A stretch of 64,000 nucleotides of DNA from a virus. This document shows, one piece after another, positions 1-64,000 of the stretch. The notes under the pieces are model-generated. The model was not told where the DNA came from and searched no databases. It saw nothing but the letters and a program-made list of their open reading frames with translations. How positions within the stretch are numbered: position 1 is the stretch's first letter; every line of letters begins with the position of its first letter. The stretch lies in UHGV virus genome UHGV-0038492; one strand, 5' to 3'. The translations under genes and the position numbers were made by a program.

Positions 1-2
1 GT

Positions 3-317
3 GTAAGTTATTTCAATGCATCAACAGAGTCCATGGTACTAGGAGTATCCACACACGCAATCAGTCAAACTGAAACGGAATCTAAACGTAACAGCAAAGG
101 CGGTAAAACGGTTAACCTTAACGACCGTACGAAGCACGCTTCTGCATCGCACCTCGAATGCGGTAACGTTTATTACATTCCGAAGTCGTCCCCATTCAAA
201 TGGGGTGTCCTTAACCCGTATATGAAAACTAACCGTCAATTAGTGATGGTTCGTAATCCAAAACTTGACGAGTTAATCCAAGCAACCGAAGAAGACATTG
301 CGAAGATTGGCCGTTAA
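3..317 (+). CDS. hypothetical protein, 3' fragment (ORF open to window start)
   Basis: Frame is open from base 3 to the stop at 315-317; no RBS before the internal ATG at 33, so the gene probably starts upstream of the window. Confidence 0.4.
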   Translation, partial: VSYFNASTESMVLGVSTHAISQTETESKRNSKGGKTVNLNDRTKHASASHLECGNVYYIPKSSPFKWGVLNPYMKTNRQLVMVRNPKLDELIQATEEDIAKIGR

Positions 318-356
318 CCACGAAAGACGTATTAAGACCTATTAGGAGAATTAAGA

Positions 357-1967
357 ATGGCAAGCTACAGCGAAACTCGTGAATTTATCTTGAAAGTTTT
401 TATGGCTAAACAGGATCAGCTGTTGAACTATCTCGTCGACGCGATGAATGCGAAAGGGATAAAAGAAGATCCGTTTGTTAATGCAGCGTGTATTGTGGGT
501 AACTGGTATCTGCAAAACCGTCGTCCTAGCGACCAGACTAACGTTGCGGTTATCGAAACCTTTAAGGCAACGCTCTATAGCCGTCTGTTAGGTTTAGGTC
601 TGACCCCGTTGCAGCCGGACATTCATAGCGCGTTAGAGAAAGCGTTTGTGCTGGCGAATCAGCTTGCAGAAGAAGCTCGTCGTGCCGGGCAGGGTGGCTT
701 CGGTGTACGTACTGAACCGGTTAACTTCGGTATTCAGAATTCGCAAAATGCGCAACCAACTGCACCGATTCAGGGTTCTTCTGTACCAATGGCCAGCTAT
801 ACTCCGGCCGGTGTAACAGTGCAACCTGTACAACCCGCTCCGGTATTCGGTGGTACTCAGCAACCTCAACCTCAACCGCAAACACAGCCTGCTATTATTC
901 AGCCGACTGTTCCGCAGGAAGTGATGAACAAAAGCAAGCCTGTGGATATGAATAAGGAAACGATGGATGATATCATTCAACGTGCTAACCGTCCTCACCA
1001 TGACATTTTGCGGGTAGAAATTGTGGAAGACTATTTAGATCACGAGCTGAAAGAAAAGATTCAGCAAAACGTTGTTTCGCCGAAAGAAGCCAACACACGC
1101 GTCAAGAATTCTGTGTATGCAGAACATCGTGACTGGGGTGATAAGGTTAGTGAACTGGTTGAAGATAACGACAAACAATATTGCTCGTATGACGATGCGG
1201 GTATCATGGTGAAAGTCGAAAGCGAATATCGTCTGTATCCGATGGCACAGACTGAAACTTCTGCGGTGTATCTCCAGGAGTTTTATAGTTCGGTTCGCCA
1301 GATTATCGACGATCTCGATACCGTACGTGATATTGACGATATTGAAAAGCTGATGGAGCGTGTTTCTAATGACGTCTTCAGACTGCGTGATCTTGCACAA
1401 CGTTTGTTAATGTACTTCCTCACCAAATCTGATGAGAATGAAACGTATCGTAGCGAATGTTCAGCGTTTACTCGTCGTTTCATTGCAACATTAACTGTGC
1501 TGGTTCACAACGCCATCTCCGTGGCATCTGCTTATGGTAAAGACGTTCCGGGTACGAAATTCGTACAGTTGGAATGCTGCCTGGATGACATGACCTACTT
1601 TAAAGAGACGGTGTACGGTCGTACCATCGGTGAAAACGGCGTGAGCAAGTCTGCGGATTATTTCCGTGAAATGTTCCTGCTGATCGCGCGTTCTCTGCGT
1701 AAGCTGCACATTCGACTGACCTGCGATAATAAAGCCATTGAACTGTCTCAGGTAACGTACACGATTTCTCTGCAAGCAGATTATCAATCCGCTAACGATC
1801 GCCACATCGTGGAAATCTCATCATTTGGTAATAGCTTCGAACCGATTGTTTCAATCTACGAAGTCATTAACCAGAAAGCACCAGAAGCGTTCATTAAACT
1901 TAAGACCCCGTCTCACGTTTATTCGCTACTGAGCACAGGTGACGTTACTGCACCGGTTCGTTATTAA
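357..1967 (+). CDS. hypothetical protein with central Pro/Gln-rich linker
   Basis: 536-aa ORF; AGGAG RBS about 10 nt upstream of ATG; low-complexity linker PQPQPQTQP between two ordered halves; no catalytic motif recognised. Confidence 0.8.
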   Translation: MASYSETREFILKVFMAKQDQLLNYLVDAMNAKGIKEDPFVNAACIVGNWYLQNRRPSDQTNVAVIETFKATLYSRLLGLGLTPLQPDIHSALEKAFVLANQLAEEARRAGQGGFGVRTEPVNFGIQNSQNAQPTAPIQGSSVPMASYTPAGVTVQPVQPAPVFGGTQQPQPQPQTQPAIIQPTVPQEVMNKSKPVDMNKETMDDIIQRANRPHHDILRVEIVEDYLDHELKEKIQQNVVSPKEANTRVKNSVYAEHRDWGDKVSELVEDNDKQYCSYDDAGIMVKVESEYRLYPMAQTETSAVYLQEFYSSVRQIIDDLDTVRDIDDIEKLMERVSNDVFRLRDLAQRLLMYFLTKSDENETYRSECSAFTRRFIATLTVLVHNAISVASAYGKDVPGTKFVQLECCLDDMTYFKETVYGRTIGENGVSKSADYFREMFLLIARSLRKLHIRLTCDNKAIELSQVTYTISLQADYQSANDRHIVEISSFGNSFEPIVSIYEVINQKAPEAFIKLKTPSHVYSLLSTGDVTAPVRY

Positions 1968-2011
1968 GTTTGGATTGGGGGTGGAAACATCCCCATTTTT
2001 AAGGAGTGCGT

Positions 2012-2260
2012 ATGGCCGCTTATGTTGATTACAGTAAAGCCAAGATAGAGCTAAACGTAATTGATACCGTAGAGCGTTTAAAGCAACAACTTTCTTTGGA
2101 GTTATATCAACTTCGCGTCCGTATTCACGAGCGTGAACAACTTATTGAGAAACGTCCATTATTTATCGACGAGAAGCAGGTAAAACTTATCACTGCGGAG
2201 TTAGAAGTTATGGCCGCAGAGAAACTGTTACTCGAAGAACGTATCGCTGCTATTGGTTAA
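2012..2260 (+). CDS. small coiled-coil protein
   Basis: AAGGAG RBS 5 nt upstream of ATG at 2012 (track start 2006 is a GTG inside the RBS); heptad-like Leu/Glu-rich sequence; followed by hairpin terminator. Confidence 0.6.
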   Translation: MAAYVDYSKAKIELNVIDTVERLKQQLSLELYQLRVRIHEREQLIEKRPLFIDEKQVKLITAELEVMAAEKLLLEERIAAIG

Positions 2261-2270
2261 TCACCACACA

Positions 2271-2302
2271 AGGAGAGCCTAGGCTCTCCTCCTTTCTTTT
2301 TT
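2271..2302 (+). terminator. intrinsic terminator
   Basis: AGGAGAGCCTAGGCTCTCCT stem-loop followed by a T-run. Confidence 0.7.
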
Positions 2303-2344
2303 ATTCCCAAATTTATTATAGTACCCACTCATTAGGGAATTAAG

Positions 2345-2644
2345 ATGATTAAGTATATTGCAATCAATGTAAACTACGAACGTAACCCACGTTTTCGTTT
2401 TGAGTTACCTGAAACCAAAGCAACCATGGAGTTTAATCGTTACCTGTTAGAACATTCAAACACCAAAATCAATCACGGTAGATACTGGCTTATCTACTAT
2501 AATGCCCGTAATGAGTTACTGAAAGCCGTCAAGAAATCAGGTCAGTCAGAACTGTTAGCGAAACTGATGGCGTTTGATGGCGATCCTTTAGCAATAGGAA
2601 TTATGTTAGACCTTGCTATCAATAAAGACGAAATAGCATGGTGA
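2345..2644 (+). CDS. hypothetical protein
   Basis: 99-aa ORF with ATG and weak GGGA RBS; followed by bidirectional terminator. Confidence 0.55.
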   Translation: MIKYIAINVNYERNPRFRFELPETKATMEFNRYLLEHSNTKINHGRYWLIYYNARNELLKAVKKSGQSELLAKLMAFDGDPLAIGIMLDLAINKDEIAW

Positions 2645-2657
2645 AAAAAAGAAAGCT

Positions 2658-2704
2658 ACTCCGACCCCAGAAGGGTCGGAGTAAGCTCGAATTATTTTTT
2701 TTTT
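2658..2704. terminator. bidirectional terminator between convergent genes
   Basis: CTCCGACCC-CAGAA-GGGTCGGAG hairpin flanked by an A-run upstream and T11 downstream. Confidence 0.7.
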
Positions 2705-2709
2705 GCTAT

Positions 2710-5379
2710 TTAGAGAGTTTCATCGGTGTTGTCGTCTGTACCGGTATCCGTCTCGTCCGTGCCCTCAGTTGAAACTTCTTCTTCCGTTGTCGTATCGGTT
2801 TCCGTCGTTTCATCATCGGTCATGTCCAAGTCTTCATCACCGCCCAGATCGTCGCCACCAAAGTCGTTGCCCCCGCCGAAGTTATTGGCGTCTTCAGGAT
2901 TCAAATCAGCCGCTTTTGCTATCGTCTGAACTTTACCGGTCGCACGTTTTGCTAACTGAATCAGCGTCTTCGATGCTGCTGCAATTTCATCAGAAATCAT
3001 CTTGACGTTTTCACCACGTTTATCTTCATCGTAGATCAAATCAAACAGATCGGTTTCGATGCCCTGATTACGTAGCCAGTTGCGCGCGTAGAAGGTCTTA
3101 ACCATCGTCTTGAGGTCATCAGGTGACATTTCAATACCTTCGTTCTGAAGCATATTAGCAATGTCGTCCGTGACCACCAGATCTGCAAGTTTCTCGATAA
3201 ATTCATAGCGTTTATCGAAGAGATCAGCTTGAGATGCTGTTGCAGAAGTATCAGGCGGCGGCAAGGTGACCTTCATACCGTTTATAAACTTCGCCATATA
3301 CTCTGACGTTTGTTTTGTCATCTCTTCGCTAGTTACATTCGGATTCTGCTCACGGATATACTCAACGATAATACGGATGAGTTCTGCTTGCAGTTTCGGT
3401 GAAGCTTGCAGACTGTTTGTAACGTAGCGCGTAAGCGGGGTTGAGAGGATTTCCTGTTTCTTCACAATCTGTTGAGTAACCAACAGCGATTTAGAATAAA
3501 TCTGAGAAGCAAACTCCAGGTTCTCCGGGGTAAGTACAAGGTCAGGATCAACACACGCGATGTGACATGTACGGCGTAACAGGTTCTCGTCAATTTGTTG
3601 ATCAGGAACTTTATACTCCGGCGTGGTATCAGACACAGATACTTTGTGGCTGGCGTAGTAATCGTTACCCGTTACGTTAAAGGCAATCCCCGCGTTAGCC
3701 CCCATTGACCAGGCGTCGTTGATATCACCCCACATCGGCAGGCGACGATTGTAGGAATTAAGGATATCTGATTTAACTTGGTCAACAGTTTTTTGACCGT
3801 TTGCATCATCTGGTGACAGCTCAATGTCGTACTGCATGTGACGTGCCGAGTTCAGTACAGATGAGTTCATCGTTGCGAACAGCAGCGCCATCCTGACAGT
3901 AGAGATAATAAAGGAGCGCTCAGTAATAGAAACCCCGATACCGTCTTCGTTAAAGTCCGTTGCAAAATAGCACAAGTTATTAACCGGAATGTAAACCACC
4001 TGAGTATGACGTTTTGCGAGATGCCGCGCTAACAGAATACGACCGAATGTTTCGGTAATATTCATGCTGATTTCTGCGCCACCTAGTGCCTGACTTAATG
4101 CGCGTGCAAATTCGTTTTCAGCGATTTCACCACAACGTGTACTTAAACGGTTGGCGATTTCCGGGGTAATACGAGAAGTGTTCCCTAAGCCCAGATTAGA
4201 ACGGTTAATGATGCTGTCCGTCATCCCGTCGTTATTCAGGTAGTTCATAAAGTTCGCATCGCCGTACAGCGAGGAGCGAGCATTGATGAAGTTACCCATG
4301 TCATCTACGATGGTCAGATAACCGATAGGGTTACGAACGTCATCGCCAATTACCAGTGGCAGCGTTGACTCTGCGGGCAGTAAACGTTCGATGTATTCGA
4401 TTTTGTTATTCTCATCCATTGAGATAATAGGAATATCACCGTACGTTTGTGTTTTCGGTGTTGACTTATACGCCTCGTTTAAATCACCCAAGTTAATGAA
4501 CCCTTTTTCAGCAGCGTCACGCTGACGGTCATCGAAAGATTGATTAGGGTCGAACGGACTGCCACCGTTTGGTGTAGACGGCTTTTCATATGCGGCTTGC
4601 TCTAATTGCCCGTACAATCCCGTACGTGCGTTCTCATGCGCAATACGACGATACAAATCCGGCAGCATGGTAATGCGCGGGTTATCGGTAATCGTGATTT
4701 CCATCTGGAATTTATCCGAGAACATCGAATCGTGCTTACCGAAATCGATTTTCAATGTTTGTGGACCAGTAACGGCTCCGCGTAAACGGTTGAGAATTGA
4801 TTCTACACCAACTCGCTGCCCTTCTTTCGGCGCATTAATAGGCCCGAGGATACCAAGCTGTTGTTCGAAGAACGCCGTTTGAGAACGACGAATAGATTCA
4901 GTAGCGACCTTTGTATTCAGACCGAATAATTGGTCGAAGCCGGTATCCGAGATTATCATCACTGGACTTGCGCCTTTGGTTTTTAACGCATCGTAAATCC
5001 ACTGATATAATTTCTTAGGTAGCTGACGAATGTTATCGTGATAATCACGGGTCGGTGTCAGTAGCGCGTTACGCAGATCAATGGGGATGTCCGCGAAGTT
5101 GTCGTAAATCAACGTCGTGTTGATTAAGTCTTTTGTTGATAGCAGGCTCGAAGTTGCAATAGTAACGATTGTTTCGAGTTCAGGTAACGCATCAAAGATA
5201 CGTTCCGCATTTTTGATAGTACGAATACGTGAACTCGCAATTGCCGTGAGTTCTTGACGTGTTGGCGTAGAACCACCCTCGCTACGCGTACCGCGTTGTT
5301 GCTGAGGTGCTGGGCCCGTAGTTTTACGAAGAATTGCAGCTACGGCGGGGTCGCCCGTTAATTTACTAATATCGTCCAT
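2710..5379 (-). CDS. large hypothetical protein with strongly acidic C-terminal tail (possible virion protein)
   Basis: 889-aa ORF; last ~55 residues almost entirely D/E/T/G; no P-loop seen; a virion/portal-like role is speculation only. Confidence 0.8.
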   Translation of the reverse strand: MDDISKLTGDPAVAAILRKTTGPAPQQQRGTRSEGGSTPTRQELTAIASSRIRTIKNAERIFDALPELETIVTIATSSLLSTKDLINTTLIYDNFADIPIDLRNALLTPTRDYHDNIRQLPKKLYQWIYDALKTKGASPVMIISDTGFDQLFGLNTKVATESIRRSQTAFFEQQLGILGPINAPKEGQRVGVESILNRLRGAVTGPQTLKIDFGKHDSMFSDKFQMEITITDNPRITMLPDLYRRIAHENARTGLYGQLEQAAYEKPSTPNGGSPFDPNQSFDDRQRDAAEKGFINLGDLNEAYKSTPKTQTYGDIPIISMDENNKIEYIERLLPAESTLPLVIGDDVRNPIGYLTIVDDMGNFINARSSLYGDANFMNYLNNDGMTDSIINRSNLGLGNTSRITPEIANRLSTRCGEIAENEFARALSQALGGAEISMNITETFGRILLARHLAKRHTQVVYIPVNNLCYFATDFNEDGIGVSITERSFIISTVRMALLFATMNSSVLNSARHMQYDIELSPDDANGQKTVDQVKSDILNSYNRRLPMWGDINDAWSMGANAGIAFNVTGNDYYASHKVSVSDTTPEYKVPDQQIDENLLRRTCHIACVDPDLVLTPENLEFASQIYSKSLLVTQQIVKKQEILSTPLTRYVTNSLQASPKLQAELIRIIVEYIREQNPNVTSEEMTKQTSEYMAKFINGMKVTLPPPDTSATASQADLFDKRYEFIEKLADLVVTDDIANMLQNEGIEMSPDDLKTMVKTFYARNWLRNQGIETDLFDLIYDEDKRGENVKMISDEIAAASKTLIQLAKRATGKVQTIAKAADLNPEDANNFGGGNDFGGDDLGGDEDLDMTDDETTETDTTTEEEVSTEGTDETDTGTDDNTDETL

Positions 5380-5390
5380 TGGGGTCTCCG

Positions 5391-7574
5391 ATGCAGAGAT
5401 TTAACATATTTCGTGAACAGAACATCGCGTTGGCGAAATCACTGATTATTAAATCAGAATCAATCGCACAACAGATGAATCTGGCAATAACCGAGAACGG
5501 CGGTTTCGTTTCCGATAACCGAAGTACGTGGCGATACTACCTGCATTTAGCAGGACAACGTCACGAATGGGATAAGCCCATTTACATAACGTCGCTCGAC
5601 ACGCAAGAGCAGATAGAATTAACGACAGCCAACCTGTCCCGTCATAAAAAGACCTCAAACGTATTTCGTTCGAACGGCGAGTACATTGAGGAGCTGATCA
5701 GAACGTATCCTGACTACGCGATTTATATCCGGGGTGTGTTTAATCCGGTGGATATAAACTACGCCATCCGTGTGGCTGACTGCTCTATCCTCTATTACGA
5801 CAGTTCATTAGTGGAGTCGCAAGAGACGTCGCTGATGTCGAGATTGGAAGACAGAATAAGGGCAGCTCACGTTCGCTATATGTCAGAAGGGTGGAAAGTT
5901 CACAACGATGCGTTCGTGTTAGCATTCTACTGTATTCTGTATCCGCAGCTACCCGGCATTATCGGCTATATCCGTTCTTCTTTACAGCATACCACGGAAA
6001 CACATTCTTTTTACGTGACCGAGTTCTTAGCATCACACCAAGAACTTCACGAGTTTATGCCTTATCTGACCCAGAAACAGAAATTCATTCTGTATCGGAA
6101 TATTCGTTACTGGGAGCGTAATTCAGGGAAAGAGGAGATTTTCGACTGGCAGATTGATGCGCTACTGACAGGTTGGGGGATGCCTGCGGTCGGGTATAAT
6201 GTTGCGCAGCAGATACACGAACCGAAGGATGATGACGATTCCACGTTAACACCGTTACCGATTGGTTATCAGCAATCGCTTAACTATACGGAAAAGGATT
6301 CTGGTCGAGACCTTGACATTGTAACGACGACGGACATTATCCAGAAGGAAGTCGCGTTAGCGTACAATAACCCGGCGTACGAACCGGAGTATCAAGAAGA
6401 CTTAGATACCCGTTTAAGTTTAACGCAATACCCTAACCTAAAAACCAAACTCATTGAAGTTACAGCAGTCGATCCAGAAGCGATTGAGCGCTTCGAGTAT
6501 CTGCATAACCTCTTTAACGAATGGGTACATCTCGTCGCGAAAGGGAAATACAACATTTACCACGAGATTCTTAACCCAACAAACGGGGATACCTTAAAGC
6601 TTAGCTCAAAAGAGTTATTGGCGCTGTTCTTGTACGCGGCGTATAAAGGGTATTCTGACGTTGCGTTAGAAGAGATTCCTGTGTTCAACGTATTCGGGGT
6701 GTTAATCAAACGCTGGGTTCCATTCGATGAAATGGAACAACATTTAATCCCGAGCTGGGAAAACCGTTTCGATGCGTTGATTAACTATTATACCGATACG
6801 CACACAGAAGTCGTCGGAACGATTCTTAGTGCTGATGAACTTTACGACACGGTTAATGAAATCATTACCCAGAAACGCCGTCGTTGGCGTTATAGCCAAA
6901 ACCGTCGGAAGATTCCTGACCGCGCTGCGGGCTTGATGCTGTTTAACTACCATTATCGTGATTATCGTTGCGATTTAAAACTGAACTACCGTAACTACGA
7001 TGAGTTCTTTAAAACGTTTGGGTTAGACTATACGTTGGTTTCGGCGGAGACGTGGCAAGACATTGCTATTGATGCGTTTAACACCGCAACTAACCTGGAA
7101 ACCCGCGCAACGATTTCACAGTCTGAGATTCAGCGTGCGATGGTACGACTGATGACGAAGCTGTCATCCTACACCGTACATTTTGCTGCACGAATGGGGT
7201 CAGATTCTTACGACGTTATGGACCCGCTCTGTCCTATCTTAGGGGATATCCCTATGAGTGGGGAGGGGACAATTACAATTATTGAACCCCTCTTAGGCGT
7301 ACAGCAAGTTACGCGTCACCAGTATATGTCCACCGACACTGTGTTACCGGCAGCGCCTGTTATTAAAGAACTGTCGATGCCACAGCACATCAAACTCAGG
7401 ATGAACATTTACATGGGTATCCGAGTGAAAGTAACACAGCAGGTTGTGGTGGATATTAACGAGCCGACTACCGGGGTTGTTAAAGTGAAATCTTCGCTTG
7501 ACGATTGGACGTTAAACGAACAGGTGAAAATTAACGATCTGGACGGCTTCACGCTTGACCAGCTACCTAAGTGA
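5391..7574 (+). CDS. hypothetical protein
   Basis: 727-aa ORF from ATG 5391 (track start 5379 is a TTG); diverges from the 889-aa gene with no intergenic space; no Walker motif seen. Confidence 0.75.
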   Translation: MQRFNIFREQNIALAKSLIIKSESIAQQMNLAITENGGFVSDNRSTWRYYLHLAGQRHEWDKPIYITSLDTQEQIELTTANLSRHKKTSNVFRSNGEYIEELIRTYPDYAIYIRGVFNPVDINYAIRVADCSILYYDSSLVESQETSLMSRLEDRIRAAHVRYMSEGWKVHNDAFVLAFYCILYPQLPGIIGYIRSSLQHTTETHSFYVTEFLASHQELHEFMPYLTQKQKFILYRNIRYWERNSGKEEIFDWQIDALLTGWGMPAVGYNVAQQIHEPKDDDDSTLTPLPIGYQQSLNYTEKDSGRDLDIVTTTDIIQKEVALAYNNPAYEPEYQEDLDTRLSLTQYPNLKTKLIEVTAVDPEAIERFEYLHNLFNEWVHLVAKGKYNIYHEILNPTNGDTLKLSSKELLALFLYAAYKGYSDVALEEIPVFNVFGVLIKRWVPFDEMEQHLIPSWENRFDALINYYTDTHTEVVGTILSADELYDTVNEIITQKRRRWRYSQNRRKIPDRAAGLMLFNYHYRDYRCDLKLNYRNYDEFFKTFGLDYTLVSAETWQDIAIDAFNTATNLETRATISQSEIQRAMVRLMTKLSSYTVHFAARMGSDSYDVMDPLCPILGDIPMSGEGTITIIEPLLGVQQVTRHQYMSTDTVLPAAPVIKELSMPQHIKLRMNIYMGIRVKVTQQVVVDINEPTTGVVKVKSSLDDWTLNEQVKINDLDGFTLDQLPK

Positions 7575-7581
7575 GAAAACC

Positions 7582-8109
7582 ATGGCATATCGCGTCGACT
7601 TAACGAAAACTCCGAAACAAATTCTGGTAGATCGTATTAACTACGTTTTCGGGGTATCCTATACCACTGATAACATCGATTTTAACGATAAAGGTGTGCA
7701 ACCACTGACGAAAGACGAAGCCCGTCGTTACGGACTGGAATCGAAAGTGGCCGCTGACTTTAAAAACGGTGTTACAGGGAACCAGGAATTCATCTTAACC
7801 CGTGTTGACCTGGCAACGTTCTTAGCTGACGAACCGGTTACGGTACCGAAAGGCGAAGTAACCAGCAGCCAAGAACTGGCAGACTATATCGTTGCCCAGA
7901 CCGGTATTGATTTGACCCAAGACGACATTATGATCGAGCCTATCAGTGAGGAACTCGATTCTTATGATGTTCGCTTAGTCCCGAATCACTTATCTTTTAA
8001 AGGAACGATTCCGGTCGTATTTACTGACCCCACACCACGCACGTTGGCGTCTCTCGTGACGAAACTTGCGCTGGACGGGTTCCGCCCTGGAGAATTAATC
8101 AATGTCTAA
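7582..8109 (+). CDS. hypothetical protein, distant member of the fibre-associated small-protein family
   Basis: ATG at 7582; contains the motif ELADYIVAQTGIDLTQDDI resembling the xNLxPxDL motif of ORFs at 27860, 38024, 47326 and 48188. Confidence 0.6.
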   Translation: MAYRVDLTKTPKQILVDRINYVFGVSYTTDNIDFNDKGVQPLTKDEARRYGLESKVAADFKNGVTGNQEFILTRVDLATFLADEPVTVPKGEVTSSQELADYIVAQTGIDLTQDDIMIEPISEELDSYDVRLVPNHLSFKGTIPVVFTDPTPRTLASLVTKLALDGFRPGELINV

Positions 8110-8989
8110 TGTCAAAGTTTACGACGGTAAACTCTCGACGGTAACACTTAATGCGATGCGTCTGGCTACCGCATTAATTACCGGTGCCGATGTGCAATAC
8201 CCACAGAAGTCCACACTGAATGAGTTTTATAAACTCATGCAAACCCCAGTGCCGGACGGTAAAGCACGTCCCCATTTGCAGTACATGGCGATTGGTAACC
8301 GTGGCCATATGGTCGACACATCAGACGTTGTTGCTGATGTTGTTCCTGTAGCTAAAGAACCTATCGCGTCCGGGATGTTTTCACGCGTTCCGTTTGTCCT
8401 GCGTACTAAAGACAACGATTTGTCTGATGAACAGCGTAAGAACTACGCTTTCCGTACTCTGGAAACCATCAACAAACGTGAGTATTGGGCGTACTACTTA
8501 AAACGCATTGACATGCGTGCAGTAAAAACTACCGACTACGACATTAAGCGTGAGAACGGTGTTGAAACTGTAGAAGACTTTGTCTATACGGATACTGAAC
8601 TGAACCCGGTACCGAAAGTGTTGCCGGACTACGATTACGATGATGACGGTACCGTTGCAATTCCTGACGGCCGTTATGTGGAATCAGGTGCAGACCTGGT
8701 TATTCCGTGGACGGACTTTGACGTTCAGGAGTACATGAACGTGACCAGCATTATGCGCGGTAGCCCTCGTAGTTCGATTATCTCTGAACTGGCACTGTGC
8801 TCTGGCTTAGACCAGGTAACGTCCGGTGACTCTGCTACAGGTTCGAAGTTCAGCTACACTGAAGCTATCGGTGTACAAGCCCTGTATTACATTTCGATGT
8901 TTACTAACCTGGCGCAGACGAACGATAAACTGTCACTGACAATCCGTATCGGTCAACCTGCACCGTTCTTCTTAGGGACAGCGAATTAA
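8102..8989 (+). CDS. hypothetical protein
   Basis: 295-aa ORF, GGAGAA RBS, start overlaps upstream stop. Confidence 0.7.
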   Translation: MSNVKVYDGKLSTVTLNAMRLATALITGADVQYPQKSTLNEFYKLMQTPVPDGKARPHLQYMAIGNRGHMVDTSDVVADVVPVAKEPIASGMFSRVPFVLRTKDNDLSDEQRKNYAFRTLETINKREYWAYYLKRIDMRAVKTTDYDIKRENGVETVEDFVYTDTELNPVPKVLPDYDYDDDGTVAIPDGRYVESGADLVIPWTDFDVQEYMNVTSIMRGSPRSSIISELALCSGLDQVTSGDSATGSKFSYTEAIGVQALYYISMFTNLAQTNDKLSLTIRIGQPAPFFLGTAN

Positions 8990-9633
8990 TGTTGATTCCT
9001 GAGCCGAGACTTCCCGATAAAATGGTCAGGATCGCGGCGATAGACCCCGGTACGAGCCATCTCGGGATGGCGGTGCTGGATTGGGAATATGGCAGCGACC
9101 AAGCCGAAGTGGTGTGGGCTGATACCATGCACGTATTAGACCCAACACATCCAAGTGCGTTTGCAGAGTGTGTCGGTAAACGCGACGATCGCTTAGTAAA
9201 ACTCGAAGCGTGCTACCGTGAGTTTCTTCGGATTGCGCGTCCGACGTTTGTTGCAACAGAAACGCCGTTTATGCGGCGGGCAAAACTCTCCGCGTATGAG
9301 TCTGGTGTAGAGTTACAGCTGATGTTAAGACGGGCGTTATGGGACGTGTTTCCAGAGAAAGTGTTACACGGGTTCAATCCGATTATTGTAAAATCATTCG
9401 TCGGTGTGGAAGCGAAAGGAACGGACAAAACAGATATGTTTCGTGCCGTAACGAAGTTGTATCGCGACCACGCGTTGTTTGACATTACAACGTTGGATGA
9501 GCACAGTATCGATGCCGTGGCGGTGGGGAATATCTTTGTCAGGGTAAACCTGTTAAACTTGAATAGTCTCCTACCGCCAAAACAAAAGTCTGCTAAGACA
9601 GCAAAACGGCGGAGAAGACGTCGGAGGAAATAG
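8989..9633 (+). CDS. RuvC/RNase-H-fold protein (putative Holliday-junction resolvase) with poly-Arg C-terminal tail
   Basis: N-terminal RIAAIDPGTSHLGMAVLD resembles the first catalytic strand of RuvC-family resolvases; C-terminus KRRRRRRRK. Confidence 0.5.
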   Translation: MLIPEPRLPDKMVRIAAIDPGTSHLGMAVLDWEYGSDQAEVVWADTMHVLDPTHPSAFAECVGKRDDRLVKLEACYREFLRIARPTFVATETPFMRRAKLSAYESGVELQLMLRRALWDVFPEKVLHGFNPIIVKSFVGVEAKGTDKTDMFRAVTKLYRDHALFDITTLDEHSIDAVAVGNIFVRVNLLNLNSLLPPKQKSAKTAKRRRRRRRK

Positions 9634-9635
9634 CG

Positions 9636-10214
9636 ATGTCGCAACCAACACAAGACGTGTCAGCCGCAATTCTTGACATTCTTATCCAAGCAGGGAACAG
9701 AAAGTTAAGTAAAGAGCAGTCCGAAGAACTGTCTAAGATTCTCAAAGACAACTTCGGTGATGATGTCTCTGTAGACGTAACGCGGTCGGGTACAAAGATT
9801 CTGTCGGAGCTACGCCCAACGCTTCTTGAGAACATTGGAAAGATGGCGGAAAACTTTCAGCAGCAAGCCACAAATGCTGTAGAGAGTTTAGGTGACGAAG
9901 TAAGCAAAGAAACGATGTTGACACTGTGGCCGAAACTTGCCGGTGCACAGAAGTTCATTATTGTTCTGCTTGCACTCGCCACTGTGGTCGTGACAGGCTT
10001 CTTAGCGTACGACACGCATCAGAACTATCCAACAGACAGTATGGAAGTGTTGTTTGTATCCTTACTTCCGCTGTTCGGACTGGTAGTATTTGCAACGTGG
10101 CCGATTAAAACGTTGGCTTACAAGTCGTTGGAGATTGCTACCAAAGTTGTCGAGAAGAAACTTGAGAAATCAGGTCAGGTCGTCGCGAAGACGGAAACAA
10201 AGACAACGAAATAA
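9636..10214 (+). CDS. membrane protein (two predicted TM helices)
   Basis: GGAGG RBS; hydrophobic segments FIIVLLALATVVVTGFLAY and LFVSLLPLFGLVVFATW; followed by terminator. Confidence 0.65.
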   Translation: MSQPTQDVSAAILDILIQAGNRKLSKEQSEELSKILKDNFGDDVSVDVTRSGTKILSELRPTLLENIGKMAENFQQQATNAVESLGDEVSKETMLTLWPKLAGAQKFIIVLLALATVVVTGFLAYDTHQNYPTDSMEVLFVSLLPLFGLVVFATWPIKTLAYKSLEIATKVVEKKLEKSGQVVAKTETKTTK

Positions 10215-10220
10215 AACCAA

Positions 10221-10255
10221 CCTCTACCTTCGGGTAGAGGTTTTCTTCTTTTTAT
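10221..10255 (+). terminator. intrinsic terminator (UUCG tetraloop)
   Basis: CCTCTACC-TTCG-GGTAGAGG followed by T-rich tract. Confidence 0.75.
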
Positions 10256-10302
10256 TTTACAATTTTTGATCATACTGTGAGACTTGAACAAGGAGACTTA
10301 TC

Positions 10303-10956
10303 ATGGAACCACTACGTTTAATGACCAGAACGCTACTGATTCCTATCTGGGAATTGAAGCTTGCCCCATTGTCTGCCTCTAATGGGGAGGTCATTGATTT
10401 TATTAAAGACGAAGAATTTGTGTTGACGGCTTTCCAGGAGACGCTGCATCGTTATTATAATGCAGTGCCTTTATCTGGCGGATTAGATTGCCCTGGTGTA
10501 GAAGGGAGTACGTCTGCGTTAATCGCAGAGTATTTAGAACAGAAAGGAATCGGGGTTGGGAAAGGCCGGGTTTATGTGGACGCCGATAAACTGAGGAGTT
10601 ACCAGATTGAGCTGACGTTTCAGATAAGAAAATTACTTACCCGCTACGGTCTTTTCTCGATTAACTGTAAGGTTGATGACGTACGGATGTTAGACCACGG
10701 TTTTACCACTGTCCTCAAAACCTGTCGCGGTAAAAGATTCGTACAGTTTGCGTGGTGGGTACCAGTATTGCGTGGTGAGAGAAAAACGGTGGAGGGGTTG
10801 TACGGCTGGGCGCTATGGAGCGAAGTTCCAGTAAATAAACTCGATGCAGTTATTCCAAAGCACCGAAACGTTCCGCTTAGCAGTTTATTTACTTCCGGCG
10901 AGAACACTACGTGGGCTGAATTCGTTAATAACGTTATGTCAATTGGGGAACAATAA
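10303..10956 (+). CDS. hypothetical protein
   Basis: 217-aa ORF, AAGGAG RBS. Confidence 0.65.
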   Translation: MEPLRLMTRTLLIPIWELKLAPLSASNGEVIDFIKDEEFVLTAFQETLHRYYNAVPLSGGLDCPGVEGSTSALIAEYLEQKGIGVGKGRVYVDADKLRSYQIELTFQIRKLLTRYGLFSINCKVDDVRMLDHGFTTVLKTCRGKRFVQFAWWVPVLRGERKTVEGLYGWALWSEVPVNKLDAVIPKHRNVPLSSLFTSGENTTWAEFVNNVMSIGEQ

Positions 10957-11432
10957 TGCAGCAATTAGATATTACCGAAGACAAAATCTCCGCTAAATTT
11001 CCACAATTACGTGAATACATCAAAGACTTAAATTCGATACGCGAAACACCGGTCCGCATTACCTTAGCGGTAGAAGATGACATTACACACGGTATTGCGA
11101 TTTGGGAACCGGGCAATCTTATCTATTTGGTGGTGGCGGAAGGTTCTCGACGTTTCGGTGTGGGTTCGTTCTTATTGCAGTACGTTCAGTTGAATTCCGA
11201 TCGTCAAATGGTGACGTGTCGTGTCCACCCTTCGAACATTGACGGCCTGTGTTTCTTTTCGAAAAAAGGCTACCAGATTGACCGTTGGTATATCGCCAGC
11301 GACTCTCGTCGGTATTTTCGTATGACGAACGGTAACGTTGTTTCGTCATACGCCCCGCCGGAAGAAGGATATTTGGTGGATTTTATCGAAAACACGCCCA
11401 TCTTTCTCTCTGTTGCGGATAAAATTTATTAA
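10956..11432 (+). CDS. hypothetical protein, possible GNAT-like fold
   Basis: 158-aa ORF; segment GIAIWEPGNLIYLVVAEGSRRFGVGSFLL loosely resembles a GNAT acetyl-CoA binding core. Confidence 0.45.
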   Translation: MQQLDITEDKISAKFPQLREYIKDLNSIRETPVRITLAVEDDITHGIAIWEPGNLIYLVVAEGSRRFGVGSFLLQYVQLNSDRQMVTCRVHPSNIDGLCFFSKKGYQIDRWYIASDSRRYFRMTNGNVVSSYAPPEEGYLVDFIENTPIFLSVADKIY

Positions 11433-11448
11433 CCGTTGAGAGTCTAAA

Positions 11449-11925
11449 ATGATACGTGTCGAATATGAGACGCGGTGCTTAGAAGACAATCGAGCAAAAG
11501 CATTACGTTGTGTTGAAATCGTCCCCGAGCACGAACTGGATATCCAAGCTGGTAAGGTTCGGGGCGTTCCGGTTAAGATCGTACAACATAGCCATTGTTC
11601 GCAATATAAAGAGAAAGCTGTCCCAGTAGTACGTTCCAGTAAACGAGAAGACTTTTCAGAACTCCGTAAGTGTTTTCAACGACACTACCGTCGGAGTAAA
11701 TGGAAAGTGTTGGTATTAATGTTAGTCGACGATTTCATTAAAGACCTGGTTTGGGAAGAAGTGCTTAAAGAGCGTGGTTTTCAACCCAAACCGTTCTCGT
11801 ATCACTGGGAACGTTTCAAAAAGAAATACCACGAGTCATTGCGTTGGTCTCCGAACACCCGGAATATGATGCCACGTTTGGAATCAATGCCTTGGCTTCG
11901 TGTTTATCTCGATGAGGTAAACTGA
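11449..11925 (+). CDS. hypothetical protein
   Basis: 158-aa ORF with ATG start. Confidence 0.6.
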   Translation: MIRVEYETRCLEDNRAKALRCVEIVPEHELDIQAGKVRGVPVKIVQHSHCSQYKEKAVPVVRSSKREDFSELRKCFQRHYRRSKWKVLVLMLVDDFIKDLVWEEVLKERGFQPKPFSYHWERFKKKYHESLRWSPNTRNMMPRLESMPWLRVYLDEVN

Positions 11926-12314
11926 TGAAACGTTTTATTACTCCATTTCTAATGTTACTTTCGTTTTCTGTATTAGCTGATTTTAAACCTTACGATATCA
12001 GTCGTTACGAACCCGCTGTCCCTGGCGATAAACCGGTTGTGTTTAAAGCAGACGACCAACCCGTCACTGCGGTTCAAAACGATGAGTTTGCAGTGGTGAA
12101 TTACGGCAAAACGGACTTATGTCCTGCGGGTGGATTTTATCTGGTGAACATCAAACGTCGGACTTACCAGTTTGTTGATCCGGGTAGCTGCTCTGCAATG
12201 GTTAAGGTGACGTTAGAAACCGTACCTTACACGAATAAAAACATTAATATACAACGTTTAACCTTTTATGCGGGTGATGAAATCACAGCACGTTATCCGT
12301 TATACGGGTATTAG
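11925..12314 (+). CDS. secreted protein with N-terminal signal peptide
   Basis: MKRFITPFLMLLSFSVLADF has the n/h/c organisation of a Sec signal peptide; ATG overlaps upstream stop. Confidence 0.6.
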   Translation: MKRFITPFLMLLSFSVLADFKPYDISRYEPAVPGDKPVVFKADDQPVTAVQNDEFAVVNYGKTDLCPAGGFYLVNIKRRTYQFVDPGSCSAMVKVTLETVPYTNKNINIQRLTFYAGDEITARYPLYGY

Positions 12315-12337
12315 TGATTAGCCCCCACGGAGTTCGT

Positions 12338-12976
12338 ATGTCTTTTGTAATTGATTTCGACGTTGGCCACAGACAGAACTTACTTAATCTCGTTAGTTAT
12401 TGTAACAGTGACAGTGTACGGAAAAAGCTTTCGGCTGAAAAGGTAGACGTTACGCTCGTCGGTGCCCCAACACCGGAAGGACGCTATAAGGTAAAGTTAA
12501 CGAACCGTAACGACATAAACGATGCGGTACTGATTACCTACACAAAGCTTCAACTGAACGACTTCCTTGAGATTCCTGCCAAGTATCTGGATTGGTTTGA
12601 TTTCGAAAACGGTCAACCTAAGAACTACGATACGTGGGCAGCTTCCGCTAAAGTCGCTGTAGAGAAAATGTGCCAAGACCGAGGTATGGTGATATCTCGC
12701 GCTTGGGACACCGGTTCACAGTGTCACATTGAGTTTGACGAGTCTATCGAACGGTATGTGGTTGTCTACGAGTGCGACTCTTTTATTTATAGTGCGAGAA
12801 ACCGATTCATCTTACCTCTACACTTAGGGCAGGTGATCAACGACACGACATTAGACGGTCTTGATTACAATAACGAACTGAACAAGAAACCATTGGCGGA
12901 TTTGGACGGTGAGTTAGAAGTGTGGATGGGTCAGGCGTTGGTTGAGACAGTCGTCTTAAGCGGCCTGGAAGTATAA
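12338..12976 (+). CDS. hypothetical protein
   Basis: GGAG RBS 6 nt upstream of ATG at 12338 (track start 12314 is a GTG without RBS); terminator downstream. Confidence 0.65.
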   Translation: MSFVIDFDVGHRQNLLNLVSYCNSDSVRKKLSAEKVDVTLVGAPTPEGRYKVKLTNRNDINDAVLITYTKLQLNDFLEIPAKYLDWFDFENGQPKNYDTWAASAKVAVEKMCQDRGMVISRAWDTGSQCHIEFDESIERYVVVYECDSFIYSARNRFILPLHLGQVINDTTLDGLDYNNELNKKPLADLDGELEVWMGQALVETVVLSGLEV

Positions 12977-12986
12977 TAGTAACGGC

Positions 12987-13030
12987 GGGTAGAGAGAGCT
13001 TTCGGGCTCTCTCTACTTTTCTTTTTTTTC
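12987..13030 (+). terminator. intrinsic terminator
   Basis: GGGTAGAGAGAGC...GCTCTCTCTAC hairpin then T9. Confidence 0.75.
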
Positions 13031-13059
13031 CATTATCGACGGTCTTTATGGAGGTGACC

Positions 13060-13614
13060 ATGAAAGACTATAGAATTGCAATCATCGGGTCTCGAGAAAC
13101 ACCGGAAGACGTTATGCAGGAAATGTTAGACACGTTACGGGAAGGGTTTCGAATCTTACGAAAGAAAGGCTACACGATTACCACCCGTTCTGGCGGGTGT
13201 TATAAAGGCCCAGACCAGCTTCAGTTTATGATAGCACGTACCGAGGACGTTAAGAGCGTTTGTTATCTGCCGGATGAAAAGAAAATGTGGTTAGGGAAAA
13301 TACACCCTAAGGTAGAGTTTCGTTATATCCCACAAGACGTTCAGTACCGAGCGATAGTTGCTTCACTTCACCCAAATCCAGATAAGCTCTCACCGATTGC
13401 CTGGGCGCTACACGGCCGTAATCTGAATATCATCGCAGGTGACTGCTTAGACGAACCGGTAGACGCAGTCTATTACTTTAGCGACCACGACAAACACGGA
13501 AACGCAAAAGGTGGTACTGCGATGGGTGTAAAATACGCGAAGTCAATCGACGTTCCTTGTTACTACCATACCGTCGATCGGGATAAGTGGTTGGAAAGTC
13601 TTCGTTTATTATGA
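13060..13614 (+). CDS. SLOG/DprA-like Rossmann-fold protein (tentative)
   Basis: GGAGG RBS 5 nt upstream of ATG at 13060; IAIIGSR followed by RSGGCYKG resembles the glycine-rich strand-loop of DprA/LOG-type Rossmann domains. Confidence 0.45.
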   Translation: MKDYRIAIIGSRETPEDVMQEMLDTLREGFRILRKKGYTITTRSGGCYKGPDQLQFMIARTEDVKSVCYLPDEKKMWLGKIHPKVEFRYIPQDVQYRAIVASLHPNPDKLSPIAWALHGRNLNIIAGDCLDEPVDAVYYFSDHDKHGNAKGGTAMGVKYAKSIDVPCYYHTVDRDKWLESLRLL

Positions 13615-13737
13615 ACTTGACTTTAACCGCGTAGTTGAGTTCAGCGATTCACCGTGCGATGGGAACAGAAGTTACTGTGTATCCGTTAGCAGGGTGAACT
13701 GGGTAAAAGTAAGATCAAAGCAAACGAGTAAATTATC

Positions 13738-14871
13738 ATGTCAACGTTAGATAGCGACTTAGAAGTGCTTTGTGACGATTACGACCGACTCGTAGCGTTA
13801 GAATCCATTGGAGTAAAAGACAATTATCCGGCTATCGTTGCTATCCGTAAACGTTGGCTTTTGGATGATGTGGTTGTTGCGTCAGAGTCTGCGGCCATGA
13901 TGCACCGTGCACAGTTTTTGTCAGACACGGAACCTGATAAAGGGATAGGCAAAGCGGCGGCACGACTCACCGGACGTGCGGTTCGTGGCGTAAGTCGGGT
14001 AGCAGGACGTGCTGCCAGTGCAGGTGCAAAAGCATCGGCGAACTTCGCAGGTAAACATTCCAAACAACTTGCTTTACGTTTTGTGGATTTTGCTGAGGCT
14101 GCGGGTAAAGAAGTCATTAAGGAATTAAAAGAAGCGACGTCTAAAGCGACGACCTTAGAGCGCAAACTGCAAAAGTTAAATGCACGTCTAAATTTAATCG
14201 GTGACAAAGACACCTTAAAACCGGTTGACTGCGACACGGGAAGCTGGACGACCAAAGTTTGTTTAGAAGACAAACCTAACGTAAAAGCGTGTATTGAGTT
14301 CAGTAAGAACCTGAACGCAATGGATGCGATGGTCAACGAGTATACCGTTAAAACGCGCACCATTATCGGTAAGAGCAAGAAAGTTACTGAGAGTGGCTTG
14401 GAGAAAGTAGGTCGCTCAACGAACTGGGCGATTAAACGTAGTGCAGGGCTGTTCGGTATTATCGATCCGTTTAAAACGGTGAAAGCGTATCCGTGGCCAG
14501 GTAACGTGGTGGTCGTTGAACACGACAACGGTAAGATTGAGTGGGCGATTGCCCGTGATGGTGATTTTGGCCACTCAATCAAATCTCTGAACTTACACGA
14601 AATCGGTTCGGCTCTCGAAGCCGTTGAAAAAATTATCCGAGCTTTACGTCAGCGTGGTACGAAGCGACGTAGCGTTGGTTATACCGGTATTTACGATGAA
14701 GTTCAGCGAATGAAAAAAGAGCTGAAGTCGTTAGACGGTCGTGAGTTACGCGATGCTACCGTTCGGTATAAGAACGCACTGCGTTTAGAAGATGCGTTTA
14801 CTACCTCGTTAGTGCGTGTTGCGGAAGGCTTACTGGAATGGTGCAGGTTGTCGCTGATTGAGGTTAAATAA
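13738..14871 (+). CDS. hypothetical protein
   Basis: 377-aa ORF; Ala/Arg-rich low-complexity segment near residue 80. Confidence 0.7.
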   Translation: MSTLDSDLEVLCDDYDRLVALESIGVKDNYPAIVAIRKRWLLDDVVVASESAAMMHRAQFLSDTEPDKGIGKAAARLTGRAVRGVSRVAGRAASAGAKASANFAGKHSKQLALRFVDFAEAAGKEVIKELKEATSKATTLERKLQKLNARLNLIGDKDTLKPVDCDTGSWTTKVCLEDKPNVKACIEFSKNLNAMDAMVNEYTVKTRTIIGKSKKVTESGLEKVGRSTNWAIKRSAGLFGIIDPFKTVKAYPWPGNVVVVEHDNGKIEWAIARDGDFGHSIKSLNLHEIGSALEAVEKIIRALRQRGTKRRSVGYTGIYDEVQRMKKELKSLDGRELRDATVRYKNALRLEDAFTTSLVRVAEGLLEWCRLSLIEVK

Positions 14872-15338
14872 TGCGTATTACTATTATTCTCAAACCCGAC
14901 AGTAAATACGGAAAGTTATACGGCGACCAGGTACTCAAACTGCACAACATGTTGTTCGCAGAAGAGAAAGTGCGTATTAGTCAGTTAACTGGACGTGACA
15001 CGTTCAACCCCATCGAACGTTTAGAAGAGATTTGGCCTCAAGACTATCTCTGTGCGTGTGCGGTGGGTGACAACGAACAGCTTCTGGGATTTATGACGTT
15101 CTCATTGGGTTCTTGCTCAAAAGACACGTTTGTTTACATCGGGAATTACTATGTGATTCCTGAAGCACGTTCTCAAGGGGTAGGGCGTGCGCTTATGGAC
15201 AAAGTCCGTGAATACGGAAAGTCCAAAGGTTGTGGTTGGATGAGTCTGGATGTGTTAGACAACAACGTTAAAGCTATCTCCTTGTATGAGAAAATGGGAT
15301 TCCGTACCGAATGCAGGGAAATGATAAAGGAAATCTAA
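14871..15338 (+). CDS. GNAT-family N-acetyltransferase
   Basis: YVIPEARSQGVGRALMDKVREYGKSKG matches the GNAT motif A (Q/RxxGxG/A acetyl-CoA loop); ATG overlaps upstream stop. Confidence 0.65.
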   Translation: MRITIILKPDSKYGKLYGDQVLKLHNMLFAEEKVRISQLTGRDTFNPIERLEEIWPQDYLCACAVGDNEQLLGFMTFSLGSCSKDTFVYIGNYYVIPEARSQGVGRALMDKVREYGKSKGCGWMSLDVLDNNVKAISLYEKMGFRTECREMIKEI

Positions 15339-15339
15339 A

Positions 15340-15972
15340 ATGGCTGCAAGATTCGTACCGTTTCATGACGGGTCTAGATATACTTTTGGTGTAGAGCGTT
15401 ACGCTGTGGGTTTTCGTCCTGGTTGGAGAGTGGTACGAATCGATAAAGCGTGTTGGTGTTTACCGACCGGCATTTTTGATTACTTTACGCCTGAAGCTTT
15501 AACGCGGTTTGTTTCTCTGGGTTCTCCCACGCAACGTGCTGCGTGGGAAAAGAATATTCGTTGCCGTTATTTGGGTAAAACACGAAACGCGACGGTACGT
15601 GGTGTTTATCACGTAGGGAGTCGTTGGTTACACGTTGAGCCAACACATCCCCGTTGTGCCGTCACACCCTTTAACGGTGAATATCGCGGTCAGGTGTACA
15701 CGGGGTTACATTTTGCGTTCCCGGATAACCCTGACCTTAATTATTTTCTGGCTACCCCGAAAGACGTTACATTAGCCACGTTCTATAAATACCTTTTGTT
15801 CTATCCTGCCTACGTCGTTGCAGAATACGAACACAAAGCATTTCCTCTGCCTTACGGTAGAGACAGGAGATTAGCAGGATGTTCTATCGAGAACTTCAGC
15901 AATACACCGACGCTCTCCGAAAAGCGACCATTGATGCTCACAACAACCTCAGAGATGTCGTTAGCGTTATAG
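15340..15972 (+). CDS. hypothetical protein
   Basis: 210-aa ORF; 3' end overlaps next ORF by 94 nt in another frame. Confidence 0.6.
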   Translation: MAARFVPFHDGSRYTFGVERYAVGFRPGWRVVRIDKACWCLPTGIFDYFTPEALTRFVSLGSPTQRAAWEKNIRCRYLGKTRNATVRGVYHVGSRWLHVEPTHPRCAVTPFNGEYRGQVYTGLHFAFPDNPDLNYFLATPKDVTLATFYKYLLFYPAYVVAEYEHKAFPLPYGRDRRLAGCSIENFSNTPTLSEKRPLMLTTTSEMSLAL

Positions 15973-16250
15973 AACAGTGTTCGGATGTATTGTATGCGGA
16001 AACGATTGAAACGCCAACCCACGACGGTGTGAAATCGCTCCAGCTACACGTTTGTAGTAAACACGGCAGTCTGTCGTTAAACTTCCGTGTAGGTTTAGAT
16101 TATTACATGGTTCGTAAGAGCTATTTAAGTTGTGACGGTGACCTTTATCCGGTTGTCTGGAACAACGATTATTCTAAGTTTGTTTATCCACTTGAAGAAC
16201 ACCGACGCACGGTTTATGAATTTGTGAAAGCTGTTCTCGAGGGGTTCTAA
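15879..16250 (+). CDS. hypothetical protein
   Basis: 123-aa ORF with GGAG-type RBS; overlaps upstream ORF by 94 nt. Confidence 0.5.
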   Translation: MFYRELQQYTDALRKATIDAHNNLRDVVSVIEQCSDVLYAETIETPTHDGVKSLQLHVCSKHGSLSLNFRVGLDYYMVRKSYLSCDGDLYPVVWNNDYSKFVYPLEEHRRTVYEFVKAVLEGF

Positions 16251-16263
16251 AGAGGGTATTGTG

Positions 16264-16869
16264 ATGTCAGAGATGATTCTCGACTCATTACTGCTGATTA
16301 CGGTGGCGTATATCAACAAAACCGGTAAGCTACCAAAGCGTGGGGTGACGATTGAACGGGAGGGGTTTAAGCACCGCTACCCGTTAACGAAAGTTCTCGA
16401 TTTGGCAGCGCGGTTAGCGAAGATGCGTAGACCGACGTCAGACGCAGCACCGAAGTACGTCTTAGTGGTACTCCAACGTGCGATTTCTGAAGTCCGTCGT
16501 GCGCGTCGTCGTGCCTCGTTTCGCTTTTATCCAAACTCTACGCAGCAGGTTGTGGGGGTCTATAACGAAATGGTTGTTGATTTACGTACCGAACACTGTA
16601 ACGTTACAGGACTTGCGTATAACCGCCTCAAACGCATTCTGGACGACTCAGACGCGTTTACCACACCGCAAGAAGGTCAAGCGGCTTTAGCGCTTCTACG
16701 AGGCGCTGAGCTCGTTATTGTGGACACCGCAGTACAGGCCGCAAGAATGCAGCACTATCTTGCTAAGCAAGGATTAGTTTTACTGTGTGTTCCGTCTGCA
16801 CAGGCTGCTAATCTTACCGCACCGGAAACGTCAGAAGTGTGGAGTGGTCCGATTGTTGACCATCAATAA
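16264..16869 (+). CDS. hypothetical protein
   Basis: GAGGG RBS before ATG at 16264; terminator downstream. Confidence 0.65.
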   Translation: MSEMILDSLLLITVAYINKTGKLPKRGVTIEREGFKHRYPLTKVLDLAARLAKMRRPTSDAAPKYVLVVLQRAISEVRRARRRASFRFYPNSTQQVVGVYNEMVVDLRTEHCNVTGLAYNRLKRILDDSDAFTTPQEGQAALALLRGAELVIVDTAVQAARMQHYLAKQGLVLLCVPSAQAANLTAPETSEVWSGPIVDHQ

Positions 16870-16874
16870 AACCT

Positions 16875-16911
16875 TACCCCTACCTATCGGTAGGGGCGGG
16901 TTTCTTTTTTT
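16875..16911 (+). terminator. intrinsic terminator
   Basis: CCCCTACC-TATC-GGTAGGGG then T-run. Confidence 0.75.
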
Positions 16912-17008
16912 ATCCTAAAATTTATTACAACCAATAGCTATTATGTGAACGCCGGTATGGAATAAAGAAGTATCGGTTTAAATTTTTGTGCGTAAAGGTA
17001 AAACGATA

Positions 17009-17632
17009 ATGCTTAAGACAGTGTCTATTGATGGCCCTGACTTTTCTGGGAAATCGACGTTGTGCAAAATAGTAAAAGGTATGCTGGAATCTGCGGGGTT
17101 AAAGGTCTGCATCCGTAATCACCCTACGACGGAGACCGAAGCGGGTATCCGCGCACGCAGTTTAGTCGTTCAGTCCGCAGCAAAAGCAAAAATTGCCGAA
17201 GCGATGTGCGACGATTTCCTTCACACGTTAGACCATGTTGTTGACGATTACGATGTTGTTATTTTCGACAGGTTCTGTCCCTCTACAATCGTTTACCAGG
17301 GTGTCGACGGTAAAGACGAAGTTTTCCGACGTAAGCTAACGCGTCATTTCCACGCACCAGATTTGTACGTTTGGACGGACGTGGATTACGACGGCGCAGT
17401 AGCACGCTTTAAGAAACGGGTAGAAGAACAAGGTAAGAATTGGGACGACGAGGTTCTTACCGTTAAGTATTTAAAAGACAACCAAAGTTGGGAAGCGTTA
17501 CGTGACCACTACCGCTTTGCCCACCACATCCTCACTGAAGGCGGTTGTCTGCACCATTTATTACCCGTGAAGCAAGACGACGATTACCGTTTGAAAGCGG
17601 CTGAAATCGTTGCTTGTATTTTAGAGAATTAA
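17009..17632 (+). CDS. P-loop nucleoside-monophosphate kinase (thymidylate-kinase-like)
   Basis: N-terminal IDGPDFSGKSTL matches the xDGxDGxGKST P-loop of thymidylate/dNMP kinases; start moved to ATG 17009. Confidence 0.6.
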   Translation: MLKTVSIDGPDFSGKSTLCKIVKGMLESAGLKVCIRNHPTTETEAGIRARSLVVQSAAKAKIAEAMCDDFLHTLDHVVDDYDVVIFDRFCPSTIVYQGVDGKDEVFRRKLTRHFHAPDLYVWTDVDYDGAVARFKKRVEEQGKNWDDEVLTVKYLKDNQSWEALRDHYRFAHHILTEGGCLHHLLPVKQDDDYRLKAAEIVACILEN

Positions 17633-17640
17633 TCACATAC

Positions 17641-17674
17641 CCCTACCTTCGGGTAGGGGATTATTTAATTTTTT
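17641..17674 (+). terminator. intrinsic terminator (UUCG tetraloop)
   Basis: CCCTACC-TTCG-GGTAGGG then T-rich tract; immediately upstream of promoter-like motif. Confidence 0.65.
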
Positions 17675-17715
17675 CTCAGATATATATTACCTTAGTGAGA
17701 TTACACAGTAATCTC
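17671..17715 (+). promoter_or_regulatory. promoter-like motif TTTTCTCAGATATATATTACCTTAG followed by hairpin (copy 1)
   Basis: Near-identical 20-nt AT-rich element recurs at 39209 and 43638; hairpin GAGATTA-CACAG-TAATCTC follows; sits just after a terminator and ~55 nt before the HTH gene. Confidence 0.55.
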
Positions 17716-17750
17716 TTTACGACTTGTTCTACAGATTAGGATTAAATATC

Positions 17751-18110
17751 ATGGCTTACAATCACAACTCTATTGTTTTAGCAAAACGTAAATTCGGTCT
17801 TCATCTTTCTTACGTGATTCGTCATTTGACAGCGAAAGACATTACACAGCGTGAACTTGCCCAGCTTGCGAAAGTTTCACAGCCGGTTATTTCATCTATT
17901 AAGAACGATCATAGCGAACGCCTGAGTCTACCAATAATGATGAAGGTTGCTGATGCAATTCGTCTGAAATATCAGATTACGTTTAATTCTGTTAAAGGGC
18001 GTTGCTCAGTAACGGTTCACGTAGAGTCTGCGTTGGACTACGTTGCAAATACGTCCCTTAAACGTACAGCGAAAAATATTCGTTTTGTTACTAACAGCGC
18101 AACACACTAA
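17751..18110 (+). CDS. helix-turn-helix DNA-binding protein (XRE/Cro-like)
   Basis: ITQRELAQLAKVSQPVISSIKN is a typical HTH; gene lies about 55 nt downstream of a promoter-like motif; ATG at 17751. Confidence 0.55.
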   Translation: MAYNHNSIVLAKRKFGLHLSYVIRHLTAKDITQRELAQLAKVSQPVISSIKNDHSERLSLPIMMKVADAIRLKYQITFNSVKGRCSVTVHVESALDYVANTSLKRTAKNIRFVTNSATH

Positions 18111-18131
18111 TCAACCTAAAGGAGTATTATC

Positions 18132-18815
18132 ATGGCACCGAAAACTAAGAAAACTGAAGTTAAAGAAACTGTAGAAAAGCCGACTGATACTAAGGAAGCG
18201 GAAGTTAAGCAGACTGGGCCTAGCAAGAAGCTTGCGCTTATGCCACCCACCACAGAAATACACGGGGATAAAATCTTAAGTTACACTCCGCGCGCGAGTT
18301 TAACGATGGATATTTACCATTACCCGGTATTCGACCTGTACACGCTTGTCTGTCGACTCGACGATGAGATACTGGCAGTCGTTCCAGGTATCCACAAAGA
18401 AAAACTGCTTACGGGTTCAGTCATTAGCGAGATTTTCCTGCGCTTGATGTTTAAATCAGACGATAAGATGATCAGCCAGATTGCTAGTAAATTGACTGAC
18501 TTCTTTGTTGAGGCTTCAACGTGGTTAGGCTTTCACCCAACGGCTTATTTCATTTTCGACACCAAAATGTTGTATGCTGAAATGGGCGATAGCGTTAAGT
18601 ATCCTATCTTGCTTAATGAAGAAGTCGTTCCGTTTTCCCTTACCAGTCCTAACAAACATCTTCGCTTTCATCCTGCGTTAGAAAACCTGATTGAATACAA
18701 TCGGTTGGAAAAATATTACGCTTATCATCGCATGTTCTTTGAACTTCTGCGTGATAAATTAAGAGGCAAAGTTCCAGATTCTAGTGCAGCATTCACTAGT
18801 TCTAAGCTTTGGTAG
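18132..18815 (+). CDS. hypothetical protein with basic Lys/Glu-rich N-terminus
   Basis: AAAGGAG RBS; 227-aa ORF; terminator downstream. Confidence 0.65.
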   Translation: MAPKTKKTEVKETVEKPTDTKEAEVKQTGPSKKLALMPPTTEIHGDKILSYTPRASLTMDIYHYPVFDLYTLVCRLDDEILAVVPGIHKEKLLTGSVISEIFLRLMFKSDDKMISQIASKLTDFFVEASTWLGFHPTAYFIFDTKMLYAEMGDSVKYPILLNEEVVPFSLTSPNKHLRFHPALENLIEYNRLEKYYAYHRMFFELLRDKLRGKVPDSSAAFTSSKLW

Positions 18816-18828
18816 TTTGTAACAAACA

Positions 18829-18856
18829 GGGAGCTTCGGCTCCCTTTTTCTTTTTA
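18829..18856 (+). terminator. intrinsic terminator (UUCG tetraloop)
   Basis: GGGAGC-TTCG-GCTCCC then T-run. Confidence 0.7.
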
Positions 18857-18901
18857 CAACTTTTTCTTTTGTTGTGAGGAAAGCCGATAAGGAGTATTAA
18901 A

Positions 18902-19888
18902 ATGGTATATCGTAAAACGATAGAAAGAACCTCTTCTGATTTAACCGTAGGACGCTTAACCCGTAGAGATATTCGCAATCCTCAGCTTCAGGCATGTTTA
19001 ACGGGGCCTAACGGTGCGGTGATTCGAGAAGCACTGTGTAATACCGAGCTGAATACGTTCTCTTTACAAAAAGGAAAAACAATCCAAGGGTTTATCATCA
19101 CAAAACACATTTACGGCGACCCAACGTTACACTGCTTGTATATGCACGAAATTGTACCTGGGTGTTTGAACAAACTGAGCCTTCTATTGGTACTTGACTA
19201 TACGGGTTTTACGTACCTTAACCGAATTGCCAGAGGTGTGGAAGAAATCGCCGAGCTTAACGATTTAGGGTTTAGACATACCCACACAGCATATCGTTTA
19301 GGTACACGTAAGTTACTGGATGTCACTTTACCGACGAACGTGAAGAACGTCTCCGACGACTTCTATAAAGACTTAACCGGAGCACAACGTGAACAGCTTA
19401 TGATGTTGCTTGGCACTAGCGTCGTTGAAAACATCAATGCTGACCCTGTAACGCGTTCTCGACAAATAATGCCACAAGTTGAAACATTGGTGGAATTAGT
19501 GCGGCACGTCAATCACTACACTTACGTTTGGATGGACGGTAATGACGTTGTGGGTGTGGTGCAAGTTAAATCACGCAATCTTAGCGAGTGCGAACTAAAA
19601 GCCATTGCGGTAAGTGAAACACACCGGGGCCGTGGGATTGGGCGTGCGTTGTTGTACCGTGCTTTACAGATTGCATCGACAACAGCGGCACCATTAGAAA
19701 TAGGGTGTTACAATAACAACCCAGCATTTAGACACCTGGCCGTAGATTTGTTTAAATTCCGTCCCTACGAGTACGAATTTGTTTTAGTGCGCGACGACGA
19801 TGTCGTCAGTTGGGAGCGTCGGAAAAACCGCGTCGAGTTAGTGTTAGGCGACGAAATGTCATCGTTACAAGGCGGAATTAATGCATAA
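18902..19888 (+). CDS. protein with C-terminal GNAT acetyltransferase domain
   Basis: AAGGAG RBS; C-terminal VVGVVQVKS...AIAVSETHRGRGIGRALLYRALQIA matches the GNAT acetyl-CoA loop. Confidence 0.6.
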   Translation: MVYRKTIERTSSDLTVGRLTRRDIRNPQLQACLTGPNGAVIREALCNTELNTFSLQKGKTIQGFIITKHIYGDPTLHCLYMHEIVPGCLNKLSLLLVLDYTGFTYLNRIARGVEEIAELNDLGFRHTHTAYRLGTRKLLDVTLPTNVKNVSDDFYKDLTGAQREQLMMLLGTSVVENINADPVTRSRQIMPQVETLVELVRHVNHYTYVWMDGNDVVGVVQVKSRNLSECELKAIAVSETHRGRGIGRALLYRALQIASTTAAPLEIGCYNNNPAFRHLAVDLFKFRPYEYEFVLVRDDDVVSWERRKNRVELVLGDEMSSLQGGINA

Positions 19889-20696
19889 ACCAATTATAAA
19901 GTGGATGGGTGGCAAATCGCGGATTATCGACACCTTACTACAAGTCTTACCTGAACGTACCACTTTCGTTGAACCGTTTGTTGGCGCAGGGTCAGTGTTT
20001 TTGAACACACGTTATAAACGTTACATTCTTGCTGACTCTAACCCTGACTTAATCCAGTTGCTGAATGTAGCGAAAGACCAACCTGAAGAACTTATCTTGA
20101 AGTCGAAACCGCTATTCGAAGACGGTAACGATTGTATTAAGTATATGGAGAGACGAGAACTGTTTAATCGCGAAACGGATATGGCTCCGTTAGACCGGGC
20201 AGCAATGTTTCTGTACTTAATGCGTCACGGTTTTAACGGGATGTGTCGTTACAACGGCAGCGGGGGTTTTAACGTTCCGTTTGGTCGCTATCCTAACGGT
20301 GTGTATTACCCGTTAGAAGAGATTCGTGGTTGGGCTAAACGTTGTCAAGAACCGGAATACTTAGAAATTGTTTGTGAAGATTTCCGAACAGTTTTAGAGC
20401 GTACGCCGGAAGACAGTGTGATTTACGCAGACCCACCGTATATACCGCTCTCAGAGACCGCTAAACACGCGCAATACCATCGGAAGGAGTTTTCCCAGGC
20501 CGACCATCGGGAACTCGCCAGAGCGCTGTTTAAGCAGGTTGAGAAGGGGAATAGCGTTGTGTTGTCCAATGCGGATACGTTACTAACGCGTGAGATTTAT
20601 TACGGGTTCGAATGGCGTTCTGTGGAAGTTGGCCGATACATGGGTGCGTCAGGTGCTGCTCGTAAAACGGTAACGGAATTGTTAGGAGTGCTCTAA
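19881..20696 (+). CDS. DNA N6-adenine methyltransferase (Dam/D12 class)
   Basis: N-terminal KWMGGK (SAM-binding motif I of Dam/T4 Dam) and catalytic DPPY in VIYADPPYIPL. Confidence 0.8.
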   Translation: MHKPIIKWMGGKSRIIDTLLQVLPERTTFVEPFVGAGSVFLNTRYKRYILADSNPDLIQLLNVAKDQPEELILKSKPLFEDGNDCIKYMERRELFNRETDMAPLDRAAMFLYLMRHGFNGMCRYNGSGGFNVPFGRYPNGVYYPLEEIRGWAKRCQEPEYLEIVCEDFRTVLERTPEDSVIYADPPYIPLSETAKHAQYHRKEFSQADHRELARALFKQVEKGNSVVLSNADTLLTREIYYGFEWRSVEVGRYMGASGAARKTVTELLGVL

Positions 20697-21469
20697 TGCG
20701 TATAGTGGATATCCACGATTATCGTAATGACCATTTAGCGATTGGTGTAGAAGGTAAGATGGTTTCGTTAACCCGTGTACGCAAAGGGTTAATGGAAAAG
20801 GAGATCATTCGGGAGTCCGAAGACCCTACCTTTATCATCCTTTCGAACACTAATCAGTTACAGGGCATCTTTTCAGGGCGTGCTGACGGTAAGATTTTCT
20901 ATATGTCCGCAATCGTTGTGTTTGCGAAGAAGAACATCAACTTTGCCCAACTCAAACGTTTGTTAAACGTGAAGATGTTTGATGTCACCTACCCTGCTAA
21001 TGACCTAAAACGTCGTGATCAGTTAATGGCGTTTTTGGGTATGCAGCCAACGTCAATCGATTATGACCTTACGATTACTGAAAAGCCGGAAGTACGTACT
21101 GACTTACCTGACGTGGTCGACGTTGAATCCCTAACGTTAGAAGAGACGTTTACGATTCCTAAGGTTGTTAATGTCAACCTGGACACGCACTGTTTAGGGT
21201 TGTTAGCCGTAGGTGCAGCAGAAGGGTTGTGTTGTCGTAAAGACGGTAAGGTTGAAGGAATCTTAGTCTATTCGAAAATCAACGAAAAGACGTTTGCCAC
21301 CGAAGGCTTTTTCTATAACGACTGTACTTACGGAAACGCACTACTAACCACGTATTTCCGTATTGCTTATCTGAAAGGCGCAACTGTACGCCTCACGTTT
21401 CCATACACAGCTCCACCGTCTATGGGTGGAGTTGAGGTAGAACCATTAACCGGCCACTTTATCTTTTAA
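20696..21469 (+). CDS. hypothetical protein
   Basis: 257-aa ORF, ATG overlaps upstream stop. Confidence 0.65.
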   Translation: MRIVDIHDYRNDHLAIGVEGKMVSLTRVRKGLMEKEIIRESEDPTFIILSNTNQLQGIFSGRADGKIFYMSAIVVFAKKNINFAQLKRLLNVKMFDVTYPANDLKRRDQLMAFLGMQPTSIDYDLTITEKPEVRTDLPDVVDVESLTLEETFTIPKVVNVNLDTHCLGLLAVGAAEGLCCRKDGKVEGILVYSKINEKTFATEGFFYNDCTYGNALLTTYFRIAYLKGATVRLTFPYTAPPSMGGVEVEPLTGHFIF

Positions 21470-21478
21470 GGATGATGA

Positions 21479-21706
21479 ATGGAAATCAAACGTATTGTAA
21501 CCAAAAACAAACAGATTGTTTACGTCGCAGGTGATAACGAATTCTCGGCGGTAATCAACAGCGAAAATGTGCTCGTTATCGGTTATCCGGGTAAAGTTAT
21601 TACGCGCAGTCACCAACGTGTGATTGACAAACTTATCGCAAAAGCGAAAGCGCGTGACGGTGTTGGTTCAGTACAAACCCACACGGGGTTAACGCTGGCC
21701 CTCTAG
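21479..21706 (+). CDS. small hypothetical protein
   Basis: 75-aa ORF with AAGGA RBS. Confidence 0.5.
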   Translation: MEIKRIVTKNKQIVYVAGDNEFSAVINSENVLVIGYPGKVITRSHQRVIDKLIAKAKARDGVGSVQTHTGLTLAL

Positions 21707-21745
21707 TCAGCAGGTAATATGACCTCTTAACTGGAGACTTTAATA

Positions 21746-22252
21746 ATGAGTGAGACTCTGGATTTTAATCAGCTCGAACAACACGATTTCGACCTCGGTG
21801 TTCGTGATATCGATGCTGATCATGAAACACGTTGTAAAGAGCTGTTTAACCGTTACGGTCAGCTCATCACCGGTGCCTCTGATGACACCGAATTCAGTTT
21901 AGATGAGTTTGAAAAAGTTCTGTCGTGTTTTATCACTGACTGTCTGGCGAAGAAAGCGTTGCTGGTCGAACTGAACTTAGACTCCGTCGAACCTACTGAT
22001 GCCCATGCGGTGTTGAAAGAATCCATTATCCCAACTGATGAGATTATGGACACTGTCGCAGGTATTCGCGGTACGTTTGAAACTGCCGTAGAAGAATACA
22101 CGGAACAGCTTCGTGAATCAGGACTGACGTTGTGTGCGCCAGCAGGTGAGCCTTTACCGTCCGACGAAGAAACTGAAGAAGCGCGTAGTCGCTTAGCGCG
22201 TTATGTTATTACGTCTATCTTGGTAGATGATCGCGAAGAGAATCTGCTATAA
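21746..22252 (+). CDS. acidic hypothetical protein
   Basis: 168-aa ORF, strongly acidic; terminator downstream. Confidence 0.6.
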   Translation: MSETLDFNQLEQHDFDLGVRDIDADHETRCKELFNRYGQLITGASDDTEFSLDEFEKVLSCFITDCLAKKALLVELNLDSVEPTDAHAVLKESIIPTDEIMDTVAGIRGTFETAVEEYTEQLRESGLTLCAPAGEPLPSDEETEEARSRLARYVITSILVDDREENLL

Positions 22253-22256
22253 GCTG

Positions 22257-22294
22257 CCCCTCTCTCCGTTTGGAGAGAGGGTGTATTTATTTTT
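22257..22294 (+). terminator. intrinsic terminator
   Basis: CCCCTCTCTCCG-TTT-GGAGAGAGGG then T-rich tract; near-identical to the hairpin at 23304. Confidence 0.7.
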
Positions 22295-22350
22295 ACGCGT
22301 ATAGCCGTAGTTATGCACAAGTAAACAAAATTAATTGAGGAAACAATCTG

Positions 22351-22668
22351 ATGTGGTTAAGTGCTATTCACCGTGATTTGCCAAAACGTGAAGTGTCGTT
22401 TACTGTTGAGGACGCACCGATTGAGGTAGGCGTCGCGAAATTCGAAAGAATCGAAGAAGGGCAGTTTGTTGTAATGGATGACAACGACAACGAATTTATG
22501 TTGTTCCATCCGGAAGTTGACACGTCTGAAATTTGTGACGGTGTTCTTTTGTTGTCTTGGCAAAACCCTGAAACCAAAGAATGGATGTGGTGTGTTGCTA
22601 AACCGACAAATGAAGCCGAAACTGCATACGTGTTTGGGGAAATTTATGTCGAGCCAGAACCGCACTAA
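22351..22668 (+). CDS. hypothetical protein
   Basis: GAGG RBS; 105-aa ORF. Confidence 0.55.
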   Translation: MWLSAIHRDLPKREVSFTVEDAPIEVGVAKFERIEEGQFVVMDDNDNEFMLFHPEVDTSEICDGVLLLSWQNPETKEWMWCVAKPTNEAETAYVFGEIYVEPEPH

Positions 22669-22957
22669 TACTGATGAGTCCAATATACAGCGCTTGCAAC
22701 GGGCACTAACTGCGCCTCTAGGCGGCGAGATTCACGATCGTTGGGTAATTGCGAGGGTGGTAGAGATTGATTATTCTCAGGGACAGTTAATGTTAAATAA
22801 CTGCTCGACGAACGTGCCTTTCACGTTACCGCGCGATATATTCCGTCTTACGCCCAACGTTGATGAAATACTGACAATTGACAGGAAACTTCTATCGATA
22901 GAACTTCAGCATTTCCCCCTGCCTGGTAAGTCGGTTAACATTGCTTTGTCCAGTTAA
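22646..22957 (+). CDS. hypothetical protein
   Basis: ATG at 22646 overlapping the end of the upstream gene; track start 22478 would overlap most of the upstream ORF. Confidence 0.5.
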   Translation: MSSQNRTNTDESNIQRLQRALTAPLGGEIHDRWVIARVVEIDYSQGQLMLNNCSTNVPFTLPRDIFRLTPNVDEILTIDRKLLSIELQHFPLPGKSVNIALSS

Positions 22958-22966
22958 CGGTCTAAA

Positions 22967-23003
22967 AAATTTAAGATATATTTCATCTATGTGAGAATTC
23001 TCA
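22967..23003 (+). promoter_or_regulatory. variant of the promoter-like motif (TTTAAGATATATTTCATCTATG) with palindrome GTGAGAATTCTCAC
   Basis: Shares AGATATAT and the downstream GTGAGA...CTCAC hairpin and CTCACTTAACTAAA leader with the copy at 43638. Confidence 0.4.
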
Positions 23004-23027
23004 CTTAACTAAATGGAGTAATCTAAA

Positions 23028-23297
23028 ATGGCTAAGATTTACATTGTTGAAAAACGTTCAGGTAATGTTATTTCTTATCACGAAGAAGGTAAACCTGAAA
23101 AAGTTAAAACACTCAAGCTTGAAGGTTTTGATGTGAAAAGCCTGCGTAAAGGCGTGAAGATTACTTTCAAAGGTTTGATTCGTGCAGGTAACTTACACAT
23201 CATCAAAACAGATGGAACGATGGTTGCGTTAGCACCGGCTACCGCTGCGAAAACGACAGCCGGTCGTGGTTGCTACGGCAGCAGTCGTAAGTTTTAA
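23028..23297 (+). CDS. small basic hypothetical protein
   Basis: 89-aa ORF about 25 nt after a promoter-like motif variant and hairpin; terminator downstream. Confidence 0.55.
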   Translation: MAKIYIVEKRSGNVISYHEEGKPEKVKTLKLEGFDVKSLRKGVKITFKGLIRAGNLHIIKTDGTMVALAPATAAKTTAGRGCYGSSRKF

Positions 23298-23303
23298 GCA
23301 GTG

Positions 23304-23342
23304 CCCCTCTCTCCGCTAGGAGAGAGGGTACTTTTATTTTTC
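23304..23342 (+). terminator. intrinsic terminator
   Basis: CCCCTCTCTCCG-CTA-GGAGAGAGGG then T-run. Confidence 0.7.
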
Positions 23343-23355
23343 TTCGAGGTGTGTG

Positions 23356-23844
23356 ATGACAACGGTATTAGTAACAAAGGATTACATTTTAGCCGATCGG
23401 TTGGTTGATTACGGCGGTACAGTTAAAGAGCTTCCTAAATTACACAAATACAAAAACAAATTCGTTGTTTACACTGGGGAACGTGTATTGGACTCTGATC
23501 TCTGGAAAACGATGATAATGTCCGCAGCAGAAAAATATTTAATTGAAGAAAAGCGAACTAAGGTTGAAGGGATATTTAAAGATCTTATCGAAAAAGAACG
23601 ACTTTTCGATCAGGTTATTATTTTTACAGCTAAGGAAACGTTTTGGCTAGGGTTGGTAGCAGATAAATTTGAAGCCCACACATTGAATAAAAACACGGTT
23701 TGGACAACGGGTTCAGGTCAAGGTTTTGCTCGAGCAGCATGGGCATCAGGCATAGCCGAAAAGAATATCGTCCCCTTAGTAGGTTCGATCGATACAGCGA
23801 CATCACAGTCTTACGACTTGTTTTACAGGAAGCATTTACGATGA
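23356..23844 (+). CDS. hypothetical protein
   Basis: 162-aa ORF; ATG at 23356. Confidence 0.6.
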   Translation: MTTVLVTKDYILADRLVDYGGTVKELPKLHKYKNKFVVYTGERVLDSDLWKTMIMSAAEKYLIEEKRTKVEGIFKDLIEKERLFDQVIIFTAKETFWLGLVADKFEAHTLNKNTVWTTGSGQGFARAAWASGIAEKNIVPLVGSIDTATSQSYDLFYRKHLR

Positions 23845-24362
23845 AAATAAATGCGGTTTTAATTGGCGAAGAAATATTCGTGAATACAAAAACACAATAC
23901 TTGTGCTACGAAGGCATTACTGTAATAGATGACTATTACGGTAAGTACGGTTGGTGGATTCCGTCACCTAACTCTTTGCGATTAGAAGAAGCAATAACTG
24001 CCGAAGAAAACAAACTGGATGATGAATGGACTTATATCAGCTCCGTAATTGACGTTAGCGGACGAATTAAAGACGTCTTCTGGGCTAAAGGTATAGGGTG
24101 GCGTGTTACGCTACATCAAGCCACACCGGTAAGATTGTTGTACGACCACACTGACACTTCGGAGTTAGCGTTTACCATTGAGACGCTCTCAGTGCGTAAA
24201 GATTTAGATAACGTAGGTAAAGGGAAGTGGTCGATTGAACGTATAGAGGAAATTCTCAGTCACTTTAAAGCCAACAACCAATTTAAACGTTGGTGTACGC
24301 TACCTGAGTTAGTAGAAGAGTTGAAAAAGCGGGATTGCAAGCCGCTACCTTTTAATCCGTAA
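23841..24362 (+). CDS. hypothetical protein
   Basis: ATGA start/stop overlap with upstream gene; 173 aa. Confidence 0.6.
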   Translation: MKINAVLIGEEIFVNTKTQYLCYEGITVIDDYYGKYGWWIPSPNSLRLEEAITAEENKLDDEWTYISSVIDVSGRIKDVFWAKGIGWRVTLHQATPVRLLYDHTDTSELAFTIETLSVRKDLDNVGKGKWSIERIEEILSHFKANNQFKRWCTLPELVEELKKRDCKPLPFNP

Positions 24363-24406
24363 CTTTTTACGAATGCAGCTATTTTAATGATTAGGAGAAT
24401 ATAGAG

Positions 24407-24802
24407 ATGACAGCAATACTAGGTGTAATGGCAAGAAAAGCCGACATCATTGAAACGTTTATTGAGCAATACAACAACTCGCCGTATACGCGTTTTAGAT
24501 TACATAAACCGAAGAATAGTACAGAATGGGTTCGCTGGTTCAGGATTTGGGATAAAACAATAAGTAAAATTGATCCGTTATTTAGAATAACGGTTGAACC
24601 TGCTTATTGGATTGTAATGGAAATTTCGCTATTACGTATTATCGAAAAACGTCCGATTGACACTATGACGATGTTTGGGAAAGATACGTATAAAATGTTG
24701 ACCAATGGTTTTGTGGGTAATGGGGAACACACGTTGTATCAGGCGATGCTGGAAATGTGTTTGTTCGATTTAGTTACTTACGAATTGGGGATTTCAAAAT
24801 GA
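24407..24802 (+). CDS. hypothetical protein
   Basis: GGAGAA RBS; 131 aa. Confidence 0.6.
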   Translation: MTAILGVMARKADIIETFIEQYNNSPYTRFRLHKPKNSTEWVRWFRIWDKTISKIDPLFRITVEPAYWIVMEISLLRIIEKRPIDTMTMFGKDTYKMLTNGFVGNGEHTLYQAMLEMCLFDLVTYELGISK

Positions 24803-25263
24803 ATTGCTTCGAATCTAAAGAAATTGTTGAGTTGTTTAAGCAACGTGAGAAAACAACATTCCGTGACCTGTACGATTCCGATTACCGTCCTCTGTTTGCG
24901 GTATTGTTGAAACTGGATAAAGAACCCGAAATCGCACTAGCAGAAGTTCAGCATCATCACATCAGTTTCGTGTTAACTGAAAACAAGGAACGTTGGGTAG
25001 ATGACATACTGGGTCGTATTGCGCTTTTGGAAACGCCGCATCGCTGGGAAGTGGTTATTCAGAAATCGTTGTTCCCGCGTGAAGACATTTTCAACAATTA
25101 TCGTCCGAAACAGTATTACAACCACGACGGGTCACCAAAACGTGCTTTTCTGGCACCCCAGCATTTCGTAACCTACGTAACGTTGCGTTACAAAGACACC
25201 GTGGTACCGTTTGACACCTACCTGGAAATGCGTGAGATAATTTTAGGGAAGAATCCAACATGA
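24799..25263 (+). CDS. hypothetical protein
   Basis: ATGA overlap coupling with upstream gene; 154 aa. Confidence 0.6.
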   Translation: MNCFESKEIVELFKQREKTTFRDLYDSDYRPLFAVLLKLDKEPEIALAEVQHHHISFVLTENKERWVDDILGRIALLETPHRWEVVIQKSLFPREDIFNNYRPKQYYNHDGSPKRAFLAPQHFVTYVTLRYKDTVVPFDTYLEMREIILGKNPT

Positions 25264-25742
25264 TTCAATTTTCTGTTGACGCAGAAAGACTGGCGTCGTT
25301 TAAAGAACGTGCTCAGTCTGCAACTAAAAACGGCTATATCGAGAAAGGTGTTCGTGATACCTGTAAACTAATTAACGACCATCCGCACCTGGCGACAATG
25401 TGGAGCTGTGAAGGTCACGGTATGTATTCTAAGTCACCTGGAAATCTGCATATCGTTTTTGCAACAGACGCTATTGGAAGTCAGATTCCAATGCAGGTTA
25501 TGTCCGAACTTGCAAAATCGGATTTACCTAATTTTTGGAATCTTAGTTTGTGTCGTCTTTATATACCAGATTCATACACGGATTTGGTATATCTTGAACC
25601 TGACTATGGGCTAAACACCGACGACACGTCTTACTGGGCTTGGAAAATCGGATACATGTGCTTGATTAATCGGCCAGCATTAATTGAGACACGTCAAGCT
25701 CTTTACAAAGCATTTCACACAGTATTAGTTGAGAATAAATAA
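25260..25742 (+). CDS. hypothetical protein
   Basis: ATGA overlap; 160 aa. Confidence 0.6.
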   Translation: MIQFSVDAERLASFKERAQSATKNGYIEKGVRDTCKLINDHPHLATMWSCEGHGMYSKSPGNLHIVFATDAIGSQIPMQVMSELAKSDLPNFWNLSLCRLYIPDSYTDLVYLEPDYGLNTDDTSYWAWKIGYMCLINRPALIETRQALYKAFHTVLVENK

Positions 25743-26434
25743 TGGCTACCAAACAAAAGAAACCTCGTAACAAAAAGTATAACCCGAAAGCGGCTGCTAA
25801 CCGTACTGCGCACACCATTGCTGAAAATGCGCTAAACCGTATTACTTTCGTCGGTAGCTCTATTCGTCCTATTGGTCCGTACGCAGGCCGTGGTTTCCAG
25901 TTCACAACGTCACCGCGTATGCGCATGGCAGCGACTGATATGTTAATCGGTGGTTTGTTTGACGAACCACGTAACTGGAAACTCTGGGTTGCGCATCTGT
26001 ACGAAACGGATAATGGTGTACAAGCAGAAACCGTCGTGGCAACGCTTGACGACTACACGTTAAGTGACTTCTGTCAACACGGCGACAAAATCATCAAGTC
26101 GTTACGTGAGACAGAAGAAAACTACTTCGGTTACGCTTTCGTTGCTGCACCTAACGAACGCTATGATTTCGACCAGGGAGAAGAACGCTTACTGGAAAAC
26201 TTCATGCATTCTGGACTGTTAGACAAATCCTTACACTTACCTGAAGAAGAACTGATGGTTTCGCGTAAGGATATGGTAACGTTGCTGTTAGCCGACCGTG
26301 GTCGTTTTGATATCACCGAGCCACATGTACGTAAGGTACAGAAACTCGTGGATAAGGTAGACGAAACTGACCTGGACACTAATGAAGTCGCAACGCGTAT
26401 TCAAAGTGTAGTAAACCAGATTGAGGATTACTAA
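25742..26434 (+). CDS. hypothetical protein
   Basis: 230-aa ORF, basic N-terminus, acidic C-terminal half. Confidence 0.65.
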   Translation: MATKQKKPRNKKYNPKAAANRTAHTIAENALNRITFVGSSIRPIGPYAGRGFQFTTSPRMRMAATDMLIGGLFDEPRNWKLWVAHLYETDNGVQAETVVATLDDYTLSDFCQHGDKIIKSLRETEENYFGYAFVAAPNERYDFDQGEERLLENFMHSGLLDKSLHLPEEELMVSRKDMVTLLLADRGRFDITEPHVRKVQKLVDKVDETDLDTNEVATRIQSVVNQIEDY

Positions 26435-26436
26435 AC

Positions 26437-26967
26437 GTGATAGCACGACTTGTGGGTTGGTTTAAGCAACGTCGTGCAAAGGCGGTCGAATGGCCGCCTA
26501 TTACGCATGACGAGAAAGTGGCTCTTTTTTTGGGGTATAACAAAGACTTGGGGAGATTAGGCGAGTTAATGCACTTAACGGAACGCCAGGTTTTTGCTAA
26601 GATTTCGAGCAGCGAGTTGCGTAAAGAAGTAATTCCCCACCTATCCTTTTTAGGGCAGGTTTATGCAAAGACGACAGAGGAATTTTTATCAACCCAAGGT
26701 AGCGAACGGCCACATATTCGGTTTTCCGTCGTAGGTGAACCTGATACGGTAGGTGAAATCGATTTTAAGATGCTGTATCGCAGAATAAAAGATGATGGGT
26801 TTATACATGTTAAACGATTATCAGAAACTTCTGTGGTGATTTATCATCGCACTGATCAGGATTTGTTAGGGTGTGTTATAAAGCTATCAAATTTACATAG
26901 TTTTTACGTTGATTTACTTACGGACTTTTATCCAGAACCTTGGTGCTTTATAGATGAAAATAAATGA
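26437..26967 (+). CDS. hypothetical protein
   Basis: 176-aa ORF with GTG start. Confidence 0.55.
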   Translation: MIARLVGWFKQRRAKAVEWPPITHDEKVALFLGYNKDLGRLGELMHLTERQVFAKISSSELRKEVIPHLSFLGQVYAKTTEEFLSTQGSERPHIRFSVVGEPDTVGEIDFKMLYRRIKDDGFIHVKRLSETSVVIYHRTDQDLLGCVIKLSNLHSFYVDLLTDFYPEPWCFIDENK

Positions 26968-27166
26968 CGGATATATCATTTCAGCAATCGTTTCAACTGC
27001 GTTGATTGTAGCGATGTTGATGTTCTACGTTAAGACGTCTGACGAATCACGTAGAGACTCCCTTTATCGTGAATGTATGTCAGGCACTACTGTAGATAGC
27101 CCACGTTACGCTGAATTAGTAATGGCGTGTACGGAATACGCTAATCGAATGGGAGGAGGGAAATGA
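26954..27166 (+). CDS. small membrane protein (single N-terminal TM helix)
   Basis: 70 aa; IISAIVSTALIVAMLMFYV hydrophobic helix; paralogous to next ORF. Confidence 0.5.
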   Translation: MKINDGYIISAIVSTALIVAMLMFYVKTSDESRRDSLYRECMSGTTVDSPRYAELVMACTEYANRMGGGK

Positions 27167-27360
27167 AAATTTGGTTGCCGATTGTAGTTTTTATCGTTAT
27201 TGCAGGGGCTTTAGCGAATGCCGAGTACGACTCTCGTACTTTAGAAACGAAACGTGAATTGTACCAGGACTGTATAAAGGATTATACACCGGGCACAGAA
27301 CTTCATGCGCAAGCTGTAAAAAGCTGTGCGCTGATGGCTGAATCGCAGACTCGTTCCTAA
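27163..27360 (+). CDS. small membrane protein, tandem paralog
   Basis: 65 aa; WLPIVVFIVIAGALA helix; shares RxxLYxxC...C pattern with the previous ORF. Confidence 0.5.
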   Translation: MKIWLPIVVFIVIAGALANAEYDSRTLETKRELYQDCIKDYTPGTELHAQAVKSCALMAESQTRS

Positions 27361-27734
27361 TGCGTATCTGGACGCTACAACTCGCTAAGTGGCGGTTAGC
27401 TAAGCAGAAAGGATTTCACGCAGTGGATATCACTGTGAAGTCAGGGCGGAAGGAACTCGCCCCCGACTGGGATTTCCTAATGGCGTATAAAAACTCTGCC
27501 CAAGACGCCGCCGCTGAGCGTGAATACACGATAAAGTATTTGTACAAGCTCGAACGACTGTTAGATGCCGATGCCGAAACGTTGGTCTCGTTGCTTAGAC
27601 ACGAAGATTTGGTTTTGATGTGTTATTGTCCCGCAGGTAAGTTTTGTCATCGTCACCTACTGGCGAGCAAACTTCAAGAAGTAGGAATGATGTTCGGTAT
27701 CGATGTTGAGTTGTGTGGCGAATTAACCGAATGA
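27360..27734 (+). CDS. hypothetical protein with Cys/His cluster
   Basis: 124 aa; CYCPAGKFCHRH could be a metal-binding site; terminator downstream. Confidence 0.55.
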   Translation: MRIWTLQLAKWRLAKQKGFHAVDITVKSGRKELAPDWDFLMAYKNSAQDAAAEREYTIKYLYKLERLLDADAETLVSLLRHEDLVLMCYCPAGKFCHRHLLASKLQEVGMMFGIDVELCGELTE

Positions 27735-27796
27735 AAAACTTTATCAAAACCTTCCGAAAATCACCAATCGTTCTTGATTTTTAAGTACAGAATAGT

Positions 27797-27843
27797 CTCC
27801 TACCGCCCGATTCTATGGGCGGTAGGTGTTTTATTTTTTTTTC
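27797..27843 (+). terminator. intrinsic terminator
   Basis: CTACCGCCC...GGGCGGTAG hairpin then T10. Confidence 0.75.
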
Positions 27844-27859
27844 GATCTTGGAGGGTTAA

Positions 27860-28423
27860 GTGGCCACATCTTACGTACCTGATTTGAGTCTGACCTCAGC
27901 AGAGCTAGTGGTCGCTTTAATCAATCATGATAACGGGTTACAGCTTACACTAAACGAAATCCGTATTAGCGGAACTGTAACAAACCCATCCCCAACAACT
28001 TCGCGACGTAACACTATCACCGAAATCAGTAAAATCAGAAAACCAGATGGTGCGTCTGTTGTGGTTTACTACGACAGACTTGACGCCGATGAGGTATTAA
28101 CGTCCGAACCTATTTTGATTTCGTTAGACGGTACCGAAGCGAACATTCGTGATGTGCTTAGTGTTGTAAATGAATACTGCGGTACGAATTTACAACCTGA
28201 GGACTTACGTGCCTCAGATATTACTTCAGGTAATGATCCTATTGCTATTAACGTTGCTGACGATTCTCCTGCCTGGATGAATGCGTTTATGGTGACGTTG
28301 TTTGATAAAACCGAACGTGCGTTAGCGAACGAAGAAGATGAAATCTTCTGCATCGGTGACGATAGCGTTCTTACATTCGAGGTTACAGATGGCGACAGCA
28401 CTGAAGAAGACGAGACTCCATGA
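27860..28423 (+). CDS. fibre-associated small protein, family member 1
   Basis: GTG start after GGAGGG; homologous to ORF 38024 (PDLSLTS..., ...NLQPEDL); directly precedes a fibre gene. Confidence 0.65.
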   Translation: MATSYVPDLSLTSAELVVALINHDNGLQLTLNEIRISGTVTNPSPTTSRRNTITEISKIRKPDGASVVVYYDRLDADEVLTSEPILISLDGTEANIRDVLSVVNEYCGTNLQPEDLRASDITSGNDPIAINVADDSPAWMNAFMVTLFDKTERALANEEDEIFCIGDDSVLTFEVTDGDSTEEDETP

Positions 28424-28850
28424 GCTCGAAAGCTACGCAGGCACACCCCAAGGCGGGGTACTGCTGTATAGCAAAGACAATAAAGAATATAAAATTGATG
28501 TTGATAAGTTAGCCCCGGTTGCGACAGTCACCACGGTTAACGGTTCGAATAATGCCGCCACGTTGGATTTCAATACCAGCACTGACATTATTCTGGTGTT
28601 AAACGATCCTAACACTACAGTGACGTTCGCAGCCCTTACCAACGTTGCAGAAAATACCCGTTTCGAAGTAATGCTAACGATTAAGCAAGGAACAGGGGCG
28701 AATAAAGTAACCTGGCCTGAAAACGTTAAATGGCCTCACGGTGCACAACCGGTTTTATCCTACGCGGCAAATGCGGAAGACACTCTGTCGCTTTATACCC
28801 TTGATGGGGGTGCCACCTGGAAAGGTTCTCTTCTTGCAGCGGGTTACTAA
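28389..28850 (+). CDS. short tail-fibre-like protein with conserved N-terminal anchor motif
   Basis: Internal ATG at 28389 with GAGG RBS gives MATALKKTRLHELESYAGTPQGGVLLYSKD, homologous to the N-termini of ORFs 31938 and 38539. Confidence 0.6.
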   Translation: MATALKKTRLHELESYAGTPQGGVLLYSKDNKEYKIDVDKLAPVATVTTVNGSNNAATLDFNTSTDIILVLNDPNTTVTFAALTNVAENTRFEVMLTIKQGTGANKVTWPENVKWPHGAQPVLSYAANAEDTLSLYTLDGGATWKGSLLAAGY

Positions 28851-31800
28851 ATGAGAAAACATTTTCAGCGTCACGCGATTAGCTACGCGTTATCGTTAGC
28901 TTACGGACACCAATCCTTCGTTACCCGGAATACGGGAACGACTCACGACGCGCACAACGAACACTATATTCAAAACGAAGAAGGTGTTCTGTCGAATAAC
29001 CGTCATTTCATTGCTGACACTATGGCGGAATACCAACCGAACGGGGATGCGACGACCGAGGGTCAGTCGTTACACGTTATTGGTTACTGCCACATGTATA
29101 TCGCGACGAAAGACGAAAGATGGTTAGATGCGGCGAAACGTGCCTGGGATGCGTACAACACGTACTTCTACGTCGGACAACCTATTCCGACCACACCCCA
29201 GCGTCGTATTTGTAACTGGTTGGTAAACGGGAAAGAACCGGTATTAGCACATTATCCAATACATCCTACAGAACCTACCCAAGGTGGGTATAAAAGCGTT
29301 CCTGTAAGGTTTACAAACGGACAGTGTAAAATACCGCATGGTGCACCGTTCTGGGGAGAGTATTTGGATACCTTTACGTTTGCGCATCGTGGTCACCCTG
29401 CCTGGGAAGCCATTAACGCAGACGTACAGATTATCAAGGAAGACAAAGAAGGGTCAATTAATTGGGAAGATGTTTTAACTCACGTTATTACCAATCCTGA
29501 TAAACCCTACGAGGCCAAAGCGTGGGTTGATTGGCCTACGTTATTAAACAACGCTACAGGGTACACCCCGCTTTGGGGTGGGAGCGCAACAAAAGCCCCT
29601 AAACACGACGTTGACTGGATAATTGCCTGGACAGGTAACAAAATCCAGGACAGTGAGATTATTGAAACAGGATTAGCAGATGCTGATAAAGGTACCGTAC
29701 AGTTAAAAGACACGCAGTTAAACGGTGTCTATTTGATTAACTACGCGGTAAAACTGCCTGTCGAACACGGTGGTTACGAGTTTAAACGTAACGAACCGTG
29801 GCACAACCGTCCAGTTCACACGCCGTTCTTAGGATCGAAAAACCAATACGGTAACGCCGCTGATGCTGAACTGTGGTTTATTGACGCCTGTTATTTGCTG
29901 TGGCGAATCACGGGTGAAGAGAAATACAAACAAGCATTAGACTGTACTTTCTACACAGCACACGAGTACACGTATATTGATGCGGTAGATAAATTCTTCC
30001 GTCGTTCTACCGCTGCGGAAACACCGTTTACGGACGGCATTTCGTACGACTTCAATTACCCGGACACCGTAAGTGCTACATACGGCCGTGATGAGAATGG
30101 GGATATTACCATCCATGTGCCTGAAGCGGCACAACACTTTATGGAGCAGAAAGCGGTTCGATTCAGGATTAACAAAGACTCCAAACTACGTGTCACGTAC
30201 GGCGGGGTTTGTAAGAACGGCGATCCTGTCTACTGTAAAGCAATGGTAAACATTAACCCTGTGAAAGCTGATACCGAGGAAGTAAACTGGTACGGTTTAA
30301 CTTTACCTCGGTCTACGGTAAATACCGTTAAGCAGTACGATGTTGACTTAGGCCAACTTGCCCGTATTAGCACCCCAGAAGGGGAAGATTACCTGATAGC
30401 TGATGACCGTGCGTGTTCGGACTATGGTGGTTGTACGTGGGAAGAACGTTTTGAGGACAGCATTTACGACGGTCGCGCGGGTACCGTTATAGAAGCTGAA
30501 TTTCCTGATGACGGTGCCGGGTTTATTATCGGGTTCTGGTTAACCGCTGAAGAGAAGGTAAAACCGGTTTCTATTGTCTACCGTGCGGACGCAGATTTTA
30601 ACCTGCGTTTAGCTGACAGCGATAAGTGGCGTTGGTGGTGGATGTTACCCAACACAAACAACGAATGGCGTCAGGTAACGTTAAATCCGGATGATGCCAC
30701 ACTTTCCAGTTATCAGCCGGACCACACAGACGACGACCCTAAACCGGCAGCGCCGAATTTCGATAAGGTGGATCAGGTCACGATTCTCCCTGACTCTACG
30801 GTTGACCATGCGCACTTTGCTTACTATTGTGTTAACGATGTTCCACCGCTCTTTAATAAAGACGACGGTTATATTCTCACCTTCCGTATTGGGTTACGCG
30901 GCGGTGGAGAGTTTGATGCGAAGGTCGGCGACTGTACGATCAAAGATTACCGTTTGGATTCGTTAGCGTATTGTCCGGGTACGATACCGTTCTCGAACAA
31001 CTATTCAGAAGGTTCAGAACAGTTAGGTGCTTGGCACGGGATGCCTTATCCGGGTTATCAGTATCCGTTTATGTACACTATCCACAAAGACGACCGGTAT
31101 AAGCTGTGGTTAGATAACCAGATTCAATTCATGTACGATTCGCAGTTGGCTTACCAACGGCAGCTCGGTGAATTAGGGCCTGGTTGTGCAGCTTATATTT
31201 GGAACCGTTGGGACAACTACACCTACGGAGAAGCGGATACCTGGACAACGTTCCATTGGAGCGACGACCATCCGTGGCCAGGGTATCAACCTCGTGCGTT
31301 TCATGCTGCGTGTCGTTGCTGGTACGAACTGAAACTAAGAGGTAAAGAGGTTCCTGAAGCGTTAACAAGCTATATTGAAAACTGGGTGAATTGGCTAGGT
31401 GGGTTTGTGGATCGGTTTAACGGACACACCCCTAACGAGTTTCCTACAGCACCGAATAAACCCGTTTGGGTGGAAGATGACTTCAACGCACATATGTGTG
31501 CGTTGTGGTTAGCAGGCTGTTGTTGGGCATTACTCGCTGGTGCAACGAATCCGAACTACGATAAGGTAGTTAATGCGGCAATTAAGGAGTTAGGTGAAGG
31601 GTTTACGATTACCTCAATTCCGAATAAGCCGATTAACGGGGCGTGGTCTCCAGCCGCTCGAGAGTCTTCCGATAACGGTATGGCTTTTGGGTTCTACAGT
31701 GGGGAAGCGTTCCGTGCGTTAGGTCTCTACGTTACTTACAAAACTTACGGAGCCAACGCTAATATTTATCGTGACTTAGCGATTACTGACCACAGTCAAG

Positions 31801-31856
31801 CGGTTTTAGACGTTACGTTAACGATAGAAGACGATGCATTAAAACCAGAGCAATAA
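28851..31856 (+). CDS. large tail-associated protein, possible glycan hydrolase/depolymerase
   Basis: 1001-aa ORF between two fibre genes; Trp/Tyr/Asp-rich composition typical of carbohydrate-active enzymes; no motif-level proof. Confidence 0.7.
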   Translation: MRKHFQRHAISYALSLAYGHQSFVTRNTGTTHDAHNEHYIQNEEGVLSNNRHFIADTMAEYQPNGDATTEGQSLHVIGYCHMYIATKDERWLDAAKRAWDAYNTYFYVGQPIPTTPQRRICNWLVNGKEPVLAHYPIHPTEPTQGGYKSVPVRFTNGQCKIPHGAPFWGEYLDTFTFAHRGHPAWEAINADVQIIKEDKEGSINWEDVLTHVITNPDKPYEAKAWVDWPTLLNNATGYTPLWGGSATKAPKHDVDWIIAWTGNKIQDSEIIETGLADADKGTVQLKDTQLNGVYLINYAVKLPVEHGGYEFKRNEPWHNRPVHTPFLGSKNQYGNAADAELWFIDACYLLWRITGEEKYKQALDCTFYTAHEYTYIDAVDKFFRRSTAAETPFTDGISYDFNYPDTVSATYGRDENGDITIHVPEAAQHFMEQKAVRFRINKDSKLRVTYGGVCKNGDPVYCKAMVNINPVKADTEEVNWYGLTLPRSTVNTVKQYDVDLGQLARISTPEGEDYLIADDRACSDYGGCTWEERFEDSIYDGRAGTVIEAEFPDDGAGFIIGFWLTAEEKVKPVSIVYRADADFNLRLADSDKWRWWWMLPNTNNEWRQVTLNPDDATLSSYQPDHTDDDPKPAAPNFDKVDQVTILPDSTVDHAHFAYYCVNDVPPLFNKDDGYILTFRIGLRGGGEFDAKVGDCTIKDYRLDSLAYCPGTIPFSNNYSEGSEQLGAWHGMPYPGYQYPFMYTIHKDDRYKLWLDNQIQFMYDSQLAYQRQLGELGPGCAAYIWNRWDNYTYGEADTWTTFHWSDDHPWPGYQPRAFHAACRCWYELKLRGKEVPEALTSYIENWVNWLGGFVDRFNGHTPNEFPTAPNKPVWVEDDFNAHMCALWLAGCCWALLAGATNPNYDKVVNAAIKELGEGFTITSIPNKPINGAWSPAARESSDNGMAFGFYSGEAFRALGLYVTYKTYGANANIYRDLAITDHSQAVLDVTLTIEDDALKPEQ

Positions 31857-31880
31857 TAACCCGCTTATAAAAAAAATATT

Positions 31881-31905
31881 GGGGGGGGGGTAAGCTACTC
31901 CCCCC
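31881..31905 (+). other. G10...C6 homopolymer hairpin upstream of the long fibre gene
   Basis: GGGGGGGGGG TAAGCTACT CCCCCC about 35 nt before ATG 31938. Confidence 0.6.
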
Positions 31906-31937
31906 GATCTTTAGCTCCCGATAGAGAACTTAATATC

Positions 31938-34900
31938 ATGGCAAAAGCGGTAAAGAAAATACGATTACATAATCTTAGACCATATACCGGTGATATCGGT
32001 GAAGGCGTTTTACTTTTCTCCAAGGATGAGAAAGATTATAAGTTACCAGTCCGTGAGATCATTGCGGATATTGACACCGTACGTAATGCGGTGGCTGAAG
32101 CACAGACAGCAGCAACACAATCACAAGAAGCTGCAACTCAGGCTACACAAGCAAAGAATTTAGCAGAAACAGCAAAACAACAAACTGACACCGTTGCAGC
32201 TACGGTTGCTCAACAAGCGCAAACTGTAACCGAAAAAGCAACTGAAGTCGGTACAAAACACACTGAAGTGTTAGCCGCGAAAACTGCGGTAGACGAAGTA
32301 TCAGTGTCGGTGAATGAGAAGGCTCAAGCTGTCGCCGCAAGCGAACAATCGGTGACGGCTGCTGCGGCTGATGTAACTAAGAAAGCAGAAACGGTTGCGC
32401 AACAGGCCGGACAAGTTCAACAGACGGCTACCAGCGTCGCAAATACTGCGGCATCAGTTGAGGCCAGTAAAGGTGCAGTGGAGAAAATTGCTGCGCAGGT
32501 CACGAAAGATAAAGAAACGTCGGAGGGCGCGGCTACCCGCTCAGAAGCGGCCGCACAACGTGCTGAGAAAATCGCCGCCCAAGGCTTAGTTGACGCTAGT
32601 ACGATCGGTAAAGGCATCGTTAAACTTAACGATACCCTGACTAGTGAATCCGTGACGGAGGCTGCCACGCCGTCCACGGTTAAACAGCTGAACGACGAAT
32701 TACAGTTAAAAGCCAATAAACATTCGCCGAATTTTACGGGTAAACCGACATCCCCAAAACCGCCGAAGGACTCGAATGACACGAGCATCTCCACAACGTC
32801 CTGGGTGCGTGACGCGATTGCTGAATTGGTTGGTTCCTCACCCGAGACGTTAAATACCTTAGCGGAATTAGCAGAGGCGTTAGGTAATGACCCTAACTTC
32901 GCAACAACGATCACTGAGGAGCTTGCGCAGAAGCAACCTATCAGCCCATTACTCACCGCAATCGCTGCGGTTACAAGTGCAGCAAACAAACTCCTGTATT
33001 TCACGGGCTCTAATAAAGTCGAGTTAACCGATTTTACAGAAACTGCCAGATCCTTGTTAGCGAAAGGGTCAACTGCGGATATTATTAACTTCCTGGGTTT
33101 GAAACCCACCGTTGATAAAGCAAACGGCGCACTACAGAAAAACTCTAACGGTGCTGATATCCCAAATAAAGAAACTTTTGCTCGCAACATCGGCCTATCT
33201 CCTGATACCTATCTGCGTTTCCGTGGCAAAATGCCTGTAGATGCTGATATTAACACATTTGCTCCAGATGCTAATTACACAGGAACGTGGTCTAAGTCGA
33301 CATCAACCAATGCGTCGATGGCAAAACACTTCCCAGAAGACGGTGCAGTCGGTTATCTGGAAGTGTATAAAGCGGGCAACTACAGTGGCGCGCAACGTTT
33401 TACCTGTCGTAATGGTAACGTGTACAACCGTATGTTGTCAGCCGCGTGGAACGGAACTAATGGCCCGTGGTCGCCGTGGAGAATGGTAACTACCGGTGTA
33501 CGCCCGTTATCTACATCGATTGATCTGAACTCTTTAGGCGGTGCCGAACACATGGGTAACTGGCGTAACTCGTCCAGTTCGTTAGCGGTGTTTGACAGAC
33601 ATTATCCTGAAGAGGGCGGTGGCGCTCAAGGTGTTCTGGAAGTCATGGAAGGTGGTCTTTACGGACGGTTGCAGCGATACACTACGCGTCGTGGCACAAT
33701 GTATGTCCGTGGTTTGACTGCAACATGGGATTCATCAAACCCACAATGGGAAGATTGGATTCAGGTTGGTTATCAGACTGACGGTGCTTTCTTTAAAGCC
33801 AATTTTAACGATCTCGTTAAACCGGGTCGTTTCAGTGTCACTGGTCAGGCAACTAACGGCCCACTTACCGGTTCTTCTGGCGAAACCATATTAGGCGTTT
33901 GTGAAGTTACCTTACGCTTAGACGGTACAGGGGTCGAACAGAATTATACCACATACGGCACGGGTGCAGAAACTAAAGGTCGTAAATTCCAACGTATCCG
34001 TACGGGTAACATTTGGAGCGATTGGCGTGAGGTTTTCACATCCTATTCGCTTCCGTTGGCCTTAGGTATCGGTGGGGTTGCTGCCAAGGTCGATCCGTTA
34101 GACTGGCAAACCTTCGACTTCGTTCCTGGCCAGATGATAAGCACACCGTTGAATACCATGAAAAACATTCCTGCGGGAATGGATTGGGGTGTTATTGACG
34201 GTAACTTGGTCACTATTCTTGTAGGGGCGTCGGAGGACACCGGTACTGGTCGGAGTATGTTGGTCTGGCGTGGTACAGTGTCTACTGCTAACTATCGCTT
34301 CTTTGCAGTACGTATCGCCGGTGAGAAGGGTAGCCGTACGATTACGCCACGACAGATGCCTGTGTTAAATGCAGCACACACTTGGGCCGAGAAACAAACG
34401 TTCTCTAAAGGCTTAGCGGGTGAATTGACAGGTAATGCGTCAACGGCAACGAAACTGAAAACAGCCCGTTTAATCGGTGGTGTAAGTTTCGACGGCACTA
34501 GCGACATTCCACTCCCTGGTGTTAACCAGCAAGGTAATCAAAACACCACTGGGAACGCGGGAACCGCAACCAAATTACAAACGGCTCGAAACATCAACGG
34601 TGTGAAATTCGATGGCTCTAGAGACATCAATATCAACACCTTGGTAGGACGTGGACGTGTTACTGCACTGACGGGATCAAACAAAGGTACGCCTGGTATT
34701 CAGATGTACGAAGTTTACAATAACGGTTATCCGACCGCTTATGGTAACTTATTGCATTTGGGTGGTGCTACTGCGCTAGGCGAAGGCGAGTTGTTAATCG
34801 GATGGTCGGGGACGAGTGGTGCGCACGCGCCAGTTTATATTCGTAGCCGACGTGATACGGCTGACGCGCCGTGGTCAGATTGGGCACAAGTTTATACTGC

Positions 34901-36497
34901 CCGTGACAGCATTCCTGGCGTAAATGCCACAGGTAATCAAGATACTACCGGCAATGCCGCTACCGCGACGAAACTGAAAACCGCTCGCAGAATTGGAGGC
35001 GTTACCTTTGACGGTACTGGGGATATCAATTTACCGGGGGTTAACCAAGCCGGTAACCAGAATACGTCAGGTAATGCTGCGACAGCGACTAAACTTCAGA
35101 CTGCGCGAAATATAGGCGGTGTGGCTTTTGATGGTACTAAAGACATCAGTTTACCTGGTGTAAACCAGACGGGTAATCAGTCGACTACCGGAAACGCAGC
35201 CACGGCCACAAAGTTGCAGACAGCTCGTACCATTAACGGTATCCCATTTGACGGCACTAGAAATATATCGTTAGGGCCTGCCGATATAGGTTGCCCGGCA
35301 TCACCTAGTGGTTGGTTAGAAACTGGCGCTGATGGCGCTGCAATAACTACAGCACAGCTAGTGACGTTATTGAAAAATAACGGCGCGTTTACCACAAGAT
35401 CGTGGGTTGCTCGCTGCGCATGGGCTTATGCCGCTAGTGCAAGTATACCTCATAGCGAGACGGGTTGTGGTGTTATTCCATTAGCTGGGGCTGTTATAGA
35501 AGTGATTAGTAACGGCAACAGCACAAACAACTACACGATCCGTATAACGACCGCCACAACGACGAGCGTCTCCGGCGCACTCACTAATGCGGAGTTTATC
35601 TACGTATTTAACGGCGATACTTACTCACCAGGTTGGCGTCGCGTGTACAATACGAGAAACAAGCCAACTGCTGCGGATGTTGGGGCGTTGCCATTATCTG
35701 GCGGTCAGTTGAATGGCGCGTTGGGTATTGGAACCACTAATGCTTTAGGTGGGAACTCCATAGTTTTAGGGGATAATGACACCGGCCTTAAGCAGAACGG
35801 GGATGGCGTTCTAGATGTTTACGCCAATAATGCTCATGTTTTACGCTTTACGAGTGGGGCTGTTCAAAGCAATAAACCTCTCAACGTTACCGGAGATATA
35901 AGAACCAATACTTGGGTTTATGCAAATAGATATTCTATTAACAGCAACTCAGGTTCTTGGATTAGCATGAGAGACCATAACGTTATTTTTGGTCTTAATC
36001 CGGTAGGAACTAGTTCTGCTCAGGCATTGTTAAGACAAGACCATGCTGATAGGAAATTTTTTGTTGGTGGTTTAGGTAACTATCAATTCGGCTTTTACAT
36101 GATAAACAACTCACGTACTGATAATGGCACCGATGCTAATGCTTATTTGCAAAACGACGGTACTTGGGTTTGTGGTGGGAACGGTAACTTTAACGACGTT
36201 TATATACGATCTGACGCCCGGCTGAAAAGTAATTTCTCTCCAATAACTAATGCATTGGAGAAGGTAAAGGAATTGTCAGGTTTAATATACGACAAAAAGG
36301 AGAACTTTAAATCCACTAATGTTCATCGTGAGGCTGGTGTTGTAGCGCAGACCTTACAAAAAGTGTTACCTGAAGCAGTTTCTACTTATAAAGACGCTAA
36401 TGGTGAGGACGTTTTGACGGTCTCTAACTCTGCACAAATAGCTCTACTTATTGAAGCAATAAAGGAGTTGGCGGAGATAATTGAGACCAAGTTATAA
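31938..36497 (+). CDS. long tail fibre protein with C-terminal intramolecular chaperone (peptidase S74-like) domain
   Basis: 1519 aa; conserved N-terminal anchor; Ala/Gln/Thr-rich helical stretch; four knob-like repeats ending W-x-x-W; five copies of the TGNAATATKLQTAR...FDG fibre repeat; C-terminal SDARLKSN motif of endosialidase/T5-fibre-type self-cleaving chaperones. Confidence 0.9.
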   Translation: MAKAVKKIRLHNLRPYTGDIGEGVLLFSKDEKDYKLPVREIIADIDTVRNAVAEAQTAATQSQEAATQATQAKNLAETAKQQTDTVAATVAQQAQTVTEKATEVGTKHTEVLAAKTAVDEVSVSVNEKAQAVAASEQSVTAAAADVTKKAETVAQQAGQVQQTATSVANTAASVEASKGAVEKIAAQVTKDKETSEGAATRSEAAAQRAEKIAAQGLVDASTIGKGIVKLNDTLTSESVTEAATPSTVKQLNDELQLKANKHSPNFTGKPTSPKPPKDSNDTSISTTSWVRDAIAELVGSSPETLNTLAELAEALGNDPNFATTITEELAQKQPISPLLTAIAAVTSAANKLLYFTGSNKVELTDFTETARSLLAKGSTADIINFLGLKPTVDKANGALQKNSNGADIPNKETFARNIGLSPDTYLRFRGKMPVDADINTFAPDANYTGTWSKSTSTNASMAKHFPEDGAVGYLEVYKAGNYSGAQRFTCRNGNVYNRMLSAAWNGTNGPWSPWRMVTTGVRPLSTSIDLNSLGGAEHMGNWRNSSSSLAVFDRHYPEEGGGAQGVLEVMEGGLYGRLQRYTTRRGTMYVRGLTATWDSSNPQWEDWIQVGYQTDGAFFKANFNDLVKPGRFSVTGQATNGPLTGSSGETILGVCEVTLRLDGTGVEQNYTTYGTGAETKGRKFQRIRTGNIWSDWREVFTSYSLPLALGIGGVAAKVDPLDWQTFDFVPGQMISTPLNTMKNIPAGMDWGVIDGNLVTILVGASEDTGTGRSMLVWRGTVSTANYRFFAVRIAGEKGSRTITPRQMPVLNAAHTWAEKQTFSKGLAGELTGNASTATKLKTARLIGGVSFDGTSDIPLPGVNQQGNQNTTGNAGTATKLQTARNINGVKFDGSRDININTLVGRGRVTALTGSNKGTPGIQMYEVYNNGYPTAYGNLLHLGGATALGEGELLIGWSGTSGAHAPVYIRSRRDTADAPWSDWAQVYTARDSIPGVNATGNQDTTGNAATATKLKTARRIGGVTFDGTGDINLPGVNQAGNQNTSGNAATATKLQTARNIGGVAFDGTKDISLPGVNQTGNQSTTGNAATATKLQTARTINGIPFDGTRNISLGPADIGCPASPSGWLETGADGAAITTAQLVTLLKNNGAFTTRSWVARCAWAYAASASIPHSETGCGVIPLAGAVIEVISNGNSTNNYTIRITTATTTSVSGALTNAEFIYVFNGDTYSPGWRRVYNTRNKPTAADVGALPLSGGQLNGALGIGTTNALGGNSIVLGDNDTGLKQNGDGVLDVYANNAHVLRFTSGAVQSNKPLNVTGDIRTNTWVYANRYSINSNSGSWISMRDHNVIFGLNPVGTSSAQALLRQDHADRKFFVGGLGNYQFGFYMINNSRTDNGTDANAYLQNDGTWVCGGNGNFNDVYIRSDARLKSNFSPITNALEKVKELSGLIYDKKENFKSTNVHREAGVVAQTLQKVLPEAVSTYKDANGEDVLTVSNSAQIALLIEAIKELAEIIETKL
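34428..35272 (+). repeat. in-frame tandem tail-fibre repeats (about 38 aa each), five copies interrupted by one knob-like domain
   Basis: Protein-level repeats GNQNTTGNAGTATKLQTARNINGVKFDGSRDI and variants; nucleotide copies are diverged. Confidence 0.8.
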
Positions 36498-36501
36498 TTA
36501 T

Positions 36502-36524
36502 CAGTGAGGGGTTCCCCCTCACTG
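36502..36524 (+). terminator. hairpin after the long fibre gene (no T-run)
   Basis: CAGTGAGGGG-TT-CCCCTCACTG perfect palindrome directly after the stop codon. Confidence 0.4.
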
Positions 36525-36544
36525 ACTCACAAGTACGTTATAAG

Positions 36545-37336
36545 GTGGTTATTTTGTCTGTATCAGCGACTCCCGGATGGATTGGTTCTTCAGCAAAAGC
36601 TGAAGCTGGTAATGGTTGGATGTCTGGCGCGATGCACACACTCGGTGTGCCAGTTCCAGGCTGGATGTCGCAATTGGCGGGAAAATCAAAAGAGGCTCAG
36701 TATTCGATCGGGGCTAATCACAATTACAATAAAGATACGCTTATTAACTATTTACGTTCCATAGGCTCTACTGCTGTCGTTGTGACCATTACAGGGGATT
36801 TAGTGTCTTATAGTAGCGGGGTTCCTTGTTTAGAGTTCCCTAGCAATCTTCCAAATTCGTATATTACCCTCATCATCAATCCTGGGGTTACAGTATACGG
36901 CAGAGGAGGCAACGGCGGTTCTAACTCACCAGGCGGTGCAGGTGGAACCGCAATACAGAACGGAATAGGAAACAGACTGCGTATAACCAACCGTGGCGCT
37001 ATTGCCGGAGGCGGTGGCGGCGGTGGCGGCGGTAACAGGGGTAGACTAATATTTGGTGGTGGCGGTGGTCGCCCATTCGGTGCTGGTGGGTCTTCCTCTC
37101 ATATGAGTTCCGGTGCGGCTGCTGGTACTATTTCCGCTCCTGGTAGAGGATCTGTTGGTGAGGGGTCTCTTAGTGCATATACAGGCGGTTCGGGTGGTAA
37201 TGTCGGTGCTGGTGGAGGAAGATGTAATACTCATGGTAACGGTACAGAATATAACGGCGGAGCAGCTGGTGCAGCTGTTACTGGTAATGCGCCAAGATGG
37301 GACGCAGTAGGTGCAATATACGGTTCACGTGTTTAA
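36545..37336 (+). CDS. glycine-rich fibre-associated protein
   Basis: 263 aa; run of nine Gly encoded by (GGN)9 and overall Gly/Ala/Ser-rich C-terminal part; N-terminus homologous to next ORF; start may be GTG 36545 or TTG 36554. Confidence 0.65.
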   Translation: MVILSVSATPGWIGSSAKAEAGNGWMSGAMHTLGVPVPGWMSQLAGKSKEAQYSIGANHNYNKDTLINYLRSIGSTAVVVTITGDLVSYSSGVPCLEFPSNLPNSYITLIINPGVTVYGRGGNGGSNSPGGAGGTAIQNGIGNRLRITNRGAIAGGGGGGGGGNRGRLIFGGGGGRPFGAGGSSSHMSSGAAAGTISAPGRGSVGEGSLSAYTGGSGGNVGAGGGRCNTHGNGTEYNGGAAGAAVTGNAPRWDAVGAIYGSRV

Positions 37337-37352
37337 TTAAAAAGGAGGGTAG

Positions 37353-37865
37353 ATGGGGGTAGCGTCAGGATGGGTCGGATCTTCAGCTAAGAATGAAACT
37401 GGCCAACAATGGATGAGCGCTGCGGGTAGTAAATTAGGATTGGGTAGACCTTTTATGATGAGCCAAATGGTAGGCAAGTCCGTAGGTTGCAAAATAGCAA
37501 CAGCTTATTATAAAACGTCAAATACTGATAAAGTAGAGAACTGGGGTGCTGTCGGAGCCGATTGGCCGTTGGTAGATAAGAACAAAGGAACGCTTTCTGG
37601 TGCCTCGAACTGTGGCTTAGGACGTTTAGTGGGGATCGTACTTACGCAAGCTCACTACATTTCTGGTGTTCCACCCACTGCGGCTTTATACATCGCAGGA
37701 GGAAGGGCAAGTAATATTACAGTAACAGTTGGTGGTGTTTCGCAAGCATTTACTTACGATAGTGTTATTAACGGTTTTCACTATTATTGGCAAGGAACGC
37801 CTAGTTCGGCCTTTATAGCGGCAATGAAGAAGACGGGTGTTACACAAGATTTGAAAGTTAGCTAA
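37353..37865 (+). CDS. paralog of the Gly-rich protein N-terminal domain
   Basis: AAAGGAGGG RBS; MGVASGWVGSSAKNETGQQWMSAAG aligns with SVSATPGWIGSSAKAEAGNGWMSGA of the upstream ORF. Confidence 0.65.
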   Translation: MGVASGWVGSSAKNETGQQWMSAAGSKLGLGRPFMMSQMVGKSVGCKIATAYYKTSNTDKVENWGAVGADWPLVDKNKGTLSGASNCGLGRLVGIVLTQAHYISGVPPTAALYIAGGRASNITVTVGGVSQAFTYDSVINGFHYYWQGTPSSAFIAAMKKTGVTQDLKVS

Positions 37866-38023
37866 CTAATTGGGGTAAAACGATAACTAAAACTAGTAAA
37901 ATAAGAGTTCGTGAATTCGTAATTCAATAATTTTTTATAGAAAGATTGATTTATTAGAATCGGAGGGGTGCGATGTTTTTAGCCAACATTTTACGTCTCC
38001 CCAATCATAGGAGGTAACCATAC

Positions 38024-38536
38024 GTGGAACAATTCACGCCAGATTTGTCGTTAACTTCACTTAACATGGTTATTTCACTGGTTAACCATGACCTCCAGCT
38101 TGACTTGCAAGAGAACGAGGTTGAAGTCAGCGACGTAAAGACCAGTAACGAAATGGATCGTGACACCACTGCTGTTGTAAAGATAAAACGTCCCGGTAAC
38201 AGAACGTTACAAATCTATTACAACCGTTTAACCGCAGAACGTTGGTTAAACCAGCAACCTATTCTGGTGCAAGTAACTGGAGAGGGGTTTAACACACACG
38301 ATTTAATCGATGCGATTAACGCAGCCTGTGGTAGTAACCTGCAACCCGAAGATCTTCAGGACGATTCATTTACAGTAGGAAAAGACGCTGTAACGTTACA
38401 GGTATCACCTAACTCCCTAAGTTATAAAGGCCAATTCTCTGTTTTGGTTTTTGGTAACGGCGAAGAGGCCGCAGTAACAAAAGATGACAACCTAATCGTT
38501 ACCGCAGATAATCGCGTCTTAACCTTTGGAGGTTAA
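38024..38536 (+). CDS. fibre-associated small protein, family member 2
   Basis: GTG start after AGGAGG; homologous to ORF 27860; precedes a fibre gene. Confidence 0.65.
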   Translation: MEQFTPDLSLTSLNMVISLVNHDLQLDLQENEVEVSDVKTSNEMDRDTTAVVKIKRPGNRTLQIYYNRLTAERWLNQQPILVQVTGEGFNTHDLIDAINAACGSNLQPEDLQDDSFTVGKDAVTLQVSPNSLSYKGQFSVLVFGNGEEAAVTKDDNLIVTADNRVLTFGG

Positions 38537-38538
38537 CA

Positions 38539-39159
38539 GTGGCTGAACTGGTAGGAAAGGTACGCATTCACGAGCTACCGTCACTTTCAGAAGACATTAC
38601 TGGTGTGGTGGTGTTAGCGTCTAAGGAACAAACCGAATACCAACTCCCGATTGAGAATTTAGGGGGTGGTGAGGTTACAGTGAGTCCGTCAGCGAATAAC
38701 ATCCTTAAGTCTAACAGCGATGGACTGTTTGTTGATGGCGCACATCCTATTGTACCGAAAATGGATGCAAAAACCTTATCGGGAAATATGGTGGTAGAAA
38801 AAACGCTGACAGGTGGTGCGGTAATCTGCAAAACAACGGTTGACGTTAATAATAGGCTGGGGATTTCGCAATTATCTGGGGTGTCAATTTATAGCCAGTG
38901 CCTGCTGGAAAATAAATTGGTTTACCTGGCAGAAGACGGCAGTATTATTGATGCGTACTTCTACATTAGTAATACAAAGAACACGGCCAGTACAATAACC
39001 CACACCATTCGGGTTGTCTTAGCGAAAGTACCTTCTAAAGTTGTCGATATCACCGATTTATCTGAAACTGAGGTGCAGTATCAGGATGCTAATTTGCCTG
39101 TTAAGATCGTTATTAAGCATCTTACAGGGACAACACTTTCCCAGAACGGAATGAAATAA
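38539..39159 (+). CDS. short tail-fibre-like protein with conserved N-terminal anchor motif
   Basis: GTG start after GGAGG; N-terminus MAELVGKVRIHELPSLSEDITGVVVLASKEQTEYQL homologous to ORFs 28389 and 31938; terminator downstream. Confidence 0.65.
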   Translation: MAELVGKVRIHELPSLSEDITGVVVLASKEQTEYQLPIENLGGGEVTVSPSANNILKSNSDGLFVDGAHPIVPKMDAKTLSGNMVVEKTLTGGAVICKTTVDVNNRLGISQLSGVSIYSQCLLENKLVYLAEDGSIIDAYFYISNTKNTASTITHTIRVVLAKVPSKVVDITDLSETEVQYQDANLPVKIVIKHLTGTTLSQNGMK

Positions 39160-39163
39160 GTTA

Positions 39164-39210
39164 TAGGTAGTAGGGGCTAAGCCCCTACTACCTTTCTTTT
39201 TTTTTATTTT
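39164..39210 (+). terminator. intrinsic terminator
   Basis: GTAGTAGGGGC-TAA-GCCCCTACTAC then T-run; ends the fibre module. Confidence 0.75.
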
Positions 39211-39258
39211 TTCTCAGATATATATTACCTAGAGGAGAGCGAAATTTACATTCGCTCT
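39209..39258 (+). promoter_or_regulatory. promoter-like motif TTTTCTCAGATATATATTACCTAG followed by hairpin (copy 2)
   Basis: Identical core to copy 1; hairpin AGAGCGAA...TTCGCTCT; sits after a terminator and ~50 nt before ORF 39286. Confidence 0.55.
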
Positions 39259-39285
39259 ATTAGTTATAGCCGAAAGGAGGATTAG

Positions 39286-40137
39286 ATGTATCACCCGTAT
39301 TATCTCCCGCACATTCTAGCAAATAGGGACCCTGATTACTACTACGAACAAACAAAAGGATCTTTTAATCGGCTCTACATTCGCGAATTTAATACCGATG
39401 AAATGACGGACGACCAGTATCTGGAGTATCTAAAAGACCTTTACGGTTTTTCAAAATCGAATAAAGGTGACTTTGGACGTTCCGCAGTCATTAGGGTTGG
39501 TGAATATCGACATTTGGCTAAGCCTGTTACGTATCCTATTGTTACACGCGCCTATACATCGGATAGGCAATATATTGCTGAACTAAAATTTCCTTTACGG
39601 ATAGACGGGCCCCAAATTAGCGCTATAGAAGTAGAGATTCAACCAATTGCTGAAGACTATATTGAAGACTACTTCAAGAAAGCTAAAGACGTACTCGAGG
39701 AGGGTTTAAGCTACTCTGAAGAAGGAACGATTTGTCTTCTCTCGTTACTCTCGAAGACTTATGTCACAGCAAATTTCCGTATCTCCGATTCCAGTAACTA
39801 CAATACACTTACCCCCTCTAAAACAAAACCTGTTTATTGGGACGATCGGTTAGTCGACAGACAACGCTGGCTTACTATCTTAGATAAAGTAAAATTCGAA
39901 CCCCCTAAACACACCGAAGACGATTTTATTTTATTGCACAACTTTGAACCAATTTATATTCCGACGCATTTTGATCAAGCCTTACGTCATCGGTTGAAGT
40001 ATGTGTTGGAATTACGGTACGGAAAGATAAACGGACTAACCTGTTCCGGTGAATTGGGTGAAGAAGAACGCGAGAAGATAAAAATCGTGTTTGATAAGTT
40101 GGTTGAAGATTACATTAAGAAGGAAGGACAAATATGA
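39286..40137 (+). CDS. hypothetical protein (first gene after promoter-like motif)
   Basis: AAAGGAGG RBS; 283 aa. Confidence 0.65.
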   Translation: MYHPYYLPHILANRDPDYYYEQTKGSFNRLYIREFNTDEMTDDQYLEYLKDLYGFSKSNKGDFGRSAVIRVGEYRHLAKPVTYPIVTRAYTSDRQYIAELKFPLRIDGPQISAIEVEIQPIAEDYIEDYFKKAKDVLEEGLSYSEEGTICLLSLLSKTYVTANFRISDSSNYNTLTPSKTKPVYWDDRLVDRQRWLTILDKVKFEPPKHTEDDFILLHNFEPIYIPTHFDQALRHRLKYVLELRYGKINGLTCSGELGEEEREKIKIVFDKLVEDYIKKEGQI

Positions 40138-40577
40138 AACCAAATACTACTAATGGCATTATGCTACTTTGTGATTCTGAAACGTTAGCAAACCGTATTC
40201 GTGGTTTGATGGAAGTACGTTGGAAGCAAAAGGTTCGCGTGGACTATGCTGCACCGTTTGTTCACGTTACTTGGTTACCAGAAGCTAACGATTTCAAAGA
40301 AAATATCACCACGAAAAGAATTAAAAATTGGTTAATGGCAATCATTAACAAACAGATTACCGTTATCAATTTCCAGTTGTTCGGTAGTAAAGAAGAACAT
40401 GAAACCTTAAAACGCTGTTTAAGGGGATTGGATCTTGCCTTTTCTGTTCGTGGAAACTGTTACACAGCGTTCTTCATCGGTTCTCTTGAGTTATTTCAGG
40501 GAACATTAAACATTCAACTAAAAGAAGATTACGGGATTGTAAATAAGATTGATTTCGAATTCCCAGCAATGATTTAA
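40134..40577 (+). CDS. hypothetical protein
   Basis: ATGA overlap; 147 aa. Confidence 0.6.
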   Translation: MKPNTTNGIMLLCDSETLANRIRGLMEVRWKQKVRVDYAAPFVHVTWLPEANDFKENITTKRIKNWLMAIINKQITVINFQLFGSKEEHETLKRCLRGLDLAFSVRGNCYTAFFIGSLELFQGTLNIQLKEDYGIVNKIDFEFPAMI

Positions 40578-40588
40578 GGAGTAGTAAC

Positions 40589-41431
40589 ATGTTTCAGTTC
40601 GAACTAACCGAAGAAGAAAAGGTTATCAACAAGTTTAAAATTTCCCCTATCCCTACTGAAGAACAAATTAAGGAAATCGCTGAGCTACAAAACACGTACA
40701 CGTTTTACTATAAAGTTAAATCAGAAGCGTTTAACATTTTCTGGGTAGAAGGCGAGGTCGATTTCCCTAACAAGCTCATTAGTGCGGTTATGGATATTTT
40801 AGTACGGCCTGTTGAGACGCCTAAAGATCCAGAAATTCCGGATCAAATGACTTGTAGGCTAAAAGACAAGCCAACTGCGAAAGACGTCGCTTACTTCACA
40901 GACGAGATTCTACTTACCCCAAAACAAGCAGGCAAAGTTGAACCAATAATAGACCTTTTTTTCAGTGACGAATTCACTTATGTGGCTGAAGACAACAAGC
41001 TAAAAGTGAGCTATGAGAGTGCTTGTTGTCACTCTCTTTTAAAAGATCTATTGGAAGACATAGAGGATGAAAGAATTCTGCTATTTACCGTTGAAAATAT
41101 TACCGAACTCGATGCTGATGTATTTATCCACGACGTGGATGATGAAATTGGACGTTTTGTAATGGCAATTTGTCAACAAAAATATCTTGAAGGTAACTTG
41201 CATCTCTTGGTCAAAAACGAACCACGGGTTCTTAAAGTTTTGAAGTCCCATGTACGGAAAATTAAGAGAAATAATGAATTATATAAACGTGTTTTCGAGA
41301 AATACGAAAAGGAAGTCAGACAACGTTTTTCACGCCATTGTTCCGGCTGGTTCGAAAATCACGGTGTGGAACTCGCCCAGCTGTTTGATCAGTTTTATAA
41401 TGAGATGAGGAAGATTCAAGATCTTAAATAA
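40589..41431 (+). CDS. hypothetical protein
   Basis: AAGGAG RBS; 280 aa. Confidence 0.65.
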   Translation: MFQFELTEEEKVINKFKISPIPTEEQIKEIAELQNTYTFYYKVKSEAFNIFWVEGEVDFPNKLISAVMDILVRPVETPKDPEIPDQMTCRLKDKPTAKDVAYFTDEILLTPKQAGKVEPIIDLFFSDEFTYVAEDNKLKVSYESACCHSLLKDLLEDIEDERILLFTVENITELDADVFIHDVDDEIGRFVMAICQQKYLEGNLHLLVKNEPRVLKVLKSHVRKIKRNNELYKRVFEKYEKEVRQRFSRHCSGWFENHGVELAQLFDQFYNEMRKIQDLK

Positions 41432-41465
41432 AGGGTTGAAACCCACTTTCGATAATTATTAAACA

Positions 41466-41487
41466 GGGGAATTTACCCCCCCCCTCC
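41466..41487 (+). other. GGGGA...C9 homopolymer hairpin
   Basis: GGGGAATTTACCCCCCCCC about 30 nt before ATG 41518. Confidence 0.5.
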
Positions 41488-41517
41488 ACATAGAGTAAAT
41501 CCCTAAAGGAGCATTAA

Positions 41518-42033
41518 ATGTCTGTAACAATCAACATGAATCTTTATACCAAACGTGAACGTCAAATCTTGGCTAATCAGCCAGGCGTTACTACTATCGA
41601 CGGTAAACCTATCGACCCATTAAAAGTCGTTGTCGCACACAACTGTTTCGAGAAAGACTGGGACATCATGTATTTCCGTTGCCGTTCTGTCGCAAACGCA
41701 CTTACCCAGCTCTCGAATTATCATCCTGGTCCAGTATTAAAAGACTGGGTTTGGTTAGTCCCTAAAACACCTTCAGCGATTGAGTATCCGTCGGGTATGG
41801 TCTATATTCGTCCTGTCGCTTATCCAGAACGTTTAAAAGAATATCTGGAGGTTATCTGGGACCGACCTCGTAAAGAGCTGGTGACGATTATCCGTTTACT
41901 TCAAATGTGCGATATCCCCAATGTTTCGAATCTGAAACTTACGTCTCGCGATGTTAACCAGGCTTACTGGGAACTGGAGTGGACTGAAATGAAATTCGAA
42001 AACACTAACCGCATTTTCTTGCACCGGGGGTAA
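41518..42033 (+). CDS. hypothetical protein
   Basis: AAAGGAG RBS; 171 aa. Confidence 0.65.
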   Translation: MSVTINMNLYTKRERQILANQPGVTTIDGKPIDPLKVVVAHNCFEKDWDIMYFRCRSVANALTQLSNYHPGPVLKDWVWLVPKTPSAIEYPSGMVYIRPVAYPERLKEYLEVIWDRPRKELVTIIRLLQMCDIPNVSNLKLTSRDVNQAYWELEWTEMKFENTNRIFLHRG

Positions 42034-42035
42034 AA

Positions 42036-42317
42036 ATGTTAGATTGGTTGTTGGGCTTAATTAACTCACGTCAACAGGAGCTTTATAAAGAAAACACGCG
42101 GTTACGGCAGCAGCTTAGTAACAATCGTCAAACCAAACGACAATTAATTCGGATGGTAAAACAACAGGCGCGCTGTATACGCGATATCGATTATCAGTAT
42201 CACCGTCTGAATACCTTAGACCCAACAACAAAAGCTTTAGGTAGTACGATTGGACACGCACGTAAAGTCAGTCACGATGCGTTAGTTCGAATCGATACAG
42301 TCGAAGAGAAACTGTGA
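42036..42317 (+). CDS. small coiled-coil protein
   Basis: 93 aa, Gln/Arg-rich helical; hairpin downstream. Confidence 0.55.
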   Translation: MLDWLLGLINSRQQELYKENTRLRQQLSNNRQTKRQLIRMVKQQARCIRDIDYQYHRLNTLDPTTKALGSTIGHARKVSHDALVRIDTVEEKL

Positions 42318-42321
42318 TTAG

Positions 42322-42348
42322 CTCTCCCTCGGGATTACCGAGGGAGAT
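42322..42348 (+). terminator. hairpin (no T-run)
   Basis: CTCTCCCTCGG-GATTA-CCGAGGGAGA. Confidence 0.35.
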
Positions 42349-42360
42349 AAGGCGATTTAC

Positions 42361-42750
42361 ATGATGCGTTTATCTTACATTAAAAGACGTTTGTTACTAA
42401 AAGCTCAACTGTATGCTAACGGGAAAGTTAAAAACTGGCTATGCGGTGAAAGGGTACAACGTATCGTTAGTGAGGGCGACTGGTATACAGAAATCGTGGT
42501 TTCACCAAACGGTGAGCTTATAAACGTTACTATTCGTGACGTTTTAGTTAAGATTGGCAGGGCAGGTGGCCTGCTGTTTGAATCGGAAACTACAAAAGTC
42601 GTTGCTAAACAATTGAAAGAAGGTCGGGTTATATTCAATGTCACCGCCCAGAAATATTACGACCATTTATTCGAATGTCAACGAGCTTTGGACAGAATGA
42701 CCCGTGAGATGCGAAGAATGCACATCACGGAGATCACTATAGGGGTTTAA
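42361..42750 (+). CDS. hypothetical protein
   Basis: 129-aa ORF. Confidence 0.6.
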   Translation: MMRLSYIKRRLLLKAQLYANGKVKNWLCGERVQRIVSEGDWYTEIVVSPNGELINVTIRDVLVKIGRAGGLLFESETTKVVAKQLKEGRVIFNVTAQKYYDHLFECQRALDRMTREMRRMHITEITIGV

Positions 42751-43061
42751 TGATGGAAAGTAAAATCACGAACACAACGACACCTGAGAACATTGTCAAC
42801 TACATTCTCAGTGGCGGGTTATTAGAAGACAACAAAGAAACGTGCGATAAACTCGTTTCTCAACTACTGCCGATTCGTTCAGAATACTGCGAAGTCGTTA
42901 TCCTGGGTTCTGAGTATTGCGTACGTTCCTACTGTCGTCGTTTCGAAGCCTTACGTGTTCCACGTACGTTAGGTGGCGTGATACTCTTAGTCTCTAACTT
43001 TCACAATGCACACGTTCGTGTTGCAACCTGGATTGCTAACGGTGGTGACAATGGTTTTTAA
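42750..43061 (+). CDS. hypothetical protein
   Basis: 103 aa; ATG overlaps upstream stop. Confidence 0.55.
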   Translation: MMESKITNTTTPENIVNYILSGGLLEDNKETCDKLVSQLLPIRSEYCEVVILGSEYCVRSYCRRFEALRVPRTLGGVILLVSNFHNAHVRVATWIANGGDNGF

Positions 43062-43359
43062 ATTGTTAGGTTTCGGAAAATGCAAAGAGTGCGCAAAGCA
43101 CGAAGAATATATCAAGTTATTAGAAGAAACGGTTGAAACGCAAAAAGAACTTATCTCTGAATACCGCGCGAAAACCGGTTCAGTGGAATATCTGACCATC
43201 CTTGTTTGTGCTATTGCTGAATTGGGTTGTGAGGGAAAATTACCTAAAGAAGAGATATTAAAATTATTAAAAGAAAAAACAGAGTTCTACCGTAAAGAAA
43301 TTGATGATTATAAACGTGAAGTTATAAGAGCGAATTGGGAGGTTATTAATGAAGCGTGA
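43051..43359 (+). CDS. hypothetical protein
   Basis: ATG at 43051 overlapping upstream gene end; 102 aa. Confidence 0.55.
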   Translation: MVFKLLGFGKCKECAKHEEYIKLLEETVETQKELISEYRAKTGSVEYLTILVCAIAELGCEGKLPKEEILKLLKEKTEFYRKEIDDYKREVIRANWEVINEA

Positions 43360-43630
43360 AACAGTTGTATTTCGTAGCAACGGTGATGTGGTTTTGTATC
43401 GTGGTAAGAAACGTATTCGTACGTTAGAATACCGAGAAGCAAAACGTTTTGTTGAAGAGTGTGCATGGTTAATGCATTACGAAGGGAACTATCGAGCTAT
43501 CTTAGAAGCACCGCGTTTAGAACGTGCGGTTGCACAGATGGCAATAGGTAATCCTAAGAACTGTTACCTGGCACGTAAGCCAAAATACCTACAGCGGCTT
43601 TCGTTAGGCAGCTTTATTGCTGGATTTTAA
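43349..43630 (+). CDS. hypothetical protein
   Basis: 93 aa; overlaps upstream gene end. Confidence 0.55.
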   Translation: MKRETVVFRSNGDVVLYRGKKRIRTLEYREAKRFVEECAWLMHYEGNYRAILEAPRLERAVAQMAIGNPKNCYLARKPKYLQRLSLGSFIAGF

Positions 43631-43637
43631 TAAAAAT

Positions 43638-43682
43638 AATTTCAGATATATATTACCTAGGTGAGAGTTCAGCTACTCTCAC
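43638..43682 (+). promoter_or_regulatory. promoter-like motif ATTTCAGATATATATTACCTAG followed by hairpin (copy 3)
   Basis: Identical 18-nt core; hairpin GTGAGAG...CTCTCAC; ~50 nt before ORF 43712. Confidence 0.55.
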
Positions 43683-43711
43683 TTAACTAAACCATTTTAG
43701 GAGCATATACC

Positions 43712-44206
43712 ATGAACTTCACTAGACTTGATTACACTAACGAATTAGTTGACAAAGAAAAATACAAATTCACCGTTGATTTGGGTTACGGATTACTGGA
43801 CGTAGAAAAAGATGTTCTGCACAAAGAATTCCGTGAGCAGTTCGGTGCTTTGTTCTGCGCAGGTTTCCGCAGAAACACTATTGATATCGGCTATAGCGCA
43901 ACAGCGTATACCGACGAAGAAATGTTTAAGCTGGTAACACAGATTGTCGGAACGCGTGGAGCCAAACGACTCAACTATTCCAATGAGCTTGTTTCGAAAG
44001 AACATTACAAGTTCACCGTTAGACTACCTGTTCACCTCACAGAAGAAGATAAGAACATCCTCTATAAAGCTCTTCAAACCGAATTCGGTAAAACGCTCAA
44101 AGTAGGGTTCCGTAGTCGTAGTATCGACATCGGGATTAGTGTAGACGTATGCAGTGACGATGACCTTTACGAACTAGTTTCGGAAGTTATCGGAAAACAT
44201 CTTTAA
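43712..44206 (+). CDS. hypothetical protein built from two tandem ~78-aa repeats
   Basis: Two halves align (YTNELVDKEKYKFTVDLGYGLL...FRRNTIDIGYS versus YSNELVSKEHYKFTVRLPVHL...FRSRSIDIGIS); preceded by promoter-like motif. Confidence 0.65.
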   Translation: MNFTRLDYTNELVDKEKYKFTVDLGYGLLDVEKDVLHKEFREQFGALFCAGFRRNTIDIGYSATAYTDEEMFKLVTQIVGTRGAKRLNYSNELVSKEHYKFTVRLPVHLTEEDKNILYKALQTEFGKTLKVGFRSRSIDIGISVDVCSDDDLYELVSEVIGKHL

Positions 44207-44250
44207 CGTAAATTAACACTTCGACTTGTAAATCTAAAAGGAAAAATAAA

Positions 44251-45042
44251 ATGGCTACTTTAACTATTGCTAATACTCTTACTCCTCGTAAAATGAAACG
44301 TCTTACGACTTTTATCTCTCGCTGCACACCTAGCGTCAAATTGGAAACGACCTCTGACAAAATCACGTTTTGGACTTATAGTGACGTAGAACTTGAAACT
44401 GTGAAAGGGTTTGTTAATGGGCTAGTTGAAAATACCGCATCATCGCTCGTTATTAGCTTCACTAGCGAAAATAGCGAGATGAACGAAGCAACAATTTCGG
44501 ATGCAATCTATTACGCGACTGGCAATAATTTTGATACCGCCGACAGACTTAATCTTTCTAATAACCTTTGTAAAATCGACGACAAGACTTACATCCTATA
44601 TTTTAATAGTCCGTTCCCACAAATCGGAGGTTTTAAACATTATCTTTCAATGAAACCTATCTTGGGTATAGAAGTTTTCTCTACGGATCTTGAAGACAAT
44701 GTACAGCTAAACCGTATTCGTTATCGCGGTAAACGTCCAACCGAAACAGATTCTGAATACGGTGCTTGTGCTGAATATATTCTGGTTCATAAAGATCGCT
44801 TCGCTTACTACAACCAAGACGATATTGAACGTCTTGTAGAAGCCGTCAATTTATACACTCGTGATTTTGCATTCCGATTGGTTTATAACACTTATCCGAA
44901 TGGTGTAACGGCTTTCTATATCCCTCCCTACCTTTTCGACAAGGTTTATTGTATTCTGTCTAAAGAACTGGAAAAAATTAAACCGGTTTTCGTGGGCGAA
45001 GACGCTATGGCTTATATCAGGAGTGGTGCTAATGTCCTCTAA
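44251..45042 (+). CDS. hypothetical protein
   Basis: 263-aa ORF. Confidence 0.65.
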   Translation: MATLTIANTLTPRKMKRLTTFISRCTPSVKLETTSDKITFWTYSDVELETVKGFVNGLVENTASSLVISFTSENSEMNEATISDAIYYATGNNFDTADRLNLSNNLCKIDDKTYILYFNSPFPQIGGFKHYLSMKPILGIEVFSTDLEDNVQLNRIRYRGKRPTETDSEYGACAEYILVHKDRFAYYNQDDIERLVEAVNLYTRDFAFRLVYNTYPNGVTAFYIPPYLFDKVYCILSKELEKIKPVFVGEDAMAYIRSGANVL

Positions 45043-45463
45043 ACTTAAAGATGAATTGCGTGATTACATTCGTAAATACCCAGCCAGTATTCCGGTACTG
45101 GCTTCACTCTCTTTATCGGGTATGGACCTTAATACCTTAACGGTAGAAAAATTCCACGAAGTGGTAAAATCGTCGTATCAAATTGTTACCGATATGTCAG
45201 TGCGGAAACGTGCTGACTACCCAGACGGTGATTTCGGTACAGAGATGTTCACAGACTACGCAGTTGCGTATCTGATGGGACGTCACTTTATCGATAAGCT
45301 CAATACAGCTGTAGAAGGAGAAACCGTTACGGAAATTGTCAATGCTTGGCAACAACGTATTGTGAGTGACGCTTACTGTCGTCAAGCCTTAAAGAAAATG
45401 TCGGCGGTAGCATTAACCAACGACCAACGTGCTTTAGAGTTCCTTAAGCACAATTACGAATAA
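45032..45463 (+). CDS. hypothetical protein, paralog A
   Basis: GGAG RBS; paralogous to ORF 46727 (shared N-terminal L-K-D-x-(L/I)-R-(D/N)-Y-I-R-K/N motif). Confidence 0.6.
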   Translation: MSSKLKDELRDYIRKYPASIPVLASLSLSGMDLNTLTVEKFHEVVKSSYQIVTDMSVRKRADYPDGDFGTEMFTDYAVAYLMGRHFIDKLNTAVEGETVTEIVNAWQQRIVSDAYCRQALKKMSAVALTNDQRALEFLKHNYE

Positions 45464-45484
45464 TTTACCAAAAGGAAAAGTACC

Positions 45485-46657
45485 ATGTTTAATATTGAGA
45501 TTACACCGCTCGTTAAAACTGAAATCCGTCCGGTTCCTGAAGCACAGTTACTCGATCAACTTTATCGTATATTCCTGGATAAAGGTGTGCATTTCCGTGT
45601 AGAACAGGTCAATGACGAAAGCATCGTGTTCTACTGGACTCACAGCAACGATTATCTTTGCGATACTATCGCGAAAGAAATTGGTGAGTTGCTCAACCCA
45701 GCAGCCACGAACGCCAAGGTAGAAACGACCGAGACTGAACAACCGAAAGTCGAAGAACAGCAGTGGCCTGAAACCAGCGCCGACAACCCGCTCGTCTATC
45801 GGTATGGTGCCGAAACGAATGAGAAAATTAAAGAAACATTAGAGGCTCTCTATCCTGATTATTTAACCATCAGTCAACAATGCGACGTGTTAGTTATCTG
45901 GATGAATGATTTCGAACCCAAGCTCATTAAAGCTATTCGCATCACCGTTGCACTGATCGTCAAAGACGCCGTTCGCCTTATTTCGTTTGAAGGTATCGGT
46001 CGACGTGACGCGGATGATTTCATGCGTGATGTCGTTCACGAACACAAGGAGAAAATTCTTCGGTCTAATTATGTTGGTGACACTCTAATTGTGCTTGTTG
46101 ATAATGATCCCGTTATTATTAATCAGCTGAACATCCGTATGCGTAAGTTAACAAAGAAAATTTTTCTTAAAGGGGAGCAATCGCTTGAAGAGTCCAAAGT
46201 GTCTAAAGTCTTTACTTACACTGGTCCAGATGCCAAAGCGATTAACGATACTTTGGCAGCTTTCTATTCTAGCAAAGTAGAGACTAAACTCGAGGGCGAA
46301 GAACTCACCATTAAATGGAAATGGTGGGACATTGCTCTTGAAGAAGAAATTCATAGTCTTATTAAAGAGATTGTTGACAATCGTCTACGTCTTCTAACAA
46401 TCACTACTATCGGTGGAGAAGATGCCGATGCGTTTATAAGCGGGGTTCTTCGCGCGTATCCTGAGAAAGTCCGTCAATGGACTTACAATGACGATACACT
46501 TATCATCCTGCTCAACTATGAACCTGGCCTTATTGGGAAATTGAAGGATCGTCTACGCGATCTGTGGTACAAACGATTTCTTAAGGATGGGTCGAAAGAG
46601 CTCATTAAACGATTGTTTTCTGATTGCAACTGTCCTATATGTCAGAAGCATCGCTAA
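45485..46657 (+). CDS. hypothetical protein
   Basis: 390-aa ORF; C-terminal CNCPICQKH. Confidence 0.65.
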   Translation: MFNIEITPLVKTEIRPVPEAQLLDQLYRIFLDKGVHFRVEQVNDESIVFYWTHSNDYLCDTIAKEIGELLNPAATNAKVETTETEQPKVEEQQWPETSADNPLVYRYGAETNEKIKETLEALYPDYLTISQQCDVLVIWMNDFEPKLIKAIRITVALIVKDAVRLISFEGIGRRDADDFMRDVVHEHKEKILRSNYVGDTLIVLVDNDPVIINQLNIRMRKLTKKIFLKGEQSLEESKVSKVFTYTGPDAKAINDTLAAFYSSKVETKLEGEELTIKWKWWDIALEEEIHSLIKEIVDNRLRLLTITTIGGEDADAFISGVLRAYPEKVRQWTYNDDTLIILLNYEPGLIGKLKDRLRDLWYKRFLKDGSKELIKRLFSDCNCPICQKHR

Positions 46658-46674
46658 TTAACTAAATTCGTACA

Positions 46675-46710
46675 AGGGGTGGTTTACCACCCCTCTATTA
46701 TTGTATTTAC
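46675..46710 (+). terminator. intrinsic terminator (weak T tract)
   Basis: AGGGGTGG-TTTA-CCACCCCT. Confidence 0.5.
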
Positions 46711-46726
46711 CTAAAGGAGTATTAAA

Positions 46727-47158
46727 ATGTTTTTCGTATTAAAAGATGATATTCGTAACTACATTCGTAACAATCCGATTGCTCTAGGCGTTTTAGCAGG
46801 TTTCTGTCGTCCAAATACTGACTTCGATTTAGTTAAGTTAGAAGAATATCAAGAAATTGTGAATACTACCTACCTGCACATCTGTAGCTGGGGTAAACGT
46901 CCTCGTGAAGAGTACCCTGTGGGTGAGTTAGGTGACACCATGCACCGTGACCAGAATCTGATGCACGAATTCGTTGAATACACACTGGAAAATCTTAACT
47001 ATCCGCTCCTGGTCGACACTGTACCAGAAATGGTTGACGAATGGTTAAAACGTGTTTATAGCGATCCTACCGCCAACAAGTTACTGAGCCAGATGTCACA
47101 AACTTCTCGTGACATCGACACTCGTACGCTGATGTACTTAGCACATAATGTTCGCTAA
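46727..47158 (+). CDS. hypothetical protein, paralog B
   Basis: AAAGGAG RBS; paralog of ORF 45032; terminator downstream. Confidence 0.6.
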   Translation: MFFVLKDDIRNYIRNNPIALGVLAGFCRPNTDFDLVKLEEYQEIVNTTYLHICSWGKRPREEYPVGELGDTMHRDQNLMHEFVEYTLENLNYPLLVDTVPEMVDEWLKRVYSDPTANKLLSQMSQTSRDIDTRTLMYLAHNVR

Positions 47159-47165
47159 CCTCTTT

Positions 47166-47220
47166 CCGCTATAGGCTTCGGTCTATAGCGGAATTAATTT
47201 TCTTCCCCTTTTCTTTTTTT
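47166..47220 (+). terminator. intrinsic terminator
   Basis: CCGCTATAG...CTATAGCGG hairpin then T-rich tract. Confidence 0.6.
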
Positions 47221-47325
47221 GTTATTTTGACACCACTTTACTTACACCCTACCCGACTATTCCTATGCTGGCTGAGGGATGTAAAACGACCTCTTAAACC
47301 TTTTTACTTACTGTGAGTTAACGCG

Positions 47326-48174
47326 ATGTCTCTTACGTCAAAACAGAAACTGCTAAAACTCATCAACACTGAAAACAATATTATTCCACCGTTGACTTTC
47401 AGTGATGTTGAAATCGGGGAACCTACCGGTACTGGGGTTGATACCCAGGTGGTTCTGACCTCTAAACTTAAAGGCGATGAGTCTACTACTTTAACAGTGA
47501 CTTACCACCGTCGTAACTTACCTGACTACCTAACCGGTGAGTTGGTATTCGGTAACGACAGTGTGGTAACCGCATCAGATTTGCTTAATGCGATTAACGC
47601 AAAATACAACCTAAATATTTTACCCTCGGATATCGTTGACGCAAAAGTTGAAGGCGAAACCCATCAGCTTACCGCTAACGAGAAATCTTACGAGTGGTGC
47701 GGTGTAGTAACGCTTACGCTGCGCGATCCTATTGACCTGACTGAACTGTTACCGGTTACTCAATTAGAGAATCTGGTAGAGTATCCGTCCACGAAGAAAG
47801 GTAACGCGGCGGTTTATTCTCACCCGATTGATTTCACCGCAGAAAAAGATTACCTTGACCCGATTACTATCAACGACGCTGTAGACTTGGTAGAATTAGC
47901 TACTAAACTGGATAGCGTCGTTGACGAGAAATGGGTAAGCGTACCTAAGAACGCGGCTAACAACCTGTACGGAGCGAAGATTATTTACGATGGTCCAACC
48001 GCAGGTTACGAAGGCGCAAATACGAAGTTCACTCGTGTGTTGGTGCTAACACTCAGCCCGCTGTGTTCTAACCTGACCGGTAACCTGTTAATTCACTTTA
48101 ACGGGACCGATCGTCCGAAGTCGAAGATTGAATTAGCACAGACTAATCCGGTCTTACCGGGATTCTTAGATTAA
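47326..48174 (+). CDS. hypothetical protein, fibre-associated small-protein family (extended)
   Basis: 282 aa; contains SDLLNAINAKYNLNILPSDI matching the family motif. Confidence 0.65.
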   Translation: MSLTSKQKLLKLINTENNIIPPLTFSDVEIGEPTGTGVDTQVVLTSKLKGDESTTLTVTYHRRNLPDYLTGELVFGNDSVVTASDLLNAINAKYNLNILPSDIVDAKVEGETHQLTANEKSYEWCGVVTLTLRDPIDLTELLPVTQLENLVEYPSTKKGNAAVYSHPIDFTAEKDYLDPITINDAVDLVELATKLDSVVDEKWVSVPKNAANNLYGAKIIYDGPTAGYEGANTKFTRVLVLTLSPLCSNLTGNLLIHFNGTDRPKSKIELAQTNPVLPGFLD

Positions 48175-48187
48175 GAGGATTACAGTA

Positions 48188-48667
48188 ATGGCCAATCAAG
48201 AAACTATCTTCGACCTTATTAAAAAGGCTAACCCGGACGCTGAGTTCGACACCACCAAAGTCACACTGGGTGAACCGGTTGTGACCACCGGTACTTACAA
48301 TACCGAAATTACGGTTGCGTCGATTAAGAATCTCGGTTATGTTAATAAGCAAACGTTCCAGTATAACCGCATTGACGCAGGTTTGTATTTCCTGAACGTA
48401 TTACCGAAATTGTTGGTAGAATCTGCAACGACTACCGCTGACTTACTGCCCGTCATTAACGAGCAGTACAGCCTAACCCTTACAGAAGACGACGTGTGGG
48501 TAGAACAGGTTGGTGAGTTACCGTTAGACGGTAGCGCAATCGAACACGGTATTTTCTTCCGTCCTGAGTGTCTGACCTGGGTTGGTGGTTTTACAGTGCG
48601 TGTTGCGCGTAAACCGGCTGACGCCACACCGCCAAAGACGGCGTCTCGCGCTAAAAAGAAAAAATAA
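48188..48667 (+). CDS. hypothetical protein, same family
   Basis: 159 aa; ADLLPVINEQYSLTLTEDDV motif; Lys-rich C-terminus; terminator downstream. Confidence 0.6.
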   Translation: MANQETIFDLIKKANPDAEFDTTKVTLGEPVVTTGTYNTEITVASIKNLGYVNKQTFQYNRIDAGLYFLNVLPKLLVESATTTADLLPVINEQYSLTLTEDDVWVEQVGELPLDGSAIEHGIFFRPECLTWVGGFTVRVARKPADATPPKTASRAKKKK

Positions 48668-48671
48668 TCAC

Positions 48672-48706
48672 AGGGTGGGGTAATCCCCACCCTCTTTTCT
48701 TTTTTG
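48672..48706 (+). terminator. intrinsic terminator
   Basis: AGGGTGGGG-TAAT-CCCCACCCT then T-run. Confidence 0.75.
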
Positions 48707-48729
48707 TGTAAAATAGGAGTTAAACGAAA

Positions 48730-49320
48730 ATGGCCGAACGTTGGACTAAAGAAGGTATTATTGAATCCAAAACCGATTTGGAAGGTGGGTACGTCAACGA
48801 CCCTGACGACAAAGGTGGAGAAACCTGTCACGGGGTAACACTGACAACTGCACGCGAATACGGGTACAAAGGAAGAATGAAAGATCTGACCCGTGCGCAA
48901 GCGTTTGACATTTACGATCGTGGTTGGTGGAAGAAACTTAAACTCGATGAGATTTTCGCTATCTCGCCGATACTCGCCGACCGGATGTTTGATTTTGCTA
49001 TTAACTCTGGCCGTGTTAACTGTGTGAAGTCATTACAACGTATTCTCAACGTTTTAAATAACGAAGGGAAACTTTACGCAGATATTGACACCGACGGTGG
49101 TATGGGACCTAAAACACTAGGTGCTCTGAATGCTTATCTAAATTACCGTAAAGGCGAGGGATTAGGCATCTTAATCTTTGCGTTAATCTCACACCAGGTA
49201 ACCTACTACACGGAAATCTCCGAAAAGCGTAAGAAGAATGAAAAATTCGCTTACGGCTGGTACGGACGTGTGTACAGGGAAATGCCGGATTATGTAGTGA
49301 AGGCGGGGTTAGTAAAATGA
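48730..49320 (+). CDS. endolysin-like peptidoglycan hydrolase (GH108-type N-acetylmuramidase)
   Basis: N-terminal EGGYVNDPDDKGGETCHGVT matches the conserved GH108 signature (EGGYxNDPxDxGGxTxxG). Confidence 0.7.
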   Translation: MAERWTKEGIIESKTDLEGGYVNDPDDKGGETCHGVTLTTAREYGYKGRMKDLTRAQAFDIYDRGWWKKLKLDEIFAISPILADRMFDFAINSGRVNCVKSLQRILNVLNNEGKLYADIDTDGGMGPKTLGALNAYLNYRKGEGLGILIFALISHQVTYYTEISEKRKKNEKFAYGWYGRVYREMPDYVVKAGLVK

Positions 49321-49421
49321 ATTGGTTTGCTAAACTCTTAGCGTTATTGTGGAAAGCGTTAACGTCTGGTCGAAAACGTAAAGACGAAAAACGTGGGCAA
49401 GAATTCTTCTGGTTTTTGTAA
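49317..49421 (+). CDS. 34-aa amphipathic peptide (possible lysis accessory)
   Basis: ATGA overlap with endolysin stop; MNWFAKLLALLWKALTSGRKRKDEKRGQEFFWFL; too short for the ORF track. Confidence 0.3.
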   Translation: MNWFAKLLALLWKALTSGRKRKDEKRGQEFFWFL

Positions 49422-49436
49422 GGAAAGGTGTGGGTA

Positions 49437-50102
49437 ATGGAAAAGCTTCAATATAAACGTTTAGATGATAAGTGGTTTGTATTAACGGAGGATTACCATT
49501 ATCCGTTTACGTTACGTGAGATTTATCACGACCACGTACACTTAGACCGTGCGGTTTATTTAACCGGTGTATTACCTGACACGCAACTGTGGTTAACCGC
49601 TCCGAAAGGGTTCGTAACGGACTTAGCGTCGATACCCGAACACTTACAGGGAATTTTCCATCCTGACGGGCCTTGGGCACCGGCTGCGTGTATTCACGAC
49701 TTGTTATACCAGAAATGCAGTACGGAACGTAGCTACCCTATGACGCCCGGTGGAAACGTTTCTCGCATTATCGATAAAGAGTTCGCTGACTTAACGTTTC
49801 TGCGTATTATGCAGTCGTTAGAAATCTCACCGTATATCTGCCAAACGTTTTATAAAGCCGTTGTAGGATTCGGTTGGGATGCTTACGTAGACCCTAACGC
49901 GAAACCGTCTTATACCACTAACGACTACCGTACGTTAGATTACAATCGAAACTATTTGTTCGTTCGCGAGTTTAAGGAGCCTGCTATTCCTGACCACGAA
50001 CGAGTTGATATCACCACAGGTTGTCCCGTTAATGTCAAATACCTGAACATTAAACGGGCTTTTCTGTCTGGGAGGGAAGATGTTTCATCCAAATCCGAGT
50101 AA
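49437..50102 (+). CDS. hypothetical protein (DUF1353-like, tentative)
   Basis: AAGGAAAGG RBS before ATG 49437; segment GFVTDLASIP resembles DUF1353-type phage proteins. Confidence 0.55.
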   Translation: MEKLQYKRLDDKWFVLTEDYHYPFTLREIYHDHVHLDRAVYLTGVLPDTQLWLTAPKGFVTDLASIPEHLQGIFHPDGPWAPAACIHDLLYQKCSTERSYPMTPGGNVSRIIDKEFADLTFLRIMQSLEISPYICQTFYKAVVGFGWDAYVDPNAKPSYTTNDYRTLDYNRNYLFVREFKEPAIPDHERVDITTGCPVNVKYLNIKRAFLSGREDVSSKSE

Positions 50103-50595
50103 CTTTAAAATCAAAGAGTTAGTACCGCAATCGTACATCACCAAATACGGTGATTCTGCAATTCGGTTTATGAACCCGCTGTTAATGATTTCGCTACAGC
50201 AGATTCGTAACCGTTTCGGCAGAATGGTAATTAACTCGTCTGCTGCGCAACAACGTGGTTTAAGAACCTTAGACTTTTTCATCAACCAAGAAAAGCCTAA
50301 GGGTGGTAACTATAAACAACGTGCTTTACAACTCTATTCCGATTCAGGAAGTCAGCACAAGTTCGGTAACGCGTTCGACGCAACATTGTTAGATTCAACG
50401 GTAAAACAAGTCCACGATTACATCGCCGCCAATCCTGATGAGTTTCCGTTTATTCACTTTATTGAATGCGACATCAGTTGGTTACATATCGATGTTCGTA
50501 ACCAACCGAATATCACGTTCTGGTCACCGAATCGGGGTACTGTGAAAGTCGCGAAACAAAGCCCTATCGATTGGAGCGCCTTAGTTAAAATCTAA
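50080..50595 (+). CDS. peptidase M15-like (LAS-type zinc peptidoglycan peptidase)
   Basis: SQHKFGNAFD fits the SxHxxGxAxD zinc-binding motif and a later WLHID provides the second His. Confidence 0.5.
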   Translation: MFHPNPSNFKIKELVPQSYITKYGDSAIRFMNPLLMISLQQIRNRFGRMVINSSAAQQRGLRTLDFFINQEKPKGGNYKQRALQLYSDSGSQHKFGNAFDATLLDSTVKQVHDYIAANPDEFPFIHFIECDISWLHIDVRNQPNITFWSPNRGTVKVAKQSPIDWSALVKI

Positions 50596-50679
50596 GCGCA
50601 TATTCCTTAACTTAGGGTGATTGTACCTTATTTTGTATAAACCGTCTTAGAACGCGTTCTAGCGCGCTCTACGGACAAA

Positions 50680-50718
50680 ATAAACCTACCCTCCTGCTTA
50701 GCAGGAGGGTATTTATTA
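50680..50718. terminator. bidirectional terminator between convergent genes
   Basis: ACCCTCCTGC-TTA-GCAGGAGGGT flanked by A-rich and T-rich tracts. Confidence 0.7.
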
Positions 50719-51195
50719 TTCTACCGGGTGCAGCATAGTGCCGGTATCTGGAATGCTGCCTTCGTGACATCTGAAGAACGTTACACCTTTACCTTCACCT
50801 GTTTTGTAGTTGATGGTAGAATACGCAAACGTTGGGGTTTTCGACAGTAACCCGTTTACACGGTAATAGCGCTCACCGGTAACAACGTTTAAGTTACCGT
50901 CCACTTTACCTAACAGGTCTTTATAAAGTTGCGGAGATTCAATTTTACCTTCGTCCCATGTAGCGACCCAATTCGCTCCTGTATCCATGACTAACACCGA
51001 AAGGGGCATCAGTTTTAGGCTAGACGGTACCGGTTTAAAATCAGCGAATTCTTGAGAAGCACCTGTACAGGTGTAAATGACCATATCGTGTTGGTCAACA
51101 GGTACGGTGGAGAACTGACCTTCTGCGTTCGGCTGAATAGCACAACTTGCCAATGTCATTACAAAAGCAACGACCACGAGAATGCGTTTTAGCAT
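50716..51195 (-). CDS. lipoprotein (signal peptide with lipobox LASC)
   Basis: AAGGATGAG RBS before ATG at 51195; MLKRILVVVAFVMTLASC; lone minus-strand gene between two plus-strand blocks with terminators on both sides. Confidence 0.65.
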   Translation of the reverse strand: MLKRILVVVAFVMTLASCAIQPNAEGQFSTVPVDQHDMVIYTCTGASQEFADFKPVPSSLKLMPLSVLVMDTGANWVATWDEGKIESPQLYKDLLGKVDGNLNVVTGERYYRVNGLLSKTPTFAYSTINYKTGEGKGVTFFRCHEGSIPDTGTMLHPVE

Positions 51196-51334
51196 AATCT
51201 CATCCTTATTAAAATTAAGAAAAATTAATTTTTTCAGGTTAGCGCTTACTGCCAACCGTCATATCTATATTTTAGGAAATGTCTAAAATAACATTCTTAT
51301 GCAATCCACCCCTGCCACTTACGAGGTAAAAACG

Positions 51335-51871
51335 ATGGCTAAAGCCTTCAAACAGCAGCTCATCGAAGCTGTAATTGCTAAAAACTCAGAAACCGCTTCT
51401 AATCTGACGGTTGCTGATGTTGATTTTGGCGCTGTTGCTGAGTTCAGCGGAGACGCTGGCCGCAACACTAAAATTACCCTGACCGCCAAGGCAGAAAGCC
51501 AGAACTTCAAAGGCGAGAAAGAATTCCACTACATTCGTCTGGCTTCTCAAGACCTGATCGGTGCTAAAGCTTACGAACAAGCCGGTAGCCTCGATCTGGA
51601 AAACTCTGCCATTGTAACCAAACTGAACGAAGAAATGGTTACTAAAGGTTATGTCGATGACGAGTTTGCAGAGAGCGAACTGTCCATTGAGAAATCCGAA
51701 GGCGACAGCGGTGCTAAAGTTTACACTGTCAAAGTAAGCGAAGGTCACATCAAATTCCTGGCTGGTACCATTGCCACCTTCACTTATTCCAACCCAGCTC
51801 CTGAGAAGGTAGCACTGAGCGGTCTGGAAGGTGAACTTGATGGCTTCACTGCGCCGGGTGTCGGTGGCTAA
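51335..51871 (+). CDS. hypothetical protein, paralog 1 (C-terminal GELDGFTA motif)
   Basis: GAGGT RBS before ATG 51335; host-like high-expression codon choice; paralogous to ORF 51943. Confidence 0.65.
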   Translation: MAKAFKQQLIEAVIAKNSETASNLTVADVDFGAVAEFSGDAGRNTKITLTAKAESQNFKGEKEFHYIRLASQDLIGAKAYEQAGSLDLENSAIVTKLNEEMVTKGYVDDEFAESELSIEKSEGDSGAKVYTVKVSEGHIKFLAGTIATFTYSNPAPEKVALSGLEGELDGFTAPGVGG

Positions 51872-51883
51872 GTAAGTTAAATC

Positions 51884-51904
51884 GGGGGGGGGGTGACCTC
51901 CCCC
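51884..51904 (+). other. G10...C5 homopolymer hairpin between the GELDGFTA paralogs
   Basis: ATCGGGGGGGGGG TGACCT CCCCCGAT about 40 nt before ATG 51943. Confidence 0.6.
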
Positions 51905-51942
51905 GATATTTCTTTAACTCGTATTATTAAGGACCTAAGATA

Positions 51943-52473
51943 ATGGCCGCTACTAACCAGATGATGTTGGTCGCGCTTTATAATGCTGCTAACACTGAGC
52001 TACCGCATCAGATTACAGATAAAGAAGTGTCCTTTGGTTTGCCTGCTGCGCTGGAAGGCGAAGGTAAGAATACCAAAGTTACCATGACCGCACTACCGGG
52101 TTCTGAGAATTTCAAAGGCGAAATCGAACTGCATTACGATCGTCTGGAGCCAGGTGTTGTAGGACGGATTGAACTAACTGACGATCTGTCTCGCTGGGTT
52201 CAAGAAAATGAACTCCGTGCTTGGTTACAGTATTACATCAACAAAGTAAAACCTGACGACGCTATCGCACCAGGCGACGTTGTGTACAACACCGAAGACC
52301 AGAAAGACGAACATGAAAACGTCACTCTGCGTACCGTGACGTGCACCGTTACTGAAAAGAACCTCCGTTATAAACCAGGTGTAATGGCAACTTTCGTAAT
52401 TACACCGAAGGTTGTCGATAATCGTATTGACCTGGCCACCACCAACGGTGAGTTGGACGGCTTTACTGCTTAA
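51943..52473 (+). CDS. hypothetical protein, paralog 2 (C-terminal GELDGFTA motif)
   Basis: AAGGA RBS; shares TK(I/V)T(L/M)TA...ENFKGE and the C-terminal motif with ORF 51335. Confidence 0.65.
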   Translation: MAATNQMMLVALYNAANTELPHQITDKEVSFGLPAALEGEGKNTKVTMTALPGSENFKGEIELHYDRLEPGVVGRIELTDDLSRWVQENELRAWLQYYINKVKPDDAIAPGDVVYNTEDQKDEHENVTLRTVTCTVTEKNLRYKPGVMATFVITPKVVDNRIDLATTNGELDGFTA

Positions 52474-52510
52474 TCGCTAAGTCAACTACTATAACAAAAA
52501 ATAATAAGTT

Positions 52511-52546
52511 TACCTACCTCCGTAAAGGAGGTAGGTATTTTTTTTT
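52511..52546. terminator. bidirectional terminator between convergent genes
   Basis: TACCTACCTCC-GTAAA-GGAGGTAGGTA flanked by an A-run and T9. Confidence 0.75.
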
Positions 52547-52554
52547 GCCGCTAA

Positions 52555-53226
52555 TTACAGCCCTTGCTCTAATGCAAACGCTTTAATTGAATCGTAATCA
52601 CGGGCTTCGGCCCAAGCTCTGACTTCTTTTTTCTGTTCCGTCATTGCCTGATGCAGTTGCTGGTCGCGTTGCACAATAGCACCCAGCAGTGTTTTGCACT
52701 GCTCTAACGTAAACGGTTCGATACGGGTGTTGTTGGCCGTTAACCAATACGCTGGCGCGGTTTCTGACTGAATATAACGACTCAGTGCTACCTGTGACTT
52801 CTCATCTGCCTGGAAAGTGAAATCACCCACTTGAATCTCGGCATACCGCGCATCCTGATAACGGAATTCCAATGCGCTTAGGATTTTCTGAACATCGGTA
52901 AAGATATACCGCACAGTGGAGCGTAAACCCGTACGAATCTCTTCCAGGTCAATTCCCAACGTGTCGTTAACAAAGTCTTTCGCTTTCTGTAACGTAAATC
53001 GTGCTTCGATTTCAGACATGTCGTAGTTACGCATTTGTTCCAATGCTTCACGATCGGACATCCCATCAATCAATTTATAGTGCAGTAACGCACAAAAACC
53101 CGTACGACCATGATCTTCGCTACCGATTTTTTCCATATAGTTACCATGGCGGTCAATCGGTAAATCGTGCTCAAAATAACGACGACGGATTTCTTCTTTC
53201 GTTAAGCCTTCACCAGTAGCAGACAT
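52555..53226 (-). CDS. hypothetical protein, last gene of the fibre/radical-SAM operon
   Basis: 223-aa ORF overlapping the upstream gene by 25 nt; terminator downstream. Confidence 0.6.
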   Translation of the reverse strand: MSATGEGLTKEEIRRRYFEHDLPIDRHGNYMEKIGSEDHGRTGFCALLHYKLIDGMSDREALEQMRNYDMSEIEARFTLQKAKDFVNDTLGIDLEEIRTGLRSTVRYIFTDVQKILSALEFRYQDARYAEIQVGDFTFQADEKSQVALSRYIQSETAPAYWLTANNTRIEPFTLEQCKTLLGAIVQRDQQLHQAMTEQKKEVRAWAEARDYDSIKAFALEQGL

Positions 53227-53774
53227 TCATCGTCTCCTTTAATCAATCCTAATTCGATTAACAGTTCAAAATCGATATGACGGAATCTTGTATCAAAATC
53301 CGATTCCCAATCGATGCGGATACCCTGGCACTCTTCTGATGTTAGCTCGGGAAAAATTACGGTATTAAATTTCTCACGCTCATCGTAAAACCCATCAATC
53401 GGTGAGTTCGGGTTACGCGTTGCGAAAATAGTAATACCAGGGAAAGATAATGCTAACACAGTGATAGATTCTGCGCTGGGCTCACTTAAAGAGCGGCGTA
53501 GAAACGCAATTTTGTGGCGTGGGAAGTCCAATACGCGTTCTTCAAACCCTGGATTACGTTTTTCGATTTCCGCTACCGACAGGTCAGTAAGTTCGGTGCA
53601 ATACATTGGGATGATTACAGTCACGCCGTGGCGAATCAGTAAACGTTTTACGTCATCGGTAAAATCTTCGCCGTTAATCATCACGTAACAACCGAACAGC
53701 TTACTGTTTTCCAGAAACTTATCCAGAAGTCGAATTCTACGCTTCGTAATATTGTTGATCAGAATTGGTTTCAT
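53202..53774 (-). CDS. hypothetical protein co-operonic with radical-SAM enzymes
   Basis: 190-aa ORF overlapping both neighbours. Confidence 0.6.
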   Translation of the reverse strand: MKPILINNITKRRIRLLDKFLENSKLFGCYVMINGEDFTDDVKRLLIRHGVTVIIPMYCTELTDLSVAEIEKRNPGFEERVLDFPRHKIAFLRRSLSEPSAESITVLALSFPGITIFATRNPNSPIDGFYDEREKFNTVIFPELTSEECQGIRIDWESDFDTRFRHIDFELLIELGLIKGDDECLLLVKA

Positions 53775-55059
53775 CTTTGGCTTCTCTTAATAATTTTTCC
53801 TTTTGGGCGCGTTCACGAACACAGCGTGGGCAATAACACATACTCGTGTCGTGGAACGCTTTTGCTGACGTCGTACCCATCTTCTGTTTCCAGTATTCCG
53901 CCACCATCAGTTTCGCTGTCGTCCACCCGCACTGACGTCGCTCAGCGTGATACGCTTTACGGTCTTCCAGTGTCCCTTCACCGTTTTCGTAAGAAGCCGC
54001 AGCGCAGCTACCACAAGCGTGTTTCATCGGACAACCTAAGCACGTCTCTGGATAGTTGGTATATTGTGTTTGAATCTCTTCTAACAATTTACCGTTGTCC
54101 AGGCTGACGAATTCCCGACCTACCAACTCAAATACCGCAGAACGTGATGTTACGGTTGACATAAAGCGATTGCAACCGAAGATCTTACGGTCAAAACCTA
54201 AACACGTCATGTGTGTTAATGTCCCACAGAACGGACGTAAACGTTCTGGGTTCAACCGCACCGTGTCATTATAAAGTAATTGATCACGCCAGTTCGGTTC
54301 CCAAATCGTATCGAAATCCAACCCTTCTGGGATGATGTGCGATAAGATATTACGTGGGTTGGTGTGTAATCCTTTCTCGACCCAATAATCAATCACATCC
54401 ATCATCTGCAATGCAATTGAAGTAGCCATCCCACGTGGCATAATGTCTTCGAAGGTTACGTTGCCGGAGATAGTTCCGCCACCAGTAATATCAATTAATG
54501 ACTTCATTCCGGCAGCATAGTACGGTAACGTTTCTAACGTAAAGGTCGCCTTTACGCCAAGCTCTGCAATGCCAACCTCTTTTAAGTAGTTATAGCCTCG
54601 TACTGCGGCTTCGTAAGAACCCTGGCGCGTCGTTGTAAAGATACGATAACGGTCATGGGACTCAGGTAAGCCGTCAATTGAAACCCCAACCGAAAGTTTG
54701 TCTTTCCAACGCTCTACGATCTCACGGTTCAACGGGCGATCTAACAACGTCCCGTTTGTGGAAATACTAAACATAAACGGCCGATTATGTTCTTTACACA
54801 ACTGCTCGGCGGTTTCAAATGCAGCCAGCAGCAACTTAGGCTGCATGAACGGTTCACCACCGATAATGTCAATAATAACTTCAACATTCGGTTCGTTTTT
54901 ATCGCGTTCAAAACAGGCGTGCAAGAAATCAACAATATCTGCCGCTTTGTTGTTACGCGGGTACTTACGTTCGTAACAATATTCGCAGTCCAGGTTACAC
55001 GAAAGGTTCGTTACAATCTGATACGTTAGCTGCTTAGGGAATTCATTTACCTGACTCAT
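53737..55059 (-). CDS. radical SAM enzyme with C-terminal SPASM-like Cys cluster (anSME/peptide-maturase-like)
   Basis: N-terminal CNLDCEYC (CxxxCxxC), GGEPFM SAM-binding motif, and C-terminal cysteines (CLGCPMKHACGSC...CYCPRC) typical of auxiliary Fe-S clusters. Confidence 0.75.
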   Translation of the reverse strand: MSQVNEFPKQLTYQIVTNLSCNLDCEYCYERKYPRNNKAADIVDFLHACFERDKNEPNVEVIIDIIGGEPFMQPKLLLAAFETAEQLCKEHNRPFMFSISTNGTLLDRPLNREIVERWKDKLSVGVSIDGLPESHDRYRIFTTTRQGSYEAAVRGYNYLKEVGIAELGVKATFTLETLPYYAAGMKSLIDITGGGTISGNVTFEDIMPRGMATSIALQMMDVIDYWVEKGLHTNPRNILSHIIPEGLDFDTIWEPNWRDQLLYNDTVRLNPERLRPFCGTLTHMTCLGFDRKIFGCNRFMSTVTSRSAVFELVGREFVSLDNGKLLEEIQTQYTNYPETCLGCPMKHACGSCAAASYENGEGTLEDRKAYHAERRQCGWTTAKLMVAEYWKQKMGTTSAKAFHDTSMCYCPRCVRERAQKEKLLREAKDETNSDQQYYEA

Positions 55060-55966
55060 TTGCCGCCCCTCTATTACGACCTGCCATCACTACGCGACGA
55101 ATATATTCGTACGCCTCTACACCGATAGAGAAGGCCAGTTGGTTACACCCGGATTCCAGTACGTTAGGTGCGTTCTGGAGCTGGTGCTCACCACCGTCTG
55201 CATTAATCCAGAGACTTTCGCTGCAAACGTTACACCCTTCTTCAAACACTTTACTTACCGTAAAACCACATTCACGACTGTTTACTACATTCAGTCGTTC
55301 AATGTTGTCCTGAACCCGATAGTAGCCGTAAATAAAGTTCATGACGTGGTCAGGTGATAAAGGCTTTGGCATTTTCGCATCTAAGAGTAACGTCATTGCT
55401 CGGAAACCGTAATGGTAAATCGCGCTGTGCAGCTGAATAATATCTTCATGCCAACGTTTATCCCCCAAACGGTCCCGTGTCAAGACACCCCAAGTCTGGA
55501 CATTATCCAGCTCGTAGATCGTTTCCAGTGCTTCGTAACAGCCTTCGTCAATAAAGCGCATAAATGGACGCTCAGACGACTTAAACCCATCGATGCTAAC
55601 GTAGACATTGTCAAACTGTTTTAGCAACGGGAGATGCGATTTACGCATCTTTAAGCCATTGGTATACAACTGGTGTTTGAGTTCTGGACGAATCACTTTT
55701 AATTCGTCAACAAACGCCTCAATTTTACGGGTTGCCAATAGTGGCTCACCACCCGTCCACTGAATTTCGGTAATGGTTGGATTAGCTTCCAGCGCTTCCA
55801 AAATTCGCTCACGTTGAAACTCTCGCGGAGAATCTTCACGATTCATGTAATAGGCTCCACCGCAGAAGCTACAATCCAGGTTACACTTGGACGTAGCGAC
55901 TACGGACAATACGGTGGGTTTATCGTATAAACGATTCGATAACCTTGGTTCTGCATTGGTTGTCAT
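55043..55966 (-). CDS. radical SAM enzyme, paralog of the 440-aa enzyme
   Basis: CNLDCSFC and GGEPLL motifs; C-terminal Cys pairs (CGFTVSKVFEEGCNVC...GC); overlaps downstream gene by 17 nt. Confidence 0.75.
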   Translation of the reverse strand: MTTNAEPRLSNRLYDKPTVLSVVATSKCNLDCSFCGGAYYMNREDSPREFQRERILEALEANPTITEIQWTGGEPLLATRKIEAFVDELKVIRPELKHQLYTNGLKMRKSHLPLLKQFDNVYVSIDGFKSSERPFMRFIDEGCYEALETIYELDNVQTWGVLTRDRLGDKRWHEDIIQLHSAIYHYGFRAMTLLLDAKMPKPLSPDHVMNFIYGYYRVQDNIERLNVVNSRECGFTVSKVFEEGCNVCSESLWINADGGEHQLQNAPNVLESGCNQLAFSIGVEAYEYIRRVVMAGRNRGAANESGK

Positions 55967-55987
55967 TGCAGGTGACTCCGGTCGTTT

Positions 55988-56887
55988 TTAAATATAATCA
56001 ATGGCGAACAAAGGATCGTCGTCTACGTTAGCACCAGGGGTTAACAAGAATGGAGAGTTATACGCTTCCAAAATACGGTTAAGGTCTTTATAACGGACAT
56101 TTAAACGTTCTAAATCCGCTAACGTTACGTTACGGTCCAACACCGCCGACACTGCTGCTTTCTCTTCGTCAGTTAACGTGACTTTCGTCATTAAGAAACT
56201 AACGAGTTTTGCCAGATCCGCTTCTGTTGACGGATGCTCGCCGATACGCGTTTGAATCAAATGCTGCATCCATGGTTTACGGATGCGTTTTGTGATCTCA
56301 TGTTCATCCGTTAGGGCAACCCACACGGAACGTTCACGATCCCACACGAACTTATAGCTATACGCCATTAAATCCGCTAAACAATTAATCCCTAAGGCTT
56401 CGTACCCTTCAATTTCAATATACGATTCCGTATCGAAATAGTTCTTCGTTTCTGGTGTTACCAGGGTAAAGAAATACGGGAACGAGCCCAAGTAATCTGG
56501 TGACCACCAACGACGGGCAACCGGTTTTGCACCCATTTCTTCAAACGGGGTAAAGAACAATTCCATATCCACGGAGTTATTCAAAATCCCATCACTAAAG
56601 AAATATTTACCTGCAACCAATTTACCACGCAACTCAGAGTCACCGGTAAATACCACTACACTTTCTGCCGTCAGATCACGAATCTTAAACGTATTTTCTA
56701 CACGATAGTTTTTACGATCGGTAAAGAAACGTCCGCGCACTTTAGGCCATTCGCCTGGCAATTGCGTCAGCAGACGAACTTCATCTGCTAAGTGTGCACG
56801 TACGGAATCAGGGGAAGAAATGTGAAGTGGATGATTGAAAATCGTTTTGTACGCTAAATGTAAATCATTCTTCATTGATTGCTCCAA
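55988..56887 (-). CDS. hypothetical protein between Cys-rich proteins and radical-SAM enzymes
   Basis: 299-aa ORF; no motif recognised. Confidence 0.6.
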   Translation of the reverse strand: MEQSMKNDLHLAYKTIFNHPLHISSPDSVRAHLADEVRLLTQLPGEWPKVRGRFFTDRKNYRVENTFKIRDLTAESVVVFTGDSELRGKLVAGKYFFSDGILNNSVDMELFFTPFEEMGAKPVARRWWSPDYLGSFPYFFTLVTPETKNYFDTESYIEIEGYEALGINCLADLMAYSYKFVWDRERSVWVALTDEHEITKRIRKPWMQHLIQTRIGEHPSTEADLAKLVSFLMTKVTLTDEEKAAVSAVLDRNVTLADLERLNVRYKDLNRILEAYNSPFLLTPGANVDDDPLFAIDYI

Positions 56888-56910
56888 CTATTTTACGGTC
56901 AAACGGACGT

Positions 56911-57120
56911 TCAGGGTATAGAACCCACCCCGCCATTGTCTGCCGGTAACTTGAAACTCAGCAGTAAACCCATTCGATTTACTCGGTTGCTGGTTAATCG
57001 CCATACTACCGCCGGAATTCTTAAAACCTCTAAAGAGATAGAAGCAGAAGTCGCATTACCGATTGAGTCTATCTTAAAACTAGCCGCATCTGTAAAATTG
57101 ACAGTAATACCATCACCCAT
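56911..57120 (-). CDS. possible small ORF filling the gap in the operon
   Basis: 69-aa ORF spaced about 22 nt from both neighbours in a tightly packed operon; weak RBS. Confidence 0.3.
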   Translation of the reverse strand: MGDGITVNFTDAASFKIDSIGNATSASISLEVLRIPAVVWRLTSNRVNRMGLLLSFKLPADNGGVGSIP

Positions 57121-57142
57121 CGCAACTCGGGGAAAGGCTTAC

Positions 57143-57349
57143 TTACCGCCCCCCTGCTCCCTTACTACAGCTACCGCTGCACGACCAGCTACATCCACCG
57201 TTACAGTTGTAGTGGCTTAAAGGTAAACCGGCAAGGTTATTGGTTGAAGACACGGTACCCTGGTTTGCAATATAGTTGTTTGCGTTAGCGGTCGTAATAT
57301 ACCCTTCCGCTGTTACTAAACGATCACGAAGGTTCTTAAGGCTAATCAC
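57143..57349 (-). CDS. Cys-rich protein, short copy 3
   Basis: GTG start 6 nt after GGGAGG (which is also the last two codons of the upstream gene); leader ISLKNLRDRL... then NCNGGCSWSCSGSCSKGAGGR. Confidence 0.55.
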   Translation of the reverse strand: MISLKNLRDRLVTAEGYITTANANNYIANQGTVSSTNNLAGLPLSHYNCNGGCSWSCSGSCSKGAGGR

Positions 57350-57351
57350 AA

Positions 57352-57750
57352 TTACCTCCCAGAACACCCACCGGAACAAGAACCTGAACAGCCTGAAGAA
57401 CAGTTCCCTGTACACGCGTTAGAACAGCTCCCCGTGCAACTTCCTGAACACCCACCGGAGCAGGTATTCGAACATCCGCTACAGCCCGCGCTACAACCTG
57501 ATACGCAGTTTGCAGAACACGAGGAACCACAACCACCGGATGCGTTTCCTGTGCAGCCACCAGAACAACTCGAACACGTCCAGCTACAACTACCTCCGCA
57601 GTCGTAGTGATTGCGGGCCTGTCCTCCGAATAAGTCTGCGTTGTTTGTCGCTTTCCCGCGAATATAGTTTTGTACTGCACCCGTATTCTTCAATGCAGTG
57701 CTGTCAATGTTATTTAACCGCGCTTGTAGCGCAGGTAATCCAATTGCCAT
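57352..57750 (-). CDS. Cys/Gly/Ser-rich protein, copy 2
   Basis: 132 aa; ~50-aa N-terminal leader-like region ending DCGG, then about 80 residues with 20 Cys in a C-x2-3 periodicity. Confidence 0.7.
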   Translation of the reverse strand: MAIGLPALQARLNNIDSTALKNTGAVQNYIRGKATNNADLFGGQARNHYDCGGSCSWTCSSCSGGCTGNASGGCGSSCSANCVSGCSAGCSGCSNTCSGGCSGSCTGSCSNACTGNCSSGCSGSCSGGCSGR

Positions 57751-57760
57751 TTTTCACCTC

Positions 57761-58156
57761 TTAGGTTGGGCCAGAACAGCCGCCAGAGCAGGCACCAGAA
57801 CAACCCGTAGAACAACGGCCTGAGCAAGCACCCCCACAGGTTCCGCTACAACCTGAACACCCACCTGAACACGTTGAGCTACATCCAGTACATTGGTTAC
57901 CGCACGCAGAGGAGCAGCTGCCTACACACACAGACGTACAAGTACCCGAACAGCTCGTACAACCATGCGTACAGCCGTTTGAGCACGTCCAGCTACAACT
58001 ACCTCCGCAGTCTAACCGGTTTGGCGTCCAACCCGAAAATGTGTCGGCTGCATTATGTGCTTTCGACGCAACTTGCGGATCAACACGTGGGCCAGTTGCC
58101 ATTTGGTTCTCTACGTTGGTGATTCGGTCACGTACGTTTTTAACACTGATCGCCAT
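57761..58156 (-). CDS. Cys/Gly/Ser-rich protein, copy 1
   Basis: AAGGA RBS before ATG 58156; leader MAISVKNVRDRITNV...LDCGG then 21 Cys in about 80 residues. Confidence 0.7.
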   Translation of the reverse strand: MAISVKNVRDRITNVENQMATGPRVDPQVASKAHNAADTFSGWTPNRLDCGGSCSWTCSNGCTHGCTSCSGTCTSVCVGSCSSACGNQCTGCSSTCSGGCSGCSGTCGGACSGRCSTGCSGACSGGCSGPT

Positions 58157-58223
58157 CACGTATCCTTAAAATAAAAAAGAATGGAGGACTACGTCCATAA
58201 ACATAGTTCCTCCTGTAATTAAA

Positions 58224-59429
58224 TTATTTCGTACCCGCTTCCGCCTGTACGTCATCACGAGACGTCAGGTTAGCGTTAACGTGTACTGCGGCCTGAACCA
58301 CGCCACCGTATTTCTTGTGGAGATAACCGGTGTGTGGGTTATCTGCCGCAATGTGGTTTTGTAGGTTTTGGTTCGCTTGACTGATTGCGTTCGTGTTATT
58401 GTTAACCTGCTGTTTAAGCGCATCCAGGCTTTGTTGTACCTGATTGATTTTCTGATCGGTTTCTTGACCCTGTTGCTCTAACGCGTCAACACGCTGAATA
58501 ACCTGATTCAGTTTTGTGTTTAAATCGTTGATGTTCTTTTGCAGCTGTAACACTAACGAGTTCAGGTTCGCTAACGCTAAGGCCATTTTCTGGTAGTTTT
58601 GAGCAACCACGTTAAGTTGGTCGTTCCACGCTTCCAGAGAGTTGACAACAGCGTCAATACGTTTACCTAAAGCTTCGTCCGCTTTCTTCAGTGCATTGAT
58701 TTCCGTAATCGTTGCATCGATAGCAGACTGAACGTCACGAATAAGCGCACGGATTTCAGTTTCTCTTAACCCGTTAACCTGGTGAATATCAAGATGGTGA
58801 ACGTTACCCGTTGCGTTGATGTGTGCATTTAAAGCATCTAAGAAGTCATTTTTCAGACTTTCTAAAATCGCTTTAATGTTCTCTAACTGTACCGCGTCAC
58901 CAGAACTGATCGCATCTTTAATCCCCGCCAATACGGTGATGATATATTCAAAACCGTAGATGTCACCCACGTCTTTATACGTCGGTGCAGACGGGAATGT
59001 ATCCGGTACGTTACGTAAGTCTTTAAACGCAATCGTACGGTTATCGAGGTTTAACTCAGCAATCGCCTGTTCGATAGCCACGATGTTCGCAGACTGTGGA
59101 CCACCAACGACCTGCGCAGATACCGTAATATCTGTTGGAATCGCTGTGTTAGTGACCACCACCGCCATAACAATCTCGCGGTTTTTAGTCAGCTTTTCAT
59201 AAGTCGGGTGTGCAAAAATCAACTCATAATCGGTACCACGTTCGTAGGTTGCTTCCGGTCGGTTAGCAACGCGTAAACGGAACGTGTCCGCAAAGAACGG
59301 ACCATCAGGAAAAGCAAAAGCACGGTTTACTTTACCTGTACCTAACGTAATCTGACGCTCCACAGCGTTAGACGTTAGCGAGCCCGTTAAATCTAAAGGA
59401 TATTGATAAACAATGGAGGCCATGGCCAC
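58224..59429 (-). CDS. tail fibre protein with long coiled-coil
   Basis: 401 aa; central heptad-rich Asn/Gln/Leu region typical of fibre shafts. Confidence 0.7.
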   Translation of the reverse strand: MAMASIVYQYPLDLTGSLTSNAVERQITLGTGKVNRAFAFPDGPFFADTFRLRVANRPEATYERGTDYELIFAHPTYEKLTKNREIVMAVVVTNTAIPTDITVSAQVVGGPQSANIVAIEQAIAELNLDNRTIAFKDLRNVPDTFPSAPTYKDVGDIYGFEYIITVLAGIKDAISSGDAVQLENIKAILESLKNDFLDALNAHINATGNVHHLDIHQVNGLRETEIRALIRDVQSAIDATITEINALKKADEALGKRIDAVVNSLEAWNDQLNVVAQNYQKMALALANLNSLVLQLQKNINDLNTKLNQVIQRVDALEQQGQETDQKINQVQQSLDALKQQVNNNTNAISQANQNLQNHIAADNPHTGYLHKKYGGVVQAAVHVNANLTSRDDVQAEAGTK

Positions 59430-59463
59430 TCTCCTTTATTCGAGACGTCCTTGTCCCGAGTCA

Positions 59464-62400
59464 TTAAGATGTAAACATAAGATTGAACTGGAGTTTGTCG
59501 ATATCGCGAGTTTCTGCTGGATTCACACCATCGTACGCGGTCGCTACGTAAACCGTTAGCGTGCCGTTAGCGTAAGACGATTTCACCGGTGGGTTAGTTC
59601 CAGTCTGACCATCTCGCACAATGAGTGTAGGTTCACTTGGGAGATTATCAAACTGACCCTTGACCGCTTTATACACCAAACCAGATTGCGCAGACAGTTC
59701 AGTGTCCGTAAAGACAAAGAACGGTGTGTCGATATCAGCCTGTTTAATCGTGGTACCGGTCTCGACGTCAATCAACTGTACCGCCCCAAACTTCGTACGA
59801 TAACTTTCATACTCGTTCTTCGGAATAACGAACGTGACGTGAACGCGAACCTCCTCGGCAGGTTTAAACCCAGCGTGCTCTTTTTCCAGGTACTGGTTGG
59901 CGGTTAACGTGACGTCCTGCTCTTTCATCGTACCACCGGCCTGGTTTAATGCATAGCGAGCTTCAACAATACCGGTTGGCGCAGCAAGTCGCAGTTTCAG
60001 AGCACGATTTGCCGTTCCTGGATTACCTGGCACCTGAACGCGCAAACTCAATGCTAAGTAAACATTCGTTCCGGTAGTCGGTTTCGTATACGCACCAATC
60101 CATTTCATGTTCGCAGACGCTGCCTGCGTGTTCTCAGAAGCAGTGGCTGTCGCAATGTTAGCAGCTACCGCTTTCTGCCAGAATTGGTCAGCGCAGTTCT
60201 CATACGCTACCCTGGCCACGCTCTTATAACCCGAATACGTTTCCTGAATTGGTAACTTAGGACGCGTCGTAATACCAGACAATGAACCCCATTTTTGACC
60301 GTCAACATACCCTTCGCCCTTCGACGCAGACGCCGTAGGCGCTTTAACGGGTTTGTTAACCAGTGTTAATAGAGGACCCGTCTTTCTGTCAAACGCTGCT
60401 GCAACATCATGTTGGTCGATAATTGCTGCGTGGTCTTCCAGTTCTTTCACACGACCCAAACGTTTTACTTTGTCGATGTTGATACCAGTAATACGGCTGG
60501 AATCGGTGGTTACTGACCCGACGAACAGTCTTGTTGAAGTGTCAGCTAACTGCTCCAAACCGATACGGTATTGCGCAGTAGAACCTGACACCTCAGCGTG
60601 CACGTAGAACGTCTGGTTAGCGTGGTTAGACGGGAATTCGCTGCTTAAATCCACAGACCACGTTGGGAGTGTGTAACTGCTGCTACCGAAGTCTAACTTG
60701 ACTTCTTCTGTCAAATACAGAATCCAGCCTTCTGCTGTCTCCACACCGGCAATAATAACAGCCTGACCTCCGGTTGAGAACCTCGTGTCGTTAACGAACT
60801 CTGCGGCTGTATACGCGTTACCTGAACAGAAAACACGGTCAGCTTTAGAGTAAATCAACGCCATCTTGTCCCAATTACCCGCACCCATATAGCACCCAGA
60901 TTCTGGGTTATGTGCAGGGGCCATCTGTCGTAACTGTGACTTACCAGGAACGCGAGACCAACCTGAACCTGGGTCGTAGGTATACTTCGCGGCGTAACCT
61001 AGTGCATTTAAGTCCCCGATATTTCGGATAGTTAACGTATAAGGTAGCCAAATACCGAAGTTTACACCGTCGGCAGAAGCAAAAATTGGCTGACCGACAC
61101 GTCGTGTTTTATTACCCGCTTCTTCCCTCAGAGACTGATAACTTAAACCATAATCGAGGTCTAAGAACCAGTCCACCAACTTAAAGGTGGCTGAGTTGAA
61201 ACGTAAGTAGCCGTTCTCTTTAGATGGACTCACCATGAAGTAATAGATGTCAAGAATTCGACGTCCGTTACTTGAGGTTTTCATGCACGAAACTTGCAAC
61301 AAGTCAAATTCGCACACGGTGTTGATACCCAACATCCAAAGAGCAAACAGTGCATTACCGGTTTGATGTGCAGCACTGATGCGCTCATTCGCGTAACCAT
61401 TTGCTTGACCAGATGGCGCACCGTCAACGATCATCCGAATCATTTTCTGACGATCGGCTTCTTCTAGCGTTAAGCGTTCGGAAGACAATGCGAAATTACC
61501 GTAGATGTTACGATACGGGAACGTTTCTGCTTTGGTCAAATACCAACCGTTTAGCTGCCCGTGACGCTCCTCAGGAGTCATGCACGCAGCCATACAGCTA
61601 AGCTGCTCGTAGAGCGTTGGATCGACTTCACGACGGTTGTTGTTCGGACCGTATCCGCTATAACCCGGAACATCGTAAGGTTTGTTCGGATCAACTTCTA
61701 CTTCGATGGTGTAACGGTTACGTGGGTTAGACAACCACACTTTATTCGAACCGCCTATTCCGACAGGATGGGAAAGACCGATGGTGTAAATAGAACCGCG
61801 ACCTTTATCCCAGGTAAACGTTCCTTCGCCCGAGGTGTTGTTTGGGTTATCGTAACGCAGATAATCGAAAAGCTCTTTGCCTTGTGTACCCTTAATAGAA
61901 ACATTAGGCATTTGGTCCGCATCGTTAATCTGCCAGCAGGAAAGCATCATTCCTGTACCGTTAGGTTTTGCATACGTCGCGAAACAACGGTTGTTTGCCT
62001 GACCACCACCCCACTTACGACTGGTTTCTACAGTTGAACCATCCGCGAACGAGAGTGCAGTAGCATCAGCCTTGATGGGGAAGCGTTCGCGGCCTTCTAA
62101 CGTAACCTTGCCCGTCAACGTATCGATTGTAAAACTTGTTGCCCATTGACGAAAGTTAATTTGTGAGCTGTCGGCCGCTGCAAACCACACAGTAGGCATA
62201 TGGTTCACACGAATCACGCTTTCGCGTACCGCACACGCGTGGTTACATTCTGGCCCGTGAACAAAGTTGTGGCCAATTGTCCATTTAGCCCGTGCTTCCG
62301 GCGTCAAATACGTAAAGAATTGACCCGTCTGCGACTCTTCGGTTTTCTGGCCAATACGTAGGCAGAGGTTATCTCCGAATTGTCCCATTTCACCGGTTAG

Positions 62401-64000
62401 TGTTACACGTTCAAATTCTAACGTAGTGTTAGTAGACAAATCGTCTTTACGTAAGCGCCATGCTGCAACAGCGTAAGCAGAGTTATTTACCGTGGAGCGG
62501 AGAAGATAAACATAGTCCTCAACCAACACAACGTCATCGGCTTCTGGCCACGGATTCCAGGTTTGTTCTGTAGTACCGCTGGGGTTACCGTTACGGTACA
62601 TAGGCATCGTGACACGACATACCACCGTGTGTTTAGTGTGGTCCATCGAACCATTAAACAGCACCAAATAACGATTATTGTCAGAACCCAGGCAAATAAT
62701 CGCTTCCTGACCACCGATCAATATCGCTTTTAGGGTCACTCCAGGATATTTACTCATCCCGGCAGGGTGATATTTCACTGAGGTCTGCTGCGGATTTACA
62801 AACGCGTTTGAGGTGTTAATGTCCGCGTAGCCGTAATAAATGGCTTCTGTACCCGGCACGCCATTAGAACCGTTACGTAGCGAATAAACCTTACCCTGCT
62901 GATACCCAACAACCCCTTTCTGGTAAGACTGGTTTTTGGTATAGCCCGCGTAGTTACCTAACGCTGGGATAGGTAAGAAGTTCTTATTACCGAACTTCGC
63001 ACCGCCTACCGTCCATGCCGGTAAGATGGTATTCAGTTTATCAGAGACTTTCTTAATCTCTTTTGCGAACAACCACCCTTGACGTGACGTGACAGCTTTA
63101 TCATTAGTGGTGTCAATTGCATCCCACAGCTGTAAGACACCGTCAACCGTTGCACTACCAATTGGGACGTTATCCAAGTCAGCAGTGGTGTGGGTGTGCG
63201 TTTTCAAACTCTTGTTTTTCAACACGTTCGTTAACGCTTTTGTCACAGGCTTAGCACTCGGTATGGTGTTATCCATCTTATCGATACCGAAATCGGTTTT
63301 CGTTAAGGTTAACACCATCTTGTCGCCCGTCTTAACAAACCCTTTACCGTTAACGGTATAGTCATCGTCAACGTACAGGTCCAAACGGTCTTTTAGTTCG
63401 GTTACGGCTTTCTGGGAGATGGCAGTACCTAACGCCGCAGACGTAGAGATGTTCGTAATCGAGAACAACCCATAAACTGATTCGGACGCTGTGGGAATAT
63501 TCGCGTTTAACGTGACCGGGTTAGTCTGTTTTGCAGTACCGTACGGTTTTACGGTGTCTGACGCTTTGAAATACGCGTTTGCTTCAAGCAACGTTACTGA
63601 CGTCAGATACATGTTCACCATTTCTGGCGTGACCAGGTACACGGAGTTATAAACCGGTGCTAATACATCCTGTTCTGACCCCGAGTGAACCCAAAGCGTA
63701 TTCAGACCCGCACTAAACTCCACCGCTAAACCTGATTCGTTATTGTCCTGGTCTGCTTTAATCACTAACGGTTGCGGTGAGGTAATTAACCACTTATCAC
63801 CACGAATACTGATGATGTGACCACCTGACGTTTTAAACGTTAATTCATTACCGTTCGTGGTACCCCATCGACCGTAAACAGTACCGAGGGCTTCACCCAT
63901 TAACTGATCAACGTCGGATTGCTCGATACCCGCTGAACCCATCAGCGTAGCCAATTCGTCAATCGTCAACCCAAATGCTTTTGTGGCGTCAACAGCGCGT
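59464..64000 (-). CDS. very large tail fibre/receptor-binding protein, 5' end outside window
   Basis: More than 1500 codons open to the window edge (track start at 63969 is a TTG and the frame stays open); Thr/Ser/Gly/Asn-rich beta-type composition. Confidence 0.8.
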   Translation of the reverse strand, partial: RAVDATKAFGLTIDELATLMGSAGIEQSDVDQLMGEALGTVYGRWGTTNGNELTFKTSGGHIISIRGDKWLITSPQPLVIKADQDNNESGLAVEFSAGLNTLWVHSGSEQDVLAPVYNSVYLVTPEMVNMYLTSVTLLEANAYFKASDTVKPYGTAKQTNPVTLNANIPTASESVYGLFSITNISTSAALGTAISQKAVTELKDRLDLYVDDDYTVNGKGFVKTGDKMVLTLTKTDFGIDKMDNTIPSAKPVTKALTNVLKNKSLKTHTHTTADLDNVPIGSATVDGVLQLWDAIDTTNDKAVTSRQGWLFAKEIKKVSDKLNTILPAWTVGGAKFGNKNFLPIPALGNYAGYTKNQSYQKGVVGYQQGKVYSLRNGSNGVPGTEAIYYGYADINTSNAFVNPQQTSVKYHPAGMSKYPGVTLKAILIGGQEAIICLGSDNNRYLVLFNGSMDHTKHTVVCRVTMPMYRNGNPSGTTEQTWNPWPEADDVVLVEDYVYLLRSTVNNSAYAVAAWRLRKDDLSTNTTLEFERVTLTGEMGQFGDNLCLRIGQKTEESQTGQFFTYLTPEARAKWTIGHNFVHGPECNHACAVRESVIRVNHMPTVWFAAADSSQINFRQWATSFTIDTLTGKVTLEGRERFPIKADATALSFADGSTVETSRKWGGGQANNRCFATYAKPNGTGMMLSCWQINDADQMPNVSIKGTQGKELFDYLRYDNPNNTSGEGTFTWDKGRGSIYTIGLSHPVGIGGSNKVWLSNPRNRYTIEVEVDPNKPYDVPGYSGYGPNNNRREVDPTLYEQLSCMAACMTPEERHGQLNGWYLTKAETFPYRNIYGNFALSSERLTLEEADRQKMIRMIVDGAPSGQANGYANERISAAHQTGNALFALWMLGINTVCEFDLLQVSCMKTSSNGRRILDIYYFMVSPSKENGYLRFNSATFKLVDWFLDLDYGLSYQSLREEAGNKTRRVGQPIFASADGVNFGIWLPYTLTIRNIGDLNALGYAAKYTYDPGSGWSRVPGKSQLRQMAPAHNPESGCYMGAGNWDKMALIYSKADRVFCSGNAYTAAEFVNDTRFSTGGQAVIIAGVETAEGWILYLTEEVKLDFGSSSYTLPTWSVDLSSEFPSNHANQTFYVHAEVSGSTAQYRIGLEQLADTSTRLFVGSVTTDSSRITGINIDKVKRLGRVKELEDHAAIIDQHDVAAAFDRKTGPLLTLVNKPVKAPTASASKGEGYVDGQKWGSLSGITTRPKLPIQETYSGYKSVARVAYENCADQFWQKAVAANIATATASENTQAASANMKWIGAYTKPTTGTNVYLALSLRVQVPGNPGTANRALKLRLAAPTGIVEARYALNQAGGTMKEQDVTLTANQYLEKEHAGFKPAEEVRVHVTFVIPKNEYESYRTKFGAVQLIDVETGTTIKQADIDTPFFVFTDTELSAQSGLVYKAVKGQFDNLPSEPTLIVRDGQTGTNPPVKSSYANGTLTVYVATAYDGVNPAETRDIDKLQFNLMFTS

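What the first reader, a model, noticed from the sequence alone, without database searches (positions are those of the whole stretch)
52555..53774. Two further unknown genes complete the operon downstream of the radical-SAM enzymes
ORFs of 190 aa and 223 aa overlap their neighbours (about 38 nt and 25 nt), so they are co-transcribed with the enzymes, and the operon ends at a bidirectional terminator (52511-52546). Their function is unknown; by position they could be further modification, export or assembly factors.
Basis: inference. Interest (0 to 1): 0.4.

Follow-up and report, generated by a model that had tools for sequence, protein, structure and literature searches.

The report
Radical-SAM partner and DUF4376 chaperone genes
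The two "unknown" genes are real: in this giant Salmonella/E. coli phage one always accompanies the peptide-modifying radical-SAM enzyme, the other carries a domain known from tail-fibre folding helpers, and both sit in an eight-gene cassette that related phages swap.

Summary
There are two minus-strand genes, p190 (53202-53774) and p223 (52555-53226). They overlap their neighbours by 38 and 25 nt and end at a strong hairpin terminator at 52511-52546. The window comes from an SPN3US-like jumbo phage, where the equivalents are gp162 and gp161.

p223 is not fully unknown. Residues 124-212 match Pfam DUF4376 (E 1e-11), the C-terminal domain of proven tail-fibre chaperones (Alteromonas phage V22 gp27) found in many phages without radical-SAM genes.

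p190 belongs to a tiny family: 29 clusters among 1.84 billion representative proteins, and no Pfam match. In 35 of 35 informative loci it lies directly after the SPASM radical-SAM gene. This holds even where gene order is permuted and where p223 and the large fibre gene are absent. Its predicted fold is a partial alpha/beta barrel closest to radical-SAM cores, but it has no CxxxCxxC motif.

In close relatives the block 52.5-58.2 kb is 50-85% identical while its flanks are 92-99% identical. That block holds three Cxxx-repeat Cys-rich genes, p299, two radical-SAM genes, p190 and p223, so it behaves as one exchangeable cassette.

Best reading: p190 is a cluster-less partner of the maturase and p223 is an assembly chaperone. 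The client of p223 is unresolved. Interest is moderate.

The parts
52555..53226 (-). p223 (SPN3US gp161 equivalent). It has an N-terminal helical domain of about 100 aa that is specific to this family, and a C-terminal DUF4376 domain (residues about 104-220). Putative assembly chaperone.
   Evidence: Pfam PF14301 E 1.3e-11, 45.3 bits against a cutoff of 25, and all 14 family members match it. phrog_8169. AF2 model pLDDT 79, with 89-95 over the DUF4376 part. Foldseek against BFVD finds many DUF4376 proteins of unrelated phages.
53202..53774 (-). p190 (SPN3US gp162 equivalent). Soluble alpha/beta protein with a partial-barrel fold like a radical-SAM core but no Fe-S cysteine motif. Invariable downstream neighbour of the SPASM radical-SAM gene.
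52511..52546 (.). Hairpin terminator shared by the convergent transcription units. It is also the left boundary of the variable cassette.
   Evidence: z = -4.4. The drop in identity begins at about 52.5 kb.
53737..55059 (-). SPASM-type radical-SAM maturase (440 aa), with no N-terminal leader-recognition domain. Upstream partner of p190.
   Evidence: PF04055. Best NCBIfam hits are TIGR04115 (Cxxx-repeat target maturase, E 1e-33, below the cutoff) and PapB. The CNLDCEYC motif is at residues 21-28.
55043..55966 (-). Second, smaller radical-SAM enzyme (307 aa).
   Evidence: PF04055 and Fer4_12. Conserved in all cassettes.
55988..56887 (-). p299, an unknown protein (phrog_8030) that is part of the core module.
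57761..58159 (-). Cys-rich Cxxx-repeat protein 1 (132 aa), a presumed radical-SAM substrate. Its start marks the right boundary of the variable cassette.
   Evidence: phrog_6085. Sequence. The identity boundary lies at about 58.2 kb.
57352..57750 (-). Cys-rich Cxxx-repeat protein 2 (132 aa).
   Evidence: phrog_6085. TIGR04114 Cxxx-repeat target, E 4e-4.
57143..57349 (-). Short Cys-rich protein 3 (68 aa from GTG 57349, RBS GGGAGG). The mechanically listed 90-aa ORF starts too early.
   Evidence: The equivalents in L012, L009 and L019 are 60-69 aa.

Best explanation
The two ORFs are the last two genes of an eight-gene cassette in the tail-fibre region of an SPN3US-like jumbo phage. The cassette runs: three Cxxx-repeat Cys-rich proteins, p299, radical-SAM 307, SPASM radical-SAM 440, p190, p223. 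What is shown: both ORFs are genuine, conserved and translationally coupled genes. p190 is an obligate genomic partner of the SPASM radical-SAM gene, and p223 carries a DUF4376 domain. What is inferred: p190 is a soluble, probably non-catalytic subunit with a radical-SAM-like partial barrel that has no Fe-S site. It would be made in step with the maturase and bind it. The maturase lacks a leader-recognition domain of its own, so p190 may hold or present the Cys-rich substrates or stabilise the enzyme. Also inferred: p223 acts like the DUF4376 intermolecular chaperones of other phages, a transient cap built from a helical core and a beta-hairpin that helps a fibrous protein of this locus to oligomerise, and it is not itself a modification enzyme. 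Its client is not identified. Co-inheritance with the cassette points to the matured Cys-rich proteins, whereas the presence/absence pattern points to the large gp168-like fibre.
Confidence: 0.5

Rival explanations
1. p190 is an enzyme of the pathway, for example a leader peptidase or another hydrolase acting on the modified Cys-rich proteins, rather than a passive partner.
For: RiPP-like modules usually include a protease, and none is recognisable in this cassette. The most conserved motif, S66-x4-E-K-R-N-P-G-F-E together with K88, sits after strand 3, which is where alpha/beta barrels place active sites. S66 is conserved in at least 90% of members.
Against: No column is invariant in 28 sequences. 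There is no match to any peptidase or hydrolase family in Pfam, NCBIfam or PDB sequences. It is the fastest-evolving protein of the cassette, at 47% identity to SPN3US against 82% for rSAM440, which is unusual for an enzyme.
Confidence: 0.15
2. p223 is not a transient chaperone. It stays on the particle as a distal cap or adhesin, like gp38 of T2-type phages, and so acts as a host-range determinant. That would explain why the cassette is swapped.
For: p223 and p190 show the highest non-synonymous divergence in a cassette that reassorts independently of the rest of the genome. The authors of PMC10579305 propose that DUF4376 chaperones may also act as fibre 'caps'. The locus is surrounded by host-recognition genes, including the gp168-like fibre and DUF7941 proteins.
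Against: V22 gp27 does not co-elute with the mature fibre (PMC7289586). No relative annotates the p223 orthologue as a virion structural protein, whereas neighbouring genes are so annotated. Synonymous divergence of the cassette is saturated too, which indicates exchange of whole alleles rather than positive selection on p223.
Confidence: 0.15
3. Both proteins are ordinary tail-fibre assembly factors for the large fibre and the 401-aa protein. They are linked to the radical-SAM genes only by shared ancestry and gene order, with no part in the radical-SAM chemistry.
For: All deposited phages with these genes belong to one related group with conserved synteny. The pair shows about the same level of divergence as the fibre between genera.
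Against: p190 stays glued to rSAM440 in L012/L013, where no fibre or 401-aa homologue lies within 10 kb, and in the permuted L009. In close relatives p190 and p223 diverge together with the radical-SAM cassette while the fibre and the 401-aa gene stay 96-97% identical.
Confidence: 0.12
4. The two proteins export the modified peptide or confer immunity to it, as in bacteriocin operons.
For: Position at the end of a RiPP-like operon.
Against: There are no hydrophobic segments: the maximum Kyte-Doolittle 19-residue mean is 1.43 for p190 and 0.48 for p223. There are no ABC, peptidase C39 or other transporter domains. PADLOC gives no match. The host is a lytic jumbo phage and the locus lies among virion genes.
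Confidence: 0.03

Closest known systems
DUF4376 intermolecular tail-fibre chaperones (Alteromonas phage V22 gp27, A5 gp9; also the Campylobacter CJIE1 H-fibre helper)
   Same: p223 has a C-terminal DUF4376 domain above Pfam's threshold. It is of similar size, about 195-240 aa. It is soluble, is the last gene of a host-recognition operon, and has a variable N-terminal part. Its model shows a helical body with a small beta-hairpin, as described for those chaperones (PMC10579305).
   Different: p223 is not directly downstream of a fibre gene: it follows p190 and lies eight genes from the fibre. It is embedded in, and inherited with, a radical-SAM/Cxxx-peptide cassette. Its N-terminal domain is family-specific. 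There are no functional data and the client is unknown.
Radical-SAM core domain (for example PDB 3CAN PFL-activase domain, viperin 5VSL, anSME 4K36, CteB 5WGG)
   Different: p190 has no CxxxCxxC motif and no conserved cysteines. It is only 190 aa. There is no detectable sequence or profile similarity. It therefore cannot bind the catalytic cluster or cleave SAM.
Stand-alone accessory proteins of RiPP radical-SAM maturases (PqqD and other RRE proteins)
   Same: p190 is a small protein encoded next to, and translationally coupled with, a SPASM maturase that lacks its own N-terminal recognition domain.
   Different: RRE proteins are winged-helix domains of about 90 aa (general knowledge), whereas p190 is a 190-aa alpha/beta barrel-like protein. 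There is no PqqD match.
Cxxx-repeat peptide / radical-SAM maturase systems of bacteria (NCBIfam TIGR04114 and TIGR04115)
   Same: The best family hits for rSAM440 and for a Cys-rich protein are these two families. The substrates are runs of C-x-x-x.
   Different: The rSAM440 score is far below the family cutoff (117 against 350 bits). The context is a phage tail-fibre region. The p190 family is not found outside these phage cassettes.

Membership tests
Pfam DUF4376 (PF14301) | Profile match above the curated gathering score | tested here: met
   p223 residues 124-212 match with E 1.3e-11 and 45.3 bits against a cutoff of 25. All 14 aligned family members match. NCBI names the identical protein 'DUF4376 domain-containing protein'.
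DUF4376-type tail-fibre chaperone (V22 gp27-like) | Encoded immediately downstream of the fibre gene it serves | tested here: not met
   p223 follows p190. The nearest fibre-like genes (401 aa and the gp168-like fibre) lie 5-6 kb upstream, with eight genes in between.
DUF4376-type tail-fibre chaperone (V22 gp27-like) | Helical core plus beta-hairpin that forms a trimeric cap on the fibre tip | tested here: inconclusive
DUF4376-type tail-fibre chaperone (V22 gp27-like) | Needed for a functional fibre and absent from the mature particle | not testable with these tools
   This requires co-expression or mutant analysis. The only relevant observation is that no relative annotates the orthologue as a virion protein.
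Radical SAM superfamily (for p190) | CxxxCxxC (or variant) motif binding the [4Fe-4S] cluster | tested here: not met
   p190 has cysteines at positions 29, 59, 148 and 184 only, with no motif, and none is conserved across the family.
Radical SAM superfamily (for p190) | Sequence or profile similarity to PF04055 or to the neighbouring radical-SAM genes | tested here: not met
   No Pfam hit for any of the 28 members. hhalign probability is 3% or less.
Radical SAM superfamily (for p190) | Partial (beta/alpha)6 barrel fold | tested here: inconclusive
RiPP recognition element (PqqD-like) | Winged-helix domain of about 90 aa, with a PqqD profile match | tested here: not met
   Neither p190 nor p223 gives a PF05402-type hit. 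The p190 fold is alpha/beta.
Intrinsic (rho-independent) terminator | GC-rich hairpin followed by a U-tract | tested here: met
   11-bp stem at 52511-52537. T9 follows on the + strand and an interrupted U-rich tail follows on the - strand.

The most novel reading that the evidence does not exclude
The eight-gene cassette builds a new kind of virion appendage. Two long and one short Cxxx-repeat protein would be cross-linked by the two radical-SAM enzymes while held by p190, a radical-SAM-derived subunit that lacks the cluster. p223, working as a DUF4376 cap, would then assemble them into a three-chain filament or tip. The whole unit would be exchanged between jumbo phages as a host-range or counter-defence module, independently of the large fibre.
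Probability: 0.2. Interest if true: 0.8.

Novelty: new variant of a known kind. Interest (0 to 1): 0.45.

Why it matters
These genes are annotated as 'hypothetical' or 'DUF4376' in every SPN3US-like phage, and I found no paper that discusses them. Three points would matter if they hold.

- p190 would define a new accessory component of SPASM radical-SAM peptide maturases. That matters to anyone trying to reconstitute the Cxxx-repeat chemistry, because leaving p190 out may be why such a reconstitution would fail.
- A DUF4376 chaperone placed inside a radical-SAM cassette links post-translational cross-linking to virion assembly. That link has not been described for phages in the library searched.
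- The sharp cassette boundaries give a natural experiment, in the form of allele swaps among otherwise 95%-identical phages. SPN3US already has an amber-mutant genetic system, which makes the question directly testable.

Tried and rejected
- Sequence searches of PDB with profiles of both families found nothing below E 0.05.
- Pfam, NCBIfam and PADLOC gave no hits for p190.
- hhalign of the p190 family against alignments of the two neighbouring radical-SAM families, separately and combined, was not significant. Two independent runs did put p190 strands 2-3 on radical-SAM strands 3-4, which I treat only as a hint.
- hhalign of p223 against the Peptidase_S74-bearing fibres of L009 found nothing.
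- hhalign of the 70-aa ORF that follows p190 in L012 against p223 found nothing.
- An apparent diverged cassette in Salmonella phages SPFM5-9, 12, 14, 15 and 20 (partial hits) was rejected. At least the SPFM20 record is scrambled in 60-base blocks.
- My first idea was that p223 serves the 1501-aa fibre because both diverge fast between genera. Close relatives weakened it: their fibre is 96% identical but p223 is 62-67% identical.
- The intergenic region 56880-57150 shows no significant RNA structure.
- The sigma-70 promoter scan found no more sites than chance, and it is not relevant to phiKZ-like phages anyway.
- Literature searches for radical-SAM or RiPP functions in these phages found nothing relevant.
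- The afdb50 fold library was unavailable.
- The search for related loci with the deep alignment A4 failed for lack of conserved stretches.

Full report
**What the window is.** The region comes from a jumbo phage related to Salmonella phage SPN3US (Seoulvirus). Megablast of 52400-59500 hits SPN3US-like Salmonella, Escherichia, Proteus and Erwinia phages at about 72% identity, and the gene order matches SPN3US genes 161-168. On the minus strand the order is as follows:
- a gp168-like fibre gene, open to the window end. gp168 is a tail protein related to phiKZ gp131 at the baseplate periphery (PMC5105663);
- a 401-aa coiled-coil virion protein;
- three Cys-rich genes;
- a 299-aa unknown (p299);
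- a 307-aa radical-SAM gene;
- a 440-aa SPASM radical-SAM gene;
- the two ORFs of the finding.

**Observation.** It is confirmed. The ORFs are 53202-53774 (190 aa, here p190) and 52555-53226 (223 aa, here p223). Their overlaps are exactly 38 nt and 25 nt. p223 has a GGAG ribosome-binding site 7 nt before its ATG. The hairpin at 52511-52537 is highly significant, with z = -4.4 and 0 of 200 shuffles folding as well, and it is flagged on both strands. Its U-tract is perfect for the convergent plus-strand gene and only moderate for this operon. The tight coupling is conserved in SPN3US, pEa_SNUABM_29, CR5, Wellington and Asesino, which represent four genera, and in metagenomic relatives.

**p223.** Residues 124-212 match Pfam DUF4376 at E 1.3e-11 and 45 bits, against a threshold of 25. 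All 14 close and intermediate family members match as well.
- The AF2 model (pLDDT 79, with 89-95 across the DUF4376 part) shows a helical N-terminal domain. Behind it lies a body of two long helices with a small beta-hairpin or sheet.
- The literature shows that DUF4376 proteins are tail-fibre chaperones. V22 gp27 is required for a functional receptor-binding fibre and is not part of the mature complex (PMC7289586). A5 gp9 and V22 gp27 are modelled as trimeric caps resembling intramolecular chaperone domains (PMC10579305). A Campylobacter prophage fibre needs its downstream DUF4376 gene (PMC7882524).
- None of those systems is reported there with radical-SAM genes, and the rSAM440 tblastn hit none of the phages listed.

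**p190.** This is the real unknown. It matches only phrog_7988 (function unknown) and nothing in Pfam, NCBIfam, PADLOC or PDB sequences.
- An exhaustive HMMER search of 1.84 billion representative proteins found just 29 clusters, all 100-230 aa long.
- The AF2 model is good for the best three of five models (pLDDT 83, pTM 0.81), but two models failed, so caution is due. It is a repeated beta-alpha structure.
- p190 has no CxxxCxxC motif and no conserved cysteine. Profile comparisons with the two neighbouring radical-SAM families are not significant.
- No alignment column is invariant among 28 members. The best-conserved feature is the motif S-x4-E-K-R-N-P-G-F-E after strand 3.
- p190 is acidic and has no hydrophobic segment.

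In deposited phage genomes, p190 occurs in 62 records, p223 in 62 full-length records, and the rSAM440 orthologue (at least 59% identity) in the same group. More distant phage radical-SAM genes, in Campylobacter phages and faecal contigs, have neither. These 62 records belong to one related group, so I looked for independent arrangements among the most distant p190 relatives.
- In 35 of 35 loci with enough upstream sequence, p190 lies directly after the rSAM440 orthologue, with alignment gaps from -34 to +78 nt.
- In L012/L013 the module is three Cxxx-repeat genes, a p299 homologue, a small radical-SAM gene, the SPASM radical-SAM gene and p190. It is followed by a 70-aa ORF and a homing-endonuclease-like gene. 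There is no p223, no DUF4376 and no fibre gene within 10 kb.
- In L009 the order is permuted. Two fibres carrying Peptidase_S74 intramolecular chaperone domains come first, then the SPASM radical-SAM gene with p190, then the Cys-rich genes, a p299-like gene (marginal similarity to p299, tblastn E 0.001) and the small radical-SAM gene. Again there is no p223.
- p190 therefore travels with the SPASM enzyme as a pair, while p223 is separable. p223 is absent exactly where the fibres have a chaperone in cis or where no fibre gene is nearby.

**An exchangeable cassette.** I compared the window with a 222-kb relative deposited as an E. coli 'plasmid' (NZ_CP173450.1, L018).
- The flanks 46.75-52.5 kb and 58.25-64 kb are 92-99% identical, with the fibre at 96% and the 401-aa protein at 97% amino-acid identity.
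- The block 52.5-58.25 kb is only 50-83% identical, and its synonymous sites are saturated. Within it p190 is 52% identical, p223 66% and rSAM440 86%.
- A second relative (L019) shows the same right boundary and a left boundary at about 52.6 kb.
- A third (L020) shows the converse: the cassette is 97-99% identical at protein level, but the fibre only 90% and the 401-aa protein 93%.
- The eight genes from the first Cys-rich gene to p223 therefore reassort as a unit, independently of the fibre genes. This places both ORFs of the finding firmly in the radical-SAM module. It also weakens my earlier idea that p223 serves the large fibre, because p223 divergence does not track fibre divergence.

**Mechanism.**
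- Shown: both ORFs are real, coupled and conserved genes. p190 is tied to the SPASM radical-SAM gene. p223 has a DUF4376 domain. The eight genes are inherited as a cassette.
- Inferred for p190: rSAM440 starts its cluster motif at residue 21, so it has no N-terminal leader-recognition domain. p190 is made by translational coupling and probably binds the enzyme as a non-catalytic partner that holds the substrate or stabilises the enzyme. It may be a degenerate radical-SAM paralogue that lost its first strand and cluster loop.
- Inferred for p223: it acts as a transient oligomerisation cap for a fibrous product of the locus. The client is unresolved. Cassette co-inheritance favours the Cys-rich proteins, of which there are always two long and one short. 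Presence/absence favours the gp168-like fibre.
- Rivals: p190 is an enzyme such as a leader peptidase; p223 is a retained cap or adhesin; the linkage has no functional meaning; or the pair acts in export or immunity. The last of these is disfavoured.

**Novelty and score.** The genes are already present in public annotations as hypothetical or DUF4376 proteins, and no paper in the searched library addresses them. p223 is a new member of a known domain family in an unusual setting. p190 is an uncharacterised family with a specific, testable association. I rate the finding itself as moderately interesting (0.45). The cassette as a whole, which is mostly the subject of neighbouring findings, deserves more.

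Noticed in passing
L004 (GenBank LR535917.1, Salmonella phage SPFM20); probably also SPFM5, 6, 7, 8, 9, 12, 14, 15: The deposited sequence is scrambled. Blastn against SPN3US gives blocks of about 60 nt at 100% identity on the opposite strand but in the same left-to-right order, as if each 60-base line had been reverse-complemented separately. This creates spurious short 'homologues' and nonsense CDS annotations in public databases.
   Followed up: partly
window 52500-58250: This block of eight genes is 50-85% identical to close relatives whose flanks are 92-99% identical. The boundaries are sharp, at the terminator and between the 401-aa gene and the first Cys-rich gene. In another relative the cassette is 97-99% identical at protein level while the fibre is only 90%. 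The block behaves as an exchangeable cassette, and no donor was identified (SPN3US is about 72% identical to the L018 allele).
   Followed up: yes
window 57143-58159 (-); also L009 10553-11533, L012 6055-7016, L014 5885-6932: Every cassette carries three paralogous Cys-rich genes, two long (about 120-130 aa, with 15-20 C-x-x-x repeats) and one short (60-69 aa, ending just after the first CSW motif). All have a conserved N-terminal region of about 45 aa. The constant 2+1 pattern may point to a three-chain product. The short gene in the window starts at GTG 57349, not at 57415.
   Followed up: partly
window 47326-48667 (+) and 51299-52473 (+): Four paralogous DUF7941 proteins (282, 159, 190 and 176 aa) lie here. 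A 2026 preprint on phage Goslar proposes that this family forms a head-to-tail 'fibre cloud' around the baseplate. Two of the genes converge on the operon's terminator, and a relative (L019) has one extra copy.
   Followed up: partly
whole window; L018 (NZ_CP173450.1) and NZ_CP134650.1: The exact p190 and p223 proteins occur on 90-138 contigs of up to about 226 kb in assemblies labelled Salmonella, E. coli and Shigella isolates. Relatives of 222 kb are deposited as circular 'plasmids' of E. coli and Enterobacter ludwigii. This suggests that an uncultured jumbo phage is often carried along with, or persists in, clinical isolates.
   Followed up: partly
window 59464-64000 (-): The listed 1501-aa ORF is the C-terminal part of a fibre gene of about 1727 aa that runs off the window end. 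The frame is open up to base 63999, and orthologues are 1701-1727 aa.
   Followed up: yes
L019 5410-6201: One relative carries an extra copy of the small radical-SAM gene (263 aa), inserted among the Cys-rich genes. Radical-SAM gene duplication therefore occurs within this cassette, which is relevant to the idea that p190 is a degenerate paralogue.
   Followed up: no
window 48730-50595 (+), 50716-51255 (-): A lysis-related cluster lies beside the fibre region: a GH108 endolysin with a PG_binding_3 domain, a DUF1353 protein (called 'tail assembly chaperone' in RefSeq and PHROGs), a 171-aa endolysin-like protein, and a 179-aa ORF on the opposite strand with a hydrophobic N-terminal stretch followed by Cys (possible lipoprotein; not tested).
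   Followed up: no

Follow-up and report, generated by a model that had tools for sequence, protein, structure and literature searches.

A candidate fibre-tip maturation cassette pairing radical-SAM enzymes with Cys-rich tract proteins in an SPN3US-like jumbo phage

In the 64,000-nucleotide stretch of the virus genome UHGV-0038492 analysed here (the window), which belongs to an SPN3US-like jumbo phage, a minus-strand gene block 3' of two virion fibre/baseplate genes encodes three Cys-rich proteins (A, B, and C), an accessory protein, and two radical-SAM enzymes (Table 1). On balance, we favour the view that this locus is a portable cassette for fibre-tip maturation. The comparative sequence evidence makes it very probable that the enzymes act on the Cys tract, and the tract proteins are probably parts of the virion fibres; by analogy with known enzymes, thioether cross-linking has an even chance of being the chemistry. 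The pairing of enzyme and tract on the fibres of unrelated phages suggests an undescribed enzymatic modification of fibres, probably cross-linking.

Table 1. Features of the locus in the window, from the large fibre gene to the end of the unit.
Feature	Coordinates	Strand	Remarks
Fibre/baseplate protein, 1501 aa	59464–63969	−	ORF; positional counterpart of SPN3US gp168; synteny with SPN3US and four other genera
Coiled-coil virion protein, 401 aa	58224–59429	−	SPN3US gp167 homologue; phrog_2163 "virion structural protein", E 1e-102
Cys-rich A, 131 aa, 21 Cys	57761–58156	−	AAGGA ribosome-binding site; best start ATG 58156; phrog_6085, E 2e-40
Cys-rich B, 132 aa, 20 Cys	57352–57750	−	Junction motif NADLFGGQARNHYDCGGSCSWTC
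Cys-rich C, 68 aa, 4 Cys (CNGGCSWSCSGSC)	57143–57349	−	GTG 57349 behind GGGAGG; phrog_6085, E 4e-24
Spacer, 267 nt	56876–57142		Between protein C and accessory gene; contains 69-aa ORF 56911–57120
Accessory protein, 295 aa	55988–56875	−	SPN3US gp165 homologue; conserved between Cys-tailed fibre gene and enzymes
rSAM-2, 307 aa	55043–55966	−	gp164 homologue; KCNLDCSFC and GGEPLL; Pfam Radical_SAM 53 bits
rSAM-1, 440 aa	53737–55059	−	gp163 homologue; SCNLDCEYC and GGEPFM; Pfam Radical_SAM 57 bits
Cluster-less protein, 190 aa	53202–53774	−	gp162 homologue; radical-SAM-like partial TIM-barrel fold, no cluster motif
DUF4376 protein, 223 aa	52555–53226	−	gp161 homologue; PF14301, E 1e-11; final gene of unit
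Hairpin between convergent genes	52511–52537		11-bp stem; T-run only on + side

When the ORF list was rechecked, all the ORFs that the earlier note had claimed at 53737–58159 were present, although the module extends further than that note had placed it, to 52555. The genes had also been described as overlapping or lying less than 25 nt apart in one transcription unit. This spacing does not hold for the 64-nt gap before A or for the 267-nt spacer, but the single-operon reading still stands because there is no terminator-like site inside the block, the first being the hairpin, which is likely the end of the transcription unit. The spacer is missing in SPN3US, Machina, and the compared locus L026, has 141 nt in common with L017 at 91% identity, and is probably non-coding or lineage-specific; a Pfam search with its 69-aa ORF gave zero matches. 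The DUF4376 protein has weak PHROG matches to tail and tail-fibre families, and in L012 its gene also lies close to the radical-SAM pair. The neighbourhood recurs in other phage genomes: synteny of the module extends over at least 60 jumbo-phage records.

In SPN3US, gp168 is present in virions, is essential, and is a baseplate/tail-fibre candidate (PMC5694885, main table and Supplementary Table 1), and gp167 is present in virions with no head-protein flag (PMC5694885). Virions of this phage contain gp167–gp173, and gp161–gp165 were not detected in them (PMC5694885, Supplementary Table 1), which fits the enzymes and the accessory protein being assembly factors. The Cys-rich ORFs are missing from the database searched in the SPN3US proteomics because they are misannotated in that genome.

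The three Cys-rich ORFs keep their originally noted 21, 20, and 4 Cys after correction of the starts of A and C. A, listed as an ORF at 57761–58159, consists of an N-terminal part of about 50 aa followed by a 78-aa CXXX tract, and by tblastn it is conserved in 60 phage records. B scores 20.7 bits against TIGR04114, the CXXX repeat target (cut-off 20), and its junction motif is common to Cys-tailed fibre-like proteins of L008, L011, and L027. C was listed at 57143–57415, and its real start, the GTG in Table 1, agrees with its SPN3US orthologue; it shares the N-terminal type and the junction with A and B but not their long tract, and its orthologues are found in SPN3US, SPAsTU, and Machina. Successive Cys of the tracts are 4 residues apart in 77% and 3 apart in 21% of the intervals (n = 285), and this periodicity is not due to chance. 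The composition is 27% Cys, 27% Ser, 26% Gly, and 10% Thr, with Ser/Thr dominating position +1 after Cys and Gly position +2; in other words, the repeats read C-[S/T]-G-x. It should be mentioned that Asp, the acceptor residue of PapB, makes up 0.5% of the tract, an observation that speaks against the thioether reading. The tract is kept with 20–23 Cys in at least five jumbo-phage genera. The earlier note had allowed that these ORFs might not be conserved at all; in comparison with the SPN3US and Machina orthologues, the differences in the Cys-rich frame fall mainly at codon position 3 (e.g., 27/30/82), synonymous changes outnumber non-synonymous ones, and this pattern shows that purifying selection acts on the frame.

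Both enzymes score above the Pfam Radical_SAM cut-off of 29.5 bits and carry the CxxxCxxC and GGE motifs, which confirms their identification as radical-SAM enzymes. In rSAM-1, C21/C25/C28 and eight further Cys (C278, C286, C296, C340, C343, C349, C352, and C377) are invariant. Its best families are TIGR04115 (116.9 bits over its full length, aligning with positions 3–345 of 359 in the model) and then PapB (115.9 bits), with further matches to geopeptide maturase, HxsB, and others, including QhpD, SCIFF, and CcpM; the top families are all maturases of Cys peptides. The best PDB match is CteB (5wgg). rSAM-1 is without an N-terminal recognition domain, its cluster motif beginning at residue 21 (about 105 in CteB). 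Its score of 117 bits is far below the cut-offs of TIGR04115 (350 bits) and PapB (340 bits), and it has no match to the Pfam SPASM model; both observations weigh against the cassette reading. The alignment of the enzyme with the L091 protein runs through the PF13186-positive SPASM region of the latter and takes in the eight auxiliary Cys; judging from these profile matches, the enzyme is a SPASM-type peptide or protein maturase, as its extra Cys clusters had led the earlier note to propose. Orthology of rSAM-1 to QueE or NrdG, enzymes that the note had pictured without auxiliary clusters, was rejected (QueE, 35.5 bits against a cut-off of 260; NrdG2, 33.9 against 131). rSAM-2 has invariant C28/C32/C35 and three invariant C-terminal Cys (C245/C248/C274); among solved structures it is closest to SkfB (6efn), a thioether-forming enzyme, and it is partnered with rSAM-1 in L008, L009, L011, L012, and L014.

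The 299-aa ORF noted earlier at 55988–56887 exists, but it more likely starts at ATG 56875, giving the 295-aa accessory protein. Searches found no recognisable fold or recognition element in it, and its role is therefore a guess from position: it is a candidate substrate-presenting or fibre-assembly factor. The cluster-less protein is found in jumbo phages only.

It is possible, if unlikely, that the enzymes modify the tract without cross-linking it, by formylglycine-type oxidation of Cys or Ser, epimerisation, C-methylation, or glycyl-type radicals, so that the fibre tip is altered in its surface chemistry and not locked. Matches of rSAM-1 do include anSME families (TIGR03942, 59 bits) and anSME in the PDB, the Ser/Thr and Gly following Cys are possible targets themselves, and the presence of two or three different radical-SAM-fold proteins suggests more than one reaction. 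On the other hand, the best families and closest structures (TIGR04115/PapB, CteB, and SkfB) are thioether formers, and what stays invariant in the substrate is its Cys periodicity, neither Ser nor Gly.

Among loci of IMG/VR that contain an rSAM-1 relative, 76 of 80 carry a same-strand tract of 6–63 Cys no more than 6 kb away. Seven distant homologues of rSAM-1 (28–40% identity), taken from an unbiased protein search, come from Campylobacter and Deferribacter prophages and phage-like metagenomic contigs; six of the seven lie in phage-like surroundings next to a Cys-tailed protein, and at the seventh locus (L015) no tract was found. An accessory homologue and a second radical-SAM enzyme are also encoded at five of these six loci; L013 has the accessory homologue but one radical-SAM enzyme only. 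Such tight linkage across lineages makes a tract that is not a substrate hard to explain. We regard it as quite improbable, therefore, that the tract is a self-folding metal- or Fe-S-binding or disulfide-laced tip, the enzymes acting elsewhere (e.g., on another fibre protein) or as scaffolds only. Cys packed densely at CxxC and CxxxC intervals would be capable of metal chelation, HxH repeats stand before the tract in L008 and L011, and phage fibre tips do use metal ions, as in the His-Fe needle of T4 gp37. In the tract, however, Pro and the hydrophobic residues usual at ferredoxin-like sites are missing, and TIGR04114 is defined by NCBIfam curators as a radical-SAM target.

In unrelated phages, fibre-like proteins encoded directly 5' of the accessory and enzyme homologues end in the tract. 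These proteins are 258–568 aa long, and one of them, the 384-aa tract protein of the Campylobacter prophage, can be recognised as a tail fibre of the P2 gpH type (PF12571; phrog_327, E 1e-55). The Deferribacter and L011 proteins have fibre-type HxHDxRYYTE repeats together with the NAxxLGGQ..YxCxxCSWxC junction, as in B of the window. Bona fide members of TIGR04115 (L030, L072, and L091; 370–447 bits) lie between baseplate-wedge and tail-fibre genes. Of the two products that the earlier note had envisaged for a maturase and substrate set, comparative genomics thus strongly supports the cross-linked fibre component and disfavours the RiPP-like product. It is very unlikely that A, B, and C are precursors of a diffusible RiPP released at lysis, a toxin or signal of the ranthipeptide or sactipeptide kind, the first 50 aa of each serving as leader. 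The 130-aa proteins do have a leader-plus-core plan, the families matched by the enzymes are RiPP maturases, and A, B, and C, lying outside the SPN3US search database, were never detected in virions. The objections to this view are that (i) the tract and junction are fused elsewhere to the C-termini of fibre-like proteins and one tail fibre; (ii) the genes lie within a virion structural operon in every lineage; (iii) the N-terminal part has the NAxxLGG motif, common to the fibre-like proteins; and (iv) neither a leader peptidase nor an exporter is among the operon gene products. The published annotation-level reading, which treats such radical-SAM genes as auxiliary metabolic genes stimulating the metabolism of the host (PMC6614189, citing Lee et al. 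2011; similarly for another phage, PMC8541153) and would make the Cys-rich ORFs incidental, has a negligible probability, because no metabolic family comes near its cut-off (MoaA, 43.7 bits against 284; QueE and NrdG2, as above), the genes belong to a structural operon, and they co-occur with the tract across phage types.

If the locus is a fibre-tip maturation cassette, A, B, and C would be mini-fibres or fibre-tip subunits, each planned as a short N-terminal part, the junction NAxxLGGQ....Y.C...CSW.C, and a C-terminal tract of some twenty C-[S/T]-G-x repeats. They would be made late, alongside the large fibre and baseplate proteins; non-virion factors, whose genes follow immediately downstream, would modify them in the cytoplasm, ahead of assembly. 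From its homology to CteB, PapB, and QhpD, rSAM-1 would hold one SAM cluster plus a pair of auxiliary SPASM clusters; the 5'-deoxyadenosyl radical generated from SAM would abstract H from the carbon of a neighbouring residue, which would then bond to the Cys sulfur, and repetition of this reaction along the tract would yield a ladder of thioether links. rSAM-2, with its three extra Cys, may perform a second modification or serve other positions of the tract. The accessory protein, encoded in the usual slot of a tail-fibre chaperone, probably holds or presents the tract and may stand in for the missing N-terminal recognition domain. The product would be a covalently locked rod, insensitive to redox conditions and resistant to proteases, that forms the distal end of the fibre.

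The locus had been put forward as an undescribed module. We found no paper that describes the cassette, but its enzyme and substrate families are catalogued in NCBIfam (TIGR04115 and TIGR04114) and PHROGs (1802 and 6085), so that it is not wholly unrecognised. The NCBIfam CXXX-repeat system (TIGR04115 with TIGR04114/TIGR04117), for which we know of no characterisation of the TIGR04115 chemistry, also sets a SPASM enzyme without a recognition domain beside long tandem CXXX repeats, and its true members (L030, L072, and L091) are likewise in phage tail modules. Unlike that system, the window has an enzyme at 117 bits against a cut-off of 350 and a tract that is richer in Ser and Gly and poor in Asp, Asn, and Lys; a second radical-SAM enzyme, the 295-aa accessory protein, and the cluster-less radical-SAM-fold protein are additions of the jumbo-type cassette, which is without the helical partner of about 105 aa present in 56 TIGR04115-type loci.

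PapB/freyrasin, CteB/SCIFF, and SkfB resemble the cassette in that radical-SAM enzymes with SPASM/twitch clusters work on Cys-rich repeats, forming Cys-S-to-carbon thioethers. The window enzyme differs in falling below all the family cut-offs and in lacking the CteB-type N-terminal recognition domain, and its substrate, without the Asp acceptor of PapB, is either a structural fibre protein itself or fused with one, and not a short secreted peptide. QhpD is a SPASM radical-SAM enzyme that forms several intramolecular Cys thioethers in a structural subunit, not in a released peptide, and is comparable in this respect. Against TIGR03906 (QhpD), however, the window enzyme scores 61 bits, far below the cut-off of 453 (76–115 bits in five of the seven viral relatives scanned), and QhpC has three cross-links to Asp/Glu, compared with about 20 repeats here, and no phage context. 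In the HxsB/HxsC system of His-Xaa-Ser repeats, a large SPASM enzyme and a small second radical-SAM enzyme, their genes adjoining each other, also act on a short-period repeat substrate, and rSAM-1 matches HxsB (76.5 bits) and rSAM-2 matches HxsC (38.9 bits); both scores are below the cut-offs (370 and 268), the repeat is another one, and HxsA and HxsD are absent. Specialised C-terminal fibre tips that need non-virion helpers encoded right after the fibre gene are exemplified by the T4 gp37 needle with gp38/gp57A and by P2 gpH with its chaperone gpG. Those helpers are folding chaperones, to which no sequence or fold similarity of the cassette was detected, and their tips are held by metal ions and interdigitated beta-structure; the likeness is that, in the Campylobacter prophage, the accessory gene stands where a chaperone gene would be, behind the gene of a gpH-type fibre.

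Translation of the reading frames in the minus-strand cassette bears out the earlier note in the Cys counts of the three small proteins, here called A, B and C (21, 20 and 4), and in the motifs CNLDCEYC, CNLDCSFC and GGEP of the two radical-SAM enzymes, here called rSAM-1 and rSAM-2 (homologues of gp163 and gp164 of Salmonella phage SPN3US). The starts of A, C and the 299-aa ORF, which encodes the accessory protein (gp165 homologue) between the Cys-rich genes and the enzymes, were refined by reading the DNA. The last four cassette genes are joined by overlaps of 17, 38 and 25 nt, and no terminator-like site was seen within the gene block before the first hairpin listed in the table.

Coordinates of the cassette, its surroundings and corresponding features in related loci
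Sequence	Feature	Position	Strand	Remarks
window	1501-aa gene	59464-63969	-	
window	401-aa gene	58224-59429	-	
window	Cys-rich A	57761-58156	-	start ATG 58156 behind AAGGA
window	Cys-rich B	57352-57750	-	
window	Cys-rich C	57143-57349	-	start GTG 57349 behind GGGAGG; 68 aa, not 90
window	spacer between Cys-rich C and accessory gene	56876-57142		267 nt
window	69-aa ORF in spacer	56911-57120		
window	accessory gene	55988-56875	-	295 aa; start refined to ATG 56875
window	rSAM-2	55043-55966	-	307 aa
window	rSAM-1	53737-55059	-	440 aa
window	190-aa gene	53202-53774	-	
window	DUF4376 gene	52555-53226	-	
window	first hairpin	52511-52537		
window	overlapping ORF on tract genes	57342-57680	-	rejected as gene
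window	overlapping ORF on tract genes	57434-57607	+	rejected as gene
window	overlapping ORF on tract genes	57874-58122	+	rejected as gene
window	DUF7941 gene, first	51299-51871	+	
window	hairpin with G10 run	51881-51907		
window	DUF7941 gene, second	51943-52473	+	
window	DUF1353 gene	49428-50102	+	PF07087, E 1e-15; gp157 homologue
SPN3US, NC_027402	corrected Cys-rich ORF	143191-143397	complement	
SPN3US, NC_027402	corrected Cys-rich ORF	143413-143817	complement	
SPN3US, NC_027402	corrected Cys-rich ORF	143828-144220	complement	
SPN3US, L001	Cys-rich region	12167-13196		= NC_027402 ~143191-144220
Phobos, L006	Cys-rich region	7988-8809		annotated on opposite strand
Campylobacter prophage, L009	DUF1353 gene	8068-8433		
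L026	extra rSAM-2 paralogue	2576-3487		303 aa
L045	~105-aa helical protein	5610-5933		

The spacer is absent in SPN3US, Machina and L026 (the closest relative), 141 nt of it are common with locus L017 at 91% identity, and no family match was found for its ORF. A pair of neighbouring DUF7941 paralogues is transcribed towards the cassette, and a hairpin with a G10 run follows the first of them. About 2.5 kb from the cassette lies a gene for a DUF1353 protein, whose SPN3US homologue bears the RefSeq name 'tail assembly chaperone', and in a Campylobacter prophage a DUF1353 gene stands directly 3' of the two enzymes; the presence of DUF1353 near such cassettes may be a coincidence, or the protein may be a further associated factor.

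The region has approximately 72% DNA identity to SPN3US and its relatives, and the same gene order is found in Seoulvirus, Machinavirus, Derbicusvirus and Wellingtonvirus genomes; judged by its sequence, the phage is an SPN3US-like jumbo phage. In a protein search, the exact enzyme sequence occurs in metagenome assemblies only. The earlier note would have given up its reading if the Cys-rich ORFs had lacked conservation in related phages, and they are conserved: the N-terminal part of protein A was matched by tblastn in 60 phage records, many of them without an annotated gene there, and six-frame translation recovered A and B with 20-23 Cys from every genome. When A and B are compared with their SPN3US and Machina orthologues, the differences at codon positions 1/2/3 are 37/24/66, 27/30/82, 35/20/82 and 30/31/89, with more synonymous than non-synonymous changes, as is also seen in the tract (the C-terminal run of Cys repeats) taken by itself in A versus SPN3US A, the sole pair so computed. 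The tract has a period of four residues, with Cys-to-Cys intervals of 4 in 220 and of 3 in 60 of the 285 cases, and its consensus is C-[S/T]-G-[G/S/T], the Ser/Thr at +1 and the Gly at +2 being the conserved neighbours of the Cys; 90% of the tract residues are C, S, G or T. Against TIGR04114, the CXXX repeat target model, which is just 18 positions long and has a cut-off of 20 bits, B scored 20.7, A 14.4 and C 12.0.

V/A-rich and P/E/Q-rich ORFs overlap the tract genes and can mislead gene callers. They arise, in our view, from the TGY-AGY-GGN codon periodicity and were rejected as genes; the Cys frame is preferred because the ribosome-binding sites, the conserved N-termini and the third-position variation are found there. 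In SPN3US, both RefSeq and GenBank call gp166 in the wrong, V/A-rich frame and leave the two other Cys-rich ORFs unannotated; the Phobos annotation has the region on the other strand, and in many other records nothing is annotated under the tblastn match.

Both enzymes pass the Pfam Radical_SAM model (PF04055, cut-off 29.5 bits), rSAM-1 with 57 bits, C21/C25/C28 and GGEP, and rSAM-2 with 53 bits, C28/C32/C35 and GGEP. In an alignment of 12 homologues reaching down to 29% identity, rSAM-1 keeps its N-terminal triad together with invariant C278, C286, C296, C340-x2-C343-x5-C349-x2-C352 and C377. This C-terminal region contains the seven-Cys motif predicted to hold two auxiliary [4Fe-4S] clusters, which places rSAM-1 among the SPASM-type enzymes. 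The Pfam SPASM model (PF13186) gave no match to rSAM-1, even with E values up to 10 allowed; on alignment with a homologue (L091) that passes this model narrowly (21.6 bits; cut-off 21.5), the auxiliary Cys coincide with its SPASM region. The jumbo-phage rSAM-1 proteins also have a C-terminal extension (residues ~395-440) with a conserved C-x-C-x2-C (CYCPRC) and the motif (Q/E)(Y/F)Y at its very end; the extension is absent from the prophage homologues.

The family comparison that the earlier note had proposed puts TIGR04115, the maturase family of the CXXX repeat target, nearest to rSAM-1 (116.9 bits, with nearly the whole model aligned; cut-off 350), followed by the thioether-forming maturase PapB (NF047865, 115.9 bits; cut-off 340), then by the geopeptide maturase, HxsB and YhhB, and lower down by the QhpD, SCIFF and CcpM maturases, all of them below their curated cut-offs. 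As in TIGR04115, the enzyme adjoins a CXXX repeat, A and B lying ~2 kb upstream in the same operon. The SCIFF maturase/CteB model (TIGR03974) gave 58.3 bits against a cut-off of 425, and the anaerobic sulfatase maturase model (TIGR03942, cut-off 349) gave 59.2 bits for rSAM-1 and 29.4 for rSAM-2. CteB is the closest solved structure, with an alignment that starts from residue 105 of CteB and residue 19 of rSAM-1; because the cluster motif of rSAM-1 starts at residue 21, the enzyme lacks a CteB-type N-terminal peptide-recognition domain. The second enzyme, which conserves three C-terminal Cys besides its N-terminal triad, is nearest to the thioether-forming maturase SkfB.

If both proteins were instead nucleotide- or cofactor-modifying enzymes of the QueE or NrdG type without an auxiliary-cluster domain, the proposal of a protein maturase would fall. 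The scores are far below the cut-offs (for rSAM-2, QueE 35.5 versus 260, NrdG2 33.9 versus 131 and MoaA 43.7 versus 284 bits), and QueE, NrdG and MoaA are not among the best 25 NCBIfam matches of rSAM-1. The number of small radical-SAM genes varies among close relatives, since L026 (IMGVR_UViG_3300045988_078609), whose rSAM-1 is 93% identical, has an extra rSAM-2 paralogue inserted between Cys-rich A and B; locus L011 has three radical-SAM genes.

The decisive evidence, as we see it, comes from comparative genomics. An unbiased protein search with rSAM-1 returned the jumbo-phage orthologues first and then proteins of 28-40% identity, seven of which were inspected in their contigs. In Deferribacter abyssi (L008), the enzyme is located 3' of a lambda J-type tail protein, and next to it is a 302-aa fibre-like protein with HxHDDRYYTE repeats and the end "KATNADQLGGQAGSYYRCSDCSWTCSSSC...", 28 of whose 29 Cys are in the tract, after which a 250-aa protein and another radical-SAM enzyme are encoded. 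In a Campylobacter pinnipediorum prophage (L009) with P2-type baseplate genes, the order is baseplate W, J, I and a gpH-type tail fibre (PF12571; phrog_327, E 1e-55) with the end "GCNGCSGSCSGSCSSGCTACSGCSGSCSG...", and then a 250-aa protein, two enzymes, DUF1353, sheath and tube. In four more metagenomic contigs, the enzyme adjoins a fibre-like or small protein with a tract of the same type at its end; at the seventh locus, L015, no tract was seen beside the enzyme. Among 80 IMG/VR loci found with an alignment of the enzyme, encoding rSAM-1 relatives at 24-93% identity, 76 have a tract of 6-63 Cys, spaced as CXXX or CXX, no more than 6 kb away on the enzyme's strand. The neighbourhood suggested by the earlier note as a search target recurs in jumbo-phage genera, prophages and these uncultured viruses. 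Three viral relatives pass the TIGR04115 cut-off (L030 with 431, L091 with 447 and L072 with 370 bits), and the three TIGR04115-type loci with informative PHROG neighbours (L072, L091 and L045, of which L045, at 309 bits, narrowly misses the cut-off) are flanked by baseplate-wedge genes on one side and tail-fibre genes on the other. Furthermore, protein B and the fibre-like proteins of L008, L011 and L027 have the junction motif NAxxLGGQ....YxC...CSWxC in common. A RiPP cluster with a released peptide would be expected to encode a leader peptidase and/or an exporter; no protease or transporter family was found among the cassette products with Pfam, NCBIfam and PHROGs, and in relatives the tract forms part of larger fibre-like proteins.

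At five distant loci, the protein encoded between tract and enzymes is a homologue of the accessory protein, with E values from 3e-13 to 4e-6 when about 60 sequences were searched. In 56 IMG/VR loci, a helical protein of ~105 aa is encoded directly upstream of the TIGR04115-type enzyme, often preceded by a protein of ~195 aa (33 loci); the former may be the substrate-binding partner of this branch. The idea that the accessory protein is a fusion of these two was rejected, with hhalign probabilities below 1% for both. Sequence homology of the 190-aa protein to the neighbouring enzymes was likewise dropped (hhalign E 0.003 and probability 10% versus rSAM-2), and its relationship to them is one of predicted fold.

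In SPN3US virions, gp167 to gp173 were detected and not flagged as head proteins (PMC5694885, Supplementary Table 1), and gp168 to gp170 are baseplate or tail-fibre candidates (PMC5694885). The absence of gp161 to gp165 from the same proteome (PMC5694885, Supplementary Table 1) fits a role of the enzymes and the accessory protein as assembly factors. Because their sequences were missing from the search database, that study could not detect the true Cys-rich proteins. Predicted N-terminal tryptic peptides of these ORFs include VQIVEANMATGPR and LNTIDANALK; the tracts themselves have almost no Lys or Arg, hence almost no tryptic sites, and are therefore invisible to standard tryptic mass spectrometry.

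These observations make it very probable that the tract is the substrate of the enzymes, and the small Cys-rich proteins are probably fibre-tip or mini-fibre parts of the virion. The evidence for the latter is indirect and consists of their place in the operon and the fusion of the tract to the L009 tail fibre. By analogy with its closest characterised relatives, rSAM-1 might form thioethers from Cys sulfur to carbon, for which we would put the chances at about even. The ~60 thiols per trimer would oxidise chaotically outside the cell, and a tip whose thiols had already become defined thioethers in the cytoplasm would be rigid and redox-inert; each chain would have ~20 links of the thioether (or another C-S) type, and the three chains of a fibre might be linked to each other as well. 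The accessory protein would present the tract, and rSAM-2 would carry out a second reaction or act on other tract positions. We hold more tentatively to the joint reading, somewhat short of an even chance, that radical-SAM enzymes cross-link virion fibre tips and that TIGR04114/TIGR04115 is a tail-fibre maturation system of phages and prophages.

Should this reading be correct, a virus structural protein would for the first time be seen to undergo post-translational modification by radical-SAM enzymes, and radical chemistry would join the ways in which viruses build their particles. The TIGR04114/TIGR04115 pair, which is commonly taken for a RiPP system, would represent a widespread type of tail-fibre maturation; it occurs in jumbo myoviruses, in many uncultured phages from the gut and the environment, and in prophages that carry either P2-type baseplate genes or a tail protein of the lambda J type. 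Phage genome papers state that these radical-SAM genes enhance host metabolism (PMC6614189); such 'host-metabolism booster' genes, and a catalogued "peptide" maturase family, would then be structural-protein maturases. A C-S-stitched fibre tip would be indifferent to redox state and proteases, could explain stability in gut or soil, and would provide a protein material of a new kind as well as a way into therapeutic phage engineering. That the Cys-rich genes are misframed, placed on the opposite strand or missed altogether in SPN3US, Phobos and many other records points to a systematic blind spot in annotation and proteomics. With its amber-mutant genetics and deep proteomics, SPN3US makes the hypothesis directly testable, and our interest is high because the system is widespread, unexplored and open to such a test.

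The view that this is not a described module stands in part. A literature search gave incidental matches and no paper linking these radical-SAM enzymes to fibres or describing the tract, and a virion tail-fibre protein as a radical-SAM substrate appears to be undescribed; on the other hand, the same kind of system, a SPASM maturase with a Cys-repeat target, is already catalogued as TIGR04115/TIGR04114 (also PHROGs 1802 and 6085). PapB uses an Asp acceptor and its family acts on Cys-X3-Asp motifs, whereas the tract in the window is almost devoid of Asp (0.5% of residues). From TIGR04115, the cassette differs in that its enzyme scores below the cut-off and in that it comprises a second enzyme and a pseudo-enzyme besides the accessory protein and three probable substrates.

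Follow-up and report, generated by a model that had tools for sequence, protein, structure and literature searches.

The protein encoded between an array of Cys-rich genes and two radical-SAM genes in the DNA analysed here, named P295, is in our best explanation a phage-specific, non-catalytic and non-virion accessory of a tail-fibre maturation cassette, and a 69-aa open reading frame (ORF) upstream of it is not a gene. Taken as a whole, this explanation is given about an even chance of being right. The window, the whole stretch of 64,000 nt that was analysed, comes from an SPN3US-like jumbo phage. Radical-SAM peptide maturases have been described in RiPP pathways of bacteria, in which substrate recognition falls to a PqqD-like domain. 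The preliminary description read the locus as such a pathway and proposed for the long ORF a leader peptidase, a recognition element or a transporter. Viewing it as a RiPP cluster is too restrictive; the substrates resemble proteins of the tail-fibre tip rather than diffusible peptides.

The order of the genes is given in Table 1. The gene of rSAM-S starts 21 nt past the stop of P295, and p190 lies 3' of rSAM-L in most loci, although it was undetected in the T7-like ones. DUF4376 is a domain known in tail-fibre and fibre-assembly proteins. On the other side of the cassette, the 401-aa protein is 76% identical to SPN3US gp167 and its gene stands directly upstream of the Cys-rich genes, preceded directly by the 1501-aa ORF, as gp168 is in the SPN3US layout. 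SPN3US gp167 and gp168 were both detected in virions (PMC5694885, mass spectrometry tables), the latter being described as a tail protein and a baseplate or tail-fibre candidate.

Table 1. Features of the cassette and its flanks, in positions of the window
Feature	Position	Strand	Evidence or assignment
DUF4376 protein, 223 aa	52555..53226	-	Pfam DUF4376 E 1.3e-11; weak tail PHROGs
p190, function-unknown protein, 190 aa	53202..53774	-	phrog_7988
rSAM-L, radical-SAM enzyme, 440 aa	53737..55059	-	NCBIfam TIGR04115 and PapB as best matches
rSAM-S, radical-SAM enzyme, 307 aa	55043..55966	-	Pfam Radical_SAM E 6e-14
P295 (299-aa ORF trimmed to ATG)	55988..56875	-	SPN3US gp165 orthologue, phrog_8030
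Lineage-specific spacer, 267 nt, CysC to P295	56876..57142	-	most likely non-coding
69-aa ORF	56911..57120	-	judged a non-gene
CysC, short Cys-rich protein, 68 aa	57143..57349	-	GTG start, GGGAGG ribosome-binding site; phrog_6085
CysB, Cys-Xaa3-repeat protein, 132 aa	57352..57750	-	phrog_6085 E 1.6e-39; TIGR04114 20.7 bits
CysA, Cys-Xaa3-repeat protein, 132 aa	57761..58159	-	phrog_6085 E 1.7e-40; conserved synteny
Coiled-coil virion protein, 401 aa	58224..59429	-	SPN3US gp167 orthologue; phrog_2163
Putative fibre or baseplate-periphery protein, 1501 aa	59464..63969	-	SPN3US gp168 position, from gene order alone

In its longest form the P295 ORF runs from a TTG start through positions 55988-56887 of the minus strand and encodes 299 aa. 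It had been described as an ORF of this length with no recognisable motif, standing between the Cys-rich and the radical-SAM genes; its existence, its place and its lack of a motif all hold, but its start does not. The gene almost certainly begins at ATG 56875, with a product that is most likely 295 aa long. This ATG has GGAG 6 nt upstream, the N-terminus reads MKN, MKT or MKS in all of the 31 aligned homologues, and the match to the phrog_8030 profile begins at residue 5 of the 299-aa version. With this start, the spacer to CysC becomes 267 nt instead of the 255 nt first reported, and the 69-aa ORF ends 35 nt before P295.

P295 belongs to the phrog_8030 family, matching it over practically the full length (E 1.4e-141, residues 5-297 against profile positions 1-293 of 295). 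The family includes SPN3US gp165 and orthologues in phiEaH2, Asesino and SPAsTU, and is annotated only as hypothetical. P295 is 75% identical to gp165, whose gene is likewise flanked by the Cys-rich genes and the two radical-SAM genes, and this synteny extends over 17 jumbo-phage loci. The 48 homologues collected (41-99% identity) are all about 290-320 aa long, and the motifs ITKRIRKPW and AYSYKF are invariant in the alignment of close homologues. Overall dN/dS is 0.01-0.09, at 0.01 against a relative that differs by 27 nucleotides and 0.037 against another that differs by 169. P295 is thus a real gene under strong purifying selection, and the earlier view of it as a genuine partner of the Cys-rich and radical-SAM genes is borne out. 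The family is small, with only 44 cluster representatives among 1.84 billion proteins, and it is confined to phage-type contigs; no relative was found among the 185,579 bacterial and archaeal species genomes represented in GTDB. More distant members, at 17-30% identity, extend it to T7-like and other phages. Short matches of 90-95% to SPFM phages were set aside as a record artefact.

The linkage of P295 with the radical-SAM genes is obligate in the contexts examined. In jumbo myophages, T7-like podophages and others alike, the P295-family gene adjoins or overlaps the gene of the small radical-SAM enzyme, and it is also accompanied by the gene of a large SPASM-type radical-SAM enzyme and by Cys-Xaa3-repeat proteins. 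This adjacency was seen in the window, in the 17 IMG/VR jumbo-phage loci and in our loci L010, L012-14, L015, L016, L017, L039/40 and L041. In L016 the order of the cassette is permuted, and the P295-family gene is still with a radical-SAM gene. The search followed relatives of P295, and within it no P295-family gene stood without a radical-SAM neighbour. Additionally, the linkage was approached from the side of the substrates: three T7-like contigs (L042-44) were retrieved through CysB homologues alone, and each has a P295-family neighbour (hhalign to the P295 family, 99.8% with E 6e-30 and 99.1% with E 5e-19).

The Cys-rich proteins are tail-fibre modules. One T7-type fibre (L039; Pfam Phage_T7_tail, E 6e-24) ends in a phrog_6085 Cys-repeat domain, and in T7-like loci the Cys-rich gene occupies the fibre slot, after the Phage_T7_tail adaptor. 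Every Cys-rich domain is preceded by a junction motif of the approximate form NAxxLxGQxxxxY-C-x-G-x-CSW-x-C, as exemplified by the peptide ...NNADLFGGQARNHYDCGGSCSWTCS. CysC, which is the 68-aa product given in Table 1 and not the 90-aa ORF of the automatic list, bears only this junction motif, ...HYNCNGGCSWSCSGSC, and almost every related locus has an orthologue of 68-72 aa at this place. By the TIGR04114 (tSAM_targ_Cxxx) model, CysB is marginally recognised as a CXXX target, scoring 20.7 bits against a cut-off of 20, and CysA reaches 14.4 bits; homologues of CysB carry PF27846 in precomputed annotation. Most likely these fibre proteins are what the radical-SAM enzymes modify. The reference record of SPN3US leaves the true Cys-rich genes without annotation or puts them in the wrong frame, so that their products would be unmatchable if the virion proteomics was searched against the deposited annotation.

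Of the two enzymes, rSAM-S shows weak NCBIfam matches of PapB/HxsC type, and rSAM-L has a Cys-rich, SPASM-like C-terminal region. The best NCBIfam match of rSAM-L is TIGR04115 (rSAM_Cxxx_rpt) at 116.9 bits, followed by PapB at 116 bits. The equivalog cut-off of TIGR04115 is 350 bits, and rSAM-L, falling far under it, is therefore a relative and not a member. The two enzymes probably work together, as suggested by their fusion into one 668-aa protein in L042. Their CX3CX2C motifs lie at residue 28 (rSAM-S) and residue 21 (rSAM-L), which leaves no room for an N-terminal peptide-recognition domain in either; a bacterial peptide maturase (L036), by contrast, has about 100 residues ahead of this motif.

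The remote-homology searches and fold prediction that had been suggested as a check on P295 were carried out, and neither a known family nor a matching fold emerged. Neither P295 nor its profile nor any of 29 distant relatives had a match in Pfam, NCBIfam or the PDB sequences. The AF2 model (pLDDT 86, pTM 0.82) is a compact alpha/beta N-terminal half joined to a helical C-terminal half. Foldseek placed it beside no PDB entry at E<=0.001, and in BFVD it matched only its own Asesino orthologue, the best "tail fiber assembly" entry reaching E 0.67 and TM 0.16. The model makes a transporter unlikely, since it is confidently predicted as a single compact alpha/beta-plus-helical protein. An RRE is a winged-helix domain of a three-stranded sheet and three helices, of PF05402 type; P295 has neither the winged-helix fold nor a sequence of this type, and the PqqD-like recognition element proposed for it is not what the model resembles.

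It might also be asked if P295 is a structural part of the fibre or baseplate that proteomics has missed. Its gene does lie within the fibre and baseplate block, between the gp167/gp168-type genes and the DUF4376 gene. However, the model is globular and includes no coiled coil, beta-helix or triple beta-spiral of the kind found in fibres, and P295 has no Pfam or PHROG match to tail families. In four data sets of SPN3US virion mass spectrometry, gp160 and gp167-171 were present with 26-75 unique peptides each, whereas gp165 was absent, as were all of gp161-166 (PMC5694885, supplementary tables); this negative result concerns an orthologue of 75% identity, from another phage than that of P295. 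In addition, the cassettes of L009 and L010 stand apart from recognisable structural genes. A structural role is thus extremely unlikely, and P295 is predicted not to be a conventional fibre or baseplate component, which was one part of what would have overturned the earlier reading.

A further proposal is that P295 is an enzyme of new fold serving another step of maturation, such as removal of a pro-region, cyclisation or dehydration, or release of the peptide. Tailoring enzymes of RiPP pathways are typically encoded where P295 is, between the substrate and the enzyme genes, and a new fold might hide a new active site. In the close family, H28, E150, D168, K175, R197, R199 and K200 are invariant, and the well conserved polar positions D168, Y174/K175 and the RKPW motif, confined to this close family, would allow an unrecognised activity. 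None of these polar residues is invariant family-wide, however: the start Met is the sole invariant column in an alignment of 36 sequences, and H28 and S173 are substituted in distant relatives that retain an identical gene context. P295 has a single Cys, and no protease, cyclase or dehydratase family or fold was matched in Pfam, NCBIfam or the PDB. A universal leader peptidase would also be ill-suited to phages whose Cys-rich domain forms the C-terminal end of a complete T7-type fibre, and the same fact speaks against the general leader-peptidase role once suggested, as in some phages this domain remains fused to the fibre body. An enzymatic P295 therefore appears improbable.

A classical fibre-assembly chaperone, comparable with Tfa, T4 gp38 or gp57A, comes nearer to the data. 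Such a P295 would aid trimerisation or attachment to the gp167/gp168 fibre, before or after the radical-SAM chemistry and independently of it. Genes of fibre chaperones usually follow just after the fibre-tip genes. P295 is encoded immediately downstream of such genes; its substrates would be fibre modules, it has no conserved catalytic residues, and its orthologue gp165 is missing from SPN3US virions. The likeness to Tfa (Caudo_TAP), gp38 and gp57A ends with this position and the absence from virions, as P295 resembles them neither in sequence nor in fold and has no Pfam or PHROG match to these families. We know of no radical-SAM linkage among the known fibre chaperones, whereas P295 stays with the radical-SAM genes under gene shuffling, often overlapping them (L016, L017, L039/40), and is never without them among the P295-family loci examined. 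We consider an independent fibre chaperone rather unlikely.

The explanation favoured here, an accessory of maturation, would work as follows. The cassette would have four parts: the Cys-Xaa3-repeat fibre-tip protein or proteins (here CysA, CysB and CysC), P295, rSAM-S and rSAM-L. P295 would act as a stand-alone adaptor or chaperone for enzymes without a recognition domain of their own. It may bind the junction motif ahead of the Cys-rich domains, hold the Gly/Ser/Cys-rich tail unfolded, and pass this tail to rSAM-S and rSAM-L, which would cross-link it ahead of fibre assembly. P295 would then be left behind. The binding partner of P295, its role as chaperone or adaptor and the chemistry of the enzymes are what we infer. 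Since the fold of P295 is not PqqD- or RRE-like, the adaptor role draws solely on analogy and gene linkage. Moreover, p190 could be the recognition element instead of P295, at least in jumbo phages.

Two known systems place this cassette in perspective. RREs, which are PqqD-like, partner radical-SAM maturases, as PqqD does PqqE, or are fused to them, as in PapB or CteB. The proposed likeness of P295 to these systems is one of function, by analogy: a small non-catalytic partner would stand beside a maturase that has no substrate-binding domain of its own. The other system is the bacterial CXXX-repeat radical-SAM system, with which the phage cassette shares Cys-Xaa3 substrates and TIGR04115 as the best match of rSAM-L. 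P295 and the small rSAM-S, as a second radical-SAM enzyme, are extra in the phage cassette. The phage substrates are fused to N-terminal modules of tail-fibre type and not to signal or leader peptides. One bacterial-looking protein, P0116, carries at its N-terminus what by eye is a twin-arginine signal (NRREFFK). On the side of P295, the comparison with bacterial CXXX loci was made solely by NCBIfam, where neither P295 nor its 29 distant relatives had a match, and by GTDB, where no relative was found. A search with rSAM-L for a bacterial locus gave only peptide maturases of Saccharibacteria, which have N-terminal extensions and are unrelated. In the literature on SPN3US gp165, on jumbo-phage radical SAM and on CXXX or thioether fibres, nothing on the cassette was found.

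A comparable pair of radical-SAM enzymes is tied to proteins of the tail-fibre tip in widely differing phages, and in the contexts examined the usual recognition domain is always replaced by a protein without known fold. It is possible, and offered tentatively at somewhat less than even confidence, that P295 is the founder of a new class of substrate-presenting radical-SAM partner and that the cassette provides the first example of a virion structural protein cross-linked post-translationally by radical-SAM enzymes. Phages from T7-like podoviruses to jumbo myoviruses of 240 kb would then have to staple a Cys-Xaa3-repeat fibre tip enzymatically before assembly, with P295 making a folded-protein substrate accessible to RiPP-type enzymes. 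If P295 is an adaptor, it would offer a handle on radical-SAM action upon a virion-bound protein, and a covalently stapled, Cys-rich receptor-binding tip would be a new fibre architecture. This is relevant to host-range engineering of SPN3US-like phages of Salmonella, Erwinia and E. coli.

The spacer between CysC and P295 is most likely non-coding, and the 69-aa ORF within it, on the minus strand, appears by its sequence to be an accidental open frame. This ORF had been taken as a gene packed like an operon member, spaced about 22 nt from both neighbours. The distances of 22 nt past the CysC stop (57143) and 23 nt before the TTG are correct, but the real start of P295 is farther off, at the 35 nt given above. 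The ribosome-binding site of the 69-aa ORF is weak, as first noted, consisting of no more than GAG at 5 nt from the ATG. SPN3US and 12 other jumbo-phage loci lack this ORF and have a gap of 10-23 nt at the place of the spacer; the spacer measures 68 nt in L020 and 149 nt in both L018 and L021, and the slot of L005 and L006 is about 510 nt long and holds a different ORF of 140 aa. The segment missing from L018 and L021 (57018-57135, 118 nt and not a multiple of three) contains the ATG and the first 34 codons of the 69-aa ORF. In L003 and L004, two contigs of 98-99% identity, codon 33 is an in-frame TAA. Divergence of the spacer is close to the synonymous rate nearby, at 14.1% against L018 where P295 has a dS of 0.148.

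A real small gene of the operon, very young or lineage-specific, would fit the 22-nt spacing after the upstream stop, and ORFs of at least 69 codons arise in only 4% of mononucleotide shuffles of the spacer. The codon score of the ORF is 0.10, at the 9th percentile of real genes and above 98% of spurious ORFs; however, an overlapping 38-aa ORF in another frame has the same score, and codon-usage scoring alone is indecisive here. The ORF has no family match in Pfam, PHROGs or NCBIfam. With the in-frame stop, the lost ATG, its lineage-specific occurrence and divergence near the synonymous rate of the neighbouring gene, such a gene is very unlikely, and the ORF is best left out of annotations; it may also be a relic of a former gene.

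The spacer was considered as an RNA element or regulatory site and rejected; it has no Rfam match at E<=1, its folding energy equals that of shuffles (z -0.08), and its coding strand shows neither a sigma-70-like promoter nor an intrinsic terminator. It has no second copy within the window and no match in the phage collection, and is possibly the remnant of an insertion. Descent of the 69-aa ORF from the 140-aa ORF of L005 and L006 was likewise discarded, there being no similarity between them (1516 of 2000 shuffles score equally). In another frame, the 3' part of the spacer gives a marginal 18-residue match to that 140-aa ORF (23 of 2000 shuffles), which leaves a weak possibility that this part is its relic.

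The source of the window is a jumbo phage, a relative of Salmonella phage SPN3US; the two share about 70-72% DNA identity over the region and the same gene order. Both ORFs claimed by the preliminary description, one long and one of 69 codons, appear in the ORF listing at their coordinates. The long ORF, here called P295, is rated an accessory protein of a radical-SAM maturation cassette, while the 69-codon frame is rejected as a gene. The window, 17 IMG/VR jumbo-phage loci and metagenomic relatives all keep the fixed order gp167, CysA, CysB, CysC, P295, rSAM-S, rSAM-L, p190 and DUF4376.

Features of the cassette in the window and in selected relatives
Sequence	Feature	Position	Strand	Remark
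Window	1501-aa fibre or baseplate protein	59464-63969	-	gp168 position
Window	401-aa coiled-coil virion protein	58224-59429	-	gp167 orthologue
Window	CysA, 132 aa	57761-58159	-	Cys-rich
Window	CysB, 132 aa	57352-57750	-	Cys-rich
Window	CysC, 68 aa	57143-57349	-	short Cys-rich
Window	Spacer, 267 nt	56876-57142	-	between CysC and P295
Window	P295, long ORF	55988-56875	-	
Window	rSAM-S, 307 aa	55043-55966	-	radical SAM
Window	rSAM-L, 440 aa	53737-55059	-	radical SAM
Window	p190, 190 aa	53202-53774	-	unknown function
Window	223-aa protein	52555-53226	-	DUF4376
L039	T7-type fibre ending in ~120-residue Cys-Xaa3-repeat domain	31-1632		then rSAM-S, P295-like gene, rSAM-L
L040	T7-type fibre ending in ~120-residue Cys-Xaa3-repeat domain	203-568		then rSAM-S, P295-like gene, rSAM-L
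L005	Extra gene	12-302		among sites of extra genes (rSAM-S paralogue or 140-aa ORF in the CysC-P295 slot)

P295 most likely starts at ATG 56875, rather than at TTG 56887 as in the 299-aa version. A GGAG lies 6 nt 5' of this ATG, the N-terminus reads MKN, MKT or MKS in 31 of 31 aligned homologues, gene calling on metagenomes yields 295 aa, and the alignment to the PHROG profile begins at residue 5 of the longer version. The spacer is therefore 267 nt. P295 is a real, constrained, phage-restricted protein, with dN/dS of 0.01-0.09 in three comparisons of moderate, unsaturated dS; its fold has no known match, which is among the new results. Its family is already catalogued, as phrog_8030, and is uncharacterised. 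Word-indexed searching gave 48 relatives of about 290-320 aa each, at 41-99% identity. When 1.84 billion cluster representatives were searched with a profile, 44 family proteins came up in total, with alignments of the distant ones covering the C-terminal half; no relative was found in 185,579 bacterial and archaeal species genomes. As the preliminary description had it, there is no recognisable motif: neither P295 nor its distant relatives match Pfam, NCBIfam or PDB sequences. The AlphaFold2 model is confident (pLDDT 86, pTM 0.82, 32-sequence alignment). Its N-terminal half (residues ~35-187) is mostly beta and its C-terminal half (191-272) helical; a conserved DDPLF tail comes after. The motifs AYSYKFxW and ITKRIRKPW are invariant in the close-family alignment.

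The linkage of P295 to the twin radical-SAM enzymes is obligate across very different phages and is new; a literature search found no paper describing the cassette. Distant members, at 17-30% identity, stay with radical-SAM genes in other phage backgrounds. P295 and rSAM-S overlap in L015 and L041, and in L039 and L040 the overlapping genes run rSAM-S, P295, rSAM-L. In L016 the order is permuted, yet P295 is still followed by rSAM-S, beside Peptidase_S74 fibres. An independent test from the substrate side, fetching contigs through CysB homologues, led to three T7-like podophages (L042-L044), each with a protein beside the radical-SAM gene that profile-profile comparison assigned to the P295 family (99.8%, E 6e-30; 99.1%, E 5e-19). 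In two of them the enzymes form one 668-aa rSAM-S/rSAM-L fusion with CX3CX2C motifs at residues 23 and 310 (L042 9330-11336, L043 8064-10070), and the 238-aa P295-like gene overlaps its start. Because they are fused in L042, the two enzymes act together. No p190 was detected in the T7-like loci, so the invariant core consists of the Cys-repeat substrate, P295, rSAM-S and rSAM-L. P295 is the only other universally linked protein besides substrates and enzymes.

CysB attains the cut-off of NCBIfam TIGR04114 (tSAM_targ_Cxxx), and Pfam PF27846 is present in its homologues. For rSAM-L the top NCBIfam matches are TIGR04115 (CXXX-repeat maturase) and PapB, both far under their equivalog cut-offs. These matches mark the cassette as related to a bacterial system defined by bioinformatics. 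The phage substrates are not leader-plus-core peptides. Their fibre nature is also new. L039 encodes a T7-type tail fibre (Phage_T7_tail, E 6e-24, and phrog_6085) with a C-terminal Cys-repeat domain, which, together with L040, suggests that this domain forms a distal module of the fibre. The Cys-rich gene of T7-like genomes occupies the fibre slot after a Phage_T7_tail adaptor, further homologues join the domain to differing N-terminal modules, and every phage homologue read has a junction of the type NA-x-x-L-x-G-Q-x4-Y-C-x-G-x-CSW-x-C on the N-terminal side of the repeats. In jumbo phages the cassette is embedded among the fibre and baseplate genes, where SPN3US gp167-171 are virion proteins (PMC5694885). 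From this we infer that the Cys-rich proteins are fibre-tip modules matured by the cassette.

Jumbo phages always carry three paralogous Cys-rich genes, as do several distant phages (window 57143-58159; same slot in L010, L012, L016 and L017), two long (~120-135 aa) and one short (60-72 aa, junction motif only); T7-like phages have one. A heterotrimeric fibre tip is a candidate that would explain the trio. The corresponding genes of SPN3US (JN641803, 7192-8221) were missed by the reference annotation. What is annotated as gp166 (111 aa) is an ORF lying out of frame across the real CysB gene of 134 aa, and CysA (130 aa) and CysC (68 aa) are wholly unannotated; their products would therefore be absent from any proteomics search relying on the deposited annotation.

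Many peptide maturases carry an N-terminal recognition domain. The radical-SAM core begins at residue ~20-28 in both rSAM-S and rSAM-L, which leaves no room for one, whereas in L036 some 100 residues precede the CX3CX2C motif of a bacterial maturase. The most economical reading, to which we give an even chance, is that P295 is a non-virion adaptor or chaperone presenting the substrate to the enzyme pair. Its binding target would be the conserved junction or the unfolded Cys-rich tail, which it would hand to rSAM-S and rSAM-L, a role in which it would be a functional analogue of the RRE and of fibre assembly chaperones, and a family member of neither. That P295 acts purely as a fibre chaperone is unlikely. 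An enzyme of new fold is more improbable still: the potential catalytic residues H28 and S173 are replaced in distant members, there is a single Cys, and the whole-family alignment (36 sequences) has no invariant column besides the start Met. A structural protein missed so far is very improbable, as SPN3US gp161-166, including the P295 orthologue gp165, do not occur in any of four virion MS data sets that amply register the structural proteins encoded nearby (supplementary tables of PMC5694885), negative evidence that concerns the orthologue only. The leader peptidase suggested in the preliminary description is unlikely as a general role, because the Cys-rich domain remains attached to the fibre body in L039. 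The substrate-presenting reading, taken further, would make P295 a new class of partner and the cassette the first radical-SAM modification of a virion protein, a claim we advance tentatively.

The distant phage L009/L010 holds a complete cassette (~8500-13600) that does not adjoin fibre genes. It consists of three Cys-rich genes, one P295-like gene, both radical-SAM genes and a gene for a protein of 172 aa, and it lies apart from any structural genes that can be recognised. Nearby genes include one of Acb2/Tad1-hairpin (anti-defence) type and those for a GIY-YIG endonuclease and a GroEL-like chaperonin.

Rejection of the 69-aa ORF (56911-57120) as a gene is a further new result. It had been placed about 22 nt from both neighbours; this holds for the CysC stop, but 35 nt separate it from the likely ATG of P295. 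Its weak RBS stands, GAG being the only possible Shine-Dalgarno. Two points favour a real small gene: shuffling yields an ORF of this length in only 4% of cases, and 98% of spurious ORFs have a lower codon score; however, a 38-aa ORF that overlaps it in a different frame has an equal score. Its place as an operon gene fails on comparison with relatives. The 118 nt absent from L018 and L021 (window 57018-57135), not a multiple of three, include its ATG and first 34 codons, and L003 and L004, whose spacers are 98-99% identical to that of the window, have a TAA at codon 33, created by a 1-nt deletion that a 1-nt insertion compensates. Of the four alignment columns with mismatches in 510 nt between these two and the window, three fall at this site. 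The spacer diverges at about the synonymous rate of the adjoining P295 gene (14.1% different from L018 in the shared part; P295 dS 0.148, dN 0.001). The ORF matched nothing in Pfam, PHROGs or NCBIfam, and the spacer showed no promoter, terminator, Rfam match or exceptional RNA stability that might give it a different role. The same compensated indel makes a GAATTC (EcoRI) site at window 57024-57029, absent in L003 and L004.

The window's spacer is lineage-specific. SPN3US and 12 further jumbo-phage loci have 10-23 nt from CysC to P295; the distance is 15 nt for L008, 68 nt for L020 and 149 nt for both L018 and L021. L005 and L006 have a different insertion of ~510 nt with an unrelated 140-aa ORF lacking any family match. 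The spacer may be a decayed remnant of an inserted gene, the sole hint being that its 3' part marginally resembles the L005 ORF over 18 residues. An additional rSAM-S paralogue sits between CysA and CysB, or else between CysC and P295, in some relatives (L022 and L023 4392-5304; L017 6589-7560, 5' of P295). Because relatives carry such copies or the 140-aa ORF there, the slot is an insertion hot spot.

Five odd entries of the first P295 search (P0044-P0048), from ENA records of Salmonella phages SPFM1, 8, 10, 14, 20 and others, were rejected as real relatives. The three read (P0044, P0045, P0047) are scrambled-record artefacts, with the gp165 sequence in ~20-aa (60-nt) blocks in reversed block order; the deposited SPFM sequence appears to be reversed line by line, which accounts for 40-60-nt matches of 93% identity in DNA searches.
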